Shown here one piece after another: positions 1-64,000 of a DNA stretch of 64,000 bases. How positions within the stretch are numbered: the stretch's first letter is position 1; the number at the start of each line of letters is the position of its first letter. Source of the stretch: an uncultured virus (IMG/VR IMGVR_UViG_3300033074_001867) (lineage: Duplodnaviria > Heunggongvirae > Uroviricota > Caudoviricetes). Made by a program: the position numbers and the translations under genes. The stretch lies in the IMG/VR virus record IMGVR_UViG_3300033074_001867; one strand, 5' to 3'. The notes beneath the pieces were generated by a model. It ran no database searches, was not told where the DNA came from, and saw nothing but the letters and a program-made list of their open reading frames with translations.

Positions 1-329
1 GCCCACGAACCTCTGCAAGACCATCCATTTGATATACGCTTTGCTAATTCAATAATAATTTGCTCTTGTCTTGTCTTTGCAAAATAATATCTCGTGTGCC
101 TTGAATTGGTGGGCAGTAATATTTCTCCGTTATTTAATTTTAGCCCGTAAGCGAATCCATCTCCTAACTTATGATTGTCTAGTATTAAATTCATCTTCTT
201 TATTTTTTAACTGTTCTTTTTTAAAATACTCATCCCATTTTTCTAGTTTCTTGTTATACCGTTTTAGTTCTCTGTAAGGATTGCAAGAGGTGAAAAGCAG
301 GAGCAGGATTAGGAGGGGTTTCATTGGGG

Positions 330-533
330 TTAGCCGATTATTTTTTCTGCAACAATTCCCGCAGGAATTAATACAATACACATTAGCATTATCGCAGCGC
401 AAAAACCTCTAGCGTCAGCATTCCATGTTTTAGGGCTTAAATCATATTGACCTAATGCAAACGCTAGGTAAACCATTAGTGCAACAAATATTCCGATTAG
501 TAATCCAAGTAGTGCAAATTTTAGTGTTTTCAT
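330..533 (-). CDS. small membrane protein, two hydrophobic helices
   Basis: ATG ORF, two TM-like segments, same strand as the left-arm cluster. Confidence 0.6.
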   Translation of the reverse strand: MKTLKFALLGLLIGIFVALMVYLAFALGQYDLSPKTWNADARGFCAAIMLMCIVLIPAGIVAEKIIG

Positions 534-556
534 TTTCCTTTGTGTTAAATGGTTTG

Positions 557-751
557 TTATTTGATTAAGGGTAGTTTTTTATAAATACTAACATACCGCT
601 CTACTATTCTTTTTATTTTTTCATCTCTCAGATTCAACTCTTTTATTTCATCATGAGGGTCAAAGCAAATCGGAAGTTCAAATCTTTCGAAGTTGTATAT
701 CAATTCATTTGTCACTTCATTAATTTCTGATTGTTCGATTATGTTTTCCAT
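557..751 (-). CDS. hypothetical protein
   Basis: ATG ORF in tightly packed minus-strand cluster. Confidence 0.55.
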   Translation of the reverse strand: MENIIEQSEINEVTNELIYNFERFELPICFDPHDEIKELNLRDEKIKRIVERYVSIYKKLPLIK

Positions 752-786
752 CTTCTGTTCTGTTTAATTGATTTAGTGGGGATTAG

Positions 787-972
787 TTAGTCTCTGTCAT
801 TATATTTTGCGCATCCTTTGCAGCAGTTGTAATCTATCTGAGTGAAGGCGTTGTATGTTGCGCCACAATTATCGCAATACATCTGTTCGCACTTTTCGCA
901 CATATAAACTTCTTTAACTGTCTTTTCGCATATTTCGCAAACTACTTGCTTTACTTCTTGAGTCGTGTCCAT
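787..972 (-). CDS. small Cys-rich zinc-finger-like protein
   Basis: four CxxC pairs (CEIC, CEKC, CDNC, CKGC). Confidence 0.6.
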   Translation of the reverse strand: MDTTQEVKQVVCEICEKTVKEVYMCEKCEQMYCDNCGATYNAFTQIDYNCCKGCAKYNDRD

Positions 973-1111
973 CTTTTTTTTTGATTAGTTACTGTTACTG
1001 TTTTAGTTCCTGCTTTAGAGGGTTGGGTGAAGGTGAGATCCAGCAGGTCCCTACGATATTATATTTTTGACTGAAACACAAAATTTAGTTACCGTAGGCG
1101 CTTGGATATCT

Positions 1112-1336
1112 TTACCGGAATCGTTGCCGGTGCTGTTCGATCTGGAGTTCAATTTCTTTTGAATTTCTGTAATATTCTGCTCTTTTTAACTGTTTTTGAA
1201 GGTTTTTGATCATTGTCTGGTATCCGATCAGGTTGGGAGTAATTGATTCTAGTTTCTTCTGCAGGTATTCTACTCTGCGTGTTCTGTCTTCAAGGATCCG
1301 CTTGTGGCGATCGATCACCGATTCTTTTTCTTTCAC
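1112..1336 (-). CDS. hypothetical coiled-coil protein
   Basis: ATGA overlap with upstream gene; charged helical sequence. Confidence 0.55.
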   Translation of the reverse strand: MKEKESVIDRHKRILEDRTRRVEYLQKKLESITPNLIGYQTMIKNLQKQLKRAEYYRNSKEIELQIEQHRQRFR

Positions 1337-1860
1337 AGATCTTCGTTAACCAATTTTTGTAGTTCTGCTTCTTTTTGGATAGTGTAAGAAGGATCCCAAA
1401 ATGCCAGCGTTTCAATTTTGAGGTCTAGTTGTTCTGAGATCAGTCCTGTCCAGTAAGCAATATCTTCGCTATCTGAAATTAGTGCTTTCATGTTACTATC
1501 AATTGCTTTGGAGGACAATTTTATCAACTCTTTGACAATCGGGTGGTCTGAAGCAAAGTCTCCTGAGAGAGCCTGTAATGCGTTTTTAAAGGCATATATC
1601 CGGTCGTAGAAATCATAGAGTTCTTGTAACTGCTTATTTATGCTGTAAACGAATTCTTTAGCTTGTGGGAGTGCTTTACCGGGGAACTGAGTATTGGTAT
1701 AGTCCTTTACATATCGTGTCTCTCCTGTGGCTGTATCTTTCACATATACGGTGATCAGATCATAGAGTGCTCCTGATTCGGTTACCGGAAGCAGAGCTTG
1801 CTTTCCTTCTACTATCCCAAGATCCTTGTAAAGTGTAAAAATGAGTTTTAGTTTTTTCAT
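1333..1860 (-). CDS. hypothetical protein
   Basis: 175-aa ORF with 4-nt overlaps to both neighbours. Confidence 0.7.
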   Translation of the reverse strand: MKKLKLIFTLYKDLGIVEGKQALLPVTESGALYDLITVYVKDTATGETRYVKDYTNTQFPGKALPQAKEFVYSINKQLQELYDFYDRIYAFKNALQALSGDFASDHPIVKELIKLSSKAIDSNMKALISDSEDIAYWTGLISEQLDLKIETLAFWDPSYTIQKEAELQKLVNEDL

Positions 1861-2072
1861 GCGAAATTCTCCTTTCCTAATATTTGGGCTATTTCCTGTT
1901 TGTCTGAATCTTGCATGAGAAGCAGTTTTTTAGCCAATTTCGTACAATCTTCATCAGCCTGATACCAGAAGTAGTCGGTAGTGAGTGATTCCCGGAGCCT
2001 GACTGCCGATCTTAGTTTTACAAGGCCGGTATAGTAGTCATCGTTTCGGGTAATGTCGGTGGCGAAGGTCAT
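1857..2072 (-). CDS. hypothetical protein
   Basis: ATG ORF coupled to the downstream gene. Confidence 0.6.
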   Translation of the reverse strand: MTFATDITRNDDYYTGLVKLRSAVRLRESLTTDYFWYQADEDCTKLAKKLLLMQDSDKQEIAQILGKENFA

Positions 2073-2123
2073 AGTGCTACCTCCTTAGACTTTTGAATGA
2101 TGTTGAATGATTCCATGATCGCT

Positions 2124-2393
2124 TCATTTAAGCAGGAATAGTAGTCTGTATGCGGACCATCTCCGAAGTCCAATGGATTTGCATCTTTCAGTCCAACCAT
2201 TATAATCCGCAGATTTATCTTCTTTTAAAAGATTAAGGGCTTTTATTAATAGGGCAATTACTTCATCTTGATTAGATCCACAACCGCAGAAGTTCAAATA
2301 GGAAAAAAGAATGTTGTCTGCATCCTGATAGGTTGTTCCATCTTTGAGATATTTATAGTTATTGTTGTCTGTTCTGAAATCTGATATTTTCAT
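2124..2393 (-). CDS. hypothetical protein with FCGCG motif, possibly truncated
   Basis: ATG ORF; atypical C-terminus and an overlapping alternative frame runs to 2069. Confidence 0.5.
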   Translation of the reverse strand: MKISDFRTDNNNYKYLKDGTTYQDADNILFSYLNFCGCGSNQDEVIALLIKALNLLKEDKSADYNGWTERCKSIGLRRWSAYRLLFLLK

Positions 2394-2416
2394 AGGTTTC
2401 TTAGTTTTTTACAGGT

Positions 2417-2971
2417 TTAATCTTTGATATGATCGTCATTCCTCACTGACATCAATCCCTCCAGTAACTCTGCCCGGTCATTTGTGATGATCAATGTTAC
2501 ATGCGGATGGTAATTGTCATTCAGGAACTTTATTACCGGATCTGTTACTTTGTGAAGTAGAAGATTATTGAATCTTAACGCCCGGTCTTCTTCTGGTGTG
2601 GGTCCCTTGTTACCAGTTACCTTGACATGAATAATGCGCTGTTCGTTTGCAGGATGATTAGCATAAAACTCTGCTGCATTTCCTTCTAATATTTGCGATG
2701 GCGGTGTTTCCTCCGAAGCGGCCCTGTTCTGACTTAAAACACTTTCCTGCATTGGATATCGTAAGTAATGGTCACTCAATGGTTGTACCATGAGCACGTT
2801 CATTGATTTATCATTTATTCCTTCGGGCCAGAATCGTATCCCTGTTCCAACTACGAATGCTGAAACTAGCGGTCCAACTCTTTCTAATTTAAGGGCTATC
2901 ACTCCCTCATACTCAAATAATCGTCCAGGTGCCAGATCGATTAACTTTACTTTTGGTTCTTTGTTTTTCAT
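2417..2971 (-). CDS. hypothetical protein
   Basis: 184-aa ATG ORF. Confidence 0.7.
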   Translation of the reverse strand: MKNKEPKVKLIDLAPGRLFEYEGVIALKLERVGPLVSAFVVGTGIRFWPEGINDKSMNVLMVQPLSDHYLRYPMQESVLSQNRAASEETPPSQILEGNAAEFYANHPANEQRIIHVKVTGNKGPTPEEDRALRFNNLLLHKVTDPVIKFLNDNYHPHVTLIITNDRAELLEGLMSVRNDDHIKD

Positions 2972-3138
2972 AATTTATCAATTTGTTTTGGGGTTCCGCT
3001 AAATCCATTCATAAAACAGGGCCGTAAAAATTCTAATCGCTTTATCAGCAGATCAATGTCATCTACACTATTAATTGTAGCATCGATCTGTAATTCATCT
3101 AGTTTGTAGCCTACGCCTAGACGCATGTTATGTGCCAT
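2968..3138 (-). CDS. hypothetical protein (start revised to ATG 3138)
   Basis: ATG lies 1 nt after the stop of the methyltransferase remnant; 4-nt overlap with the next gene. Confidence 0.55.
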   Translation of the reverse strand: MAHNMRLGVGYKLDELQIDATINSVDDIDLLIKRLEFLRPCFMNGFSGTPKQIDKL

Positions 3139-3139
3139 T

Positions 3140-3220
3140 TTAAAGAGCGACACTACTCTCAACTTCATTCCCCCAAACATCCCAGCCTTCGTACTTTTCA
3201 CGAGCAAACATTTCAAGTCT
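3140..3220 (-). pseudogene. C-terminal remnant of an MT-A70-family adenine methyltransferase
   Basis: translates RLEMFAREKYEGWDVWGNEVESSVAL*, matching the MT-A70 terminal R-x-E-L/M-FAR...GWDxWGNE motif; no N-terminal part. Confidence 0.7.
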
Positions 3221-3434
3221 TTCAAAAACAAGATAATCGATATACTGGAAAATACTTCTCTTCCAGGATTGCTCTCAGGTCATGAGATTGAGGAGATAGC
3301 TGAAGATCTTCACACTGAGATGAAGGAATCCATTGAGCAACACATTGTGGAAGATTACGTGGACATTGTTGTCCATGAGAACGTAGTCAATGAGCTCAGC
3401 GATCTAAAGCATGATATGAACGAGAATGAAAAAA

Positions 3435-3509
3435 TTCTGTGATTGCGAAGTTCTTGGCCTTGTGGCGAAGATCATCAATGGTGTGGAGCTTTATCCGGAC
3501 GGTTCTCAT
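3435..3509 (-). pseudogene. N-terminal fragment of a paralog of the 8535-9053 protein
   Basis: MRTVRIKLHTIDDLRHKAKNFAITE versus MRTVRTKVYKFNELSEKAQQVAIEK; frame stops 12 codons later. Confidence 0.5.
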
Positions 3510-3649
3510 TTGATAATTTTTTTAAGTGTTACCGGATCAATAGTATAGCTGATACCGCTGGCTATTTTGGGGAGTGGGTTTCCGTGAATCTCTTTGGCCT
3601 TTCTTACGGCTGTGGCAAGATCGTGATTGGTGGTAAAGTTTGTGTTCAT
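3506..3649 (-). CDS. 47-aa hypothetical protein (not in the ORF track)
   Basis: MNTNFTTNHDLATAVRKAKEIHG...; ATGA overlaps at both ends. Confidence 0.55.
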   Translation of the reverse strand: MNTNFTTNHDLATAVRKAKEIHGNPLPKIASGISYTIDPVTLKKIIK

Positions 3650-3861
3650 GGTTGTTGGCTTATGATTTCAATTTCTTTTAAGATCAGCATGCGATCGAGT
3701 ATGTTGTTCTGAATGCGGGTTTGTAAAAGTTGCTGGATTGGAATATCAATATTTTCAATGCCGTCTCTTACCAGTCTCATGATCTCGCAATCGTTTTTTA
3801 ACTGCTCAATGCGCTGTTTCCTGACCTCTATTTTTGGATTCTCAGTTGTTAATTGGCTCAT
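3646..3861 (-). CDS. hypothetical protein
   Basis: ATG ORF with 4-nt overlaps. Confidence 0.6.
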   Translation of the reverse strand: MSQLTTENPKIEVRKQRIEQLKNDCEIMRLVRDGIENIDIPIQQLLQTRIQNNILDRMLILKEIEIISQQP

Positions 3862-4145
3862 TTTGTTTCGTTTAAAATAAATGTATAGGGTTCTGGTACT
3901 TTTTCTTTTATGGGCACTGCTGTAATTTCATTTTCAAGTAGTTCTATTTCCACCGGATATTTGATCCCGAATCCGTAGTAAGGAAAGATAGTGTCCACCG
4001 GCTGAAAGAATAAGATCTTCCATGTTTCAAAACCCGGTAACTGAATGAACTTGCACATGATCTTCCTTCTAAACATTCGTTTTTTAACCGAAAGAATGTA
4101 TCCGTATTTGGTACAGGATATTTTAACAGCGTGAAATACCTCCAT
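3858..4145 (-). CDS. hypothetical protein
   Basis: ATG ORF in coupled cluster. Confidence 0.6.
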   Translation of the reverse strand: MEVFHAVKISCTKYGYILSVKKRMFRRKIMCKFIQLPGFETWKILFFQPVDTIFPYYGFGIKYPVEIELLENEITAVPIKEKVPEPYTFILNETK

Positions 4146-4146
4146 T

Positions 4147-4584
4147 TTACTGCTGTACGTTTCGCATTAATTTTTTCAACTTAATTTCATAGGCTGCAAT
4201 ATCTACTTTCTTCATATTGATCCGGTCATTCAGGTAAGGGCGAAGCGTGGGTTTAATATCAGATATGCAGTCAAGCAAGATCATAAGGTGTTCTTCCGAC
4301 TGTCTGAGTTTTTCCCGGATAATTGGAATAGATTGCTGGTCTATCTGCTTGCGTTTCTGTGGGCTTATCGGGAATTCAATTTTACGCAGGTCGTAAGTCC
4401 TGCCTCCTGAATTGTAGTCGAAAGTATAGCCGGCCTGCTGAACCTTAACCAGTACCCGTTCAATTGTTTTCAGGTCGTTTGAGTTTAACTCATCTTCGTG
4501 TTTCTCAAGTATCTTTCTGACTTCAAACGGAATTTGCTCCGGTGTCAGGAATAGGTCTTTTATTGGGGTTTCTGCTGTTTGCAT
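4147..4584 (-). CDS. hypothetical protein
   Basis: 145-aa ATG ORF. Confidence 0.7.
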   Translation of the reverse strand: MQTAETPIKDLFLTPEQIPFEVRKILEKHEDELNSNDLKTIERVLVKVQQAGYTFDYNSGGRTYDLRKIEFPISPQKRKQIDQQSIPIIREKLRQSEEHLMILLDCISDIKPTLRPYLNDRINMKKVDIAAYEIKLKKLMRNVQQ

Positions 4585-4612
4585 GGTGTAAATTGTTTCG
4601 TTTTTTTATTGT

Positions 4613-4828
4613 TTATAGTACTTCCCACAAAATATTAACTCCGTCTGATTCAATGATCATCTGACCTGTGGTATAGTCAACGAGTTTACGAGCTTGTTCT
4701 AAAGTGAACCAACTATCAAGGCCGGTTCCTGCGTTTAAGAATCTTTTATCGGCCTTTAGTATGCGGTATTTGTAGGGGTTTGATTTATTAAACCCCGTTT
4801 TAGGGGCTTGGGTGGCTGTTGTGTTCAT
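4613..4828 (-). CDS. hypothetical protein
   Basis: ATG ORF overlapping the upstream stop. Confidence 0.65.
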   Translation of the reverse strand: MNTTATQAPKTGFNKSNPYKYRILKADKRFLNAGTGLDSWFTLEQARKLVDYTTGQMIIESDGVNILWEVL

Positions 4829-5334
4829 CTTAAATATCTGGCTATATCATTAGAAATAGATTTTGCTTTGTATAGTGGGCAAAATTTCGAGGCTGCTTCA
4901 AACTGCTTCTGAGACAAGGGTAAAGGGTATTTTGGTTGTGGATCGTTTAGCCAGGCTTCAATTTGCTGCTGAATACTTTCCATAAAATTCCCTTTTTTGG
5001 TCTTTACCCAGCCTAAAAAGTACTGCCATGTTTCGCCTAAACCTATCAACTTGTAAAACTGTGGTTGTTGTATCTCGTCCGGATTTATGCCTGACAAGCC
5101 TACTAAGAAAGTCAATTGAATGTAGTTAGATAAAAACGTCTGTTCATCCATCCATGCCGGCATGTCAAAAGTATAAACCTTGTATTTTGCTACTGTCTGG
5201 TATATGTTGCAATCCCAAGAAACAAATTTTTCTGTTTTTTCGTTTATTTCTCCGGTAAAGTTTTCTTTGAAACATAGTGGTCCGTATGTTCCGCTATTTT
5301 CTCCGTTGGCGTGGTAAATTATTTCTCTTTTCAT
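4825..5334 (-). CDS. hypothetical protein (start revised to ATG 5334)
   Basis: the conserved hairpin/second-site element sits at its usual distance from ATG 5334, not from GTG 5364. Confidence 0.7.
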   Translation of the reverse strand: MKREIIYHANGENSGTYGPLCFKENFTGEINEKTEKFVSWDCNIYQTVAKYKVYTFDMPAWMDEQTFLSNYIQLTFLVGLSGINPDEIQQPQFYKLIGLGETWQYFLGWVKTKKGNFMESIQQQIEAWLNDPQPKYPLPLSQKQFEAASKFCPLYKAKSISNDIARYLR

Positions 5335-5340
5335 TTTGTC

Positions 5341-5371
5341 GTGGTCTGGTTTAACGTTCTGCACCTGAACG
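5341..5371 (-). promoter_or_regulatory. hairpin + second-site leader element, copy 1
   Basis: CGTTC-AGGTGCA-GAACG then AGACCAC 6 nt before ATG. Confidence 0.65.
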
Positions 5372-5388
5372 GTTTTAAGGGTTTCGTT

Positions 5389-5664
5389 TTAAATAGTTGC
5401 TTTGCTTATCGCTTGTTTTGCGTTTTCTACTGCGCTGGCAACTATGCCAAAAATTACTCCTTCATGTTCTACGCTATGAATAAACATGGCTAGTGCGTTT
5501 AAGAGGTCCGGCGCTGCTGCAATTAACTGTTGGTTGGCCTGCTTTTCTATGTCCTTTTCATCGAAGTAAGGAATTAACGCAAGTGTTTTTCCTGTTTCTG
5601 TCGGGTATATTTGGCCGTCTTTTGCATGCCAATTTCCGGGTGTATGTTGCATTTCCATTTCCAT
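5389..5664 (-). CDS. conserved small phage protein (HTPGxW...NxxLIAAAPDLL type)
   Basis: recognisable widespread phage motif. Confidence 0.75.
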   Translation of the reverse strand: MEMEMQHTPGNWHAKDGQIYPTETGKTLALIPYFDEKDIEKQANQQLIAAAPDLLNALAMFIHSVEHEGVIFGIVASAVENAKQAISKATI

Positions 5665-5670
5665 TGTATG

Positions 5671-5700
5671 TGCGTCTGTTTTATGGTCCTGCGCCTGGAC
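5671..5700 (-). promoter_or_regulatory. hairpin + second-site leader element, copy 2
   Basis: GTCC-AGGCGCA-GGAC then AGACGCA 6 nt before ATG. Confidence 0.7.
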
Positions 5701-5714
5701 GGTTTTAGAATTAG

Positions 5715-5900
5715 TTATTTAATTTTAATAAAATCAGAATCAATATCAAGGGAATTTTCTATATAAGTCCCTTTAGGTACCTCTGTTTTGTCTGAATAAA
5801 AATTGTCTGTTGCTATTTTTATAGCTTCTTCCATTGTATTGGCTTCAACTGTTACCGTAGATTGTAAACTGTAGCTAATTGGTATATCGAATTTTTTCAT
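5715..5900 (-). CDS. hypothetical protein (VEAxxxEEA motif)
   Basis: ATG ORF; common small phage protein motif. Confidence 0.65.
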   Translation of the reverse strand: MKKFDIPISYSLQSTVTVEANTMEEAIKIATDNFYSDKTEVPKGTYIENSLDIDSDFIKIK

Positions 5901-5937
5901 TGTTTTACGTTTTTTAGCTGGGTTTCGTTTGAATATT

Positions 5938-6936
5938 TTAGAGTAGTCTTCCGGCTGCTTTGATTTCTTTGATTGGGGCCTGTTTCTGAGCTATCCAGTT
6001 CAATTGATTCGGATCTGCAATAAATTCCGGGCTTTTGGCTGTACTCCACTTTATTTTTCCGAACGCTCCTTTACCATCTATTTTGGAGTAGACAAAATTT
6101 AGGTCGTTGCCGAAACGCTCTTCTTTGATCGTTACTATTATACCTTCGTGAATGGTGCCGGGTTTAAGGTGTTCGATCTTTGGCAGGTAATGAAGTGTTA
6201 ATTTCTCTTTTTGCTTTTCGTTCTCTATCCTTCTTTCTTCGTCTCGTTTCGCTTGTTCTGCGTTATTGATCTCCTGTTGAATGGCTCTTTCTCTTTCAAC
6301 GTTTAACTGTGTCTGATGCCAGTTTTCCGGGCTTATTCCTGCAAGCATGTAGCAAACATTTAAAACTTGATTTTCAGGTATGGCAAGTGGCCGGATATCC
6401 AGAACTATATCAGCTCCTCCCCACATTTTAGGCTGTAAATAAACGTGAACCGTTCCATAAATCGCCAGCGTTTTAATTCTTTCAGCCTCCTGCAAATATT
6501 CTTTTTTAAGTTGTTCGGCTGTTTCCTTTTTGATCGTTTGAGAATAGCGAAAAACTCTATCCGTACTATTTTCTAAAAAGTAATATTTCTGGCAGTTTAC
6601 CGATTTTAAATTTTTCCGGATCGTATCAATTTTTTGTCTGTCAATTGCTGAATAGTAGACCTCTAAAGAACCGTTTTGATTCTGGTGTATGTTTTTATAC
6701 CGGCCTATACTACTAGTGCTTACCTCTCCCCAATTTCCGTGAATAGTTATGCAACTTTTATAGTGATAAATTGGATATTTTTTTTTAAGGTCCTCTATCA
6801 TCTCGCAAGTGAATAGCCGGTTCTCCAGTTGTTCTACAATTTCCTGCGGTATTACTTTTGTGGATCTGTTCAATTTTTTAGGGGTTGCAAAGTTTTGATT
6901 CATTGCAATGTTCAGAAGTGTTTCTATTGATTTCAT
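5938..6936 (-). CDS. hypothetical protein
   Basis: 332-aa ATG ORF. Confidence 0.8.
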   Translation of the reverse strand: MKSIETLLNIAMNQNFATPKKLNRSTKVIPQEIVEQLENRLFTCEMIEDLKKKYPIYHYKSCITIHGNWGEVSTSSIGRYKNIHQNQNGSLEVYYSAIDRQKIDTIRKNLKSVNCQKYYFLENSTDRVFRYSQTIKKETAEQLKKEYLQEAERIKTLAIYGTVHVYLQPKMWGGADIVLDIRPLAIPENQVLNVCYMLAGISPENWHQTQLNVERERAIQQEINNAEQAKRDEERRIENEKQKEKLTLHYLPKIEHLKPGTIHEGIIVTIKEERFGNDLNFVYSKIDGKGAFGKIKWSTAKSPEFIADPNQLNWIAQKQAPIKEIKAAGRLL

Positions 6937-6943
6937 TTTTTTG

Positions 6944-6969
6944 TGCGTCTTTATATCTCTGCGCCTGAG
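6944..6969 (-). promoter_or_regulatory. hairpin + second-site leader element, copy 3
   Basis: CTC-AGGCGCA-GAG then AGACGCA 7 nt before ATG. Confidence 0.7.
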
Positions 6970-6981
6970 GTTTTAGAATTG

Positions 6982-7353
6982 TTAGTGAACTTTATTAATG
7001 ATTTCCTGAATTTTTAACAGGTCTTCAATGTCTGTTTTATCTTTCACTTCAATAAGTGTATTGCTGTTATCCGGATTCCAAAATACTTTTTCGCCTGTAT
7101 TTAAAATATTTTCAAATTGCCAAGCCTTCAAAAACCATTGGCCGGAAGTTTTAAAAATGTTTCGTTTTAGTTTTTTGGCTTTAAGAACTGTTTGAATACT
7201 AGATAGTTCATTGAAAAATATGCGTGCATGATTATTCTTGTAAAAATACTCTTCGCCTGTGTGCGCAATTTCAATTTTTACAGGAACCTCACAATTCAAT
7301 CCGGCAATTGAGACAATACCCTGTTTTATAAATATTTGGCTTTGAATTTCCAT
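6982..7353 (-). CDS. hypothetical protein (start probably ATG 7353; ORF is open to 7404)
   Basis: a 21-nt leader identical to the one before 5900 lies just upstream of ATG 7353. Confidence 0.65.
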   Translation of the reverse strand: MEIQSQIFIKQGIVSIAGLNCEVPVKIEIAHTGEEYFYKNNHARIFFNELSSIQTVLKAKKLKRNIFKTSGQWFLKAWQFENILNTGEKVFWNPDNSNTLIEVKDKTDIEDLLKIQEIINKVH

Positions 7354-7390
7354 TTGAATTTTAGTTTTTTTAGCTGGGTTTCGTTTAATT

Positions 7391-7591
7391 TTATTGATTG
7401 TCATTTATTAAAAGTGCTCCAATGGAATCGGGCGGAACTGTTCCGACAATTCTACTACCATCATATGCAGTAACACTATCAGAGTCAATTTCCAATTGAT
7501 ACTCTTTTTCGCTTAACTTATTGTTACTGAGTAGAAACGAGGAGTAAAACGAAATAAGGAATAAGACAAGGGCGGTTTTTAGGAAGTTCAT
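7391..7591 (-). CDS. small exported/membrane protein
   Basis: N-terminal hydrophobic segment. Confidence 0.6.
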   Translation of the reverse strand: MNFLKTALVLFLISFYSSFLLSNNKLSEKEYQLEIDSDSVTAYDGSRIVGTVPPDSIGALLINDNQ

Positions 7592-7599
7592 AGGATCGG

Positions 7600-8481
7600 T
7601 TATTTAATTGTGATTCCTGCAGGTAACTGTAATTTGCTTGTAATCTCTGCTATCTCTGTCTCTGTTAACTGCTCCCCGAAGTTTCTCCAGTTGAATTTAA
7701 TTTCATTGGCGTGTGTGTAAAAGATAGTATTTTCTACTGCCTTTTTACCTCCGGCCTCAAAAATCGCTAGTGTTACCGTTAACTCTAGGTCGGTTTTATC
7801 TTTCTTGCTTTGCGCTTCTGCCTTTAAATTGTCAATATAAGCCTGTTTTGCTGCTTCCTGGCGTTGCTCTTGTGCTTCTGGCGTGTAATATCCTTCACGC
7901 TGTTTCTTTGCTTCTTCTTCTAACTGCTCGGCTGTTGGTGCATGGAACTGTGATTTCTTGCTGTCATTTAAAAACTCGTTACCTGTCCATTCCTCTAATA
8001 GTGCAATTGCCTTAACTGCTTGGGCTTTCCACTGGTCCAAAATTCCTAGTTCTATGATCTTAACTGCAAATTGAGTTGAATTTAAGCAAGTATTCAGAAC
8101 ATCAAATTGTTCAGGTGTTACTCTGTAATAGTCACAAAAGGCCGTTTTGAATTCCGGTGTACCTTTTTTCTCCTTAGTGAATCCAGTTTCTAAATGATAA
8201 AAACCGTTTTCAACTGCGTACATCGGTACGCCGTCATAATCGCATAAATGAAGATCAATAAATAGCTTTAAACTTGGTTTCGCTTTCAGGATTGCATCGT
8301 GACAAGCGCCTGCAGTGATCATATTTCTATCATTATGAACTTTGCCTTTCTCCCAAAAAGTGCCTGTTATTGAAAAATCTTGGTGGCCGTTTTTGCATTC
8401 ATCATCCAGACGAATATCAATTTTGTAGTCCGCTTTAGCTGTTGAGCCTGTAAAAGTGTGTCTTAGTGAATTAGTTTTCAT
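7600..8481 (-). CDS. hypothetical phage protein
   Basis: 293-aa ATG ORF (DDECKNGHQDFSITG, LHLCDYDGVPMY). Confidence 0.8.
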   Translation of the reverse strand: MKTNSLRHTFTGSTAKADYKIDIRLDDECKNGHQDFSITGTFWEKGKVHNDRNMITAGACHDAILKAKPSLKLFIDLHLCDYDGVPMYAVENGFYHLETGFTKEKKGTPEFKTAFCDYYRVTPEQFDVLNTCLNSTQFAVKIIELGILDQWKAQAVKAIALLEEWTGNEFLNDSKKSQFHAPTAEQLEEEAKKQREGYYTPEAQEQRQEAAKQAYIDNLKAEAQSKKDKTDLELTVTLAIFEAGGKKAVENTIFYTHANEIKFNWRNFGEQLTETEIAEITSKLQLPAGITIK

Positions 8482-8487
8482 TTTGTT

Positions 8488-8511
8488 TCCGTCTTTATCG
8501 CTGCGGCTGCG
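8488..8511 (-). promoter_or_regulatory. hairpin + second-site leader element, copy 4
   Basis: CGC-AGCCGCA-GCG then AGACGGA 6 nt before ATG. Confidence 0.65.
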
Positions 8512-8534
8512 TTTTTTTAGTGATTATTTATGAA

Positions 8535-9053
8535 TTAAAATTGTTTTCCTTCTGCTGTAAATTCGTATTCGTTGGCTATAATCGTCTCTTTTATGCCTTC
8601 TTCGCTTGTCAAGTATTCGTATTCGTCTCTTAATATTTTAAGATAATCGCCCGAAATTGATTCTTTAAATTCGTTGTCAAGGTCTGCTAAATTGCAATCA
8701 AGATCGTTTTCATCTTCAAAATCTCCGTTTTCATCTCTTGGGGCTGTATCAATTAACTCGTCCCGCTGCTTTAGGTAATTTTCTGCTGTCTTGTACGTTT
8801 CGCATGTTTCCCCGTGGCTATCTATTATCAGGTGTGCGGCTGCCTCTGCTGATTCTGAAAAACCGATTTCACAATAGTTTCCCCTGTCTATATCAAAACT
8901 TGATATTATGATACCGGCCCGCTTTGCGTCCTCTTGTATAAATTCCCACCACTGATAATCTACATTTATATCACAATTTTTTTCAATGGCTACTTGTTGA
9001 GCTTTTTCGCTTAACTCGTTAAATTTGTAAACTTTAGTTCTAACTGTTCTCAT
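8535..9053 (-). CDS. acidic hypothetical phage protein
   Basis: 172-aa Asp/Glu-rich ORF ending EYEYLTSEE...ANEYEFTAEG. Confidence 0.8.
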   Translation of the reverse strand: MRTVRTKVYKFNELSEKAQQVAIEKNCDINVDYQWWEFIQEDAKRAGIIISSFDIDRGNYCEIGFSESAEAAAHLIIDSHGETCETYKTAENYLKQRDELIDTAPRDENGDFEDENDLDCNLADLDNEFKESISGDYLKILRDEYEYLTSEEGIKETIIANEYEFTAEGKQF

Positions 9054-9058
9054 TTTTC

Positions 9059-9091
9059 TCCGTCTGTTTTGGTTATGGTAGCGGCTCCCAT
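9059..9091 (-). promoter_or_regulatory. hairpin + second-site leader element, copy 5
   Basis: ATGG-G-AGCCGCT-A-CCAT then AGACGGA 5 nt before ATG. Confidence 0.55.
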
Positions 9092-9124
9092 TGGTTATAA
9101 GGTTAAATAAATGAATGTTAGTTG

Positions 9125-9526
9125 TTAGTCGTTCAGAGAATTAACGAGGTCGTAAATGTCACCTGAATAGATTTTAAACAGTTTATTCAGGCTTTTTTCA
9201 CACTCTTTGTATATTTTCTCCGCTTTCCGGCTGTCTACATCATATCCCATCTCACTACAAAAGTCTTTAAAACTATCTTTGGCTGCGACTGCATCTGAAA
9301 CAAAGCAGTACAAAACAAATTTTTCAGGATCAAGGTCAACTATCCCGTTCACATAATCATTATGGCTTCCTGAGAATTTAAACGAGACTTTGCCTTTGTT
9401 GGTCTGAACTGATACCCTGAACTGATTACAATACATTGAAGGGTTATTGTCCTGCTTTACTCCTTCTGCTACTAATTTAGTAGATAGATGAAAGTCGATT
9501 CCTAGTACGTTTATGGTCTTTTTCAT
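9125..9526 (-). CDS. hypothetical phage protein
   Basis: 133-aa ORF (FxDFCSEMGYDxDSRKAEKIY). Confidence 0.8.
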   Translation of the reverse strand: MKKTINVLGIDFHLSTKLVAEGVKQDNNPSMYCNQFRVSVQTNKGKVSFKFSGSHNDYVNGIVDLDPEKFVLYCFVSDAVAAKDSFKDFCSEMGYDVDSRKAEKIYKECEKSLNKLFKIYSGDIYDLVNSLND

Positions 9527-9532
9527 TGTTTT

Positions 9533-9559
9533 TACGTCTTTTTACTTCTGCGCCTGAAG
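9533..9559 (-). promoter_or_regulatory. hairpin + second-site leader element, copy 6
   Basis: CTTC-AGGCGCA-GAAG then AGACGTA 6 nt before ATG. Confidence 0.7.
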
Positions 9560-9586
9560 GGTTTTTAAGGTTTGAGTGAATAAAGA

Positions 9587-10012
9587 TTAATTGATAAATT
9601 TAAATGATTGAATTAATTCAGGTAATAGTGCTTCGCCTCCTGTTGAATTGGATCTTTTTATAATCAAGTGACAAGGAATAAAGCCAGTTGATTTCCCTAT
9701 TGTAAATCTTTGTACTTCTCCATAGGTGTAAATAACCTCAACTCTTTTACCTTCATTACCAATAAAAGGAGCAAATAATTCAGATTTGCTTCTCCAGCCT
9801 GTTTGTAAATGTTTTTTAGAAGCGGCTGCAAGTATCTTAGAGTACTCAAAATAAGCGTTTAACGTGCCTTTTTTGGCTTTAAATGTCAGCCCTAATTCAT
9901 CGGCTAAATTCTTAGCCTTTCTCATAAGAACATCAAAGCCTAAACATGAGAAACCGTTTCCGCATGGAATTACATATAAATTCTGTTCTTTGTTAATTGT
10001 TACTTTTGTCAT
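9587..10012 (-). CDS. hypothetical phage protein
   Basis: 141-aa ORF (RFxIGKSTGFIPCHL...STGG). Confidence 0.8.
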   Translation of the reverse strand: MTKVTINKEQNLYVIPCGNGFSCLGFDVLMRKAKNLADELGLTFKAKKGTLNAYFEYSKILAAASKKHLQTGWRSKSELFAPFIGNEGKRVEVIYTYGEVQRFTIGKSTGFIPCHLIIKRSNSTGGEALLPELIQSFKFIN

Positions 10013-10020
10013 TGGTTTGT

Positions 10021-10047
10021 TGCGCCTGTTTTAAGTCTGCGCTTGAC
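10021..10047 (-). promoter_or_regulatory. hairpin + second-site leader element, copy 7
   Basis: GTC-AAGCGCA-GAC then AGGCGCA 8 nt before ATG. Confidence 0.7.
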
Positions 10048-10057
10048 CTTTAAATGA

Positions 10058-10318
10058 TTAATTGATAGATATATACTGCTTGTAAGTATTCCCAGTCTTT
10101 GCAGAAGTCCGGACAATAAAAAACTTTCCTTTACCTGATTTGAAGATAGGATAAATAGTACCTTTTTTATCTTCAAAGGTTTTGCCCGTGTTTACTGCTT
10201 TAACTGCTGAGGAATCAGAGCTAATTGAATAATGACCTTTTGAGTTGATCTTCGCAAGTTGCTGCGCCTGGCTGCTAACTGCAATAAAGAGAAATAAGAT
10301 TGTAAATAGTGCTTTCAT
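10058..10318 (-). CDS. small secreted protein
   Basis: Sec signal peptide MKALFTILFLFIAVSSQA-Q. Confidence 0.7.
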   Translation of the reverse strand: MKALFTILFLFIAVSSQAQQLAKINSKGHYSISSDSSAVKAVNTGKTFEDKKGTIYPIFKSGKGKFFIVRTSAKTGNTYKQYISIN

Positions 10319-10342
10319 TGGGTGGTGTGCTTTAGATTGGTT

Positions 10343-10753
10343 TTAAACTGTTTGAGTTGTTGCCTGTGTTCTTAGTGTTCTTAACATTAACTGGTTTGCA
10401 TCCATAACGTACTCCAGTACTCTATTTAAAATATGCTTACTATCTACGTTGTGCCAATTTTCAAACATGCCGTTTATCCATGGTGCAAATTTAACTCCGT
10501 TGGCGTTTTTTACATATCTGTGTCCCTTTAACGTAGTGTATGGATAACTATCTGCAGACTGTAAGTAAAAAGTGATCATTGCATTTTTATCTCCGATAAG
10601 ACTAAGCACTTTTTTAAGATCCGCTTTTAACTCGTCTTGTTGCATCGTTCCTCCGTATTCAATAGACATTAACTTATTAATATCAAAGGTTGCATTTGTT
10701 GTTGTTAAAAAAGAATCTGTTTCGATTTGGATTGATACCTTTATATATTTCAT
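10343..10753 (-). CDS. hypothetical protein, first gene of the leftward early cluster
   Basis: 136-aa ATG ORF. Confidence 0.75.
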   Translation of the reverse strand: MKYIKVSIQIETDSFLTTTNATFDINKLMSIEYGGTMQQDELKADLKKVLSLIGDKNAMITFYLQSADSYPYTTLKGHRYVKNANGVKFAPWINGMFENWHNVDSKHILNRVLEYVMDANQLMLRTLRTQATTQTV

Positions 10754-10761
10754 TTGTTTGT

Positions 10762-10787
10762 CCTGCCTGTTATCCTCTGCAGCTGAG
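10762..10787 (-). promoter_or_regulatory. hairpin + second-site leader element, copy 8
   Basis: CTC-AGCTGCA-GAG then AGGCAGG 8 nt before ATG. Confidence 0.6.
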
Positions 10788-11111
10788 TTTTAGTGATTAA
10801 TTTCTGATACAATTATACGACAACATACGACTATATCCGACAATTAAAACAACATTTTATTCCCTAGATTATCAATCAATTACAATAAATAAAATTATTA
10901 TGTTAACCAGACCTCTCCAAAATAACGTCAGATTTTGCTCACCTCTGAACATGATTCAATAAAAACCATTCAATGAAAGTGGCCCGAACTAAGTCCGCAG
11001 AACCAATAAAACAAACTGAACATTAAATATAAACTCCTTAATTAACTATAAGAGCTAAAGAGTAAATAAAGAGACAAGACAAATAAAAAAAAAGAATAGA
11101 GCCAAAGTAAA

Positions 11112-11609
11112 TTAAGGCTTAATAGGTATTGAAGGAAAAGAACTAAGCAAGGGAATATTAAACTTATTGCCAAAGGTCAATACATGAGACGAGATCAAAG
11201 CTCTGTTATACTTCTTCCTGGCTTTGATATGATCCGGCAAATTATCTTCTATTGAATAGTCAATAGTAAATAACTGATTTGTCGTAATTCCCCAGTATTT
11301 GGCTAATAAAGCAATATATATCAATGAAACTGGCTTGTAATCATCTAACTTATTAATCTCAATTAAAGAAAGCGTTTGACCGCTTGTCTTGAAACTATAT
11401 TTAGTCATTAGAAGGGCTGCAAGTGATTCGTTACTGATTCCGGTATATATCCTTAATGCTCTTAAATTCTTTCCTACAGGCTTTAAAAAGGCTCTATAAT
11501 CATTAAATAATTCGCCTTTCAACTTATCACTTAATTGTTCACGATATAATGTTGACTTTTTTGCCACAAAAACAATGTTTTTTAGTATTAATATCACACA
11601 AAAATACAA
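11112..11609 (-). CDS. XRE-like helix-turn-helix protein (true start perhaps GTG 11567)
   Basis: VGKNLRALR...ISNESLA...TLSLIE...LAKYWGITTNQL pattern; TATTTTTG box at 11599-11606. Confidence 0.55.
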   Translation of the reverse strand: MYFCVILILKNIVFVAKKSTLYREQLSDKLKGELFNDYRAFLKPVGKNLRALRIYTGISNESLAALLMTKYSFKTSGQTLSLIEINKLDDYKPVSLIYIALLAKYWGITTNQLFTIDYSIEDNLPDHIKARKKYNRALISSHVLTFGNKFNIPLLSSFPSIPIKP

Positions 11610-12134
11610 ATTGAATGCATTTGTTGTGTGTTTTATTCTGTTTCTTACCTGTTCAACCTCAATCTTTGTCTCTCTAAACTCGGCATTTCATTTAAGCATG
11701 TATTGATAGTCAAGTGATTAACTTATTTTAAATTGTACCTGTTCAGGCTGAATAAAAGTGGATCAATTGAGGTCGTTTGTCCCATAACAATAATTATGTT
11801 AAGTAGAAGGTATTGTTTTTGCATCAAAAACGATGATTCATTATTTATCCTATCAATTGTAAGTTATGAACACCTTATTGATAGTGGAATAATGTGAGAT
11901 TCATTACTTCGGAGTGAATGAGATGAAGCAAAAGTGGTCCGCTTTTTCAATCCAGGATAATAGGGAAACAACCGGGGCGGGTATTTTTTAACGAGAGCCG
12001 GTTTCGTCAGACAGGGCGGTAAGCACTCATAAATACGCCATTTCTATTTGAGGGTACGGGGGTAAGTCTATTTAGGCAGGAAATAGGCCGGATCATATAA
12101 TAAGCCCATAGCCATCCTCTTATGTGCAAAAACC

Positions 12135-12656
12135 TTATGAAAATGTAGAATCTCCAGTGTATTTAGAATATGATAGTGTTTTATAAAATAGTTCGTAATT
12201 AGTCAATGAAGCAATGTTCATTGGAGGTTTATCTCTTACTATGTAAAGAGATTCAATAGTAAGGACCAAAGATTGATTTTTGGGCTTTTCGGTGTAAACT
12301 CTATTAAATGTTTTGATTTTTGCATGTTCATTTATTCTTCCGGCCACGCAATCTGTTTGTCCAATATAAACTAATTCTTTTCCATTAAAGAGGTAGTATA
12401 TTATTGATTCTCTTCTAAATGGAATGGTGTCTGTAGCCTGTTCTCGTATTGTGTCGTAATCTGTTAATAAAGAAAGAAGCGACTCTCTGGTAAGAGTTAT
12501 TGCGGAATAAAGTGATTCAGGAACGACTATCTTTTCCTCTACAGCGTGCATTAGTTTGATATTAATATCTTCACTGTATCTCAATAGTGCTTTTCTGGCC
12601 TCTTCTGTTGTGACATCAAACTCATTTGCAAGAGTGTCTAAATATTTAAAGCTCAT
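12135..12656 (-). CDS. GIY-YIG domain protein (start revised to ATG 12656)
   Basis: IIYYL...VYIGQT...RINEH...E...N motif; TATTTTTG box at 12672-12679. Confidence 0.7.
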   Translation of the reverse strand: MSFKYLDTLANEFDVTTEEARKALLRYSEDINIKLMHAVEEKIVVPESLYSAITLTRESLLSLLTDYDTIREQATDTIPFRRESIIYYLFNGKELVYIGQTDCVAGRINEHAKIKTFNRVYTEKPKNQSLVLTIESLYIVRDKPPMNIASLTNYELFYKTLSYSKYTGDSTFS

Positions 12657-12912
12657 TTTATTGATTTTTATCAAAAATAGAAAATAAATGGTAATCTTAT
12701 TCATCTGAAAGTATGCTTTTACAGACAACTAAAAAGCCTTGAAAAAAGTTTTGTTTCTGTGATGGGCACATGGCATTTTTGAATCAGAATCGCCACTTTG
12801 GAGTGTTTTTGGAAATGTTAAAATCGGTTATTTTTGTTGATAATTCTCCGTACATATTCGGATATTAGCTGATGAATGCTTTATCTTTGGAGGATAAAAC
12901 CATAAAGCAATA

Positions 12913-13347
12913 ATGATCAAAGCATCCGAACTAAGAATTGGGAATTTATTAGAATTCTGTAATGGCATTGAGCCGACTAAAATAGTAACAGTTGGCAGGA
13001 GATTCTTTTCATCTGCAGCCAATGAAGTGAAGGATGGTGATTTTAATGTTACTCCTTATTATCGGCCTATTCCTCTTACCGAAGAATGGCTTGTCCGGTT
13101 TGGGTTTACATATCATAAACACAATAATTCGTTTCAATTGGATGTTGAATTTGGTTTTTCTATTTGGGGCAAGGTTGGTTCAGGATTTAATGTTTATGTA
13201 GAAGGCAGTGACATAGGAAATCCCGTTGAATATGTTCATCAGCTGCAGAATTTGTTTTACGCTCTCACTGGCAAAGAGTTGATCCTGGACTCAAAACCTG
13301 ATATTTCCACCTCTTCCACTGCACCCGACAGTACTTCAGCAAAGTAA
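12913..13347 (+). CDS. conserved Bacteroidota phage protein (ELRIGN...PIPLTEEWL...YVHQLQNL)
   Basis: recognisable family motifs; TATCTTTG box just upstream. Confidence 0.8.
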   Translation: MIKASELRIGNLLEFCNGIEPTKIVTVGRRFFSSAANEVKDGDFNVTPYYRPIPLTEEWLVRFGFTYHKHNNSFQLDVEFGFSIWGKVGSGFNVYVEGSDIGNPVEYVHQLQNLFYALTGKELILDSKPDISTSSTAPDSTSAK

Positions 13348-13376
13348 TATCAGTAACTATCAGCACGTTAACATCA

Positions 13377-13433
13377 TTGTTAATAAGATGTTTGCGTATA
13401 TTATCGGATATTGTCGTGCGGGTAGTATTTTTG
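13377..13433 (+). promoter_or_regulatory. Bacteroidota-type promoter with TGTTAATAA box and 10-bp-phased CG repeats
   Basis: TATTTTTG at 13426-13433; CG cores at 13395, 13405, 13415. Confidence 0.6.
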
Positions 13434-13461
13434 ATAAATAAATTTTAAACCACAACCACCC

Positions 13462-13809
13462 ATGAAATTAACCCGTTACCAGATCGATGCGATCATCGCT
13501 CAGGTCAGGAGTGAAGAGAAAAAGCAAACGGCTTTAGGATTAAGTAAAATCCGCAAGCAGTATTCCGGTAATGCTAAAATTCTAGCTGCCAAGTACCACA
13601 AGTCTTTACAACAGATTCCGGCATCAGTACGCCAATTGCTGAATATTGAGTTTTATTCCATTGGAGCTATTCAGGAACGATTGATAAAGCAAATTGTCCC
13701 GAAAGAAAAGGTGATTTCTTATGAAGATCTCCGGCGCAAGATCATCCTGGCCTCCATCGATGCTACTACAGTAGAGGAATTAAAACGTAAACTGAATATT
13801 AAATTCTGA
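13462..13809 (+). CDS. hypothetical protein
   Basis: 115-aa ATG ORF after a promoter. Confidence 0.7.
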   Translation: MKLTRYQIDAIIAQVRSEEKKQTALGLSKIRKQYSGNAKILAAKYHKSLQQIPASVRQLLNIEFYSIGAIQERLIKQIVPKEKVISYEDLRRKIILASIDATTVEELKRKLNIKF

Positions 13810-13811
13810 TC

Positions 13812-14330
13812 ATGACTCACAGAGAATTAGTCGAAGAAACACATTGGGATGACAGCAATACTGGATTGTACTCTTTCAGGGATGCACGCATATTAATGAC
13901 ACATGGCGATGTATTTATGGTGCATGGAAAAGTGATGTATCCTGCAGGTATGCAAGTACGGAGTGTTTTCTTTGATCCGGTAGCAAAGGATAAAGCCCAC
14001 TGTCAATATATTGGTCTTTGTAATATCTTTCCTCAGATAAAGGATTTACCTAATGGAATGTCGGAAATTGCTTTCCATGACAAAAGTGAAGGAGAAATTT
14101 CAGATTCAGAAAAACTGCAGACTTTCTTTATTGAACACTACGTATTTGTAAGATGTGATTTAGGGAAGTCTTTCAGAGATAAATTCACGGCATTTCACTC
14201 AAAAGAACTTATGGAACGTAATTTTCTACCTGATGCGTATGGTTTTGACAGTCTCGGAAGAATATCCGGTGGTTTTAGAATGATAGATTTTAGTGCAGCA
14301 GCAGATAAATTAAAAAAGAACGAATTATGA
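13812..14330 (+). CDS. hypothetical protein
   Basis: 172-aa ATG ORF. Confidence 0.7.
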   Translation: MTHRELVEETHWDDSNTGLYSFRDARILMTHGDVFMVHGKVMYPAGMQVRSVFFDPVAKDKAHCQYIGLCNIFPQIKDLPNGMSEIAFHDKSEGEISDSEKLQTFFIEHYVFVRCDLGKSFRDKFTAFHSKELMERNFLPDAYGFDSLGRISGGFRMIDFSAAADKLKKNEL

Positions 14331-14424
14331 AAGCATCTGAAATATTGATTTACTTATTTTTAGGTGTAATGGGCGGAGTTTTCGGAGCACTCGTCTTTAA
14401 TTTAATTGAAAAAACAAAGAAAAA

Positions 14425-14811
14425 ATGAAAACCTCCCTTACCCTAAAATCCATTTCCTACCAGCTTCAGACACATGATTCTTTCATGGTAGTTGATAATG
14501 ATAAAAGTACGGATATAGAAACAGTGTTCAAGCCGCTGTTTGTAAAGAAAGATCTTCCGGTAGTGGAATTTACCATCCGTATCCAGACGGTAGAAAAGTT
14601 TGAAGTCTCCCGGTATTACATGGTCCACTTTGAAGGTCATGATCATACTCCTCCGTTTATTTTCAGAAGTATCTCTGAGGATTTACTAGAGTGCACAGGA
14701 GTCTTAAATAACTTAGATTTGTATGGAATAAGCGATGCAGAAATTTCTCCGGTAGTGACCGGTGCCGGTATCCGGGAAAGTAGTTTAACAGGTATAACAG
14801 AACATTTATAA
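14425..14811 (+). CDS. hypothetical protein
   Basis: 128-aa ATG ORF with A-rich leader. Confidence 0.7.
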   Translation: MKTSLTLKSISYQLQTHDSFMVVDNDKSTDIETVFKPLFVKKDLPVVEFTIRIQTVEKFEVSRYYMVHFEGHDHTPPFIFRSISEDLLECTGVLNNLDLYGISDAEISPVVTGAGIRESSLTGITEHL

Positions 14812-14827
14812 TTAAAAAAAAAGAAAA

Positions 14828-15340
14828 ATGGTACTATTAGGAATTATTATCGTGATTTTAGTCTGTATTGGAATAGCAAAGCTGATTGATAATGCAGAAA
14901 AAAGAGAAATGGGTCGTAAACTTGCGGCTGATGATCCTCAGCAACGTGGAATTTATGGAGGTTTAAGCGGTGGTTATAATCTACATGACTCTATTTCTAG
15001 TAGAAGTTATCGCACTTCTTCAAAGGCAGAAAGAGATGATGATGACGAAGAGCAAAGAAAAAAGAGAAGCAGAGCGTATCCAGATCCTTTAATGCCAATT
15101 GTACCTCTATATGTTGATATTCCGAATACGGGTTATATTGCAGCAGGAGATCCGGTTGGTTCAGAATTACACTTTTCAGGTTTTGGAGGTGGCGAGTCTG
15201 GTGGAAGTGGAGCTGGCGGATCATATAGTGAAAGCGGAAGTTCAAGTTCTTCTTCCGGGTCTTCTTATTCAGACTCAGGTTCAAGTTATTCTGATTCAGG
15301 TAGCAGCAGTTCTGATTGTTCATCATCTTCATCTGACTAA
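14828..15340 (+). CDS. membrane-anchored protein with Gly/Ser-rich tail
   Basis: N-terminal TM helix; FSGFGGGESGGSGAGGS and SGSSYSD repeats. Confidence 0.7.
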   Translation: MVLLGIIIVILVCIGIAKLIDNAEKREMGRKLAADDPQQRGIYGGLSGGYNLHDSISSRSYRTSSKAERDDDDEEQRKKRSRAYPDPLMPIVPLYVDIPNTGYIAAGDPVGSELHFSGFGGGESGGSGAGGSYSESGSSSSSSGSSYSDSGSSYSDSGSSSSDCSSSSSD

Positions 15341-15343
15341 TCC

Positions 15344-15844
15344 ATGATAAAAATAGACGAAAATCTGTTCGTTGGTAGTTTAGCTGACTACGAAAGCAAT
15401 CAGTCTGACGAAGACTTTTATTTTGTTCAAGCCTGTAAAGAACCTTGTCACCGAAAAGCATTAGGATATACCGGAAGGTCTGCAGATCAAAATGATCCTG
15501 AATACTTGATGGCGTACCGGGACCGAAGACTGATCTTAAACATGGTCGATGTGGCTAATGGAAAGTACTTTGATCACAGTATGTTTGTAAACTCACTTGC
15601 CTTTATTGATGAACATCTGCAAAATGGCAAAAAGGTTTTGATTCATTGTAATCTCGGTATCTCTCGCTCTCCAAGTATCGGACTTCTGTATTTAGCTACC
15701 AAAGGCAAGATAAATAATGAGAACTTCAAAGCCGCCGAAGAGGATTTTGTTAAAATCTATCCTTCCTATGCACCCAGCGGAATAAAAGAGTTTCTAACTT
15801 TAAACTGGGATTATTTCTTTCCTGAACTAAACGAAAAATCATGA
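15344..15844 (+). CDS. dual-specificity protein phosphatase
   Basis: HCx5R catalytic loop VLIHCNLGISRS; N-terminal IDENLFVGS. Confidence 0.85.
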   Translation: MIKIDENLFVGSLADYESNQSDEDFYFVQACKEPCHRKALGYTGRSADQNDPEYLMAYRDRRLILNMVDVANGKYFDHSMFVNSLAFIDEHLQNGKKVLIHCNLGISRSPSIGLLYLATKGKINNENFKAAEEDFVKIYPSYAPSGIKEFLTLNWDYFFPELNEKS

Positions 15845-16215
15845 CCACTAACGCAACCATCGGCCTTATCAGTGCTATCTGTTTAGGACTTGTTATCCTC
15901 TGGGATTACTTCAGGAGAAAAAACGGAAAAACCGATTATTCTCATGCAAGCAGACACGATAACCTTCCGGATTATGGAGTGGAGGAGGGTGAGGCGCACC
16001 AAGTATTTCCAAAGCCATTTTATATACAATGGGGGAATGGGCCGATTTTAGAATATGCTAATGATTGGGAAATTAATCATAAAGACGATGTTCCCACTCA
16101 CGAAAAAGTCCTCGAAGACATTAAAAAAGTAGAGGATATTCATCTTCCAACTTCAGAACAAGCTCGTGACGTATTTCGATATATGAATGAGGTAGGAAGA
16201 ACTAAAAAATCATGA
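15841..16215 (+). CDS. membrane-anchored hypothetical protein
   Basis: N-terminal TM helix; 4-nt overlaps. Confidence 0.65.
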   Translation: MTTNATIGLISAICLGLVILWDYFRRKNGKTDYSHASRHDNLPDYGVEEGEAHQVFPKPFYIQWGNGPILEYANDWEINHKDDVPTHEKVLEDIKKVEDIHLPTSEQARDVFRYMNEVGRTKKS

Positions 16216-16433
16216 CCCACTACATCCACCACAAGATCAGCGGTAAGTTCCGCAAACTACGCCTGGCTGCCGGATATAAAAGTTCGGAGAAGTTCGCTGA
16301 ACAATGCGGATTACACAAAGCTACCTATGGCCGGTTAGAAAAAGGAAAGCATAATCCTACTCTTGAAACTATTAACAAAGTACTTGAAGTTCATAAAATC
16401 AGTTTAAAAGAATTTTTTAGCGATATAGAATAA
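16212..16433 (+). CDS. XRE-family helix-turn-helix regulator
   Basis: LRLAAGY-SSEKFAEQCGLHKATYGRLEKGKHNPTLETI. Confidence 0.85.
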   Translation: MTHYIHHKISGKFRKLRLAAGYKSSEKFAEQCGLHKATYGRLEKGKHNPTLETINKVLEVHKISLKEFFSDIE

Positions 16434-16936
16434 TGGAAACAATCTTTGGTGGTTTATTGGCTATTCTTGCCTATTATTTAGTTTGTTCTCTGGATATTAA
16501 CTCAGGAGAAAAAAGCGAATCTAGTTACATAGATTTAGGTAATGGTAAATGGATTACTCCGAAAGGATATGTCGATATGAATCCTGGACTTTCCGCAGAA
16601 CAGCAACTCCATAACTGGCAGGGAGAATTGGAAGAGCAGATGGATGATATTCAGTATAACAGCGATTGCGCATTTGCTAAGTGGAAAGCGATTGTAGAAA
16701 TATGCAAAAGGTATCAGCCAAAAATCGATGTATTAACTACAGAAGAAAGACTTACGTGGCTTGAAAAATATCTCACATGGGAATTAGATTGGAAAACGAA
16801 AGAGAAAGATGATTTTGAAAGAGATTGGACGTATATGAATCTTGATCAATACATCGCATGGAATATGCACCCATTTCCGGAATTGGTGGCTGATTATCCA
16901 TACAAAAAAATGAAAGGTAGAATTATTTACGTATAA
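16433..16936 (+). CDS. membrane-anchored hypothetical protein
   Basis: N-terminal TM helix; TAATG coupling. Confidence 0.65.
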   Translation: METIFGGLLAILAYYLVCSLDINSGEKSESSYIDLGNGKWITPKGYVDMNPGLSAEQQLHNWQGELEEQMDDIQYNSDCAFAKWKAIVEICKRYQPKIDVLTTEERLTWLEKYLTWELDWKTKEKDDFERDWTYMNLDQYIAWNMHPFPELVADYPYKKMKGRIIYV

Positions 16937-16948
16937 TAAAAACGACTA

Positions 16949-17185
16949 ATGACAACCGAAAAGAAGATCACCGAACTAGCCCGGATCCAACTGGCAGCAC
17001 AGAAGAATAACCTTGTTGCTATTGAAGCCAATGCGTATTCCTATAATTTAGGAACTGCTATACAGAGAAGAGATGAAGAAGGCGTAGCTCTCTGGAAAGA
17101 AAAACTCGAAGATGCCAGAAGCCGGATGTTCACCGAAGAACAGATAAAAGATAATATTTTAATTCTTGAAAATATACTGAAATGA
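16949..17185 (+). CDS. hypothetical protein
   Basis: ATG ORF. Confidence 0.6.
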   Translation: MTTEKKITELARIQLAAQKNNLVAIEANAYSYNLGTAIQRRDEEGVALWKEKLEDARSRMFTEEQIKDNILILENILK

Positions 17186-17354
17186 AACTACTCTACCCGA
17201 TCATCATCCTCTTAAACTTTGAGGGCTGCAATACCACTAATCCTGCACTGACCTTCTTGGGTATCATGCTAGGAGCTATTGGTGCTGCCGGATTATTTGT
17301 CTATCTGTTCTTCTCTTGGTTGAATAAATGTGAAAAGGAAATGGAGGAAGAGTT

Positions 17355-17582
17355 ATGATGCAAGTTGTTCCGATGTCTCACGAAGAAAAAGTAAAGATGT
17401 ATATGAGGGTGCCTAAAAAGAAGTTGATCGAAATGTTAATTGAATGTAATCGGTTATTGGACAAACCTCCAACTGTTTATATTGGCGGCATAGATCCGAT
17501 AGACGGCTCTAAATCTGTTTTTTGTAGTGGCGTTGCTCACATGAATGGAAAAGGAGAAATGATTTTTGAGCAAATAAAATAA
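17355..17582 (+). CDS. hypothetical protein
   Basis: ATG ORF. Confidence 0.6.
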   Translation: MMQVVPMSHEEKVKMYMRVPKKKLIEMLIECNRLLDKPPTVYIGGIDPIDGSKSVFCSGVAHMNGKGEMIFEQIK

Positions 17583-17815
17583 CTGCCCCACCCCTGTTAA
17601 TAAAAATGACATTTATTTTCCAAATGCCCTTTTTTATTCCCTAAGTTTGCATAAACCACATCACAATGTTGCAAACGGCAAGTTTTTCGGCAAAAAGATT
17701 TCCATACCATTACTTTTTTGATACCTCTGCCTATGCAGGGGTATTTCATTATACATACTATGGAAAGGATCTTCCGGGATTTATGTTAACAATAATTGCT
17801 TACTAACCACATCAC

Positions 17816-18133
17816 ATGACACTATCAACAGAGATTTCATGGCTTGACTTCTCCATGAAGCATTTTAAAGGGAAAGAAATTTATAACAAAAAAACCGGAA
17901 TTGTTCTTCTCAGGTGGCAAGCCTATCCGCTACTGAAAGACTGCTGGCAGCAAGTACTTTCTCACGAACACCTTACTTACGCATGGCGTGAAAAAGAACA
18001 GTACATCAACGGAGAATTTGAGGGTCAGTACGTGAAGCAGGTAAAAAGAAGAGGAAACGAATACAGAGACAAAAAAAATGTTCGAGTTAACAGCAACGAT
18101 ACACAAGATACTAGCACCCAAGAGAGTCAGTAA
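17816..18133 (+). CDS. hypothetical protein
   Basis: ATG ORF downstream of the TAAGTTTG box at 17642-17649. Confidence 0.6.
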   Translation: MTLSTEISWLDFSMKHFKGKEIYNKKTGIVLLRWQAYPLLKDCWQQVLSHEHLTYAWREKEQYINGEFEGQYVKQVKRRGNEYRDKKNVRVNSNDTQDTSTQESQ

Positions 18134-18347
18134 TGATCATTATGTTCTTCCGGTAATTATAGTACATGATCTTGATGGTAAGCAGCAGTACCGCTATATG
18201 CAGGTAGTCAGAAGCGGAGTCAAGGAAAAAATGACCGGCGTTTCAGTAGGTGACAACGTAAAACTGAAAATTTCTTTGAAAGGAAAAGAAAAAGGAGAGA
18301 TTTACTATAACCTGGATGAAATTACGGGGATTGAAAAATTAAACTAA
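18078..18347 (+). CDS. small OB-fold, SSB-like (DUF3127-like) protein
   Basis: VGDNVKLKISLKGKE...YYNL pattern. Confidence 0.5.
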   Translation: MFELTATIHKILAPKRVSNDHYVLPVIIVHDLDGKQQYRYMQVVRSGVKEKMTGVSVGDNVKLKISLKGKEKGEIYYNLDEITGIEKLN

Positions 18348-18367
18348 CCACATAAAATAAAAAGAAG

Positions 18368-18604
18368 ATGCCTTGGAATAAAGATCGATACCAAAGAGTA
18401 AAAGAAGATTGCTCTTATAATACAGGAAGCGGATTTAAAACTCCGCAAGCCTATATGAATGTTTATATGGAGATGATCAAAGCGGATGATTTTGAAGGAG
18501 CAAAAGCAATTGCAGATGTACTAAAACCTTTGGGATTTGATGTAGCTACTACACATGACAGAATTCGTGTTCTGAATATTGTTCATGAACCGGTTTTAAA
18601 ATAA
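18368..18604 (+). CDS. hypothetical protein
   Basis: ATG ORF. Confidence 0.6.
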   Translation: MPWNKDRYQRVKEDCSYNTGSGFKTPQAYMNVYMEMIKADDFEGAKAIADVLKPLGFDVATTHDRIRVLNIVHEPVLK

Positions 18605-18610
18605 TCCCAC

Positions 18611-18991
18611 ATGAATCTAACCACACACCAGACTCACTATTTCTTCGGGACAGACATTTCCTCTGTTCACTTATTCCCTATTGCAATCGGTCTTATCATT
18701 CTTGCAATCATCATTATTCAAACAGACAAATACCTGCATGAGAAGATGGACCTACCGGTAGACTGCGTTTCTCCGGAAGACAAAGTTCACTTTATTCACA
18801 AAGGAGATAATTTCACCATGACCGTAGAGCAGAAAGAACTGTTCGATCAACTGATGCCGAAGGACAAAGATCTGTTCTGCCGGGATATGAAGAAAATGAT
18901 CAAAGCAAGAGCAAAGAATGAAGCGGAAATTGCCGCTAACCTGAATAAAAATTCCAACAAAAAAGAAGATAGAGAAAAAATTCTAAACTAA
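18611..18991 (+). CDS. membrane protein
   Basis: one TM helix near the N-terminus. Confidence 0.65.
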   Translation: MNLTTHQTHYFFGTDISSVHLFPIAIGLIILAIIIIQTDKYLHEKMDLPVDCVSPEDKVHFIHKGDNFTMTVEQKELFDQLMPKDKDLFCRDMKKMIKARAKNEAEIAANLNKNSNKKEDREKILN

Positions 18992-18998
18992 AAATAAG

Positions 18999-19340
18999 AT
19001 GAGACACGTAGAAAAAGCATTACTAAAAATGGAAGAAGCTAATCCGAAAGCGGATTTTCGTTCTTTTATTCAAATTGAAAACGCCGTAGATGTAAAGGGC
19101 GTAGCACCGATTGTCAAATTTACTATTCAAAGCGACCCAATTGGCGAAGTTGGCGTTAATGGTGTTCAGGCATTAGATATGCTTGAGTACACGAAATGTT
19201 TATTTCAAAGTCTTAATGATGCTTTTCCTTGTAGAGAAAATGCTCTTACTATTACTAAGATAGAGGAGGCGATTCACTGGCAAGAAGCGAGAACAAAAGA
19301 CAGAAACCTTAGAAAAGTTGAAGGGCAAAATAAAGCATAA
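18999..19340 (+). CDS. Tad1/Acb2-like anti-defence nucleotide-sponge protein
   Basis: IQ..P..E.GVNG....D.L....L......F.CRENAL.ITKIEEA.HW...R..DR..R.VEG matches the Tad1/Acb2 helical hairpin. Confidence 0.75.
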   Translation: MRHVEKALLKMEEANPKADFRSFIQIENAVDVKGVAPIVKFTIQSDPIGEVGVNGVQALDMLEYTKCLFQSLNDAFPCRENALTITKIEEAIHWQEARTKDRNLRKVEGQNKA

Positions 19341-19585
19341 TGAAAGAAATTGAAGACACACTAACTGCACTGACCACACACGGCATCACACCATCACTTA
19401 TTGTTCTCGGTGATAAGCAGCAGGAAGAACTCAGGGATTACTTTCAAGACAATAAAGTAATGATGAACCTTTCCGGAGATGCAGGAGATTTTCCATGTTT
19501 CTCGTGGAACGGTTGCACAATAGATATTGTGACCTCGGAGAAAGAAGATTACTGTAAGGCGTATGGAGATAAAACATTTGCATAA
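19340..19585 (+). CDS. hypothetical protein
   Basis: TAATG-coupled ORF. Confidence 0.6.
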   Translation: MKEIEDTLTALTTHGITPSLIVLGDKQQEELRDYFQDNKVMMNLSGDAGDFPCFSWNGCTIDIVTSEKEDYCKAYGDKTFA

Positions 19586-19860
19586 TGGCATCAGAAAAAA
19601 CAATCGAAGCAGCAAAAGCGATAGCTGAGTTGTATGCACTTCCGGATGGCGGTGCCGGTGGATATGCTCATGTAGTAACCGATGATTATAATTTAAAGGA
19701 TGAATTTGTTGACTGGTGTATTTTAAGTGCAGAGAATAAGGATATGGAAGGCGCTTATGATGAAAATATTCGACTTGCTTCTCTCAAAGCACTGAAACTA
19801 CTCAAACAGTTATCGATTACACAAAGGAAACAGGCAATAAGAATGTCTGAGGAAATATAA
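19585..19860 (+). CDS. hypothetical protein (GGxxHVVxDDxN motif)
   Basis: TAATG-coupled ORF. Confidence 0.7.
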   Translation: MASEKTIEAAKAIAELYALPDGGAGGYAHVVTDDYNLKDEFVDWCILSAENKDMEGAYDENIRLASLKALKLLKQLSITQRKQAIRMSEEI

Positions 19861-19879
19861 ATTAAAAACCAAAAAGAAG

Positions 19880-20158
19880 ATGAAATTCAGAAAAAAACCA
19901 GTAGTGATTGAGGCGGTTCAATGGAACGGTAAAAACTTTGACGAAGTAATGAACTTCATGCAAGATTTTCACGGGCATAAAGTGAATTATGAAAATGCAG
20001 AGGAAGCGGCATATAAGTCGGGGGAATTGCACATTAAAACCTTAGAGGGAATAATGACCGCATCTAAAAACGATTGGGTGATCAAAGGAGTAAAGGGCGA
20101 ATTTTATCCTTGTAAGCCTGATATATTTGAAGCTACTTACGAGAAAGTAGAGGATTAA
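19880..20158 (+). CDS. conserved phage protein (RKKPVVIEAVQ...TLEG...GEFYPCKPDIF family)
   Basis: widespread phage family motifs. Confidence 0.8.
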   Translation: MKFRKKPVVIEAVQWNGKNFDEVMNFMQDFHGHKVNYENAEEAAYKSGELHIKTLEGIMTASKNDWVIKGVKGEFYPCKPDIFEATYEKVED

Positions 20159-20568
20159 TGATCCGCAATATCCGCTACCAAGCCTACTACATTAACAAGT
20201 GGTACGATATAGAACGATTTGAACTGTTCACTAATGGTTCTATGCTTCCTACTAAGTTTGCAGGATTCACAGTTCCAATCGTCCGACAGAAAATATCGTA
20301 CATTCGTCAGTTCACGGATATTCAGGACAAGTACAAAGTAGATATCTGGGAAATGGATTGTGTGAACTACAAAACAGAAACAGAAGATGTGATCGGAGTA
20401 GTGGAATTTGATACCAAGATCTTCATGGGATGGGTGATCCGTACCAATAAAGGTCTTTTAAAAATAGCCGATGATGCAGTCAGACCGGATGATCTGCAGG
20501 TAATCGGAAATGCAGTGAAGAGTCCGGAGTATATGAGGGTTATAAATAAAAAAGAAGAAAAAGTATGA
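20158..20568 (+). CDS. YopX-family protein
   Basis: IRQFTDIQDK...DIWEMDCV...VIGN pattern. Confidence 0.65.
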   Translation: MIRNIRYQAYYINKWYDIERFELFTNGSMLPTKFAGFTVPIVRQKISYIRQFTDIQDKYKVDIWEMDCVNYKTETEDVIGVVEFDTKIFMGWVIRTNKGLLKIADDAVRPDDLQVIGNAVKSPEYMRVINKKEEKV

Positions 20569-20930
20569 GCACCTTCATCGAAGACTTAAAATCAGAAGTC
20601 AAGGAACTTGAAAAGCATGGACTTGAGAACTCACTGGTAGTGGTCAATGCTTTTCTGGATAATCCGGATAAGCGAATGTTCATTGCTATCAGTAAACTGG
20701 TCAATGCTCTTGCCGCAGAAATAGAAAAACTGACCGCAAATGGAGTCACTGATTTATTAAATGGAGATGATAAGGTCTTCGAAAGAGCAAATGTGATCAT
20801 CACCAAGTTCGGAGAATACTGTAAAGTGCTATCTGCAGGAAAAGAAATTGCCGGAATGGTAGGAGAGAAAGAGGAGGATGATGGGGATTTTCTGACAAAT
20901 CAGGCAAAGAAACATCAAAAGGATAAATGA
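20565..20930 (+). CDS. helical protein upstream of terminase (possible small subunit)
   Basis: position only; coupled to the terminase gene. Confidence 0.4.
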   Translation: MSTFIEDLKSEVKELEKHGLENSLVVVNAFLDNPDKRMFIAISKLVNALAAEIEKLTANGVTDLLNGDDKVFERANVIITKFGEYCKVLSAGKEIAGMVGEKEEDDGDFLTNQAKKHQKDK

Positions 20931-22807
20931 CCATAATCAACAATACTGAACGGAAATGCCCTTTTATTTTTACCGGGCACCCGAAAAACTTTAATACCAC
21001 ATTAGAGGAAAAGAAGTATTGGGCTGAAGAGTATCGCAGGTGGTTGGAAGGATTTGCAGGATTAACGGGCAGACACTATTTTTATTTGACTATGGGCACG
21101 CTCAAGCCTATTCAGGGTTTACCAATTAAACCGGTATGGAGAGATGTGGATGCGATGATTTTTGAAGCAGATGCAGAAACACGCAGAATCGGGCATACAT
21201 TAAATATCATCAAACGAAGGGAAGTCGGATTAACCTCTATTTATGGTGGGAATGAACCGATCTACAATTGTCTGACAATGCCGGGATCTATTAATCTGAT
21301 CACTTCCGCAGATAAAACCCGTGTAAAGAACTTGTTTTCGGATAAGACAATGTTCATGTACGATAATTTATTATTGCCCGACTATATGATGCCGCATAAA
21401 AAGTCTGAACGGCAGGAAGGTTTCTTGAATTTAACTTCCAAGAAAAATAAAGGCGGAGTTGGTGCGGGATCACAAGTGTATTGTCTGGAAACTGCAGACA
21501 ACGATAGAAGCGCTAAGAGATTCGAAACTTTTCGTGCAATGAGTATATTCTTAGATGAATTATTCTTGCACCCAAGGGCCGATATCGTGTTTAAAAGCTC
21601 GCAAGCCTGTCTGCGTCAATCCTTTGAACAAATCGGGCACATGACGATTGGTGGAAGCTGTGGTGGGGATACAGTGGATGAAATAAATGCACTGAAGAAC
21701 AATGCGGATATGATTGAGCAGATGATCGGTGATGCCGATGCTCTTGATATGACGGTTGTATTCATACCAGGGACCCTCGGCATAAATGGTGCAGATGAAT
21801 TGGATGACAATGGAAGAAAAACAGGAAACCGACTTTCTTTTATGGAAAACGGTTATTCAAATACTGAAAAAGCAAAAGAGTGGATTGAGAAAAAGAGGAC
21901 TGCGTTAAAAAGAGCCAAGGATCAGTCTCATTATAACAACTTTGTCAAGTCCTATCCACTGACAATTGAAGAGGTTTTTCAAGTCAATCGTGCAGGTATC
22001 ATGCCTCCGGAAGTATATGAAAATCTTCAGGCAGCTAAAATCAAGATAGAAGAAAAAGGCGGGAATAAGTTTTTCTCTATGCGCAAAGATTCTCAGACAG
22101 AGAAATTTGAGATCAAAGAAAATCCTAAAGGAAAGTTTGTGATCATTGCTGATCCTGATCCAAGCAAAACGTACTTAGCGGGAATCGATCCTATCCCCTT
22201 CAGTCAAAGTGCGATAGTTGAGGAAGGTTCGGAGTATGCTCTAATAGTCTATTGCCTGGAAGACGAAGCGCCAGTGGCGTATTACGCTGAACGGAATTTG
22301 GATGCTGATTACTGTGTCGGGCAAGGAATATTACTTCAGGAAAGATATAGGTCAATAGAATATCCGGCAGGTTGTCCGGCAATGATTGAGAACAATCGTG
22401 GAGAGGTAGCTATCCGTATCTATAAAGAATTAGATAAATACAGCTTACTAGCCAATCGGCCAAAGAATTTAGGGTTTATCTATGAAGAGAAGAGTGCCGG
22501 AGAAAAGAAAGGGTGGTACAGTAACGATAAAACAATTGCCAGAGCCAATACTTATGCGATTAACATTCTTAAATTGTATGGAGACCGAATTGGACTTCGG
22601 AGGTTGGTTGACGAAGCGGCCAGATGGCCAAACGCAAATAATGACTTATTTGATGCACTGAAAAGTCTCGGTTTATTCCGGGAAGAATATATTCTGGGGA
22701 AGAAAAAGACTCAGAAGATCGGAGTGAAGTATGTTGACATACCGTATTACGCTCCTGACAAAAGTGGTCGGATGGTCCGGCACTGGAAAAGACAGGAGAT
22801 CAAATGA
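20927..22807 (+). CDS. terL: terminase large subunit
   Basis: Walker A-like IKRREVGLT, Walker B IFLDE, nuclease YLAGIDP...MIENN...NDLFDA. Confidence 0.9.
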   Translation: MTIINNTERKCPFIFTGHPKNFNTTLEEKKYWAEEYRRWLEGFAGLTGRHYFYLTMGTLKPIQGLPIKPVWRDVDAMIFEADAETRRIGHTLNIIKRREVGLTSIYGGNEPIYNCLTMPGSINLITSADKTRVKNLFSDKTMFMYDNLLLPDYMMPHKKSERQEGFLNLTSKKNKGGVGAGSQVYCLETADNDRSAKRFETFRAMSIFLDELFLHPRADIVFKSSQACLRQSFEQIGHMTIGGSCGGDTVDEINALKNNADMIEQMIGDADALDMTVVFIPGTLGINGADELDDNGRKTGNRLSFMENGYSNTEKAKEWIEKKRTALKRAKDQSHYNNFVKSYPLTIEEVFQVNRAGIMPPEVYENLQAAKIKIEEKGGNKFFSMRKDSQTEKFEIKENPKGKFVIIADPDPSKTYLAGIDPIPFSQSAIVEEGSEYALIVYCLEDEAPVAYYAERNLDADYCVGQGILLQERYRSIEYPAGCPAMIENNRGEVAIRIYKELDKYSLLANRPKNLGFIYEEKSAGEKKGWYSNDKTIARANTYAINILKLYGDRIGLRRLVDEAARWPNANNDLFDALKSLGLFREEYILGKKKTQKIGVKYVDIPYYAPDKSGRMVRHWKRQEIK

Positions 22808-23136
22808 TCGATCAAGCAATTTTAGATAACAACAGCTTTTTCAGAAAAAGAACTCTGAATCCTGCTTACAATATGCCGGGAATGGGGCGTTTTGAAACAC
22901 GTAAAACAGCAGAAAAGGAAGAGTATGATTTTAAAGACTGGATTGCTATTTTGTCCACTCACTTCGATGTAGTTATTCAACATCTGAACGGAGAAGTCCT
23001 ATACAGAGGAGAAGTCCGGGATGAAGAGCATTTTCAGCAGATTTTAAAGAGTATGGAAGAAAAGTGTCAGGCTATCCGGACCGCTGAAGAGGTGGCTAAG
23101 AAAAAAGATAAGTTCGCTAAAAGGCCGAAGAAATGA
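22804..23136 (+). CDS. hypothetical protein
   Basis: ORF with 4-nt overlaps. Confidence 0.7.
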   Translation: MIDQAILDNNSFFRKRTLNPAYNMPGMGRFETRKTAEKEEYDFKDWIAILSTHFDVVIQHLNGEVLYRGEVRDEEHFQQILKSMEEKCQAIRTAEEVAKKKDKFAKRPKK

Positions 23137-23618
23137 GAATAAAAACAATTCCTTATAAACAGCTACCAAAACTATTTGAAGGAAAGACAGTTAATTCAAT
23201 TCACAAGAAAATGTGCGGCGAACTGATTGGTCAGGGATTGTACAGAGATGTATATATTCTCAAGCAAAATCCGGCGTTTGTAGTAAAGATTGAAAGAGAT
23301 ATGACTGGCGGGAACTTTGCTAATGCTATGGAGTGGCGCAATTATATCAATAATAAAGAGTGGAAGTTTTTGGCGGATTATCTGGCTGAATGTATTGCTA
23401 TTACTCAAACGGGACAGGTAATGATTCAAAGAAGAGTTGAGCATAGGTCGAAGAAAGAATACCCGAAAATGATTCCGGCAATGTTTACTGATACCAAGTA
23501 CAAGAACTTCGGATGGACAGGAGCAGGAAAGTTTGTGTGCTGCGATTATTCCTTTATTCCCTTTTTTACAATAAAGGTTGGACACAATAGTATGAAGAAG
23601 GCAAAGTGGTGGGGATGA
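23133..23618 (+). CDS. minimal protein-kinase-like protein
   Basis: IGQGLYRDVY (Gly loop), VVKIE, N..EW, DTKYKNFG (D-x4-N), CCDY. Confidence 0.65.
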   Translation: MRIKTIPYKQLPKLFEGKTVNSIHKKMCGELIGQGLYRDVYILKQNPAFVVKIERDMTGGNFANAMEWRNYINNKEWKFLADYLAECIAITQTGQVMIQRRVEHRSKKEYPKMIPAMFTDTKYKNFGWTGAGKFVCCDYSFIPFFTIKVGHNSMKKAKWWG

Positions 23619-23621
23619 AAT

Positions 23622-23677
23622 AAAGCGACAAAATTTTTAATTCCTTGTGTTTTTGACCATTATCCCTTGTTATTTTG
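23622..23677 (+). promoter_or_regulatory. putative late promoter
   Basis: AAAGCGACAAAATTT box 48 nt before TTATTTTG. Confidence 0.65.
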
Positions 23678-23683
23678 TGGACA

Positions 23684-25942
23684 ATGGCTTTTGAAAAGAT
23701 TCCCTTAGAAGGTAGGTCGGAATATCTTCCGTCTCAGTTTGCAGACAAGACACCTTTATGGTGTTACGATAATGTACGCTATTTCCTGACCTACTATAAT
23801 AACCGGAACAACTCCGCTTATTCTACCATGGTAGGAGATAATGCCGCAAACGGCGTAGGAAGTGGAGATCCTTTTATTACCAGACTTCCACCGGTCCAGC
23901 ACATGATCCGCATGATGCTCTATTATCTGGGTATGCAGCCCAATATGGATTATGCCTTTGTCAATGATGACCTTTCCCAGACTACTATGCAATCCCTTTG
24001 GATCAATAACCAAACAGTGAAGGAATTTGTGGATTATTTTAAGGGAAACATGATGTCAAAGATCGTCCGGGCAAACTGGACGGGAAAACCTTTATCGGAA
24101 AGAGCCACTGCAGAACGCACAAACGCATGGAATAAGGAAATGATGGCCTATGACCTGAAACCTTATCTAAAGAAAATAGCAGAACAATTTGATGTGAATG
24201 TCAATGCCGGCCAGCAGGATTTTGAACTTCCGGAGCAGGTAGAGAAATGGATGGAAACTACCTGGAAAGAGTATGGTGCCGAACTTGTGGGAGATATCTC
24301 TAACGGTATCTGGTTCTCAGAACAGTGGTGGAAGAAAGTCCTTCAGGCATTTATGCACATTGTGATTACCTCCCAAGGTGCCATGCATCACTATGTAGTC
24401 AACGGGAAAGCCAAGCAAGAGATCATTCCACCTTATGAACTGATCTTTGATAACAGAAGTGATGATGATTATGGTGAAGATGATCAGTTTATCGGAAGAG
24501 TCCGTTCTTTTACTACCAACGAACTTTTTTCAAGATATCCGGAACTGACCAAAGCCCAACGAAAAGATATTGAAGATACACTTGCCTCCGGAGAACTGAG
24601 AGGCGCTTATAATACAGCTCCAAATATCCTTTGGTGGGGAACTCGTCCCAAAAGAAATACCGTTTCAGTAGTAGAAATGTACTGGCGGACCAAGCGAAAA
24701 ACCAATAAACGCATGGTAGTCAGTGATACGGGCGAGGAAAAGCTGGCAAAAGCAGAAGACGATGATAACACACAATTCATTCATGATGATGTGTATCAGA
24801 CTACCGTGATCGGTAATATGTATGTGGGAAGAGAAGGTTATATCTCTAACCTGATCGAAGATTTTGATGATGTTTCTAAACCACTGATGCCGATCATTCG
24901 CTTCCGTCCCAATACTTTAATGGGAGAATCGATCAGTGAAGTTTCCCGTATTGCCAAAATTGTCGATGAAGTGGATTACCTGGATTACAAGATCCGGGAA
25001 ATGGTGGGAAAGGCAAAAGGTAAAGTTTATTGGATAAACGGTGAGCGTTTTGATGAAGCATCGGGCTTCCGTGGCTTTTTGGAAAATATTAATTCCATGG
25101 GTATCCATGTGGGTATGCCTTCAGGAGAAGACGAAAAAGCCGGCAATGCAGTAGAGTTAATTGACTGGACGCTGGATCCGAACATCGATAAACTCTGGAA
25201 TCTGACCAAAGAAAAGGAAGAGCGCATGAAAAAGATCATGAGCACTTCTGATATTTCCATGGGTCAGCAGCAGACTTATACAGGTTATAAAACCACTCAA
25301 AGTACAATTGCCCAGAATTCACTTGGTACCGCTTACCTGTTCGATGGAACAATGGAGTGGATCGTATTGAATATGAGGTATGCAGCTAACGTGCAGAAGA
25401 ACATTTTCTGTGCAAAAGATTCTTTAGAAGCATCGATCGTAGTTGGTGACAGAGGAGTAGTTCAGTTAAAACTTTGGGAAGGTCTTTCTTTCGAACAGTT
25501 GTATGTAGAACTCAATGTTAATGACCGTTTTGACGAAGAGCAGAAAAAGGCGCTCTCCGATGTGGCTCTTGCCAATGCTCAGAACAAAGAGATCACCATG
25601 CTGGATTGGATCAAGATCATGAAAGCAGATTCGCTTACTGTTGCTGAAGACATTATGGAGCAGTCCTTAAAAGAAACAGAAGTACGGAAAGAGAAAGAAG
25701 CGAGTATGGCCAATCAGGGAAATACGGCTCAGATACAAGCTCAGGGTATGGTAGAAGCAGAACTTCAGCAGTTAAAAGATGACAATGCCAACTTTAGGAC
25801 GGTGTTCACCGAAATGAGCAAAAGTGTAGCTCAGACGCAGGAAATGATCATGCAATTATTGCAAAGTCAGCCACCGGCTTCTCCACTTCAGGGACAGATG
25901 GCAGGTGCAGACCAACAACAAAGTGCCCCAATTCCTCAATAA
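23684..25942 (+). CDS. portal protein
   Basis: ~750-aa helical protein between terminase and scaffold/capsid; Gln-rich C-terminal tail. Confidence 0.85.
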   Translation: MAFEKIPLEGRSEYLPSQFADKTPLWCYDNVRYFLTYYNNRNNSAYSTMVGDNAANGVGSGDPFITRLPPVQHMIRMMLYYLGMQPNMDYAFVNDDLSQTTMQSLWINNQTVKEFVDYFKGNMMSKIVRANWTGKPLSERATAERTNAWNKEMMAYDLKPYLKKIAEQFDVNVNAGQQDFELPEQVEKWMETTWKEYGAELVGDISNGIWFSEQWWKKVLQAFMHIVITSQGAMHHYVVNGKAKQEIIPPYELIFDNRSDDDYGEDDQFIGRVRSFTTNELFSRYPELTKAQRKDIEDTLASGELRGAYNTAPNILWWGTRPKRNTVSVVEMYWRTKRKTNKRMVVSDTGEEKLAKAEDDDNTQFIHDDVYQTTVIGNMYVGREGYISNLIEDFDDVSKPLMPIIRFRPNTLMGESISEVSRIAKIVDEVDYLDYKIREMVGKAKGKVYWINGERFDEASGFRGFLENINSMGIHVGMPSGEDEKAGNAVELIDWTLDPNIDKLWNLTKEKEERMKKIMSTSDISMGQQQTYTGYKTTQSTIAQNSLGTAYLFDGTMEWIVLNMRYAANVQKNIFCAKDSLEASIVVGDRGVVQLKLWEGLSFEQLYVELNVNDRFDEEQKKALSDVALANAQNKEITMLDWIKIMKADSLTVAEDIMEQSLKETEVRKEKEASMANQGNTAQIQAQGMVEAELQQLKDDNANFRTVFTEMSKSVAQTQEMIMQLLQSQPPASPLQGQMAGADQQQSAPIPQ

Positions 25943-25996
25943 AGCGACAAAATTTTTAATTGCGTGTTACAGAAGTGAAACACGGCTATAAATTCA
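25940..25996 (+). promoter_or_regulatory. putative late promoter
   Basis: 22-nt exact copy of 23621-23642 (TAAAGCGACAAAATTTTTAATT). Confidence 0.65.
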
Positions 25997-26014
25997 CCAA
26001 AAAAAGAAGATAAA

Positions 26015-27175
26015 ATGTTAGTACCAGAGACAAACAAGATTCAGGAACGTCAGGTTTCTGAGCAAATGCCAAGTGATCCAAGTAAGATCATGGAGACATT
26101 AGTACAAGGATTACCGGTAGACGATGAAAAGAAAGAAGAAGAGCCGGTAATTGAAAAGAAAGAGGATGATATTCCGGCGGAACTGGAAGAAAAGCCGAAA
26201 AAAGAAAGCAAAAAGGCTAAAAAAGAGGCTGAAAAGAAGGAAGAAGAGAAAAAGCCGGAAGTAAAAGAAGAAAGTAAGGTCGATGATGATCTTTCGGATG
26301 CTGACAAGGCATTTATCGCAGAGATGGAAGCGGATGAACCAAAAGGTGAAACTGCCACAACTACCACTGCTACGGGAGAAAAGAAAGAGACCAAAGAAGA
26401 AAAACGCACACCGACTGAAAAGGAAGTGGCTTACGACAGAGCAGTAAGCAATCCGTTCATAAAAGCAGCGCTCACGTTCTTTGAAAATGGAGGAAATAAC
26501 CCGAAAGATCTTATTAAAGAGCTTGGGTTAATGGAAACTCCAAAAACGATTGAAGATTATATCCGTCAGGAAGCTCTGGATAATGGGCTGAGTGGTGATG
26601 CGCTGGACAAAGCGATTGCCGAAGAGATGGATGACTACGAATCATTGACCGGACTGCAGAAAGCCAAAGCCCTGAAGAAATATCAGGAAACGGATAAGCA
26701 GATCTTGGACAAGAAGTTCGAGAATTACATAGTAGACAAATCAAAAGAAGTGGAAGTGATTCAGAAAATTCAGACTGAAGCCACTGCCACCTTACAAGAA
26801 ATAGTGAAGGATAAAGTCGGGACTAAAATAGCTGATGTGCTCATAGACGAACCTATGGCCAAAGAGATATTGAATCGTGCCGCACTGACTGCCATTCCAA
26901 TATATGATGACAAGGGAAATCTTGTTGGTTACGATGATCTTGAAAACTCAGTGGAGGATGCCATGTTTACCTTATTCCGCAAACGGATACGTAAATATGA
27001 CTATCAACTAGGATTCAAACAAGGAGCCAAAAAGCATCTCTCTGAAAGGCATCGCCCGTCCGATAATACGGTAACAGATGCGTCACCAAATCTGGCTGAA
27101 TCGAAAGATGAAGAAAAAGAACAGGTAGATACACTGATTAGTAATATGGGTGCGGGGTTGCGACCAAATAAGTAA
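26015..27175 (+). CDS. putative capsid scaffolding protein
   Basis: Glu/Lys-rich disordered N-terminus; immediately upstream of the capsid gene. Confidence 0.65.
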   Translation: MLVPETNKIQERQVSEQMPSDPSKIMETLVQGLPVDDEKKEEEPVIEKKEDDIPAELEEKPKKESKKAKKEAEKKEEEKKPEVKEESKVDDDLSDADKAFIAEMEADEPKGETATTTTATGEKKETKEEKRTPTEKEVAYDRAVSNPFIKAALTFFENGGNNPKDLIKELGLMETPKTIEDYIRQEALDNGLSGDALDKAIAEEMDDYESLTGLQKAKALKKYQETDKQILDKKFENYIVDKSKEVEVIQKIQTEATATLQEIVKDKVGTKIADVLIDEPMAKEILNRAALTAIPIYDDKGNLVGYDDLENSVEDAMFTLFRKRIRKYDYQLGFKQGAKKHLSERHRPSDNTVTDASPNLAESKDEEKEQVDTLISNMGAGLRPNK

Positions 27176-27202
27176 TTAACTAAACTAATTTAAAAAAAAC
27201 TA

Positions 27203-28573
27203 ATGGCAACTCCAAATCAAGTAGCAGTCAACTTTGAGAATAACGCTATTCTCAATGCGCTGAATCGACCTGATAAGTCGAGTGTGGTATATGACCTTTC
27301 AGGAGGTTATAACTTTATTGACACTATCGTAACGAAAAACACCTCACCAAGATCCGTAAATGGACTAGAGGGTAAATTTGAAAAACCGATCATCGGACGT
27401 TCTGACACAGGAACACTGGTGGCGGCAACTCCAACGCTTTCAGGAACAAACCTGATCGTAGTTTTTGCTGATCCTACATTCTTAGGATATCGTGAGACAG
27501 AAGTAATTTCTGATGGTACAGCAGCGAACAACCAGGGACGTATAGTATCGGTAGCTCCGGGAACAGTAACTCTTGAACCTGTAGGTGGTGCAACGACAAT
27601 GGCGGTGACTCAATTCCCTGCCGGCTCTTATGCAGCACGTATGTTCCAATTATCCATTAACCGTGGATCTACCGGAATCACTTCGCTTTATGAAGAACCG
27701 TTCTATGTATATAACTATACATCGATCTCCCGTGATTCAGTAGACTTCCACCGCCGTGACTTCTTCCAGACGTACCCGCTTTACAATGGTAAATACTGGA
27801 TGTATGCTCAGGAAAAAGTAATGATGGATCGTTTTGCCCGTGGTATCGAAAGAAAAGCTCTTTTAGGTAAGCGTGGACAGAATATTACGACTGCTTCTGG
27901 TGGTGGTAAATTCAATTCATCTCAGGGACTTCGTGATGCTATCTTAGATCCGGATCGTGGTGGAACGTACCTTTCGTTATCAAACGTGATGACTCAGGGA
28001 CAATTTGAAGCCTTCTTAGGTCAGATCGCCGATCGTAAAAACTCTTCTAAATACAAAATTCAGTTGGGTGTTGGTCGTGGAGCATTGAATGCAATCCAGA
28101 ACTTTGTTCGTCCGTATATCCAGTATGCCGGTTCTCAGAACACATTTGGTGGACAGTCAGTGAAAGGTGTAGATGTAATGTACTATGCACTCAATGGTAT
28201 CGAAGTAGAAATGGCAATGATCCCATTATTCAATGACAGAGAACAATTCCCTGCCATGAGTACAATTCCGGGAACAGCAGCCTTTACACGTATGCAGTAC
28301 ACAATGATCGCTTTTGATATGGATAACTATCCGACAAAAGGTGGTGGTGTAGCTCCTGCAATGGAAAAAGTGTACTTCGGAAATGAAGAGATGGTTTATG
28401 GTTACTTACCTGGAATGGTAGGTTCTGCAGCACGGCAAATGGCTTCAGGAGAATTCAGAACGTCAGGAAACATTGCGGTTTCAGATCGTGATGGATCTTC
28501 TATTCAGCTTTACTCTGATTACGCATTTGACTTTATGCCGTACCGTATGGGATGGGCTGAAATGTCTTCTTAA
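27203..28573 (+). CDS. major capsid protein
   Basis: 456 aa, position, IERKALLGKR spine-helix-like motif, strong codon bias. Confidence 0.8.
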   Translation: MATPNQVAVNFENNAILNALNRPDKSSVVYDLSGGYNFIDTIVTKNTSPRSVNGLEGKFEKPIIGRSDTGTLVAATPTLSGTNLIVVFADPTFLGYRETEVISDGTAANNQGRIVSVAPGTVTLEPVGGATTMAVTQFPAGSYAARMFQLSINRGSTGITSLYEEPFYVYNYTSISRDSVDFHRRDFFQTYPLYNGKYWMYAQEKVMMDRFARGIERKALLGKRGQNITTASGGGKFNSSQGLRDAILDPDRGGTYLSLSNVMTQGQFEAFLGQIADRKNSSKYKIQLGVGRGALNAIQNFVRPYIQYAGSQNTFGGQSVKGVDVMYYALNGIEVEMAMIPLFNDREQFPAMSTIPGTAAFTRMQYTMIAFDMDNYPTKGGGVAPAMEKVYFGNEEMVYGYLPGMVGSAARQMASGEFRTSGNIAVSDRDGSSIQLYSDYAFDFMPYRMGWAEMSS

Positions 28574-28604
28574 TCATTAACAATCTAAAAAAAAACAAAA
28601 AACC

Positions 28605-29399
28605 ATGTCAAATTTCAATTATAATTTCTCGTTAGGATCGGCTGGTACGGTGACTGCTGCTGCGGCAGATATCACGGTGGCTAACCACATCCTTACTCTT
28701 GGAGCAGTCGCAGCACTTGCTCCACTTCCGGGAAGACAGCAGATCGATGTTCGAACAATCGAAAAGGCTTCACTTACTGCTGCAGTAGCAGAGACAAGAG
28801 CTATTTGGACGATCACTCCGACTGTAGCGGCTTCTCAGGAATTCTCCATTTTGATCACTCAGATTATCAATGGAACTCCAAAGCAAATGGTGGCAACAGC
28901 GTATTCACTTGCTTCAGGTTCAGATGCGTTATCTGTTTGTACTGCATTGAGATCACAAATCAATGCAAATACAAACATGCAAATTGTAGCATCCGGAACC
29001 ACAACGTTGATCCTTACGGCAAATGCCGGGTATCCATTGATTCCTTCGGTATCTCAGGTGTCACTTGGTTCAACTCCGGGTGTATTTGCATCGATTACTA
29101 ACGGTACTCCTGGCGTAGCAGCTAAGGGAACGTATGCGGCATTGATCGCTCAGGGTGTAGATCCTGCAATCATCGTTGCCGGTCAGTCCTACAGCAACTT
29201 CCGCTTGCTTTACAGATCCGCTTCTTCAAATGATCCGGGTGGAAATGTAAGCCAGATGCGTATCGGATTGAACCTTTACATCAATGCAGGTGCTGCCAAT
29301 TATGCAGCTCTTGCAACACGTATTGGAGAGATCATCAATGGATTCGGTGCCGGTGTAACAACTGCAGATCCGGAATTCTTGGATCTTGCTGGTAATTAA
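28605..29399 (+). CDS. auxiliary capsid/decoration protein
   Basis: Ala/Thr/Gly-rich protein following the MCP and preceding a terminator. Confidence 0.6.
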   Translation: MSNFNYNFSLGSAGTVTAAAADITVANHILTLGAVAALAPLPGRQQIDVRTIEKASLTAAVAETRAIWTITPTVAASQEFSILITQIINGTPKQMVATAYSLASGSDALSVCTALRSQINANTNMQIVASGTTTLILTANAGYPLIPSVSQVSLGSTPGVFASITNGTPGVAAKGTYAALIAQGVDPAIIVAGQSYSNFRLLYRSASSNDPGGNVSQMRIGLNLYINAGAANYAALATRIGEIINGFGAGVTTADPEFLDLAGN

Positions 29400-29412
29400 T
29401 CATTAACCAATT

Positions 29413-29445
29413 AGTGAGGGGGAGAAATCCTCCTCACTTTATTTT
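29413..29445 (+). terminator. intrinsic terminator
   Basis: AGTGAGGGGGA-GAAA-TCCTCCTCACT followed by a T-rich tract. Confidence 0.75.
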
Positions 29446-29474
29446 ATAAAAAGAAGAAAAAACAAAAAAAGAAG

Positions 29475-30566
29475 ATGAAAAGAGAAATAAAAGTATTGCC
29501 GACACTCTTCACCGATTGTCTGTTTCCGGGATCATACATCATCAGAGGCGTAAAACGTGTTCTGATCAGTGAGTATGAATTCAAGGAATTTCCTGCCAAC
29601 ACACCATTAAAAGACATTCCGGATGAAGTGAACTTTTCTTTTGGAAAGAAAAGAGCGCAGATGATCCTTTCCTGGGAAACCAAAGAAGATGGAACTGCAC
29701 TTGACAGATGGAATGACGATAAACGAAATACAGTAGAACGTTTCTATATGGAACACCCTTCTACAATGGTCAACGGTAAATTCCATGCACATACTATTCC
29801 TAATCAGGGTCTTTATTTTGACCTTGTGGATGTGAATATGAAAGTGGTAACTGACTTCCAGGAGTGGGAAACCAAAATCAAGATCACCGGATACTTAAAT
29901 GAGCAGTCTTTTGAGAAGATCCGTGATATTGCCTTTTTCTACAGTGTGATCCCAACAGGAAAGACACAACGACAACTGATCTTGGAACTTGCAGATTTCA
30001 ACAAAGGAAAACTGTTCGTAAAAGATATCAACCAGAATTCACTTGCTGATGCCTTTGTTTCTACATGGATCAAAGAAGATCAGGGAGATAAGGATTATGT
30101 GGTGAATATCAAGAAAGCGGTGGACTTACGAGTAATCGAAACACGCATGAAAGACGGTGTTACAGCGTATTATGTTGGAGCAGATATTGTAGGTAACACA
30201 GAGATGGAAGTAGTGAAATTCTGCAAACTGAACATGGATGTGTATGAGAAAGTGATCTTACCGGGTATCCGTGACTATGAAAATTTCTCTTCTGAAGAAG
30301 CGGCATCGGAGACGGAAAAGAATATGGTGAATATCATTCCTTCCGACCTTGCTCAGATCATTAAGAAAAGACAAAAAGCACTTGACTTGTATGATGAACT
30401 GTTCAAAAGCAAAGCCAATGGCGGTTTTGGTCAGGGAACGGCAGTGAAAGTGAAGCGTAAACTGATCGAACGTCCCGATATCACGATCTCTAAGCTGGAT
30501 GAATTCATTCAGACCATGGAGATGCAGAAAGCAGCATTGATTCAGGAAAGAGAAGAAGTATTGTAA
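29475..30566 (+). CDS. conserved morphogenesis-region protein
   Basis: 363-aa ORF in the structural operon. Confidence 0.7.
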   Translation: MKREIKVLPTLFTDCLFPGSYIIRGVKRVLISEYEFKEFPANTPLKDIPDEVNFSFGKKRAQMILSWETKEDGTALDRWNDDKRNTVERFYMEHPSTMVNGKFHAHTIPNQGLYFDLVDVNMKVVTDFQEWETKIKITGYLNEQSFEKIRDIAFFYSVIPTGKTQRQLILELADFNKGKLFVKDINQNSLADAFVSTWIKEDQGDKDYVVNIKKAVDLRVIETRMKDGVTAYYVGADIVGNTEMEVVKFCKLNMDVYEKVILPGIRDYENFSSEEAASETEKNMVNIIPSDLAQIIKKRQKALDLYDELFKSKANGGFGQGTAVKVKRKLIERPDITISKLDEFIQTMEMQKAALIQEREEVL

Positions 30567-30591
30567 ATAACCATAAAAACAACGAAAAATC

Positions 30592-30831
30592 ATGAATAAG
30601 CAAGATGCAATCAATTTGCTCCCTACTAATGCTGAGGTGGAAAAAGATCCAATGGCAGCAGCAGAGGCTTGGGCGAAAGTCCCTGATGAAACAAAATCAG
30701 AACTGATCAAAGACGGCTCTGTTAGTGTGGATCACAATTTACTTGCCGGTCAGACGGTAGTGTATTTGTCTGACGAAGCTGAAACAAGCAAAATAGTCTC
30801 TAAGGGTAAATCTGAAGAGAGTAAAAAATAG
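30592..30831 (+). CDS. hypothetical protein
   Basis: ATG ORF before a terminator. Confidence 0.6.
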   Translation: MNKQDAINLLPTNAEVEKDPMAAAEAWAKVPDETKSELIKDGSVSVDHNLLAGQTVVYLSDEAETSKIVSKGKSEESKK

Positions 30832-30854
30832 TGCTTCATGTGGTGTGAACAATC

Positions 30855-30887
30855 GTCCTGTTTCCTGTAAAGGAGACGGGACTTTTT
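30855..30887 (+). terminator. intrinsic terminator
   Basis: GTCCTGTTTCCT-GTAA-AGGAGACGGGAC-TTTTT. Confidence 0.8.
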
Positions 30888-30957
30888 GCTTTAGATAGAG
30901 CGATGAAAATTCACCATTCGTGTAAAATTCACTGACTTTTCGGTTTACTTTGTGTTT

Positions 30958-32040
30958 ATGACAAGTGGCCTTGAACTAAAAAAGTACTTCGAGAACAAAG
31001 TTGACAAGAGCTATTCCAAGTTTGTAGACAATACAAAGCTGAATCGCATCTTTAAAATGGCGCTCTCCAACCTTTCTGAAAAGAAGTACATGGGCTTGGA
31101 GACCCAGAAAGAGTACGATGAAATGCGGTATGCTATTCATACAGAAATGGTGTTTCCGATCAGTAACAATAAGATCTCCATTGCACCACTGATGATCAGT
31201 AATATTACCACTACCGGTTTTATTGTTACGATCACTACACTCACTGAGCACAATCTTGATATCGGACAAGTCGTAAATGTTTCAGGCGTACAAGGACTTT
31301 CCACTACTCCGAATATCAACGGAGAAATTACAGTGTACAATATTCCTTCTCCTACGAGCTTTTCGTATGTCGCTACTTTTATCGGTGGCACCTACACTCC
31401 AAATACGGGCCTTATCACACATAACCGGATGATCGATGATTACCTTCATTTGTTTACAGTAAAATGTAAGACAAGAGAAAATATCAGAGGGCTGCAGGTG
31501 AGTCAATGTTTAAACCGTACTCCGGTGATCACTATCTTTAATAAGCACAATAACCTGGCAACAGGAGAAAAGATAGTTATAGCCAATCATCCCAATAACG
31601 ATATCAACGGCACTTTTTACTATGAAGCGATCACTACTAAAAAGGGGAGATTGTGGATGGATGAAACCAGACTTTTAGCAGTAGTAGCACCGGATAGCAG
31701 CGATGCAGGTGGAACTGTTTCACGGGAATACTATGAGTATGCAGAACCATTGTACTCTGACCGTAAGATCAGCTCCTTTGAAGTCTCTACTCCTACTAAT
31801 CCAAAGGTCCAGACTGCAGATGCGTTCTTAAAATTCTCACCTGATACCACAGAGATTACCATCGATTACTTCTCTTCTAATATCGCAGAAGTCGATGTAA
31901 GTAATAACACATTTGACCTTGAACTGGTCTTCCCTTTCAAGTTATTAATGAGACTGGTGGACGAAGCGATCATGATCTATACTTCTCCTTCACGGGATGC
32001 ACTACTGAATAATTTAACTGAAAGGGGTATGACTCCATGA
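30958..32040 (+). CDS. tail ring/adaptor protein with two inserted beta-barrel (FCCH-like) modules
   Basis: position after head genes; HNLDIGQVVNVSGV and HNNLATGEKIVI modules. Confidence 0.6.
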   Translation: MTSGLELKKYFENKVDKSYSKFVDNTKLNRIFKMALSNLSEKKYMGLETQKEYDEMRYAIHTEMVFPISNNKISIAPLMISNITTTGFIVTITTLTEHNLDIGQVVNVSGVQGLSTTPNINGEITVYNIPSPTSFSYVATFIGGTYTPNTGLITHNRMIDDYLHLFTVKCKTRENIRGLQVSQCLNRTPVITIFNKHNNLATGEKIVIANHPNNDINGTFYYEAITTKKGRLWMDETRLLAVVAPDSSDAGGTVSREYYEYAEPLYSDRKISSFEVSTPTNPKVQTADAFLKFSPDTTEITIDYFSSNIAEVDVSNNTFDLELVFPFKLLMRLVDEAIMIYTSPSRDALLNNLTERGMTP

Positions 32041-32687
32041 AGACATTAAGACAAATTATAGAGAGTGCTATTTCAACGGTGAGTGGTGGTTTATTCATTG
32101 ATGATCGTCACATATCATCTGAACAGATAGAATACAAAGCAGATGAAGGTCGTGCTCTTTGGTGTATTGATTACTACTCAAAAACAGGAACTATACATCC
32201 GGATTGGATTCAGAGATTCTATCCGGAATATGATTCAGAGATGCAGGAATCGAAGTGTATGACAACATTTTATTGTCCACACATCCTTGCCTTCATGGAT
32301 GGAACAGACGGATTAAGATACTTCGGAGCAAAAGATGGTTATGCAGATAACTTTACACGGATTCAAAGCAGAGCACAACTGGCCGCAATGATGAATCACA
32401 ATATCATGCGTATTGGAAGAAGGAATTATGTTCTTTATCAGAATGGTATTGGAGAGGCATATACAAAAACAAAAATAAATGATCCGATGATGGAAGGTGT
32501 TTTTGCCAGGCCGACAGAAATCCCTACTTTTAATAAAGAAAAGAGCAATTATCCTTTAGATCCTGCTGGGGTGGACTACTTAGAAAAGTATCTTACTCAG
32601 ACAGTTTTAAAGATGGAGATTTCTACGCCTAGTGATTCCCGAAGTGATGGAGTTGATTCTAATAAATTACCAAGAGCAGTTAAATGA
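32037..32687 (+). CDS. tail ring (tubular) protein
   Basis: TLRQII...DDRHIS.EQI......RA N-terminus resembling crAss-like ring proteins. Confidence 0.6.
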   Translation: MKTLRQIIESAISTVSGGLFIDDRHISSEQIEYKADEGRALWCIDYYSKTGTIHPDWIQRFYPEYDSEMQESKCMTTFYCPHILAFMDGTDGLRYFGAKDGYADNFTRIQSRAQLAAMMNHNIMRIGRRNYVLYQNGIGEAYTKTKINDPMMEGVFARPTEIPTFNKEKSNYPLDPAGVDYLEKYLTQTVLKMEISTPSDSRSDGVDSNKLPRAVK

Positions 32688-33439
32688 ACAATACGACCGG
32701 ATATAACAGCACAATTTCAATCGATCAAGTAATTTCTTCGGTTCAAGCTGACTTGGGTATAATGGGAGATAATTCTTTCTCGGTTGTGATAGAGAAATGG
32801 ATTAATGAAGCGATCAGGCATACGGGGACCAATCAGTTATTTGTAAAACGTCCAGCAATTCTAACATTACAAGATGGAAGAGCATGCTTACCGGTTGGCT
32901 TCAGAAAACTACTTGGTATCAGAGCAAAAGCTCCTTATACGATCACTACTCCAGGGGGAACAGAGGAAACGAGAATCAGGTATTTACCAATGCTTTATTT
33001 AGATACGCCATTTTTAAATGAGTGCGGTGTGACAGTAACGGAAACGAATGAACAACACGGAACAGGATACAGAAATTATTTGTCTTCATTTCAAATTGTC
33101 GGCAATGATATTGTTGCGAATGGGAATGTGCCCGATGGAACAGAAATTCAGATATCGTACTTGGGTTTTTCCGTGGACGAAGATTGCATGTTACTGATTC
33201 ATTCTGATTTTGAAAGAGCATTAAGTGCTTATGCACGTTATAAGTTCTGGACTGCTTTCCCAGAAAAAAAGCCACAATTCTCAATGACTTTAATGCAGGA
33301 TGCAAAGCGTGAGTGGATCAATCAGAAGAAGTGGTTAAAAGCACTAGCTACGTCAGAGGAGTTTAATAATAACAAATACATTATCAGGCAGTTAGCGAAA
33401 GCGTGGTATGTCGCACAAGGGGTTAATATGCCATCATAA
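32684..33439 (+). CDS. tail ring (tubular) protein
   Basis: ISIDQVI..V..DL....IEKWINEAIR; LP..F..L; precedes the muzzle gene. Confidence 0.6.
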   Translation: MNNTTGYNSTISIDQVISSVQADLGIMGDNSFSVVIEKWINEAIRHTGTNQLFVKRPAILTLQDGRACLPVGFRKLLGIRAKAPYTITTPGGTEETRIRYLPMLYLDTPFLNECGVTVTETNEQHGTGYRNYLSSFQIVGNDIVANGNVPDGTEIQISYLGFSVDEDCMLLIHSDFERALSAYARYKFWTAFPEKKPQFSMTLMQDAKREWINQKKWLKALATSEEFNNNKYIIRQLAKAWYVAQGVNMPS

Positions 33440-33444
33440 TAAGA

Positions 33445-36400
33445 ATGAAAAAAACACTCCAAGGATTTACGGTTTTAGATTTAGAAAATGATCCCTTGTC
33501 AATTGCTCCGGGCGGATACCGAGGTGCGCTTGATATAAGTCTGCTTTCCGATGGCAATGGAACGACTCAGAGTGTAGAGCCGGTCCTAGGTAATCAGTTT
33601 ACAGGTGACATGGGATCAGTGGCAGCACAATCTCAGATCATGCGTATCCAGCTTGCTACAGGTGCCGGAACGTATTCTCTTATTTTTAAACGTCCCAATT
33701 ACATTACTCTTGCCACTGTTTCCATTGCTCAGAATGCAAGTGCAGCAACTACGGTAAGTAATGCGATCACTGCTATTACTGCTGCTATTCCGGAAGCTAC
33801 AATTGTCAATTCATCTACTACTGATGTGTATGTGGATGTACTGATCTCAGATACAAGTTTGATTCAATATTGGGAGTGGCAGGTGTTCAATAACAGTGCT
33901 ACTCTTGCTGAGTTTACTATTTTACAGGAAGCAATTGATTTTGGTGCAGCAGGAGTATTTAAACCGATCGGATCCTTTGATCTACTCGGAGATCTGTTTG
34001 TATGGGGAGCTACTACTGCAGATGTTCCTGCAACTTTGGATATTGTTGCTATCACCGATAAGAACGGAATGGTGGAACTGGAAGTTCCTAACCATGGAAT
34101 TGTCGATGGAGCCGCTGTATCTGTATCAGGAGTAATTGATAACTCAGGAAATTCTTTGAATGGAGTATGGATTGCTCAGTCGGTAGTCAACGGATTTGGC
34201 GTTATTGATGCTGACCGATTTGTGTTGTATGGAAGTACCTATGATGCTCCGTATACGCTTACCAGTGCAAAAGTAACGATCAATATTTATTCTATGGGTC
34301 GGATCATTGTCTCCCAGGAAGATGTGATCGCCGGAACATTTACCAATACTGTTCTTCTTACTTCAAAAGAATTAAATTTAAGAGTACGGAAACAGGTGGA
34401 TACGTATGTAGAAAATAATTCTCAGTATACCGGGCTTTATTTTACGGATGGTTTTAATCCGATCAGAGTTCTTTATTACTACGGCGCTTATGCTACCAAT
34501 GGTTTTTTAAATAATTACTCTTACGGAACGATCGGTCAGGAATCGAGACTGATCATTCAGGATAGCAATATTACACTTGCCTACAACTCTACTATTACAG
34601 GAGTAGGTCAGTTAAAGAGTGGTGATTACCGGTATGCAGTACGATTTGTAACAGCAGGAGAAAGTACTTCCGGGTGGACGCAGTTAAGTAATATCATTAA
34701 TATCTACGAAGGACCGTTACTGGTAGGAGATACCGATGGAACGGCTACTTCAAGAGCGAATGTTTTTGATGTATCGGGAATTCCTTCCGGAATTTTTAAG
34801 TACATCGAACTTGCGTATGTGATCTATCAGGGAGAAGCCAATGCTGCTTTCTCTGCAGGACGATTTGTGATCACAGGACCGACTATGCAGTTAACGCATA
34901 CAGGGTATGGTACAGAAACAGAAGTTGATCTTGGCACATTACAAAGTGTGTATGCCGGATATGAAACTGCTGAAAGTCTTGATGTGCTTAATAACAAGAT
35001 GATCATCTCCAATCTGACCACTAATCAGATCAGGGATTTCTCTACGTTTGCCCAAACACTTACTCACGCCATTGAACGGGAACTAATTACCAGTGTTGGT
35101 ATCAGTACAACTACCGCTTTTGATAACTACCGATTTGGAGAATATTTTGATCCTCAGAATACATTCGGTAAAAAGACATTTGTTCATAATGAAACCTACC
35201 GGTATGCTCTTCAGGTAAAGCTGAAGAATGGTCCGCTACTGAGTAATAACTTCTGGATAGATGATATCCGTATTGATACCAGAGCCAATAATAACTTAGC
35301 CGATCCTACTTCTAACCGTAGAACTGCAGGTCTTACCGATTACCGTTTAATTGATTTTGCAGGAACGGGCAATGTGTATATCGCAAAAGTGGTCTTTGGA
35401 AATATTGACTGGAATTTTCCGATCGATGGAATCCGGCTGATCGATCTGGTAGAACGTATCTACATCAATCAGGTAGAAATGACCTCTCAGTACAAAGAGA
35501 TCTTAGGTACCGGATTGTGCGTGTATTTTGCAAGGTCTTCAGAGAACGTTAATACTACGGGTAATGACTTTGGTGCAGCTCAGGCGAACTGCCAGGTGCC
35601 GAACAGTTGGGCAACAGCAAGTTTGCAGGGAGAATTTAACTGGTTTACCGGGAACTCAGAACTTGATAACGGTACACTTCCCGGAGAATTACCGGTAACC
35701 TACAGTGATGCCAGAGTTGTAAAAACAGAAGGAATCAAATATGTTTCTTTCTATTCTCCTGATGATTATTTTAATAACGAATCTTTTGATTATAGGTCAG
35801 AAGACCGTATGCTGCAGTTTGTAGAACAAGACAGAGCAGTAATTGATAGCGATCAGGCCAATCAGGGTTATTTTGGAAATGCCTTTAAAGGAAAGTATCA
35901 GGAACTACTTGGAGGGACAGGAACTGATCCACTTGGAACAGCCTTTGATATTTTGCTCAATGATGTTCGTCAGGTCGGTATTGGAGGAACAGAAACATTT
36001 GGTGCCGTAGGTATCAGTGTTTCAAAAACGTGTTTCATTGGATGGGAAGACAATAACCTTGTGGCATATACAAACACATGGAATGCTCCGGCTTCTCCTG
36101 TGTGCTATGCCCAGTCAGGATTTGCACCCACTACTACCGGACACAATTATGGTCAGTACTACCGGCCAAAAGGATTTTATTTAAAGTTCGGGCCTAAAAA
36201 GGATAGTAAATATGTTCCTACCGGAGCTTATATAGATGCTCCTGCTATTGGAGTGATCGATACAGTGACCGTTTATGGAGATTCATTTACCCAAAGTTCG
36301 TTCTATAAACTACGTGCTCCTGCTGAACGCTACACTCCTTTTGGAGATCCTGCGATGCCGGTGCCTAATCACTTTTATCAGAATGGATGGGGTTATCAGA

Positions 36401-38322
36401 CGATGTTCTATTCTCAGAACAGAGTGAACTCCCAGATGCGCTATCCTAATAACGGACTTCCATTAAGTATCACTCCTTATATCTCTATTGATCAGTGGAA
36501 TAATGTGGCCTCTTTTGATAATGTCACTACTTCCTATACGGCAAGTTTTACACCCAGAAATCAGGTAAATGTACTTCCTGCCTATGATCCTGATGCAATT
36601 GATACGACTAAATTCCCTACACGGATAGCCTATTCTCAGACAAAGCCAAATGGCAGTACCACCGATGAATACCGGGATTTTAAGCCACTGGACTTCCGTG
36701 ATCTTGATATGGTCTCAGGAGCAATTATACATCATGAAATTTCTAACGGACAACTACTCACCTGGCAGCAAAGAAGTTTTCAAAGACAGTACTTCAATGA
36801 TACCGGTGCTCTTGTCTCCGCTGACGGATCAGAAGTCATCTTAGGTGATGGCGGTGCTCTGACCAGAAGAGGAGTAACACTTTCTTCTATTGGAACTACT
36901 CATAAATGGAGTATTATCAAAGGAGTTTCCAAAGGTGGTAATGATGTGATCGCATGGTGGAATACAGAATACGGATATGTGATCCGGTTCGGCTATGATG
37001 GCGTGAATCCTATTTCTTACGTTCATAACATCAATGGCTTTGTCGATAAGAATACCAAATGGGTCGATCTCAGACATACTCCTGCCGATGACGAAGGAAT
37101 TCGTGGTGTGTGGAACGATGAACGAAAAGAATACATCTGGACCATCAGAGGATTTAAAACGAATAAAGGAAGATTTAATCCTCGTAAATATTATGCTGCC
37201 GGCGATTCGGTATGGGTGTATGAAGGACTGACGCAAACTCCGAATATCTATAAAGCATTACAGGAAACCCGTGTTGTTCAAACGATCACGCTTCCTCCGG
37301 TAAGCATCTTTGTAAATAACGGAGATTTCTCAGCAGGTCTTTCCTGGTGGGTGACTAGCGGAGGTGGAATTACTGCGGTGCCTGGTGCTGCTCGTTATAC
37401 GAATCCGGGAAGTACAAACTTCTTTGGAGCACTCAATCAGGGACTTGCGGTAGTAATTGGAACCACTTATGATGTGACTTTTACGATCAGCAACTTTACA
37501 GATACTTCCGGAAATTTAGAAGTGAGAGTAGGTTTTAACAGTGCTACTGCTCCGTTCATTGTGACTGCAAATGGTACCTATACTGTTCCGCTACTGTGTG
37601 AATTCAGTCCGGCACTTGTGTTTTCTACGATCAGCAATGGAACGGGAGACACTTTTGATGTGACCGGTATTTCTGTGTTCAGACCTTCAGTGACTACTAC
37701 TTATTCAGTTCCACAACCGATAACAGATCCGGATTATTGGGAGTTACAGACTTCTCCGCTTGACAGAAATCAGTATACACTGGCTTTCTCAGAATTTAAG
37801 AACGGATTTTCATGCTACTACTCTTTCCTTCCATTGTTCTATGCAAAATGGAAAAAGAGCTATGAGTCCAATCCTGCTTTCTTTCCTCAGAACTTGTATA
37901 TTCATAATCGTGGTGCGTATAGCAGATGGTACGGAGGATTTGTGATCAGTAAGCCTTATATCATGGCGGTGCTGAATGAGAATCCAAATGATAAGAAAAG
38001 TTTTAATTCGATCGAATTGAACAGTTTGTTAGAGCCGAACAGTAACGGTAATGCGATAGATTTTCAAACGGAACAACATATTAGCTATTTACTTGCTTCT
38101 GATTTTGAACCGGATGAACTACATGATATCATGAGAGCATCGTGGATAAAAAATGACGCTACGGTCACTGCTGAAAATCCTAGTGGACTAAACGATATTG
38201 ATACCTCAGAACTATTCGGTGAATACCTGTTACTGAAATTCTACTTCACTCCTGAGATGTATAATAAACTCTTTGCAATGACAGTGAGCTATCAGATGCG
38301 GAGCAGGATGAATAATACTTAG
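33445..38322 (+). CDS. tail muzzle/stabilisation protein with accessory insertions
   Basis: 1625 aa, beta-rich; TRIAYSQTK, TLAFSE...FS.YYSF.P, KKSFNSIELNS motifs; CBM-like NGDFS insert. Confidence 0.7.
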   Translation: MKKTLQGFTVLDLENDPLSIAPGGYRGALDISLLSDGNGTTQSVEPVLGNQFTGDMGSVAAQSQIMRIQLATGAGTYSLIFKRPNYITLATVSIAQNASAATTVSNAITAITAAIPEATIVNSSTTDVYVDVLISDTSLIQYWEWQVFNNSATLAEFTILQEAIDFGAAGVFKPIGSFDLLGDLFVWGATTADVPATLDIVAITDKNGMVELEVPNHGIVDGAAVSVSGVIDNSGNSLNGVWIAQSVVNGFGVIDADRFVLYGSTYDAPYTLTSAKVTINIYSMGRIIVSQEDVIAGTFTNTVLLTSKELNLRVRKQVDTYVENNSQYTGLYFTDGFNPIRVLYYYGAYATNGFLNNYSYGTIGQESRLIIQDSNITLAYNSTITGVGQLKSGDYRYAVRFVTAGESTSGWTQLSNIINIYEGPLLVGDTDGTATSRANVFDVSGIPSGIFKYIELAYVIYQGEANAAFSAGRFVITGPTMQLTHTGYGTETEVDLGTLQSVYAGYETAESLDVLNNKMIISNLTTNQIRDFSTFAQTLTHAIERELITSVGISTTTAFDNYRFGEYFDPQNTFGKKTFVHNETYRYALQVKLKNGPLLSNNFWIDDIRIDTRANNNLADPTSNRRTAGLTDYRLIDFAGTGNVYIAKVVFGNIDWNFPIDGIRLIDLVERIYINQVEMTSQYKEILGTGLCVYFARSSENVNTTGNDFGAAQANCQVPNSWATASLQGEFNWFTGNSELDNGTLPGELPVTYSDARVVKTEGIKYVSFYSPDDYFNNESFDYRSEDRMLQFVEQDRAVIDSDQANQGYFGNAFKGKYQELLGGTGTDPLGTAFDILLNDVRQVGIGGTETFGAVGISVSKTCFIGWEDNNLVAYTNTWNAPASPVCYAQSGFAPTTTGHNYGQYYRPKGFYLKFGPKKDSKYVPTGAYIDAPAIGVIDTVTVYGDSFTQSSFYKLRAPAERYTPFGDPAMPVPNHFYQNGWGYQTMFYSQNRVNSQMRYPNNGLPLSITPYISIDQWNNVASFDNVTTSYTASFTPRNQVNVLPAYDPDAIDTTKFPTRIAYSQTKPNGSTTDEYRDFKPLDFRDLDMVSGAIIHHEISNGQLLTWQQRSFQRQYFNDTGALVSADGSEVILGDGGALTRRGVTLSSIGTTHKWSIIKGVSKGGNDVIAWWNTEYGYVIRFGYDGVNPISYVHNINGFVDKNTKWVDLRHTPADDEGIRGVWNDERKEYIWTIRGFKTNKGRFNPRKYYAAGDSVWVYEGLTQTPNIYKALQETRVVQTITLPPVSIFVNNGDFSAGLSWWVTSGGGITAVPGAARYTNPGSTNFFGALNQGLAVVIGTTYDVTFTISNFTDTSGNLEVRVGFNSATAPFIVTANGTYTVPLLCEFSPALVFSTISNGTGDTFDVTGISVFRPSVTTTYSVPQPITDPDYWELQTSPLDRNQYTLAFSEFKNGFSCYYSFLPLFYAKWKKSYESNPAFFPQNLYIHNRGAYSRWYGGFVISKPYIMAVLNENPNDKKSFNSIELNSLLEPNSNGNAIDFQTEQHISYLLASDFEPDELHDIMRASWIKNDATVTAENPSGLNDIDTSELFGEYLLLKFYFTPEMYNKLFAMTVSYQMRSRMNNT

Positions 38323-38645
38323 TAAGAGAAATAAAAAACTAAGTTTTCGTCTGCTTCCATTTCATTAATGGCTTGAAGTAGTCGTGGTTGTGCCAATTCC
38401 TCAATATTTTCTTTTATCCAATTACGTGTTTTATTAAAATCAATAGGGCGATAGTATTCTGGATATTCTTCTTCTTTATCAACATATTCAAATAATCCGG
38501 ATACTGCAAAATCTTTATCTCCGCCATATCTACACGAGTCCCACCATTTAGGTTCTTCTGTTTGATAGTACATCACAGTTTTACCTCCCCATGTTTCTTC
38601 TGGTTGCTTTCCTGTAATCTTGTAAAGTAAAATATTTAGTCCCAT
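38319..38645 (-). CDS. hypothetical protein, last gene of the inverted cassette
   Basis: 108-aa MGL-start ORF, AT-rich, convergent with the muzzle gene. Confidence 0.7.
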   Translation of the reverse strand: MGLNILLYKITGKQPEETWGGKTVMYYQTEEPKWWDSCRYGGDKDFAVSGLFEYVDKEEEYPEYYRPIDFNKTRNWIKENIEELAQPRLLQAINEMEADENLVFYFSY

Positions 38646-38646
38646 C

Positions 38647-38739
38647 TTAGTATATTATCATGTACACATTCCAAATAATATATGCTATTCCTGTAATTAG
38701 GAGAGCGATAAGGACTTGGAAGGCGGTGGGTTTTTTCAT
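38647..38739 (-). CDS. 30-aa single-TM peptide
   Basis: MKKPTAFQVLIALLITGIAYIIWNVYMIIY*; stop 1 nt before the next ATG. Confidence 0.5.
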   Translation of the reverse strand: MKKPTAFQVLIALLITGIAYIIWNVYMIIY

Positions 38740-38871
38740 GTTATAAAAATAAGCGAACCGATTATCCAGCCCAATACAAACCAACAAGTCATACCAATGG
38801 AACTTACAAAACTTCTCATGGGGTTTAAAAGAACTTTACGCTTTTGTAATTAAAATTTGACGTTAAAGAGC

Positions 38872-38920
38872 TTTTAATTTTCACTTTTGAGATTTGAGGT
38901 TTTATCTTTCAGCTTTTCAG
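38872..38920 (-). repeat. seven tandem degenerate heptamers NNNNAAA
   Basis: CTGAAAA GCTGAAA GATAAAA CCTCAAA TCTCAAA AGTGAAA ATTAAAA. Confidence 0.7.
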
Positions 38921-38930
38921 TTGTTTGGCT

Positions 38931-39003
38931 AACTATTGCTCTAACCAGCTGAGCTACACGCCCTTTTCGGACTTGACAGGAGTTGAACCTGTGACCCATA
39001 GTT
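38931..39003 (-). ncRNA. circularly permuted tRNA mimic (YrlA-like topology)
   Basis: T-arm ACAGG-TTCAACT-CCTGT precedes a loop-closed acceptor stem and D-arm GCTC-AGCTGGTTA-GAGC; no anticodon loop, no CCA. Confidence 0.85.
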
Positions 39004-39111
39004 GATAGCAGCATCCGCATTGCTGTGAGATCTCTCTCTTGGTTCCTATTTGACCCTGTAGGACGGGATTGGTGTTTGTGATTTTCAGATAACCGGTTCG
39101 CTAGTTTCTTT

Positions 39112-39741
39112 TTATACTGTTATTTTTGTCACTGCATTTATCTCGCTGAGGGCGGCATCAATTTCCATTTCAAACTCAGAAACTTCTTTATTAAGAGAAT
39201 CAATTTTCTCTTTTACTTTCAGTGGATCGAACAAATGAAATTCGTTGGCAGAAAGATATGGCGTTCTCACGTTGTCCATGTCTTCCTTGTTTACTTTCGT
39301 ATTTTCTTTTCCGAAAGTAGCTTCCAAGATTCGCTGAATGTTCTGATTTACCATGTCGTTACCACGATTTAATTCAGCAAGTGCAGCATTGTATTTTGAA
39401 GTAAGAGTAGCGATCAACTGTTTTTTGAAAATTATTGATGCTTTCATGTTGATAGCATCAGCAATTGTCATTTTCTTTCCTGCAACAGTAACGGTTGTTT
39501 TACCATTGGCTTCTACAATTGCAGACTTGATCGTAGATTTACGAGTGATCAGATCACTGATCGAATCATACTTTGACTGAGCGTCGGATTTAAAATCATC
39601 AAGTGTGATGTGGTTAGCGATCAGCTTGTCTTTCTGGTGTATTCTAACCGGAAGCAATTCTGTGATCTGTTTTTCGATTTTAGAGTCAATCAGCTTTAGT
39701 TCTGCTAGTGCTCTGTGGATAGTCATTTCTTCTTTTGCCAT
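39112..39741 (-). CDS. long coiled-coil protein (DIP1984/DUF6847-like)
   Basis: MTIHRALAELKL...IKSAI..AN..T.V...MTIADAI...EIDAALSEINA.T.I pattern. Confidence 0.65.
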   Translation of the reverse strand: MAKEEMTIHRALAELKLIDSKIEKQITELLPVRIHQKDKLIANHITLDDFKSDAQSKYDSISDLITRKSTIKSAIVEANGKTTVTVAGKKMTIADAINMKASIIFKKQLIATLTSKYNAALAELNRGNDMVNQNIQRILEATFGKENTKVNKEDMDNVRTPYLSANEFHLFDPLKVKEKIDSLNKEVSEFEMEIDAALSEINAVTKITV

Positions 39742-39762
39742 CTTCTTTTTGTTTTAAGACTA

Positions 39763-39818
39763 CAAACATACGACACTATCCGATACTGTACGCATTCGGA
39801 TTGAAAAGTTATTAACAA
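39763..39818 (-). promoter_or_regulatory. Bacteroidota-type promoter of the inverted cassette
   Basis: TATGTTTG at 39763-39770, CG cores at 39771/39781/39791, TTGTTAATAA at 39809-39818. Confidence 0.65.
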
Positions 39819-39826
39819 GGCGTAGG

Positions 39827-39882
39827 TAAGAGACAAAATTTCGATTATAACTCCATATCGCACTGCAAATAATCTATTTTTG
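39827..39882 (+). promoter_or_regulatory. putative late promoter
   Basis: TAAGAGACAAAATTT 48 nt before TATTTTTG. Confidence 0.6.
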
Positions 39883-39899
39883 GGACAAATCCATTAAAG

Positions 39900-40697
39900 A
39901 TGATCCCACTACTTCCTCTTGCGGGAATGGCCTTCAATGTTGTTCATGGACTTGTTCAACAGAATCAGGCAAGAAAAGGCTTAAATTCCCTTGTTAAACC
40001 ACAAGGATACAATACTACTCCCGAACAACAACAGTCGTATGAGCGTGCTCAGAAAGATGCCATGAGTGGGTATTCTGCTCAGGAAAGGGCTGCGTACCTT
40101 TCCAATCTGGCATCGAGAAACAATGCCGGTTATTCCAGAGCAATGAAATTTGGTGGTAATGGACTTGCAGGAGCAATTCAGGCAGGAGTCAATTACGGGA
40201 ATTCCAAAGCGCTGAATGACTTTGCTGCTAATGATGCACAGCTTCGAAGAAGTAATGTACGGTATGCAGATAGCCGTGGAGATGTGATCTCAGGACAAAG
40301 AAATAGAAATACTCAGCTGAAAAATCAGGAATACAATCAGGCAGCACAAGCCTACGGTGGAGCGATCAAAGCAGGAAAAGAAAATGTTTTCAATGCGGTT
40401 AATCTGTTCTCTGCATTAAATCCGATGGCTCTTGGTGGTATCGGTGGTGGTGCGGCAAGCAGAATGGGTGGAGGAATCACTTCTTCAGCAGGAATGCCGG
40501 ATGAAATACCTGAAACGGGAATGGGAGATGGTGCAGATGCAGGATACACAGAACAAACTTTATTTAATCCTGGGGCGGTTCCTTCAGCAACAGCAAGAGC
40601 TGATGCAGGAATTGATTGGTCTGGTGGTAACGCATGGGGAAAGCCTAATCCGAATTACGGAATGAGTCAATTAATACCTTATCAAAGAACTCGTTAA
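39900..40697 (+). CDS. ejection/cargo protein 1
   Basis: Gly/Ala/Gln-rich, low-complexity, follows the muzzle gene. Confidence 0.6.
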   Translation: MIPLLPLAGMAFNVVHGLVQQNQARKGLNSLVKPQGYNTTPEQQQSYERAQKDAMSGYSAQERAAYLSNLASRNNAGYSRAMKFGGNGLAGAIQAGVNYGNSKALNDFAANDAQLRRSNVRYADSRGDVISGQRNRNTQLKNQEYNQAAQAYGGAIKAGKENVFNAVNLFSALNPMALGGIGGGAASRMGGGITSSAGMPDEIPETGMGDGADAGYTEQTLFNPGAVPSATARADAGIDWSGGNAWGKPNPNYGMSQLIPYQRTR

Positions 40698-42373
40698 TGG
40701 CAGGTATAGGAGAAGCAATCGGTTTACAGGATAAGCCCAATTTATTTGCATCACAGGCAGCAGGAGCACTTGCCCGGTTATCGGCGGAAGAATCTGCAAG
40801 AGAAGCAGCCAGAAGGAAAGCTCAGGAAAAAGATGAAGCGGATACCAAAAAGGTAATTTCCGATGCGGATATCTATTCTAAAAATACAACCTGGCACAAG
40901 ATGTATGCTCCGGCAGTACAGCGGGAGATGGCTGATTTTGCCAATGACTACATAAACTACAAGTCAGAAAATCCAAATGCTCCGGGAAATGGTGCATATG
41001 CGGTAACCAGATTACAGGAACTTTCAGCACGCATGAACCGATTGAAGCAAAGTAACGATGCCTTCAAAGACTTTGAAAAAGGTGTGCAGGAAGGAAAGTA
41101 CTATGCAGATCCGAATCTGTTCAAGAAAATATATGAAACCGATTTTTCAAAGAAACTTTATCGTGATGATAACGGAAGAGTAGTCAGTGGAGATTGGGGC
41201 GGATTGAAACCTGATGAACGTTACGGTGCCATGATTGATGCCAACGGAGATTTCATCTCTAATCCGGTAAAGAAATTTGACTTTCAGAATAAGATCGGCG
41301 GGTTTATGAATAACTCAAATGTCTGGACAGAGAAATCACTGATCACTCAAAGACAGAAAAAAGGTGTTCCGGGAATGTATGAGGATATTTCTGTAAAAGA
41401 AGTGGATCCATTGCAGCGGGAATCATTTGTCGATGAGATCACTACCAATCCTGATGCAGTTCGTGCATGGCAAATTGAAAATAAGGATAGGCTGGATGAT
41501 GCAAGAAAGAAAGATCCTTCATTAAATAATGAACGAAATTATTCTCAGTTCGTACAGGAAACGATGGCGGAAGATGTGAGATTAAAAACTTCCGGAAGGA
41601 AAGAAGATCGTGTTGGAAGACACATTGCACCTCCGAAACCACCGAAGCCGGCAAAAGAAAGTAAAACATTGTCGCTGGATGCTTCTTTAGATGATCTGAT
41701 GAAATACATGACAGAATCAGAAGAGGAGATCATGGCTGATCCACAAAGAGTAGCATTACAAGACAATGTGGACCGGTTAGCAGGAGAAGTGGAAGAAGCA
41801 GAAGGAAAAACTTCTTTTGACAAGGACAAATTAGCCGGAATGAAAGCATCTCTGGAAGAGCAACAAGCCAAACTTGCCGGAATGGGAGATGTGAAAGCAG
41901 AAACCAAATACAATTTCCCTGTAACTTTAAAGACAGAAGGCGCAAGTACGGTAGTGAACAATAATGATGATGTGGTCGATCTTGCTACCGGAAAGAAATT
42001 GTCCGGAGTAAATCAGTTCAAGTTCATTCCAAGGCTAATAAAACTTCGAAAAGTTGGTGGAAAATGGAAGCCGTATGTGTATGGAGAGTCTACAGATAAA
42101 ATAGCGGCAACTGATAAAAATGGAAATACAGTTACGGATAAAACAGCATCAGCTACCTTTGCGGTTCCTTTAGATAAAGTAGAAGGATTTTTAAATAAGA
42201 ACGGTAATCCTACTAAGTGGGTGAGTGAAGCTATTCAGAAGGCTGGTGGTGCTGCAAAAGAAACTGCAAGCGAACAGGCATCTGACGAAGTACAAGAATT
42301 TGTAGTCGGTGGAAAGAAATATCGTGTACCTGCAAATGAAGTAGCGGCATTTAAAAAAGACATGGGACTTTAA
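40697..42373 (+). CDS. ejection/cargo protein 2
   Basis: 558 aa, TAATG-coupled, Cys-free helical protein. Confidence 0.6.
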   Translation: MAGIGEAIGLQDKPNLFASQAAGALARLSAEESAREAARRKAQEKDEADTKKVISDADIYSKNTTWHKMYAPAVQREMADFANDYINYKSENPNAPGNGAYAVTRLQELSARMNRLKQSNDAFKDFEKGVQEGKYYADPNLFKKIYETDFSKKLYRDDNGRVVSGDWGGLKPDERYGAMIDANGDFISNPVKKFDFQNKIGGFMNNSNVWTEKSLITQRQKKGVPGMYEDISVKEVDPLQRESFVDEITTNPDAVRAWQIENKDRLDDARKKDPSLNNERNYSQFVQETMAEDVRLKTSGRKEDRVGRHIAPPKPPKPAKESKTLSLDASLDDLMKYMTESEEEIMADPQRVALQDNVDRLAGEVEEAEGKTSFDKDKLAGMKASLEEQQAKLAGMGDVKAETKYNFPVTLKTEGASTVVNNNDDVVDLATGKKLSGVNQFKFIPRLIKLRKVGGKWKPYVYGESTDKIAATDKNGNTVTDKTASATFAVPLDKVEGFLNKNGNPTKWVSEAIQKAGGAAKETASEQASDEVQEFVVGGKKYRVPANEVAAFKKDMGL

Positions 42374-45300
42374 TGGGAAAATGGGATAAATATGCAGTTG
42401 AAGATACTGTTGTAGCTGAAGGTGGAAGCAAGTGGGACAAGTATGCGGTTGAAGAAACGGTAACAGAAACTCCTGCAAAGCAAACAATAAACGAAACTGT
42501 TACTGACATTCCTGCTGAAAGTTCTATTCCTACTGTTACCATGGATGCCAATGATGGACTTGTTCCTGAAGGCAGCGGTGAATTCGACATTAAAAATCCT
42601 ACTAAAGCTACCGGTGTAATTAATATTCCAAAAGGAGGTGTGACCTCTGTTGCTCTTCAGGTAGAACAGGATAAATACAATCGTTCACCGGAAGTTATTG
42701 CAGAAAATCAAAAGACGGTAAACCTTCAAGACAGTAAGCGTAAAATCATTGAAGACAATAAAACAAAGATCCGTAATCTTGGATTAAGTACTTCTTTTGC
42801 CGCAGCGAATCAAGATCCAATGGAGGGTCAGCAGCAGCAACAAATTGAAGGTGGCTTGCCGGGTAATGCAGTGGAAGCGGCACCAACCGATTTTGAAACC
42901 GGATTAAATGAAATATTAAATCCAAAAGAACTTTCTTCAACTGCGCTATTAGATGATAATGATCGAAAAGAATTATTGGAATACGCAGACAAGATTAATA
43001 AGTATGCTCCTGCAATCCAGCAACTCGGAAAGCAGTTAGAGCAAGCTCCTGATGATGTAAAAACATTAAATGACCTTGCGGATAACTTATCTGCAATTGA
43101 TGATAAGCAAACGGCTCTTTCATTGTACTCTAAAGCGAATGCAATCAAAGAGAATGGTCAATCTTTAATGGGGCTAGGGAATGTGTATTTGCAAGCAGGA
43201 CAAGACGAGGAAGCAATTAAAGCGTTCTCAGAAGCCTTTGATAAAGATGGGAATCCTGATGCACTGATAAAAGCGGCATATACCGGATCTCGAATGGATA
43301 ATTTTGAAGGATCTGACAAAATATTAAAAGAAGTAAAAAAAGAATTCCCAAACTATTCTTATTCGTATGCGCTTTCTGCATATAATAAAGAAGCAAGTGG
43401 AGATGTATCAGGAGCGAAGGTAGATAATGCTATCTATGAAAATCTTCGTCAGATGGAACTTTTGCCTGAATCTGTAAACGCAGATGATCCGAATTCTGAT
43501 TATGCGAAAGAACGTGCTTCTCAGCAAGCCCGGATGGGAAATGTAGCAGCAGCAATAGCAACTCCAATCAATTTCTTTGGTGAGATGGAAATGGGTGCAA
43601 TCAAAGGTGGTATTAAAGGATTGAAGAAAATCGGCCAGGGTGCTTATGATCTTGCTATGCCTAATTCGGCAATAGTGGGAAATAAAAGTGATGATAAGAT
43701 TGGCGCAATTTTAAATATTGCTAATGGTGCGGCTGAAACTGTTTTCTCAGGAGCAATGGCAATGACACCGGTAGTGAATGCCGGATTTCACATGCTCCCT
43801 GAATCTGTGAATAAAGTTCTGATGCAGCCACTTAATGTCATTGGAGATTTATCGGACGAAGAACTGGCAAGTTATAGCAAAAACACGCAAGGAATGTTTG
43901 CTCTTGGAAACACACTTGCTTCCATATTGTTACTGGGAGCAGTTCACAAAGGACCAAAGAAGTTTACTGCAAAAGAAAACGAAGCAATATTAAATATTGT
44001 AAAAGGTGAAGCAATTGAGGGTGAAGGTCTTTCATTAAAAGGAATTGTTGACAAAGCAAAGAAAGTACTTGAAGAGTCGAAGCTAACTGATTTTCAAGAT
44101 GCAGAAAAAGTATGGACTTCTATTCCTAAAGATCTTTCTACTCAGGATAAATTGGTAGTAGCTCCTGATCTGATCAAACGTGAGCAGTTACAGGAAGAAA
44201 TGGCAAAAGCCTCTCCTGCTTTTAAAAACTACTTTAAAGAGAAGATCGATAAGGTCGATGAAGATATCAATGCGAAACTTTCTATCAATTTAGGATTAAA
44301 AGAACAGGCAGCAGAGAAGACAAAATCGGCGGAAGCGCCACCTAAAACCATAACCAATGAAACAGTCAAAACCAGTAAAGTCGAAGAAGGTAGTGGTAGT
44401 AAGCAAGCCGAAGTCATCCGGAAAGATGAAGTCGGGCAAGAAGTGCTGATACCAGAGTACAGTGAAAAGCTAAAAGATGTTTCACCTGAAACCAAGGTTG
44501 TGGACCTTCCTGATGGAATATCAGTGGAGTTCAATGGCGAGAAGGGAACGATTGGGAGATCGGAGACGGGTGAAACACTTTTTATTAATGCAGAAGGAAA
44601 AGAAACAATTGTCGGTGGTGGTGGAGATGTGTCTACACTAGCAGAAAAGGGAATTTCCCGTACTGAAGGAACTTATTCAGATAAGCGTGGAGATTATTAT
44701 GTGAAGGATGGGCGGGTATTTGAAGTTACCAAAGATGGGCTGAAGCCTGTTTACGAAGGAGAGAAAGCCAATGTAGAACGGAAAGAAGCGATTATTCGTA
44801 AAGCTCTTAATCCGGAGAAGCCGAAAGAGAAAATTGTTGAACCGGTAGTTGAAGAGAAACCAATTGAAGTTAAACTTGAAGAAATAAAAACTGAACCGGT
44901 AGCAGAAACACCGAAAGTCGTAGCAGATACTCCTAGTTCCAGACCGATAGAAAAATTTGAATCGGAAGTAGCTTTTGAAGAAGCGGGATCAGGTCATAAT
45001 GTTTTATTTACCGATAAAGACGGAAAGAAAAGTGTAGTAGGGAAAGTATTTGGAACAGAAGGAAAAACAGGAGCAGAATTTGATTCGTGGGTAAAACCAC
45101 AGATTGAAGCAATCCATTACAAAGAAGTAGTAAAAGCTGTTGAGCGAGGAGATGTTGTTCCAAAAGAAGTTCTTGACCATTATTTATCTTCTAAAATAGA
45201 AGGTGATTACAATGGAATGTTAGCTGAAGCAATTAAATCGGTAAAAGAGAATGGTCCGAAAAAAGAAATTTTCAGCGAACAGGAGATTGGTGAAGTAATG

Positions 45301-48300
45301 GACAAAAGAGCTGAGGAGCTTTCTCAAATGAAACGAACGAAGGATTATGTGTTTCAGCTCATTCACGATAATTTTGGTGGAATAACAGAAGCACAGTGGA
45401 ACAGATTTGGAGACTCAGGTTGGCTGAAAGGAAAAGAAGGAAAGAAGTTCAGAAAGAAATATATTAAAAACGATGCCGGGAAGACAGACACAAATGATTT
45501 TGGATCATTTAGCTTATCTTCTGGAGAGGGTTCTAGTATAGAAATTACTCCGCAAAATGTTGTGGATTACATCATGGACCGTGAATTTAATCCAAAGAAG
45601 TATGACGGAAGGTTAAAACAATGGAACGATGCAGCGAGTATTCCTAAAAAAGACGTACCTTCATTATTAAGTGGTGATGATGCAATGGTATTAAGTATTG
45701 CAGAATCTAACCGTGGATTGGGAATGACCGATCTGGAAGTGGATACAATCAAAAGATACGTAGAAAGCAAAGCAAAAAATGAAGCAAGAGCGAAAAATAC
45801 CAAGCCAAGATCAGCAGAAAGCACACCAAAAAGTGAGGGAGTTGCTGCAAAGAGCGAACGAGTGGGACGAAAGCCAGGAGAAAAAGCTCAGAAAAAGAAA
45901 GATGAAGCTAAAAGTGTAAAGGCTGAAGAGAGTAAGTATGTTGAAGCGGAAAAAAAGATCAGTAAGATTTTTGATACACTTCGAGCGAAACTGATTGCTG
46001 ATCTTCCGGAAGGAACAAAGAAAAGTGGTGTAGGTGCGAAAGAGGTGCTGGATGCTGCGGAGAAAATTGTGAAGGCTGCGCTGAAAGCCGGGGAAGCGAT
46101 TGAAAAAGCTATTCAGAAAGGCAAGGATTACATTAATGAGAATTGGAAGAAGGAGTTTGGTGATATTGAAAATATTATTGGGAAAGAATCAGAGGTTAAG
46201 CCAAAAGGATTAAACCAAGATCAATTAAAAATTGCCGAGTCTAAAGATTTTAAAGAATGGTTTGGTGATTGGGAGAAAAAAGAAGGAAGTGTAAGCAAAG
46301 TCATAAATAAAGATGGAGAGCCATTAGTTGTATATCACGGCTCTCCAAAAATCTTCAGCGACTTTAATTCAAACAAATTAGGAGAATATACTGGTGCAGA
46401 TTTATCAAAGGAAGGGTTTTTCTTTTCTGATAAAAAGAGTGTATCAGAAACATACAGGAAAGCGGCAGTTTTAGATAGTCCTAATTTAAGCAAATTGAAT
46501 AATGCTTTAGGAAAGCTGACTGATAAAAAACTAATAAAGCTACTAAATAAAGTATTTGGTTATGGAGAAAGCCAATTTGAGGGGACATCTAAAAAAGATT
46601 TAATAGAAGAAATTTTTAGGGATGTCGAAATTGATTCAGAGGGGGTTTATTCGGATAGGCGAAAATATATTGAGGGTGTTTCTGAATTCTTAAAAAAAGA
46701 AGGTATTGAGTTTAATCCGTATAAAGATATAGGTAGCACGAATAGTGTTTTTTTAAATATGAAAAAACCATTCACTCTTGATGCGAAGGGTGAAGATGTT
46801 CAACAATTAGAATTATCTGATATATTTAAGAAAATCAAGAAAGAGGGACACGATGGAGTTATTATAAAAAACGCTTATGATGCAGTAGTTTTTGAAGAAA
46901 AAGGGTTTGATAATATAAAGTCTAATTTATATATTATTTTTAAGCCAGACCAGGCGAAGATTATTAATAATGCAAATCGTGTTTTCGAAAAAGATAACCT
47001 ATCAAAATATTATGGTGCAGAGAAGTCGGTTAAAGCGGCATTTGAAAAGCTCCGTGAAAAACTAATTCCCAAGTTACCGGAAGGTACAGAGAAAATGGGT
47101 CTTGGCATGGAAGAGCTGCTCAATGCAGCAGAGAAAGTGATCATCGGTGCAATCAGAGCAGGAGAGAAGATCGATGTAGCTATCAGCAAAGGACTTGATC
47201 ACTTAAAAGAAAAGTGGGATGATTCCTTTGGTGAATTCCCTGAGAAAGAACTGCGTGATATTTTAAAGGAAAACGGAGAAATTCAGTTGTCTCACGAAAA
47301 AATAGATGCTTTAAGAGAAAAACATGGACTGGAAGAAAGAGAGATCAATGATCCGGTTTCTGTTGAAAAGACTCGTGCTGAAGCACAAAAGATAATTAAA
47401 AAAGGTTTTGATGTTATAAAGCTATCTAATGATGTTTTAAAAAAGGAAAGAACAATCACTCCGGTAGAACGTGCGATACTTGCAGAGCGTGTGGCTATTT
47501 TGAATAAAGAACTTTTGGAAGGTGATACCGCTTCTCCTGAGTATGCAAAGAAACTTGAAGAACTTGATAAAATATCTAAAGCGGCTGCTATTGCAAACTC
47601 TGCTGCGGGTTCTTCTTTAGGATCAATTGCACATTTAAAAGTAGTGCCGGACGAATCACTTGCCGGTTATTTTCAGGAACAGCGAAGAGTTAACAAAGAA
47701 GGTGCGCTTACTGAAAAGCAAACTGCTACCAACAAAAAGGAATTTGAAGAAATCACCAAAGTAAAGGAAGCGTACGAGAAAAAGATTGCTAAACTTCAGG
47801 AAGATAATAACCGGTTAAAAGCCGAAAAGCAACTTGAAAAACTTTCTAAAAAAACTTCCAAGCGTACTGCGAAAGAAAAACTCGATGAAGATTTTGACCT
47901 GTTAGCAAAAGAGTTTTCTTCCATTGCAAAGAACACATTGAATGCCGGTATCAATCCTGAACTGATTCCCGTTGTCTTAAAGATGGTGAAAAACCGTGTG
48001 GAGAAAGGCGTGATCACACTCTCAGAAGTGGTGGATGCGGTACACGAAAAGGTTGGTGAATTTGGTATTTCCAAAGAAGATATTATTGCTGCTATTGCCG
48101 GTAAAAGCGGCGTGGAAAGAACACGATCGGAAGTTGCTAAGAATGGTTATGAGTTAAAGCAAGAAGCAAGATTGGTTCAAAAGTTAATGGACCTTCAGAA
48201 TGGTAAGGAGCCAAGTTCTGAAAGAGGAAAGATCCAGAAGAATGCCAGGTTGGAAGAACTACGCAAGCAGATCAAAGAACATGATCTGACAAAACTTGCG

Positions 48301-49809
48301 GAATACAAAAAAAGACTGGATGCTCAGATCGCAGAAGTAGAAAGAGAACTTGCTACCGGCGATTTTGCGAAGGAAGAGAAAGCGGAACCTTTTAAACTTG
48401 ATAAAGAAACGCTGGAACTTCAGGACAAATACATGCAGTTAAGCATGGAAAGGGAAGCAAGGCTTTTGAAAGAAGAGTATGCTCAGAGATCAAAATCAGA
48501 AAAAGCAGGTGATATCGCACTTTCTCTATTGAATGCCCCTATGACTTTAATGAGTGGTGGTGATTTATCTGCTGTTCTTCGTCAGGGGTTAGTTGCTTCT
48601 ACTGCCCATCCAATACTAGCAGCAAGAGCAGGAAAGCAGATGCTAAAATTCTTTAAATCTCAGAAGGATTTTGATAGATGGCATTTTGAAACAAAGAATG
48701 ATCCAAGGTATTTAGCAGCCAAAGAAGCCGGACTTGCTATTGTTGACCCAAAAGATCCGAAACTTGCAGCCAGGGAAGAGGCATTTATGGGAAATATCGT
48801 AGAGAAAATTCCTTTGTATGGTAGCGGTATCCGGCTTGCGAAGATAAAAGATGGCAAATTGGTTCGGACAGAAGGAGAATACGGTGGATTGGTAAAAGCA
48901 AGTGAACGTGCCTATGTAGGGTTTTTGAATAAAATGCGTTGGGATGTTTATAATCAGTTTGCTGAACGATTAGAAGCAAGAGGTATTACTTTTGAAAATA
49001 GTCCTACTACGTACAAAAAGTTGGCATCGTATGTTAATGATTCTACCGGAAGAGGAAATGTAAGTAAGGGAATTGAACGTCTTGCTCCAGCCCTGAATGC
49101 TACCTTTTTCTCTCCTCGTTTGTGGGCTTCTCGTCTGAAACTACTTAGTAATTGGGCAAATCCATGGTGGTACAAGAATGTACCTGCGGAAGTCCGTAGA
49201 TTCTACTGGGAAGACATGGGAAAATTCACTGCAACGGTAGCAACAGTCTATTTCCTTTCAAAAATGAATGGTCAGCAGGTGGAAACCGATATTCGTTCTT
49301 CAGACTTTTTAAAGATCCGGGACGGAAAGAAGCGTTATGATATTCTTGGAGGTTTTCAACAGCCGATCAGAACACTGGGGCAATATGCAACAGGTCAGAA
49401 AAAAGATATCGATTCAGGAGAAATTACAGAATTAACGGACAAGGATAAGTCACTTCCAAACAGACTGTTAGAACAAAAACGACTAGCGGTATTATTACAG
49501 CATATCAGAGGAAAATTATCTCCGGTGCCGGCAGCATTTACTGATTTTGGTATGGGACGTATGATGGATTATTCAGAACCTACGGTAGAGAAAGAGATCA
49601 TGCGGATGATTGTTCCTCTTGCATGGCAGGATATAACATCTGCTTATGGTGAAGAAGGCGCTAAGGCATTTTTAACTACCGGCGTTCCTACGATGTTAGG
49701 TATCAGTGCAAGTACTTATAAGGACAGACCCAAAGAAGAGACTGCAGAAAAACCTGACAAGCCCGAAAAACCGAAGAAAAAGAAAAGAAACAGGTCGGGT
49801 TTTAATTAA
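42373..49809 (+). CDS. giant polyvalent cargo protein with TPR-like region and ART-PolyVal-like ADP-ribosyltransferase domain
   Basis: 2478 aa; FKEWFGDW...SKV...GEPLVVYHGS...GFFFS...VFLNMKKP...GHDGVII...IIFKPDQ. Confidence 0.75.
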   Translation: MGKWDKYAVEDTVVAEGGSKWDKYAVEETVTETPAKQTINETVTDIPAESSIPTVTMDANDGLVPEGSGEFDIKNPTKATGVINIPKGGVTSVALQVEQDKYNRSPEVIAENQKTVNLQDSKRKIIEDNKTKIRNLGLSTSFAAANQDPMEGQQQQQIEGGLPGNAVEAAPTDFETGLNEILNPKELSSTALLDDNDRKELLEYADKINKYAPAIQQLGKQLEQAPDDVKTLNDLADNLSAIDDKQTALSLYSKANAIKENGQSLMGLGNVYLQAGQDEEAIKAFSEAFDKDGNPDALIKAAYTGSRMDNFEGSDKILKEVKKEFPNYSYSYALSAYNKEASGDVSGAKVDNAIYENLRQMELLPESVNADDPNSDYAKERASQQARMGNVAAAIATPINFFGEMEMGAIKGGIKGLKKIGQGAYDLAMPNSAIVGNKSDDKIGAILNIANGAAETVFSGAMAMTPVVNAGFHMLPESVNKVLMQPLNVIGDLSDEELASYSKNTQGMFALGNTLASILLLGAVHKGPKKFTAKENEAILNIVKGEAIEGEGLSLKGIVDKAKKVLEESKLTDFQDAEKVWTSIPKDLSTQDKLVVAPDLIKREQLQEEMAKASPAFKNYFKEKIDKVDEDINAKLSINLGLKEQAAEKTKSAEAPPKTITNETVKTSKVEEGSGSKQAEVIRKDEVGQEVLIPEYSEKLKDVSPETKVVDLPDGISVEFNGEKGTIGRSETGETLFINAEGKETIVGGGGDVSTLAEKGISRTEGTYSDKRGDYYVKDGRVFEVTKDGLKPVYEGEKANVERKEAIIRKALNPEKPKEKIVEPVVEEKPIEVKLEEIKTEPVAETPKVVADTPSSRPIEKFESEVAFEEAGSGHNVLFTDKDGKKSVVGKVFGTEGKTGAEFDSWVKPQIEAIHYKEVVKAVERGDVVPKEVLDHYLSSKIEGDYNGMLAEAIKSVKENGPKKEIFSEQEIGEVMDKRAEELSQMKRTKDYVFQLIHDNFGGITEAQWNRFGDSGWLKGKEGKKFRKKYIKNDAGKTDTNDFGSFSLSSGEGSSIEITPQNVVDYIMDREFNPKKYDGRLKQWNDAASIPKKDVPSLLSGDDAMVLSIAESNRGLGMTDLEVDTIKRYVESKAKNEARAKNTKPRSAESTPKSEGVAAKSERVGRKPGEKAQKKKDEAKSVKAEESKYVEAEKKISKIFDTLRAKLIADLPEGTKKSGVGAKEVLDAAEKIVKAALKAGEAIEKAIQKGKDYINENWKKEFGDIENIIGKESEVKPKGLNQDQLKIAESKDFKEWFGDWEKKEGSVSKVINKDGEPLVVYHGSPKIFSDFNSNKLGEYTGADLSKEGFFFSDKKSVSETYRKAAVLDSPNLSKLNNALGKLTDKKLIKLLNKVFGYGESQFEGTSKKDLIEEIFRDVEIDSEGVYSDRRKYIEGVSEFLKKEGIEFNPYKDIGSTNSVFLNMKKPFTLDAKGEDVQQLELSDIFKKIKKEGHDGVIIKNAYDAVVFEEKGFDNIKSNLYIIFKPDQAKIINNANRVFEKDNLSKYYGAEKSVKAAFEKLREKLIPKLPEGTEKMGLGMEELLNAAEKVIIGAIRAGEKIDVAISKGLDHLKEKWDDSFGEFPEKELRDILKENGEIQLSHEKIDALREKHGLEEREINDPVSVEKTRAEAQKIIKKGFDVIKLSNDVLKKERTITPVERAILAERVAILNKELLEGDTASPEYAKKLEELDKISKAAAIANSAAGSSLGSIAHLKVVPDESLAGYFQEQRRVNKEGALTEKQTATNKKEFEEITKVKEAYEKKIAKLQEDNNRLKAEKQLEKLSKKTSKRTAKEKLDEDFDLLAKEFSSIAKNTLNAGINPELIPVVLKMVKNRVEKGVITLSEVVDAVHEKVGEFGISKEDIIAAIAGKSGVERTRSEVAKNGYELKQEARLVQKLMDLQNGKEPSSERGKIQKNARLEELRKQIKEHDLTKLAEYKKRLDAQIAEVERELATGDFAKEEKAEPFKLDKETLELQDKYMQLSMEREARLLKEEYAQRSKSEKAGDIALSLLNAPMTLMSGGDLSAVLRQGLVASTAHPILAARAGKQMLKFFKSQKDFDRWHFETKNDPRYLAAKEAGLAIVDPKDPKLAAREEAFMGNIVEKIPLYGSGIRLAKIKDGKLVRTEGEYGGLVKASERAYVGFLNKMRWDVYNQFAERLEARGITFENSPTTYKKLASYVNDSTGRGNVSKGIERLAPALNATFFSPRLWASRLKLLSNWANPWWYKNVPAEVRRFYWEDMGKFTATVATVYFLSKMNGQQVETDIRSSDFLKIRDGKKRYDILGGFQQPIRTLGQYATGQKKDIDSGEITELTDKDKSLPNRLLEQKRLAVLLQHIRGKLSPVPAAFTDFGMGRMMDYSEPTVEKEIMRMIVPLAWQDITSAYGEEGAKAFLTTGVPTMLGISASTYKDRPKEETAEKPDKPEKPKKKKRNRSGFN

Positions 49810-49814
49810 AAACC

Positions 49815-49870
49815 TAAGCGACAAAATTTATAATAGGTTGTAATTTCAAAAGTCTTTGAATATACATTTG
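49815..49870 (+). promoter_or_regulatory. putative late promoter
   Basis: TAAGCGACAAAATTT 48 nt before TACATTTG. Confidence 0.65.
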
Positions 49871-49875
49871 TTCAA

Positions 49876-50493
49876 ATGGCGTTAGAAATCGACTTCCAAA
49901 TAGTAGAATCACCTGAATCAGATGCGATCTGGATTTTTGATACTACCGGATTTTATCATGTTACTAACAATCCTACGGGATGGGGTGGCGTGAATCCTTC
50001 CACTACTGATGTAACTACATGCACGATCGTAGTAACTCTTCCTGATCCGGCAACGCTTCAGGTGTCTACTGATCCTGCACTGCAATTTACCTTCACTGGC
50101 TCACCACTTCCTAACTTAATAGGAAACAAACGGATTTTACTTAATACGGTGCTTGGCCTTGCTGCTGATCAGAATCTGATCGATGGAAATTATCAGTTTG
50201 ATATTACGGTATCAGGAACTTTTAATGCAGTTGCCTTCAGCCAGACCTTTACTACTGTTCAATGTTTCTTGGGTCAGCTTCAGTGTTGTTCCCAGAAAGC
50301 TACGGTAAGTGCGGATATGAGTGATGTGAACTGTGCCCCTTGCAGGGAAAAATTCTATAAGATCATGCTGATCAACTTAGGTGTTGAAGGTGTAATTGCC
50401 AATAACGCATGTGGAAAGCCGAACAAAGCCCTTGAAATATTAAAAACAGCAACAGGACTCTGCGAAGATTGCGGATGTTCGGGTTGTAATTAA
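49876..50493 (+). CDS. tail hub / fibre-attachment protein
   Basis: DTTG.Y...NPTGWG, DG.Y.F motifs; Cys-rich C-terminus. Confidence 0.55.
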   Translation: MALEIDFQIVESPESDAIWIFDTTGFYHVTNNPTGWGGVNPSTTDVTTCTIVVTLPDPATLQVSTDPALQFTFTGSPLPNLIGNKRILLNTVLGLAADQNLIDGNYQFDITVSGTFNAVAFSQTFTTVQCFLGQLQCCSQKATVSADMSDVNCAPCREKFYKIMLINLGVEGVIANNACGKPNKALEILKTATGLCEDCGCSGCN

Positions 50494-50507
50494 AAACGAA
50501 CTAAGAA

Positions 50508-51131
50508 ATGTGTGCAACAGGAACATGCGATGATTGCCTTCGGAATGTAGCGGTATTAAGAGGACTTAATGGACATGATGGTATCGATGGAAATCGTATC
50601 GAGATCGGAACAGGTGCTCCCAATGATGCTGATTATACCGATGATGATTTTTATATTGACCGTAATCCGCCACTGAACTTTTATCATAAAGTAGCAGGGG
50701 ACTGGATCTTGATTGGCCGTCTGATGGGAGTTGATGGCAATGGATTTTTATTGACAGAAACGACACTGGTGACCTCAGCACAGTTACTTGCTTCAGCCAC
50801 TACTCCACCGATCATTACCCAGGCAGCGCCTACAGGATATGCTATTATCCCGGTATCTATTACCGGATCACTTCGCTATAATTCCATTCCTTATCAGGCA
50901 ACAAATGGATTATCAGTAAGATATAATGACAATGCCAATACGTTTGTGGGTACCTGGACACCGGCATTTATTCAAAATACATTAAGTGGTATTGGAACAG
51001 TTGCGATATCTCCTCCTATTATTGCTATTACTGGAGTGGCACTGAACATAAAACCTGGTATTCAGGGAGTGATCACATCGGGTAATTCAGACTTACTTGT
51101 ACGAGTAGTTTACTACATAACACCTCTTTAA
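50508..51131 (+). CDS. tail fibre-associated protein
   Basis: short Gxx repeats, GTGAP...DFYID motif, C-terminal beta domain. Confidence 0.6.
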   Translation: MCATGTCDDCLRNVAVLRGLNGHDGIDGNRIEIGTGAPNDADYTDDDFYIDRNPPLNFYHKVAGDWILIGRLMGVDGNGFLLTETTLVTSAQLLASATTPPIITQAAPTGYAIIPVSITGSLRYNSIPYQATNGLSVRYNDNANTFVGTWTPAFIQNTLSGIGTVAISPPIIAITGVALNIKPGIQGVITSGNSDLLVRVVYYITPL

Positions 51132-51133
51132 AC

Positions 51134-54100
51134 TTGGGAAAAGCATCGGATAAGATACAATTATTGGCGATGTACGGGTCAAAAGCCTTTACATCTGCTT
51201 CTACCAATACGTTTTCCTCTAACTATGTCGGTAATTCGGCAGCGGAGGATCAGAGGATTGCTTTATGGAAAGCCCGTGGGAATAATCTGGTTTACTTAAC
51301 CAACACAAACTTTATCTCTACCGGTGGATTTATGGGTAGTACTTATACTACTTCCGGCAAAGCAAAACTAAAGTCCTTCATTAAAAAATGCTATGATCAA
51401 GGGATTGCAATTGGTGTAGTAGGTGGTATTGCTTATGGTACCGGTCCTGCTTACGGTGATGCTGCTTATAATCCGGGTCCTGCTCAACGTGTAGTAAACT
51501 ACAATGCAGGAGTAGCTTTTGATGAAAAAATACAGAACTTTTTAATAGAAGAAGAATACTGGCGAGAGATTGGTGGAAACATGACGTTTGCTCAGTTTTT
51601 ACCTGCTTGTCAGAATATCTATAATATCCTTCACCCTGCAGGAGTTTCTAATGATATTTACTTTGTACGGAACGCTCCGGGCGAAGCAGCACAACTTGCT
51701 CCTTACATCGATATCTGGTGGATGACCATGTATTTGTCTGCTGCCGGTGGTGACAATCAAATCAGATATGACAAGATCCGTCCATGGATACAGGAATTGG
51801 CTGCAACATTGCCGGCAACTCCGCATAAAGTAGGTGGACTGATCTCCCTTGAAAGTTATTCGTATAACAAAACAGGTGGAAATGATTCTGCTTCCAACTT
51901 TGTCGGTTATCAGGCGGAAGGCCGTAGGATCGGTGCTCCTTTTGTTAATCCGCAGCCAATTGTTACCTCTGCCAAAAACTTTAATCAGTTAGCAGATAAA
52001 GTCACTCACAATGGAACAGTGGGTCTTCCTCCTATTGACTTCAATTCAGAGCCGGCATCGGTAACGAATTATATCAATTGGATGGGAATCCAGGTATTTG
52101 ATGATGACCTTAACCCTAATTTACCACGGATCTTAGATGCTAATACCAATCAGGTATTTGCTTTTGGTGACGGTTCTCCGCAGGATGCAGTAGAATTTGG
52201 TGTAGCCCAGCAGGTAGCAGGACTTGTGCCTCAGAATGCCGCACGTTTCCTTTATTTAGGAGATGTGTACAATACAGGAACACAAGCCGAATTTATCCAG
52301 AATACTTTTTCTTTTGATAAACTCTACGGTACCCAGAGTACTCATAATTTACTGATCTTAACTTCTGCTACTCCCGGACAACGGGAATGGGCGAACAGAT
52401 CGGTCGGTTATGATCCGTATTGGAATGGGTCGCTTGCAGGAGTAGGTTCTGTACAACCGAACTGGGATGGCGATCGAACGATCACCAATCCTCACTATTA
52501 CTCTTTTTATCTTCCTGCTGACGATGGCACGTTGTGGAAATTTATCTCTATCAATTCGATGGAAGATGGTTTTCCCAATGGTGGCGTTACGGTAGGAAGT
52601 ACAATGTATAACTGGCTGGTGAATGAATTAAATGATTCATCAGTAGGAAGACGAAAGATCGTTTTCTGTCATCACCCTCGATTCTCTTCTGACGGCACCT
52701 ATGGCGATAATGCCAATATGCAACCGGTATGGGATGCCATGCAGAACAAGGCGATGATCTTGTTATCTGGTCGTGTTCATAACTATCAGCGGATGAACAT
52801 GCGTGATTCCGGTGGTAATGTGGTAGTCGGTGGTGGTGTGTACCAGGTGATCTCCGGAACAGGAGGGACAGCCACTTTTGGTTTTGCCGCAAGTTATTTA
52901 GCAGGAGCAATTGGTTACAGAGCGACTAACAATGGAGCAACCCGGTTAACATTATATAATGATCACGTTGATGTATGCTTTGTCAGAAATGACGGAGTGG
53001 TGCTTGACTGTGCTTCTTTACCGGTAGCAACTACTATTCCTCCTATTGTCTATGCGGGACCTGATCAATCGATCACTCTTCCAGCACTGGCTACTATGGC
53101 AGGAACGGCAACGGATACCAATACGCCTTCTTTAACGTTAATAAATATCTGGACAAAGACTTCCGGGCCAGGGACAGTAGTGTTCACCGATCCGAATTCT
53201 CTGACTACAACGGTCAGTTTTTCGGCTCCCGGAACGTATGTGCTACGTCTTACTTCCAATAACGGACAAAATTCATCTTTTGATGAAATGACCGTTACAG
53301 TAGGATCCGCTGCGGCGACAAAACTGGTGATAGTTCAAAGTAATCCGGTGGGAGTAACGATTGCCATGAGTATCACTGATATTGGTGGTAATGGTAATGG
53401 AGTAACGAATTTCTCACGTACCTATTTACAAGCATCGACACCTGCATTAACAGCACCTTCTACTTTTGGTAGTTACGTGTTCATAAAATGGCTGAAAGAT
53501 GGAGTAGATTTTTCCTATGGACTAACTATTACAGCAAGTGATACGATCAACCGTAGTTATACTGCTATTTATGCACTGACTCCGAATGTGGGGTATGTGG
53601 TAACAATTAACAGTACTCCAAATGCGGGAGTAACGGTTGGTGGAACCTTCCCTGGCTTTCTTCCGCAATCAGGATATGTGATAGGTGGAGATACGGTCAC
53701 TCTTTCTGCTCCTGCTACTTTTAACGGGAACGCCTTTGTAGAATGGCAAAAGAACGGAGTGACTTTATCGGCAAGTCGGAATACAACGAATGTTGTTACA
53801 GCTGATTCTACCTATACTGCAGTTTATGCTCCGGGTGTAACAGAATATGCGGCGGTTTTTTATGCAACTTATGGCGCTACTTATTTTGATCCGGTAAAAG
53901 TGACCTATGTGGGGTCGGAAAACTCTTATATTAGTATCTCTACCGGACTTCCTAGTACTTCGCTGAATTATGAACGGTCAACACTTGCCGGAGTTGGAGT
54001 GGACTTTTTTGTAGAATGTGGTCAGATTTATATAATTACAGGAAATGGGGATGGTAGCGGAAACGTATTCTCCTCTGTTCTTTCAGTTCCTTTTAAAGCG

Positions 54101-56356
54101 CTTCCTTCTGCTCAGATACAGATTACTCAGCCTACTGTTATTGGTGGTACAGGGCAATATATTATTTCTTCTCCGGGAGCTACGCCTTATAACGTTGTTC
54201 CGCTTGGTCAGGGAACGGCTGCGGGTGTGCTTTATACCTCAGCAGCACTGGTAGCGGGAAGTTACTCTCATGTAGTGGGATTAACAGCGATTGAAAGTGC
54301 AATTTTAACGAACTTAATTATTGACGGCGATCTTGCAACAGATCCGTTTGCACTAGCAGTTCCATGGACAACTACAGGAACAGCAGCGTATGATTTGACT
54401 TATCAGACGGTGGTTATTCCGGCGGCTTCTGCAGAATCAATTACGATTCCTATCAATACGGCTACAAGCCCTGCTTCAACAGTGAGGTGGCTGGTAGGTG
54501 TCTGGTATGGAGATGAAGGTGGTAGCGCAATTGCAGCGGGTGCGGTAGAGATTTTCTATAATGGAGTACTGGTCGTTAGTTCTATTAATATAATGACACA
54601 GTTTCTATCGGCAGTAATTACTCCGATAGCAGGATTGTATAATTTTCAAGTCGTATTTGATGGAACAGCAGCAGTAGATGTAAGTATTTACAGAACAGTT
54701 GTATATGAATATGATGTTACGTTTGATGCAGTACTTGTAGATCCGGCATCGGTAACAGCAACAGAGGTAATTACCAATGTGACTTGTAACGGTGGTGGCG
54801 ATGGAAAAATAGTACTGACAACAAGTGGTGGTGCTGCTCCTTATACTTATCTCTGGACAAAGACGGGATTCCCTTCCAATGTTTATCCGAATTCAGCGAC
54901 ATTAACTGCTCTTGATGCAGGAACCTATAATGTACTGATTACCGATAACAACGGCGATACATTTACCGATAGTTATGTAGTCACAGAGCCGGCGGCAATT
55001 GTTCCGGTAGTAACGCCTACTAATGTTACGTGCAACGGAGCAGCCAATGGAATGGTGAGCTTTAGTGCAAGCGGAGGAACGGGACCTTATACGTATGTAG
55101 TGGATGGCGTAACACTTCCTTCTAATAGTGCTAACAATCTTGATATTGGTCCGCACAGTTACCTGGTGATCGATTCCAATGGATGTACAGTCTCTGGTAA
55201 TTTTACGATCACTCAGCCGGGAGCATTGACTTCTTCTTTAGCGATCACGGATGTAGTGTGTTATGGAGGTTCTTCGGGGCAATTGGTGGTTACAGCGGGT
55301 GGCGGAACAGCTCCTTATACGTATTCGTATGATGGTGCCGGATATATTTCAAGTAATACTAAAACCGGTTTATCAGCAGGAGCACATACTGTAATTGTAA
55401 AAGATGCGAACAACTGTTTAAAGTCTACGGATTACTTCGTAGGTCAGCCAACAGATATTGTAGTTACTAAAACAGTAACAAATCCTAGTTATACCGGAGC
55501 TTCAGACGGTTCGATCGCTCTTGCTATTTCAGGAGGAGCTTATCCTATTGTAACAACATGGGCGGATGGAACGGTGTTTACACTTGCTTCTGCAGGAAGT
55601 ATCTTATATGATGGTCTTGCAGCAGGAACATATACAGCAACGGTAGTAGATGCCAATGGTTGTACTAAAAACGTATCTCAGGCACTTGTTGATCCGCCGG
55701 ATGTACCACCGGTAGAGCCACCGAATGATGTGGATGTGGACAGGTTCTCTGTAATTGCCAATTGCTGTTTAGGAGATAAGATCTATGAAGTGTTCAAAGG
55801 CTATGCAAATGGGCACGTAGCACTGGATTGTATTGCATATCCTGCGATGTTACTGAGTAAAAAAGTGAATTTACTTCGCAAGTGGTACACATTAGGTCAG
55901 ACCCTTGGCGGGGCAAAAGGAATATTTGTATTCTCGCTCCCTGTCTTTATTGGAAGAACGATCGTTGTTTCAATGGTAGGGCTTCCAACGGTGACGTATG
56001 TAGGAATAAACTCAATCACAAACATTACATTATTTATAGCCGCATTGACCACAGCGGGGTATGATGTGGAATATGAGTCGGATTCAGGATTGATATTTAT
56101 TTATTCTCCTATGAATTCGTTTTACAACGGAATAGTTCCATCTGTACTTATTACAGAAACAGCAAATGGCAGACCTGTAAAGAGTGGTGTATTAAGCACA
56201 ACAGGTTTCATGGGTGCGGCAACACCGTGTGTGACAAGTGATAAATTTACTCCCAACTGTTTATCGGTAGAGGACAAGAACTTACTTATTGAACAGATCC
56301 GTGTGGCGTGCGATTCATGCTTGTGCGGAGATTATAAAATAAAAGACAGAATATGA
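51134..56356 (+). CDS. multidomain tail spike/fibre: GH-like barrel, metallophosphoesterase-like, PKD/Ig, SprB repeats
   Basis: GD / GDVY / HHP phosphoesterase motifs; AGPDQSITLP Ig domain; four NVTCNG...SGG..PYTY-type SprB repeats. Confidence 0.75.
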   Translation: MGKASDKIQLLAMYGSKAFTSASTNTFSSNYVGNSAAEDQRIALWKARGNNLVYLTNTNFISTGGFMGSTYTTSGKAKLKSFIKKCYDQGIAIGVVGGIAYGTGPAYGDAAYNPGPAQRVVNYNAGVAFDEKIQNFLIEEEYWREIGGNMTFAQFLPACQNIYNILHPAGVSNDIYFVRNAPGEAAQLAPYIDIWWMTMYLSAAGGDNQIRYDKIRPWIQELAATLPATPHKVGGLISLESYSYNKTGGNDSASNFVGYQAEGRRIGAPFVNPQPIVTSAKNFNQLADKVTHNGTVGLPPIDFNSEPASVTNYINWMGIQVFDDDLNPNLPRILDANTNQVFAFGDGSPQDAVEFGVAQQVAGLVPQNAARFLYLGDVYNTGTQAEFIQNTFSFDKLYGTQSTHNLLILTSATPGQREWANRSVGYDPYWNGSLAGVGSVQPNWDGDRTITNPHYYSFYLPADDGTLWKFISINSMEDGFPNGGVTVGSTMYNWLVNELNDSSVGRRKIVFCHHPRFSSDGTYGDNANMQPVWDAMQNKAMILLSGRVHNYQRMNMRDSGGNVVVGGGVYQVISGTGGTATFGFAASYLAGAIGYRATNNGATRLTLYNDHVDVCFVRNDGVVLDCASLPVATTIPPIVYAGPDQSITLPALATMAGTATDTNTPSLTLINIWTKTSGPGTVVFTDPNSLTTTVSFSAPGTYVLRLTSNNGQNSSFDEMTVTVGSAAATKLVIVQSNPVGVTIAMSITDIGGNGNGVTNFSRTYLQASTPALTAPSTFGSYVFIKWLKDGVDFSYGLTITASDTINRSYTAIYALTPNVGYVVTINSTPNAGVTVGGTFPGFLPQSGYVIGGDTVTLSAPATFNGNAFVEWQKNGVTLSASRNTTNVVTADSTYTAVYAPGVTEYAAVFYATYGATYFDPVKVTYVGSENSYISISTGLPSTSLNYERSTLAGVGVDFFVECGQIYIITGNGDGSGNVFSSVLSVPFKALPSAQIQITQPTVIGGTGQYIISSPGATPYNVVPLGQGTAAGVLYTSAALVAGSYSHVVGLTAIESAILTNLIIDGDLATDPFALAVPWTTTGTAAYDLTYQTVVIPAASAESITIPINTATSPASTVRWLVGVWYGDEGGSAIAAGAVEIFYNGVLVVSSINIMTQFLSAVITPIAGLYNFQVVFDGTAAVDVSIYRTVVYEYDVTFDAVLVDPASVTATEVITNVTCNGGGDGKIVLTTSGGAAPYTYLWTKTGFPSNVYPNSATLTALDAGTYNVLITDNNGDTFTDSYVVTEPAAIVPVVTPTNVTCNGAANGMVSFSASGGTGPYTYVVDGVTLPSNSANNLDIGPHSYLVIDSNGCTVSGNFTITQPGALTSSLAITDVVCYGGSSGQLVVTAGGGTAPYTYSYDGAGYISSNTKTGLSAGAHTVIVKDANNCLKSTDYFVGQPTDIVVTKTVTNPSYTGASDGSIALAISGGAYPIVTTWADGTVFTLASAGSILYDGLAAGTYTATVVDANGCTKNVSQALVDPPDVPPVEPPNDVDVDRFSVIANCCLGDKIYEVFKGYANGHVALDCIAYPAMLLSKKVNLLRKWYTLGQTLGGAKGIFVFSLPVFIGRTIVVSMVGLPTVTYVGINSITNITLFIAALTTAGYDVEYESDSGLIFIYSPMNSFYNGIVPSVLITETANGRPVKSGVLSTTGFMGAATPCVTSDKFTPNCLSVEDKNLLIEQIRVACDSCLCGDYKIKDRI

Positions 56357-56859
56357 CAACGGCAAAACAAAAGATATACGATGGGTTCTATACTCTGGTA
56401 AATTCTTCTCAGGTATCCGGTATTGATATTTGGAGAGCGATCTCTAATATTAGCGGTATTACGGCAATTGAAGAGATGAAGGTCTCTATCAGTGCCGAAG
56501 CATTGAAGGGAATTGCCTCTTCTCCATTTATTCTGATTTCTGCTCAGGGAGCAGGAACAGCGATACAGGTGATTTCTGCGTCAGCACGGGTAAATTTCGG
56601 CACGGAGATCTTTGATTCCGGAAAAGATCTGTCTATCTGTTCGGCAGGGCAGCTGGTGAGTCAGTTTGCTTGTCCGGGAGTATTACAAGCTACGCATGAC
56701 GGACTATGGGTATTTTCTCCGCCAGCTACAGCAGATGCTCACGAAGATGCGATGGAAGTAAATACTGCATTGGTGATCTATGATCCTACGGGAACAGATT
56801 CTACCGATGGAGATTCTACAATTGACATTTATCTATCTTATAAAGTAATTACACTATAA
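56353..56859 (+). CDS. tail-associated beta protein, paralog of the 50508 C-terminal domain
   Basis: VSISAEAL...SSP.ILI.A.G.G.AI..IS...GDS.I.I..SY aligns to the 50508 product. Confidence 0.6.
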   Translation: MTTAKQKIYDGFYTLVNSSQVSGIDIWRAISNISGITAIEEMKVSISAEALKGIASSPFILISAQGAGTAIQVISASARVNFGTEIFDSGKDLSICSAGQLVSQFACPGVLQATHDGLWVFSPPATADAHEDAMEVNTALVIYDPTGTDSTDGDSTIDIYLSYKVITL

Positions 56860-57968
56860 TGAGTGCACAGACAGAGATACGGGATAGGATATTAGGTGAT
56901 CTGAAGGATGATAAGATCCTGCAGAATGTCACCTTAGAACGGTTATGGTATTACTTTGAACTGATCGGTGATATTACCGGTGGTGGAGGAAGTGGCTTTA
57001 CGTATGGTGCAGGTGAACCAAGTGGAGGTGCAGATGGGGATTATTATATCCGGACCGATGCAACTCAAATTTGGTATAACAACGGTGGTACATGGGAAGT
57101 GACATTATCACTTACTCCTTTGCAGATTACAGGAGATCAGTTTGCTGCTTTGATTGCTACTCCTGCTGATATTATTCAAGGCCAGGTGTATCGTGTGGTT
57201 CCTGATGGTGGGGATGCGTTTGCCCTTCCGCTTAGTATTGGTGATATGTATATTACCGGTGGCAATGGAGTCTTTTTGGCGGGAGCCTTAGCAAATGTTA
57301 CTCTTACAGGTAGATATGAGTTTGTAACTTATTATACTTCTGACAATACTGTTTTTCAGAATAGTATTTCAACTCTTACTGTTGATCTTGCGCAAGCCTA
57401 TTTTTCGGGGAGTGATATTCAGAATTCCTCTGTGATTGTCAATACAGATTATGTTATTATCAGCGGGATTACACCTGTGCTTCCAGCAGGAATATCAAGA
57501 ATAAAAGGAAAAGCGGTGCTTGACCCATCGGGTAATGTGGTGTGGGATAAAGGGAATTGTGAGGCGTGGGTTACTGCTTTAGGGTTGTATCTCCCTTGTA
57601 CGTATGATGTGGCAACGAATAAAGTTTTCTGCAAGTACATCGCATGGGCAGGTAATATTTCGCAGACAGGGGGAGGCGATGCTGTAATAGATTTAACATT
57701 TGTTAATCTGCTTGGTGAAACACCTGTATTTGATGCGTCAGCAGTAGGAGTATTAGACATTCTAACTACTACATGGAATTGGACTAATCATAGAGTAATT
57801 ATGTATTCTCCACACTATTTTGATGGTACTAATCTATGGGCTCCGACAATGAATTTTGGTACTGCTACCCAACTACAAATGTTCATGGTAAAGAATAACG
57901 GAGATTTAGCAGACGACATCTACAACAATCAATACATCGAACTATCAGTAATCATTTCTAATCTATAA
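56859..57968 (+). CDS. tail fibre-associated protein
   Basis: GAGEPSGGADGDYYI...W motif; beta-rich. Confidence 0.6.
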   Translation: MSAQTEIRDRILGDLKDDKILQNVTLERLWYYFELIGDITGGGGSGFTYGAGEPSGGADGDYYIRTDATQIWYNNGGTWEVTLSLTPLQITGDQFAALIATPADIIQGQVYRVVPDGGDAFALPLSIGDMYITGGNGVFLAGALANVTLTGRYEFVTYYTSDNTVFQNSISTLTVDLAQAYFSGSDIQNSSVIVNTDYVIISGITPVLPAGISRIKGKAVLDPSGNVVWDKGNCEAWVTALGLYLPCTYDVATNKVFCKYIAWAGNISQTGGGDAVIDLTFVNLLGETPVFDASAVGVLDILTTTWNWTNHRVIMYSPHYFDGTNLWAPTMNFGTATQLQMFMVKNNGDLADDIYNNQYIELSVIISNL

Positions 57969-57981
57969 CAACAAAAACAAA

Positions 57982-58206
57982 ATGGCACAATTCACCGCTG
58001 ACATCGCAGCCTATTATTTATCAGATGAAAACCGTTTCAATGTTGCTGCGGCTCACGCTTTAGTAACAGGAAATTCAAACGCCTACAACTCATTATTGAA
58101 AGCAGTTTCAGAACTTGAAACAACGCTAACAGAGGCAGACCAAATCTCTGACCTTGCTTATTGGGCGATGAAAGATGAAATTAATTCATTAACACTACCT
58201 GAGTAA
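57982..58206 (+). CDS. hypothetical protein
   Basis: ATG ORF. Confidence 0.6.
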   Translation: MAQFTADIAAYYLSDENRFNVAAAHALVTGNSNAYNSLLKAVSELETTLTEADQISDLAYWAMKDEINSLTLPE

Positions 58207-58397
58207 TTTGAAAAACCTATCAACACTACGCTTGCTATTAATCTGCGCTATTGGTGCAATAGTAGTAAGTGTAGTACTGATGCTAACAAACTAAAACATG
58301 GAAAAGTCTAAACCATCAACACTATCTATATTTTTAGTAGTGGCGTTGTTTTGGGGGATTCTTTTCTATATGATATTTCACAGTTAAAAACTAACAC

Positions 58398-59249
58398 ATG
58401 GCAAAAAAAGCAATAGCATTATCAAAAGCAGTTCCATTAAATACCGTAAAAGCAGTATCAGTTAACAACGGTATGAGTGGATGGTACAATAATACCCTGA
58501 AACCATTGTTATCATCTAACTACGGTAAAGCTGATTTGGATTGGATGATTAAAAACAAACAAAATCCTACGGGATGGGATTTGAATACTTTTTATGACAA
58601 TGGTTCTTTGCTCGGTAATTCTAAATTCCCGCAGTGTGTCCTCAATGCTTACAATGCAAAGATAAAAGTCGGTATTCCTTTTTCTGCTGACTCAGAGGTG
58701 AATCAGGCTATCAACTACAACAGAGCGCAAACCGATTCACGCAAACGTATTTCACACATTGTTTCTGAAATTGAAGACTACGGAAACGGAAATGCCACCC
58801 CTGCTGAATTTAAAACGCTAATGGAGAATAACTACATCAAGGCAAAAGGTGCGGGGATTCGATTTGGTTGTTATAACGGCTGGACAAAACAGTGGGATAT
58901 GGTAGTAAAAAATACCGACTTCTTATTACTTCATTGCTATATTCCGTCTGCTAATATGAGTAGCGGTAAAAAATTGTATGACTATCTATGTGGAAGTTCA
59001 AATACTGACCGATTACCAAAGATTGCTACAGCAGCAAAAGCATTGGGTAAAATTTATCCGGTATCAATTATCTATTCATCAGAAGCGGCCTACGGACAGA
59101 CATTCTTTAAAACAAACGCATGGACAAAAGCACATGAATTGTTTTTGGAATACTATGCAACAAAAGCTACTGCTAACATGAAGTCAAATATCATTATTGA
59201 CGGATGTTATCAGTTCGTAACAAAAACAGGAAAAGTATCAAAACCATAA
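58398..59249 (+). CDS. stand-alone glycoside-hydrolase-like TIM-barrel protein
   Basis: NYN......RI..I..E.E.Y motif shared with the N-terminus of the 51134 product. Confidence 0.5.
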   Translation: MAKKAIALSKAVPLNTVKAVSVNNGMSGWYNNTLKPLLSSNYGKADLDWMIKNKQNPTGWDLNTFYDNGSLLGNSKFPQCVLNAYNAKIKVGIPFSADSEVNQAINYNRAQTDSRKRISHIVSEIEDYGNGNATPAEFKTLMENNYIKAKGAGIRFGCYNGWTKQWDMVVKNTDFLLLHCYIPSANMSSGKKLYDYLCGSSNTDRLPKIATAAKALGKIYPVSIIYSSEAAYGQTFFKTNAWTKAHELFLEYYATKATANMKSNIIIDGCYQFVTKTGKVSKP

Positions 59250-59254
59250 ATAAA

Positions 59255-59500
59255 ATGGCAACAAGTTATTATAAGAAAATAAGCACCTCTCCTGCTGTAT
59301 CGATCTATTACAAGGAGACAGAATCCAAGATCATTGAGATCACGTTTTCTGAGAACACATGCACTTCTAAGATCGTAGAGGAAAAGCAGCCAAGTACGGT
59401 ATCTGCAACAGTGTGTGAATTTGAAAGGGCGGTAGTTGCGGTGAATCAGTTTTCCATTAATGGAGAGGAGCCGGCTGAAGATATTTATCCGAAGTCTTGA
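59255..59500 (+). CDS. hypothetical protein (start ATG 59255)
   Basis: ATG after the upstream stop with A-rich leader. Confidence 0.6.
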   Translation: MATSYYKKISTSPAVSIYYKETESKIIEITFSENTCTSKIVEEKQPSTVSATVCEFERAVVAVNQFSINGEEPAEDIYPKS

Positions 59501-59928
59501 TTACAGCAAAGAAGATATCTTTTTTATCGCTACTGACCTTTGTTGGTGGAAGTGCGGTAAGTATCTATGCTTTCAGGCACTGGCATGTGCTTCCTGCAGA
59601 AATGCGGGGAGAGTTTGCCAGAAACACCAGAAGCATCTATTTGTTGCTGTTCATTGTTTCCTACTGGTTATTAACAATTGCCTATGTTAAAAAAGAAGAT
59701 ACTATTGTATCTTTTGCGATGAAAATCATTGCATTTGATGTAGTATTTTTAGCAGTATACAATGTGTATGACTGTTATAGCGGTTCCTGGGGAACGATCT
59801 CTGCTTCGGAACATTTGTTTTTAACAGTAGTAATCGTTGTGAATACTATCCGGATTTCTTTATATAAATACCATACCAAGGATCTGTATGAAGGATTTAA
59901 AAAGAAGATAAGAGAAATGATCAAATGA
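59497..59928 (+). CDS. four-TM membrane protein
   Basis: four hydrophobic segments. Confidence 0.65.
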   Translation: MITAKKISFLSLLTFVGGSAVSIYAFRHWHVLPAEMRGEFARNTRSIYLLLFIVSYWLLTIAYVKKEDTIVSFAMKIIAFDVVFLAVYNVYDCYSGSWGTISASEHLFLTVVIVVNTIRISLYKYHTKDLYEGFKKKIREMIK

Positions 59929-60242
59929 CCCACATTTGCCAGTTCATAGTACCAACACTAAAAAAAACAGTAATTATGAATCAATTAGAACAAATAGACT
60001 ATAAAGACATGAACGCTACAGAAGCATTCGCATTTACAACCATTTGTACTGTCTTGAGTGTCATATCAGCATCTTATCTGAAATCATTTTGTGTGGTATT
60101 GGATTACATTCTGATTGATTTTCTCTATGGGTGTGCAAAACTGGTACCCTTCTTCTCTCTGTATCTTGCTCACAGCGGGAAGATCAACCGGAATATAGCA
60201 AAAGTGTATAAGTGGGTAAAGAGAAAGGCCGGGATGAAATGA
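59925..60242 (+). CDS. membrane protein, holin candidate
   Basis: two hydrophobic segments, basic C-terminus. Confidence 0.5.
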   Translation: MTHICQFIVPTLKKTVIMNQLEQIDYKDMNATEAFAFTTICTVLSVISASYLKSFCVVLDYILIDFLYGCAKLVPFFSLYLAHSGKINRNIAKVYKWVKRKAGMK

Positions 60243-60487
60243 CAGAACACATCGGGAAACCGTCCATACAGAATTTCTTTAAGCCCCGTCCTAAAAAGAT
60301 GCGGGTAATCGGTGGCTGGATGCAATCTTTGGCAACTACCTCAGCAATTACTACTTTTATCACCGATGACAAAACCATCAGGATAATCGGTATCGTGCTC
60401 TGGTCGGTTGGTCAATTAGGTGATCTGATCACAAAACTATATTCCAAAGAAATTGAAGAGGATGAAAAAAATGATAATTTAAACTAA
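60239..60487 (+). CDS. small two-TM protein, holin candidate
   Basis: FFKPRPKKMR..G motif then two TM segments; ATGA overlap. Confidence 0.55.
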   Translation: MTEHIGKPSIQNFFKPRPKKMRVIGGWMQSLATTSAITTFITDDKTIRIIGIVLWSVGQLGDLITKLYSKEIEEDEKNDNLN

Positions 60488-60498
60488 ACAAAAACCAA

Positions 60499-60963
60499 AT
60501 GAAAAAACTCAAAAATTACTTGCTTGTTGCAGTACTTGCAACATTAACAACCTTCGCATTTGCGCAAGGTGATTCCATTGTGCCGGTAGATACTGCTACT
60601 GAAGTAGTGGCCGGAGATACAGGCGTAACAACTCCTACTTCTCCTGCTCTGCCATCGATCACAAAAGACTTTACTGCTCTTAGTTTGCCGGTATTGGCGT
60701 GGATCGGTATCGGATTCTTAGGGTACTTTATCACTCGTTTCCGGATTGCTTTTGCAGGAACAACTACTCCGTTTAACTTAGGGATTTGGTTCCAGCGAAA
60801 CTATATGAATGTGGCTTATATCATAATCGCATTGGTATGTATTCATGTATTTAAAATACCACTGTCCCCACTTGAAGGAATTGCTCTTGGAGCCTCACCG
60901 AATTTACTGATCGACTGGATCCAGAGAGAGATAAAAGCAACCGGTTTACCTAATCTCGGATAA
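60499..60963 (+). CDS. membrane protein with signal peptide
   Basis: signal peptide ending AFA-Q; further TM helices. Confidence 0.65.
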   Translation: MKKLKNYLLVAVLATLTTFAFAQGDSIVPVDTATEVVAGDTGVTTPTSPALPSITKDFTALSLPVLAWIGIGFLGYFITRFRIAFAGTTTPFNLGIWFQRNYMNVAYIIIALVCIHVFKIPLSPLEGIALGASPNLLIDWIQREIKATGLPNLG

Positions 60964-60965
60964 TC

Positions 60966-61268
60966 ATGACAGCAACCAAAAAGAAGATCGCTACTATTCC
61001 TGCACATCGAATTGATGTAGTGAAGGAAAAAGGAACACGGGTAAAAAATGGCTTTAATTATCAGGAAGTCATTGATGGTCCGAAAGGTCGTAATGTGATT
61101 CATAAAGGAGTCGGTTACGATGATTATACTCAGGCGTTACGTGCAGGGAAACGTGCCGCTGACCGACTGATGGATGATCTGAAAGTATACTTTAATGGGG
61201 TTTTGAAATACACTCCAAAAAGTGTTGCTGAACGATTTGAAAAATACCTTTCAAAGAAGAAAAAATAA
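60966..61268 (+). CDS. basic hypothetical protein
   Basis: ATG ORF before a terminator. Confidence 0.65.
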   Translation: MTATKKKIATIPAHRIDVVKEKGTRVKNGFNYQEVIDGPKGRNVIHKGVGYDDYTQALRAGKRAADRLMDDLKVYFNGVLKYTPKSVAERFEKYLSKKKK

Positions 61269-61294
61269 TTACCATGTTTTAAGGTTTATTACGG

Positions 61295-61329
61295 AAGCAC
61301 TGTATCTTAGTTGACACAGTGCTTTTTTT
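61295..61329 (+). terminator. intrinsic terminator
   Basis: AAGCACTGT...ACAGTGCTT followed by a T run. Confidence 0.7.
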
Positions 61330-61401
61330 ATTTCATTAATATATTTATTGGGACAATAGATTCTCATAACTGTTGCGTCAATATAGATGTTAGCGGTCAG
61401 G

Positions 61402-61689
61402 CTAAAACAACGAAGCAGCTAATTCGCAACCTGCATTATCATCGCTTACATCTAATCCCGCAAATGGTCTTTGGTAGTTAAGTCTGTGAACTTTTCTAAC
61501 ATCAGGTTGCTTAACATTTCGTGCTTCAATAAAAAGCGTTCCATTTTCATCTTTTACAAAATCACATTCAACATAATCATTGGCATCATAAGCCTGCTGT
61601 AATGTTTCAAATTTTGTAGTGTCAAAGAAATCATCAAATGTTCCTCTGCTTTTTTGTTTCCCAAATAGGTAAATTTTTTCGTAACTCAT
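61402..61689 (-). CDS. hypothetical protein (isolated, cassette-like)
   Basis: 95-aa ATG ORF opposite to the surrounding operon. Confidence 0.65.
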   Translation of the reverse strand: MSYEKIYLFGKQKSRGTFDDFFDTTKFETLQQAYDANDYVECDFVKDENGTLFIEARNVKQPDVRKVHRLNYQRPFAGLDVSDDNAGCELAASLF

Positions 61690-61944
61690 TTTTCTTATTA
61701 TTAAACTTTAGACTTCTAAAAGCGGAGAAGCCCGAACCGCTAATGCTACTTTTTTTTCGATTTTAATAATTTCACTTTTGAGCATAAAATGGGCAATTAT
61801 TACTATTGTTACTGTACTAAGTGTTACTGTTATCAAAGAAAACCAGAGAAGGAGTTTGTTGAGAGAAGAGCAAAGTTCTGTCTAAGAAATACGTTTCCGT
61901 ACCTCTTAGAACAGCTCATTGCAAAAAGAAAACCATGTCGGTCG

Positions 61945-62262
61945 CCCGCTTCGCTTCGAGATCAGGTCTTAATAATCTATCCTGACTGAGAAATTTTATC
62001 GCCGGATTATCGGCTATTGGCTTGGGTCATTTCTCTTTAGTTCTAACCCTGACGGTTGCCACGTCCCACAGTACCGTCTTTTTACTCAGGAACATGCTGC
62101 CAGCTTTCTGTAATCCAGACCACGTCCTGTTATGAACGGGAAATCCCAGCTAACCTTTCGGCGCCGGGACTTTTACAAATAACAAAAATCAGTTACCTGA
62201 CTCTATTAATTTTCTTTGTTAAAAAAACCTGATACTCTGATTTTTATTATTGTAATTCCCGT
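61945..62262 (-). ncRNA. candidate structured RNA or long leader
   Basis: starts just after TATCTTTG (62267-62274); three-way junction, GAAA-capped hairpin, further stems; no convincing ORF. Confidence 0.45.
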
Positions 62263-62318
62263 GCCACAAAGATACACACATAGATTTATTCCATGCAAAT
62301 ATTTTTTACATTTACTTC

Positions 62319-62906
62319 ATGGAAAACCGAATAAAGTGGGTAGTATGCGTAATTCTTGCAATAATCGCACTTTTTATTTTGAATAAATTTGCTGACAAAA
62401 AGGAAATTCCGGACCAAGTGACGGTAATTGTACAGGATTCAAGTAAATTCGAGGTGAGTAATCCTGCTCCCAAGATCACTATTCCGCCGGCCAATTATGA
62501 TTTTGGATGGATAAACCAGATGCAGTCAATCGATTCCTTAAAAATGGCATTGATACAGGCTATTACGGACGCTAAGACGGTGCGTGAATACGACAGCACT
62601 CATATAGCCAAAAACACTTCCGGCGATACCCTGGCAATCGCTACACTGAAACAAACAGTAACAGACAACCGTTTGAGTAAATACTCTTTGAACATAAAGA
62701 CTTTTAATAAAGAAACGACTATTCGGGAGCAGTTGAAGTGGGGGATTATGGGTGGCGTTCAGTTTCGAAAGGATTCTACTACTCACTTGGATCTGCAAGC
62801 CGATGTAATGCTGCCGAAAATGACTTTGAGTGGATTTAAAGAAATTGGGGGCAATGGCTTTGGAATGGGAATAAAATTACCAATCATAAAAAACTATGGC
62901 AAGTAG
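62319..62906 (+). CDS. membrane-anchored lysis-region protein (spanin-like)
   Basis: N-terminal TM, C-terminal amphipathic beta strands, adjacent to the endolysin. Confidence 0.5.
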   Translation: MENRIKWVVCVILAIIALFILNKFADKKEIPDQVTVIVQDSSKFEVSNPAPKITIPPANYDFGWINQMQSIDSLKMALIQAITDAKTVREYDSTHIAKNTSGDTLAIATLKQTVTDNRLSKYSLNIKTFNKETTIREQLKWGIMGGVQFRKDSTTHLDLQADVMLPKMTLSGFKEIGGNGFGMGIKLPIIKNYGK

Positions 62907-63324
62907 AAACATTGCAGACTGCGTACCTGAACTACAGGTAGCATGGACAGACTCTCAGGCGGAGTGGAAACAACTATTCCCTGATCAACCACAACCATTT
63001 TTAACATGCACGCACCGGCCCGATGAAGAGCAGGAAATTCTCTACATGATGAATAAGAACGGCAAGGATGATGATGGTGATGGAAAAATCGATGAAGGAG
63101 ATGAATGGAGAAGTAATGCCAAGCCCGGACAGAGCAAGCATAATAAGTTTCCTGCCCAGGCTCTTGATATTGCTTTTAAGAATTCGAAAGGTAAACTGGA
63201 TTGGTCAGAGAAGCTATTTGCCGGATTTGCTATTTTAATGAAGAAAAGAGGTATAAAGTGGGGTGGCGATTGGGTAAGTTTAAAAAAATCCAAAAAAAAT
63301 GACACTCCTCACTTTGAGGTTTGA
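62896..63324 (+). CDS. endolysin, M15-family peptidase
   Basis: R..EEQ..LY, NAKPGQSKHN....A.DI, WGGDW, DTPHFE. Confidence 0.9.
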   Translation: MASRNIADCVPELQVAWTDSQAEWKQLFPDQPQPFLTCTHRPDEEQEILYMMNKNGKDDDGDGKIDEGDEWRSNAKPGQSKHNKFPAQALDIAFKNSKGKLDWSEKLFAGFAILMKKRGIKWGGDWVSLKKSKKNDTPHFEV

Positions 63325-63342
63325 TATTTAGTATATTTGGGA

Positions 63343-63912
63343 GTGAATAAACGACCAGAAAACAGCCACCTTTATAGAAGATGTAGAATTTGCAAGGAAA
63401 CAAAACCTTTAAATAACATATTTTTTTATAATGAAAAAAGCAGACTGTATGGACTGTCTTATGTTTGCAGACCATGTGAGAGTATAAGGGGAAAAGAAAA
63501 GGCACTGAAGTATCCAAGAAAGAATCGAGTATATAATTTCAGTCCAGAACAGATAGAAAGAAGGCGAAAGCATGGTAGAAATTATAAGTTAAAGGCGCTT
63601 GGAATAATAAAGAAATATACGCTAATAGATCGTAAAAAAGGAGGTCGGCATGTTTGTGATTTAACAGAAGATTTTTTAAATCAAAACATATTGCCTTGTG
63701 CCTGTGTATACTGTGGAGATAGATGGAAAATAGGGTGTGATAGAATAGATAATTCTAGGGGACATTCTATGGACAATGTAGTTCCTTGTTGCAAATTATG
63801 TAATGTAACCAGGATGCATAATTATACTCACGAAGAAATGAAGTTATTAGGAAAAGTAATTATGCGTATAAAAAAGAAGCGCAAGAAAGACACTCCTCAT
63901 TTCGAAGTATAA
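63343..63912 (+). CDS. HNH-type endonuclease with N-terminal Zn ribbon
   Basis: CRIC...CRPC; CVYCG...G.DRIDNSRGH..DNVVPCC..CN; own TATATTTG box at 63332-63339. Confidence 0.85.
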   Translation: MNKRPENSHLYRRCRICKETKPLNNIFFYNEKSRLYGLSYVCRPCESIRGKEKALKYPRKNRVYNFSPEQIERRRKHGRNYKLKALGIIKKYTLIDRKKGGRHVCDLTEDFLNQNILPCACVYCGDRWKIGCDRIDNSRGHSMDNVVPCCKLCNVTRMHNYTHEEMKLLGKVIMRIKKKRKKDTPHFEV

Positions 63913-63914
63913 AT

Positions 63915-63972
63915 TTGTTAATAACTTTTTCGTATATTATCGTATGCTTTAGGACGCAGTGATGTATCTTTG
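63915..63972 (+). promoter_or_regulatory. Bacteroidota-type promoter with TGTTAATAA box and phased CG repeats
   Basis: TATCTTTG at 63965-63972; CG cores at 63931, 63941. Confidence 0.6.
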
Positions 63973-64000
63973 TAGAGTAACAAAAACAAAGAAGTATGTC

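Follow-up and report, generated by a model that had tools for sequence, protein, structure and literature searches.

We report that a conserved, structured non-coding RNA is genetically coupled to the gene for a small helical protein directly upstream, and that the two form a tightly linked, real pair present in many unrelated large phages and in some bacteria. The sequence analyzed, hereafter the window, is a stretch of 64,000 nucleotides from an uncultured virus (IMG/VR IMGVR_UViG_3300033074_001867), a crAss-like phage that carries the pair on its minus strand (Table 1). The layout given in a preliminary description of this DNA was confirmed by direct reading and by the list of open reading frames (ORFs): a gene for a protein of 209 amino acids (aa) ends in a TAA stop codon (39114-39112) and, after a gap of 9 nt, is followed by an element of 351 nt.

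Table 1. Features of the protein-RNA pair and its surroundings in the window
Feature	Positions	Strand	Evidence
209-aa helical protein gene (P0001)	39112..39741	-	ORF and translation
Candidate -7 box, TAnnTTTG type	39763..39770	-	by eye; 22 nt upstream of ATG
351-nt structured RNA	38752..39102	-	direct reading, folding, alignment, covariation, nhmmer 3' core, metatranscriptome contig
P1 5' arm, terminal stem	39086..39102	-	pairing, alignment, covariation
P1 3' arm, terminal stem	38752..38768	-	pairing, covariation
P2 5' strand, A-rich	39078..39084	-	covariation, 4/7 pairs compensatory
P2 3' strand	38778..38784	-	covariation
GGCUG, P2/P1 junction	38767..38771	-	invariant in 26/26 aligned RNAs
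P3 hairpin (CCC...GGG)	39054..39067	-	alignment and covariation
Permuted, closed tRNA-like cloverleaf	38932..39002	-	YrlA match and helix covariation
T arm of cloverleaf	38992-38976	-	covariation
Loop-closed acceptor stem of cloverleaf	38975-38957	-	covariation
D arm of cloverleaf	38954-38938	-	covariation
A-rich array, 7-nt period (AAAGNUN units)	38822..38919	-	alignment and spacing count
Two invariant AAAG..CUUU boxes within array	38874-38866 and 38836-38828	-	alignment
3' hairpin	38786..38805	-	covariation, 3/4 pairs compensatory
U-rich tail after P1, likely 3' end	38740..38751	-	terminator-like call, U run, contig end
Two downstream ORFs (30 aa, 108 aa)	38319..38739	-	ORF list

The RNA is a closed scaffold, with its 5' and 3' ends paired through two helices, P1 and P2. 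P1 joins the ends over 16 bp, including two G-U pairs on the gene strand (17 bp with a further G-U), and these G-U pairs fix the strand of the RNA as that of the gene. This end pairing, proposed originally from one sequence, has changed on both sides in 12 of its 13 consensus pairs. Taken alone, single-sequence folding is weak support: the minimum free energy structure keeps the terminal stem (-92.6 kcal/mol, z -2.64), with 1 of 100 shuffles folding as well. The element of phage T5 folds at z -5.69. The comparative data are decisive. In an alignment of 12 relatives, which comprises 54 pairs in nine helices, 95.9% of the cells pair, compared to 36.4-50.5% in controls with slid partners; compensatory changes are found in 36 of the 54 pairs, and none of 500 shuffles reaches the observed values. 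P1 covaries across 26 RNAs, those of T5 and Bcp1 among them, and in all 26 the GGCUG sequence is invariant, forming part of a conserved asymmetric P1/P2 junction (GA / GUA..GGCU). For the inner helix, the preliminary description had identified the 3' strand correctly but in a different register (ACAAAC..CCAA / UUGG.UUUGU), and covariation favors the P2 pairing AAAUCA / UGGUUU.

The variable 5' domain of the RNA often holds a tRNA-shaped module. In the window, this module is a cloverleaf: a closing helix resembling an anticodon stem, plus a T arm, an acceptor stem closed by a loop, and a D arm. Covariation supports all four helices. The Rfam YrlA model matches the window RNA at 36.1 bits (E 8e-6), short of its gathering score of 69, and likewise matches 8 of 13 relatives below threshold, at 32.7-48.2 bits, with no match at E <= 0.01 in the other five. 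The permuted tRNA mimic that had been suspected from the letters is real. Neither ARAGORN (0 genes in the window) nor Rfam finds a tRNA or tmRNA here. The acceptor stem is closed by short loops or by an extended, capped hairpin, and covaries in this closed form. The tRNA-shaped inserts come in three connectivities or lineages, and the module is missing from T5, Bcp1, the Planococcaceae and 4 of 18 close relatives; being optional, it cannot be the core function.

The center of the RNA is a single-stranded, A-rich array that ends in an AAAyCC motif, with the 3' hairpin following. Of 247 AAAG-to-AAAG spacings in 31 RNAs, 59 are 7 nt, 35 are 14 nt and 17 are 21 nt long, against about 0.8 each in shuffled controls, so that the heptamer array described at the outset is genuine. 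Conservation of the downstream stem and of the array in homologs had been named as a check on the whole proposal; both are conserved, the stem by covariation.

The RNA and the protein gene stay together in phages of unrelated families and on bacterial chromosomes as well. A profile of the RNA 3' core, which in the window matches at 38922-38757 (nhmmer E 1.7e-31), has a match downstream of the homologous gene, on the same strand, in 166 of 169 loci, at a distance of 71-334 nt (median 172) from the stop codon. Two of the remaining loci have no downstream sequence, and the third (L086) contains the array, GGCUG and a YrlA-like module. The pair is present in crAss-like, T5-like, Bcp1, Vequintavirinae, Lactococcus and Clostridia phages, as well as on Lysinibacillus and Sporosarcina chromosomes, with an RNA length of 230-500 nt across the copies. 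In the Planococcaceae, it is a stand-alone unit among ordinary genes, with a rho-independent terminator at its end, and its distribution among bacteria is patchy (19 of 101 genomes in the family of genome G001). The location inside the tail operon, which the preliminary description emphasized, is not special to the cassette: other phages carry it in their early regions or, most frequently, within clusters of tRNA genes. Among 30 loci scanned, 22 have tRNA genes within about 2.5 kb, and in two loci (L015 and L018), a tmRNA gene lies directly upstream. Clustering with tRNA genes may simply reflect shared transcription and processing.

A hint of expression comes from an rRNA-depleted metatranscriptome (run X15), in which a 333-nt contig, of a kind that cannot show transcript ends or exclude DNA carry-over, spans 39072-38740 and ends at 38740. 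The contigs of the four runs compared leave 39112-39433, which is the 3' half of the coding sequence, uncovered. A terminator-like call at 38773-38754 is accompanied by a U run.

The protein (P0001) gives a full-length match to the phrog_1491 profile (E 5.8e-57, residues 4-209 on positions 3-209 of 211), for which the PHROG label ‘tail fiber protein’ is a mislabel without support here. Its homologs include 3627 cluster representatives at E <= 0.001. The fold (AF2 model, pLDDT 88.2) is a helical hairpin, and the only outstanding structural and profile match is PDB 3kdq, which we take to be locus DIP1984; this entry ranks at the top by profile (E 0.0057), Foldseek (prob 1.00, TM 0.60) and VIA-align (Z 10.2 over 151 of 152 residues, next row Z 8.0). 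The resemblance to the DIP1984/DUF6847 family recognized earlier by eye thus holds for the fold, with P0001 as a remote relative: it has 209 aa compared to about 150 aa in 3kdq/DUF6847, identity is 16-18%, and there is no match to Pfam DUF6847 (PF20935, gathering score 27 bits) at E <= 0.1 or to any NCBIfam family at E <= 1. Among 37 members of the protein's family, two match Pfam DUF6847, at E of at least 0.0055. Searches of Pfam and NCBIfam, the former also with family members, revealed no recognized RNA-binding domain, and none of Pfam, Foldseek and VIA-align matched the protein to a nuclease family or fold. A single canonical DUF6847 gene was examined, and it lacks an RNA of this kind. The function of 3kdq/DUF6847 is likewise without description and, as the preliminary description had stated, none is described for the protein-RNA pair in the literature that we searched.

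Several known RNAs invite comparison. According to PMC4201824 and to the alignment with the YrlA model, the Ro60-Y RNA system and its YrlA RNA (RF02553) share with the present module a long stem formed by both RNA ends, an internal tRNA mimic with a T arm, a D arm and a loop-closed acceptor-like stem, an RNA gene adjoining that of the presumed protein partner, and occurrence in both phages and bacteria; the tRNA-like domain and the end-formed stem are both present in the window RNA. In contrast, YrlA scores remain below gathering everywhere here, none of the 54 window ORFs (8 + 46) compared with Pfam is a Ro60/TROVE gene, the YrlA RNA is about one-third as long, its 114-position model includes neither the heptad array nor the GGCUG junction, and the tRNA-like part is optional here, unlike in YrlA.

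The cmscan comparison with Rfam that had been suggested matched the window RNA to no family at threshold. However, RAGATH-27 (RF03100) matches a Ruminococcus locus, L105, at 92.9 bits against a gathering score of 76.1, spanning the P1 5' arm, the GAAAAC..AAAC strand and the first hairpin. This was 1 of 30 loci with a match at the gathering threshold, and the window contains none even at E <= 10; what links the window RNA to L105 is the 3'-core profile and the architecture that they have in common. The Rfam model of RAGATH-27 has 86 positions and one 7-bp hairpin and treats the strands of P1 and P2 as unpaired, so that it describes no more than a 5' fragment of a single subgroup. This candidate motif, reportedly from screens in the Breaker laboratory, has no described function, and its name appears in no paper found in our literature search. 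The earlier view of the cassette as a candidate new system is qualified by this fragment, already cataloged in Rfam, and the module is thus not fully novel.

GOLLD and ROOL, for which we know of no dedicated adjacent protein gene, differ from this RNA in architecture; together with HEARO and OLE, they show no gathering-threshold match in the window or the 30 loci, and none at E <= 10 in the region. The shared traits are large structured RNA and tRNA-gene or prophage context, as PMC5737381 portrays GOLLD and ROOL as large structured RNAs, without a described function, that often lie near tRNA genes and in prophages. OMEGA-type pairs, such as TnpB with its RAGATH-18-derived reRNA (PMC11061315), also consist of a protein gene with a cognate structured RNA directly behind it, first cataloged as a RAGATH motif, but the present module has neither a nuclease domain in its protein nor a transposon end or guide segment.

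With somewhat better than even confidence, we propose that the pair forms a Y-RNA-like ribonucleoprotein that is independent of Ro and acts on the metabolism of tRNA or stable RNA, a candidate assignment for both binding and function. The window carries one copy of a widespread two-part module, a helical protein of about 205-220 aa and the 230-500-nt RNA, which would be produced from one transcript with the RNA directly behind the stop codon. The two may assemble into a particle built like that of Ro60 and Y RNA, without Ro60. The protein would bind the stem-junction, which is conserved, the heptad array or both, and the particle would offer its tRNA-like module and A-rich single strand to some cellular factor. 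Most speculatively, the presence of the module in phage tRNA/tmRNA gene clusters hints that this factor recognizes either the shape of tRNA or single-stranded, A-rich RNA; a processing or decay RNase and a tRNA-targeting defense nuclease are candidates. As a decoy or tether, the particle could then protect or reroute the metabolism of stable RNAs during infection. More tentatively, and in our estimation on the unlikely side, the pair might represent a new class of ribonucleoprotein, in which a DUF6847-fold protein holds a Ro-independent, Y-RNA-like scaffold RNA whose tRNA decoy and A-rich heptads would trap or divert a host factor engaged in attacking or processing tRNAs as well as other stable RNAs. 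If so, a defense anticodon nuclease or the RNA decay machinery would be candidate targets, and the module, often found in large phages with tRNA genes and carried by the model phage T5 as well, would be a means of RNA-based counter-defense or of hijacking RNA metabolism, with domesticated copies in the Planococcaceae.

The position of the RNA directly behind the stop codon in 166 of 169 protein loci, in distant lineages and chromosomal copies alike, is hard to explain without joint function. It renders unlikely the alternative that the RNA works alone, self-assembling or sponge-like near tRNA genes, with the protein only a co-expressed chaperone or passenger, even though the RNA is conserved more elaborately than a simple protein-binding site and shares a near-tRNA, prophage context with GOLLD and ROOL (PMC5737381). 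The RNA-only reading also draws on L226, a complete phage genome of 64.6 kb that contains the RNA 3' core (E 3.7e-40) and no protein homolog at E <= 0.01, but this copy appears to have lost the 5' arm of P1, which is degenerate by eye. A small reverse test, from RNA to protein, started from 118 pattern hits, 15 of them with the RNA core: 5 of these have the protein, 7 have too little upstream DNA, 2 are weak, and 1 is L226. Quite improbable is a cis-acting 3' UTR, that is, a stabilizer, terminator or autoregulatory site without function in trans. The start of the RNA 2-50 nt past the stop codon in the loci compared leaves no space for a promoter of its own, and a U run or terminator comes after it, yet the size of the RNA, its nine conserved helices, tRNA-shaped domain and periodic array far exceed known 3' stabilizers; coverage of the RNA, and not the coding sequence, in run X15 argues weakly in the same direction.

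In type III toxin-antitoxin systems, of which phage-borne versions exist, tandem RNA repeats of ~36 nt precede the gene of an endoribonuclease toxin (ToxN/AbiQ-type). The preliminary description had entertained a type III-like role, and the pairing of a protein with a repeat-containing RNA is indeed shared, but this module departs from such systems in gene order, repeat type and protein fold: here, the gene comes first, the 7-nt units of the RNA are embedded in one closed scaffold, and the protein is a helical hairpin without a nuclease match. Carriage of the family by hundreds of lytic phages (743 records) also argues against a toxic protein neutralized by RNA, so that, for all the compactness of the module, its patchiness in bacteria and the ‘septicolysin’-labeled relatives reported on Acinetobacter plasmids, a toxin-antitoxin or abortive-infection pair is highly improbable. 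It is barely credible that a tRNA/tmRNA gene, decaying or permuted, accounts for the tRNA-like part and tRNA-cluster spacer for the rest. Permuted tmRNA genes do have the order of T arm, 3' acceptor, loop, 5' acceptor and D arm seen here, and tRNA and tmRNA genes lie nearby, but ARAGORN detects neither in the window, the closed acceptor stem covaries as such, and the flanking domains are the most conserved and persist without the tRNA-like insert.

The small downstream ORFs mentioned in the preliminary description are present, one encoding 30 hydrophobic residues from an ATG at 38739 and the other 108 aa (38645-38319). Neither matches a family in Pfam, NCBIfam or PHROG, and both lie outside the conserved module; the sequence after the RNA varies among relatives. 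As to the separate promoter given in the preliminary description, a sigma-70 promoter scan returned 5 sites against 5.2 expected, which is the chance level. The promoter consensus of Bacteroidota includes a -7 box of the TAnnTTTG type, and a candidate box of this type is visible upstream of the protein gene.

The element behind the gene of P0001, the 209-aa helical protein of the window, is a large covarying RNA that is found behind, and together with, this conserved protein gene in many phage families and in some bacteria. Folded as a single sequence, the window element retains its terminal stem (P1) and only mildly beats its shuffles (z -2.64), so that the case rests on comparison with relatives. 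In 80 viral loci collected by means of an alignment of homologs, together with T5 and Bcp1, a single architecture follows the stop codon. It opens with a 5' arm that varies in sequence and ends in CG, followed by an A-rich strand, a CCC..GGG hairpin and a variable insert; an array of AAAGNUN units comes next, followed by two AAAG..CUUU boxes, an AAAyCC motif and a hairpin; and, at the 3' end, a U-rich strand and the invariant GGCUG precede a 3' arm that complements the 5' arm. The heptamer periodicity of the array, first remarked in a preliminary description made from the window alone, is evident in the AAAG-to-AAAG spacings, where 7, 14 and 21 nt account for 59, 35 and 17 of 247, compared with about 0.8 each in shuffles.

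The terminal stem was recovered in 26 RNAs, including those of T5 and Bcp1, and 16 of the 18 predicted pairs show compensatory change (RNAalifold). For 12 RNAs with the tRNA-like insert, RNAalifold predicts nine helices with 54 pairs, 36 of which show changes on both sides; 95.9% of the cells are paired, versus 36.4-50.5% with the 3' partners slid by 1-3 columns, and none of 500 shuffles reached any of the five pairing measures. The structure was predicted from the same alignment on which the pairs were counted, which biases these numbers somewhat in its favour, though far too little to explain the result of the slid controls or the count of compensatory pairs. A putative helix pairing the two AAAG..CUUU boxes is invariant and carries no covariation signal. 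The G-U pairs of P1, very many in the Planococcaceae copies, would become A-C mismatches on the opposite strand, which fixes the sense of the RNA as that of the gene. Taking the terminal inverted repeat for a MITE-like element was considered and rejected, as the arms covary among homologs and need G-U pairs on a single strand; a k-turn at the junction, judged by eye, was likewise dropped.

The preliminary description had proposed that homologs be checked for a downstream RNA. An nhmmer profile of the 3' core, from the array to GGCUG, matches 166 of 169 loci that were fetched solely for encoding the protein, on the gene's strand and 71-334 nt (median 172) past the stop codon; the window matches as well. 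Two of the three misses have no downstream DNA in the locus, and the third, an Erwinia phage (L086), carries the array, GGCUG and a module like the bacterial Y RNA YrlA (by eye and Rfam). The profile supersedes a crude GGCTG-anchored stem finder, which recovered just 21 of 79 bacterial loci because the Planococcaceae have a variant junction. All nine deposited phages inspected have a gap of 360-1060 nt without annotated genes behind the protein gene; comparing the RNA with deposited phages directly at the DNA level gave no match. In a small reverse test, a 17-nt degenerate RNA pattern retrieved 118 viral stretches, 103 of which contain neither the RNA core nor the protein and are therefore chance matches. 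Core and protein occur together on one strand in five, and the core alone in ten, seven of these with <300 nt upstream, two weak and the last in a complete phage genome, L226.

The window is a crAss-like phage, with matches to a Crassvirus muzzle protein and to tail ring protein 1, and the cassette forms an inverted minus-strand unit flanked by the muzzle gene and by the plus-strand genes that come next (table). The cassette as first described is confirmed; the terminal pairing of 16 bp including two G-U pairs is exact and reaches 17 bp with one more G-U. On the 3' side of the element lie a 30-aa hydrophobic ORF and then a 108-aa ORF. The window contains no tRNA gene by ARAGORN, and no gene for Ro60 (TROVE), the partner of YrlA, was found among the 54 ORFs scanned.

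Features of the window and of related loci (window positions unless a locus or record is named)
Feature	Position	Strand	Remarks
Dual-specificity phosphatase domain	15344-15844	+	E 3.8e-10; among otherwise unmatched early genes
YopX domain	20158-20568	+	E 8.5e-6; among otherwise unmatched early genes
Tail ring protein 1 match	ORF 32684-33439		
Crassvirus muzzle protein match	33445-38322	+	PF25731, E 1e-22
Terminator-like local 8-bp hairpin	38773-38754	-	Can be formed by GGCUG junction and P1 3' arm, then U run; competes with P1
RNA element	39102-38752	-	351 nt, ORF-free, 9 nt after P0001 stop
tRNA-like module	39002-38932	-	YrlA match and covariation
P0001 ORF	39741-39112	-	209 aa
ORF with ART-PolyVal domain	42373-49809	+	2478 aa; domain E 1.4e-10; after the cassette
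ORF with SprB repeats and PKD-like domain	51134-56356	+	1740 aa
T5 element	NC_005859 43140-43496	complement	Fold z -5.69, terminal stem intact
P0001 homolog of phage SP15, E0157_083	SP15 42263-42901		
Permuted tmRNA (tmRNA_permuted)	L015:1977-2357		59.6 bits, above gathering 47
tmRNA	L018:2025-2432		45.1 bits, just under gathering 47
RAGATH-36 RNA	L165:928-1060		84.6 bits, gathering 70; 1 kb upstream of cassette
RNA without protein homolog, and free-standing YrlA-like mimic	L226:1607-1699 and L226:1236-1590	-	Mimic 41 bits, upstream of the RNA

The permuted tRNA mimic suspected inside the window RNA is borne out by covariation in all four of its helices. In order, it consists of a closing helix, T arm, 3' acceptor strand, short loop, 5' acceptor strand, D arm and closing helix, which makes a cloverleaf whose opening is at the anticodon stem and whose acceptor end is closed, the same design as that of the tRNA-like domain of bacterial Y RNAs. 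The YrlA model (Rfam RF02553) scores 36.1 bits against the window module (E 8e-6, below gathering 69) and, in 8 of 13 relatives, a jumbo Erwinia phage among them, hits that module as well (32.7-48.2 bits). The acceptor stem is extended into a capped hairpin in two relatives (L012 and L014), which argues for a closed mimic that would not be chargeable. The module is optional, being present in 14 of 18 close relatives and absent from the T5, Bcp1 and Planococcaceae RNAs. In a gut phage lineage of ~150 kb, it is replaced, inside the RNA, by a tRNA-like cloverleaf of normal order that scores 50-61 bits with the Rfam tRNA model and is called by ARAGORN as Gly-GCC, Tyr-GTA or an undetermined type with a two-base anticodon. 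The RNA carries tRNA mimics in several independent forms, and the feature kept seems to be shape, not connectivity. The bacterial tRNA mimics treated in the accessible part of a bioRxiv preprint are other RNAs.

P0001 matches phrog_1491 from end to end (E 5.8e-57), with no Pfam family above cut-off and no NCBIfam match; a close-relative scan with P0001 as the single query gave no result. Existing annotations of family proteins read 'hypothetical' or, wrongly, 'tail fiber': nothing was found here in favour of the phrog_1491 label 'tail fiber protein', nor did the literature searched yield anything on the function of the family. Modelling with AlphaFold2 on an alignment of 37 sequences gave a confident structure (pLDDT 88.2) made up of a small sheet and long helical hairpins; an oligomer prediction with four copies (alignment A3) scored 0.36 (mark 0.42). 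The sole outstanding match is PDB 3kdq, an uncharacterised protein of Corynebacterium diphtheriae (profile E 0.0057; against the model, Foldseek prob 1.00 and VIA-align Z 10.2 over 151/152 residues, the next row having Z 8.0). Pfam DUF6847 is matched by 2 of 37 family members and also by the nearest named Atlas cluster. Given 3kdq and these two members, the earlier label 'DIP1984/DUF6847-like' is apt for a remote relationship and wrong for membership. The one canonical DUF6847 gene examined, from Solibacillus (L170), has no such RNA downstream, and of the names DIP1984, DUF6847, 3KDQ and septicolysin only 'septicolysin' occurs in the literature searched.

By tblastn, the family occurs in 743 of 50,697 deposited phage genomes, every one at <60% identity, including T5 (T5.085), T5-like Salmonella, Vibrio and Serratia phages, Vequintavirinae, Bacillus phage Bcp1, Lactococcus phage WRP3, Pseudomonas Otagovirus and jumbo Erwinia phages; crAss-like phages carry it as well. 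At E <= 0.001 a profile search returned 3627 cluster representatives, of which 1570 remain at E <= 1e-30, with lengths of 203-232 aa throughout the best 150. Scanning one genome per species added 86 relatives. A first group comprises phage-like contigs from MAGs, of Bacteroidota and others; a second, loci of Clostridia within tRNA arrays, which are probably prophages; and a third, single copies on the chromosomes of many Lysinibacillus, Sporosarcina and Solibacillus species. In this third group, the pair is a stand-alone unit closing with a rho-independent terminator, has ordinary genes as neighbours (for an MFS transporter, a LytS-type kinase, an RNA methyltransferase and an acetyltransferase), and is present in 19 of 101 genomes sampled from the bacterial family of these genera. 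The position of the cassette differs by phage family (in the tail operon of the window, in the T5 early region, close to the portal gene of Bcp1), and it therefore behaves as an independent insert. A close relative in Tenacibaculum sp. (L098; 47% identity, RNA present) lies inside a 247-248-kb bacterial contig, which suggests that a crAss-like element has been integrated into a Flavobacteriaceae genome or co-assembled with it.

Genes for tRNAs are frequent company, being found inside the 2-2.5-kb flanks of 22 of the 30 loci scanned with Rfam and near the cassette in KP12, Athena, Bosolaphorus and Slocum. In two crAss-like relatives (L015 and L018), a tmRNA gene ends ~60-130 nt before the protein gene; in L015, six tRNA genes run ahead of it. 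An Oscillospiraceae contig (L165) has RAGATH-36, another uncharacterised RNA, likewise among tRNA genes. Several close relatives (L009, L010, L012, L014 and L016) share a small ORF directly 3' of the RNA, with a similar N-terminus (K-S-I-T-I-D/E...), that looks like a ribbon-helix-helix regulator; the window is without it.

No family of Rfam release 15 matches the window RNA at its gathering threshold, a check of novelty that had been suggested at the outset, and at a permissive threshold the T5 and Bcp1 gaps gave nothing but chance-level rows (best E 2.3-2.5). RF03100 'RAGATH-27' matched one of 30 loci, in Ruminococcus (L105), with 92.9 bits across the P1 5' arm, the 5' strand of P2 (the inner stem beside GGCUG) and the first hairpin. 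In its model of 86 positions, both the P1 and the P2 strands are left unpaired; the Rfam entry is therefore to be corrected to a fragment of a much larger RNA, the present one. The name 'RAGATH-27' is absent from the RAGATH literature searched, and 'RAGATH' does not occur in the accessible main text of PMC5737381. A link to the T5-family anti-defence island was ruled out: Rad, the anti-retron protein, is described in the accessible part of its report as ORF75, of 189 aa (bioRxiv 10.1101/2023.03.15.532788, PMC11555353), a different protein, and the P0001 homolog of phage SP15 lies ~6 kb beyond ORF71-75.

The ribonucleoprotein part of the interpretation in the preliminary description is the best reading, and we hold it with slightly better than even confidence: protein and RNA would form a particle built like Ro60-Y RNA, in which the stem-junction would anchor the protein and the exposed modules, the tRNA mimic and the A-rich heptads, would engage other factors. 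That this particle is a decoy or tether aimed at factors engaged in processing or attacking tRNAs and other stable RNAs is speculative and, at present, doubtful; the accessible parts of recent work tie tRNA/tmRNA clusters, the setting of the pair, to evasion of defences that cleave tRNAs. An RNA acting by itself appears somewhat less probable still. It has on its side a complete 64.6-kb phage genome (L226) with the RNA core and no protein homolog at E <= 0.01, which is either a remnant, the 5' arm of its RNA appearing degenerate, or a sign of the RNA working without a phage-encoded protein; on the other side is the company that RNA and protein keep elsewhere. L226 also has a second, free-standing YrlA-like tRNA mimic (41 bits) upstream of its RNA and ribbon-helix-helix-like small ORFs on both sides of it.

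An element behind a stop codon and on the gene's strand could also be a cis-acting 3' UTR, which, next to the extent of its covarying helices, we consider improbable. The toxin-antitoxin-like pairing offered earlier for the same protein and repeat-bearing RNA found no support and is more improbable again. The tRNA-like module and neighbouring tRNA genes might recall a decayed tRNA or tmRNA gene, which is scarcely credible beside the covariation of the whole and the RNAs that lack the module. The ribonucleoprotein reading matters on several counts. Few large conserved RNAs have a dedicated protein partner, and those that do have repeatedly proved to be new machines. Here, the unannotated gap of the nine phage records inspected holds a large, strongly covarying RNA, which accompanies the protein everywhere, and T5/E. 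coli and Lysinibacillus are tractable, making the purpose of the proposed ribonucleoprotein directly testable.

Fourteen public sequencing runs contain at least half of the window's sampled words, and six RNA runs a small share. Four RNA runs were compared with the window. In one, an rRNA-depleted metatranscriptome (X15), a single 333-nt contig covers 39072-38740 with 2 mismatches, that is, the RNA minus its first 30 nt, ending 12 nt beyond P1 where the U run ends. This is only a hint of expression, since contigs neither fix the ends of a transcript nor rule out DNA. Nor do the contigs of these four runs, which cannot show absence, reach positions 39112-39433, the 3' half of the coding sequence. 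The contigs of two other runs (X16 and X19) cover downstream ORFs only, and those of a third (X17) cover 38709-38863, with divergent-relative coverage of 39585-39900.

Elsewhere in the window, the 2478-aa ORF with an ART-PolyVal ADP-ribosyltransferase domain is probably one of the large ejected 'cargo' proteins of the phage, and the 1740-aa ORF with SprB repeats is probably a tail fibre or adhesin.
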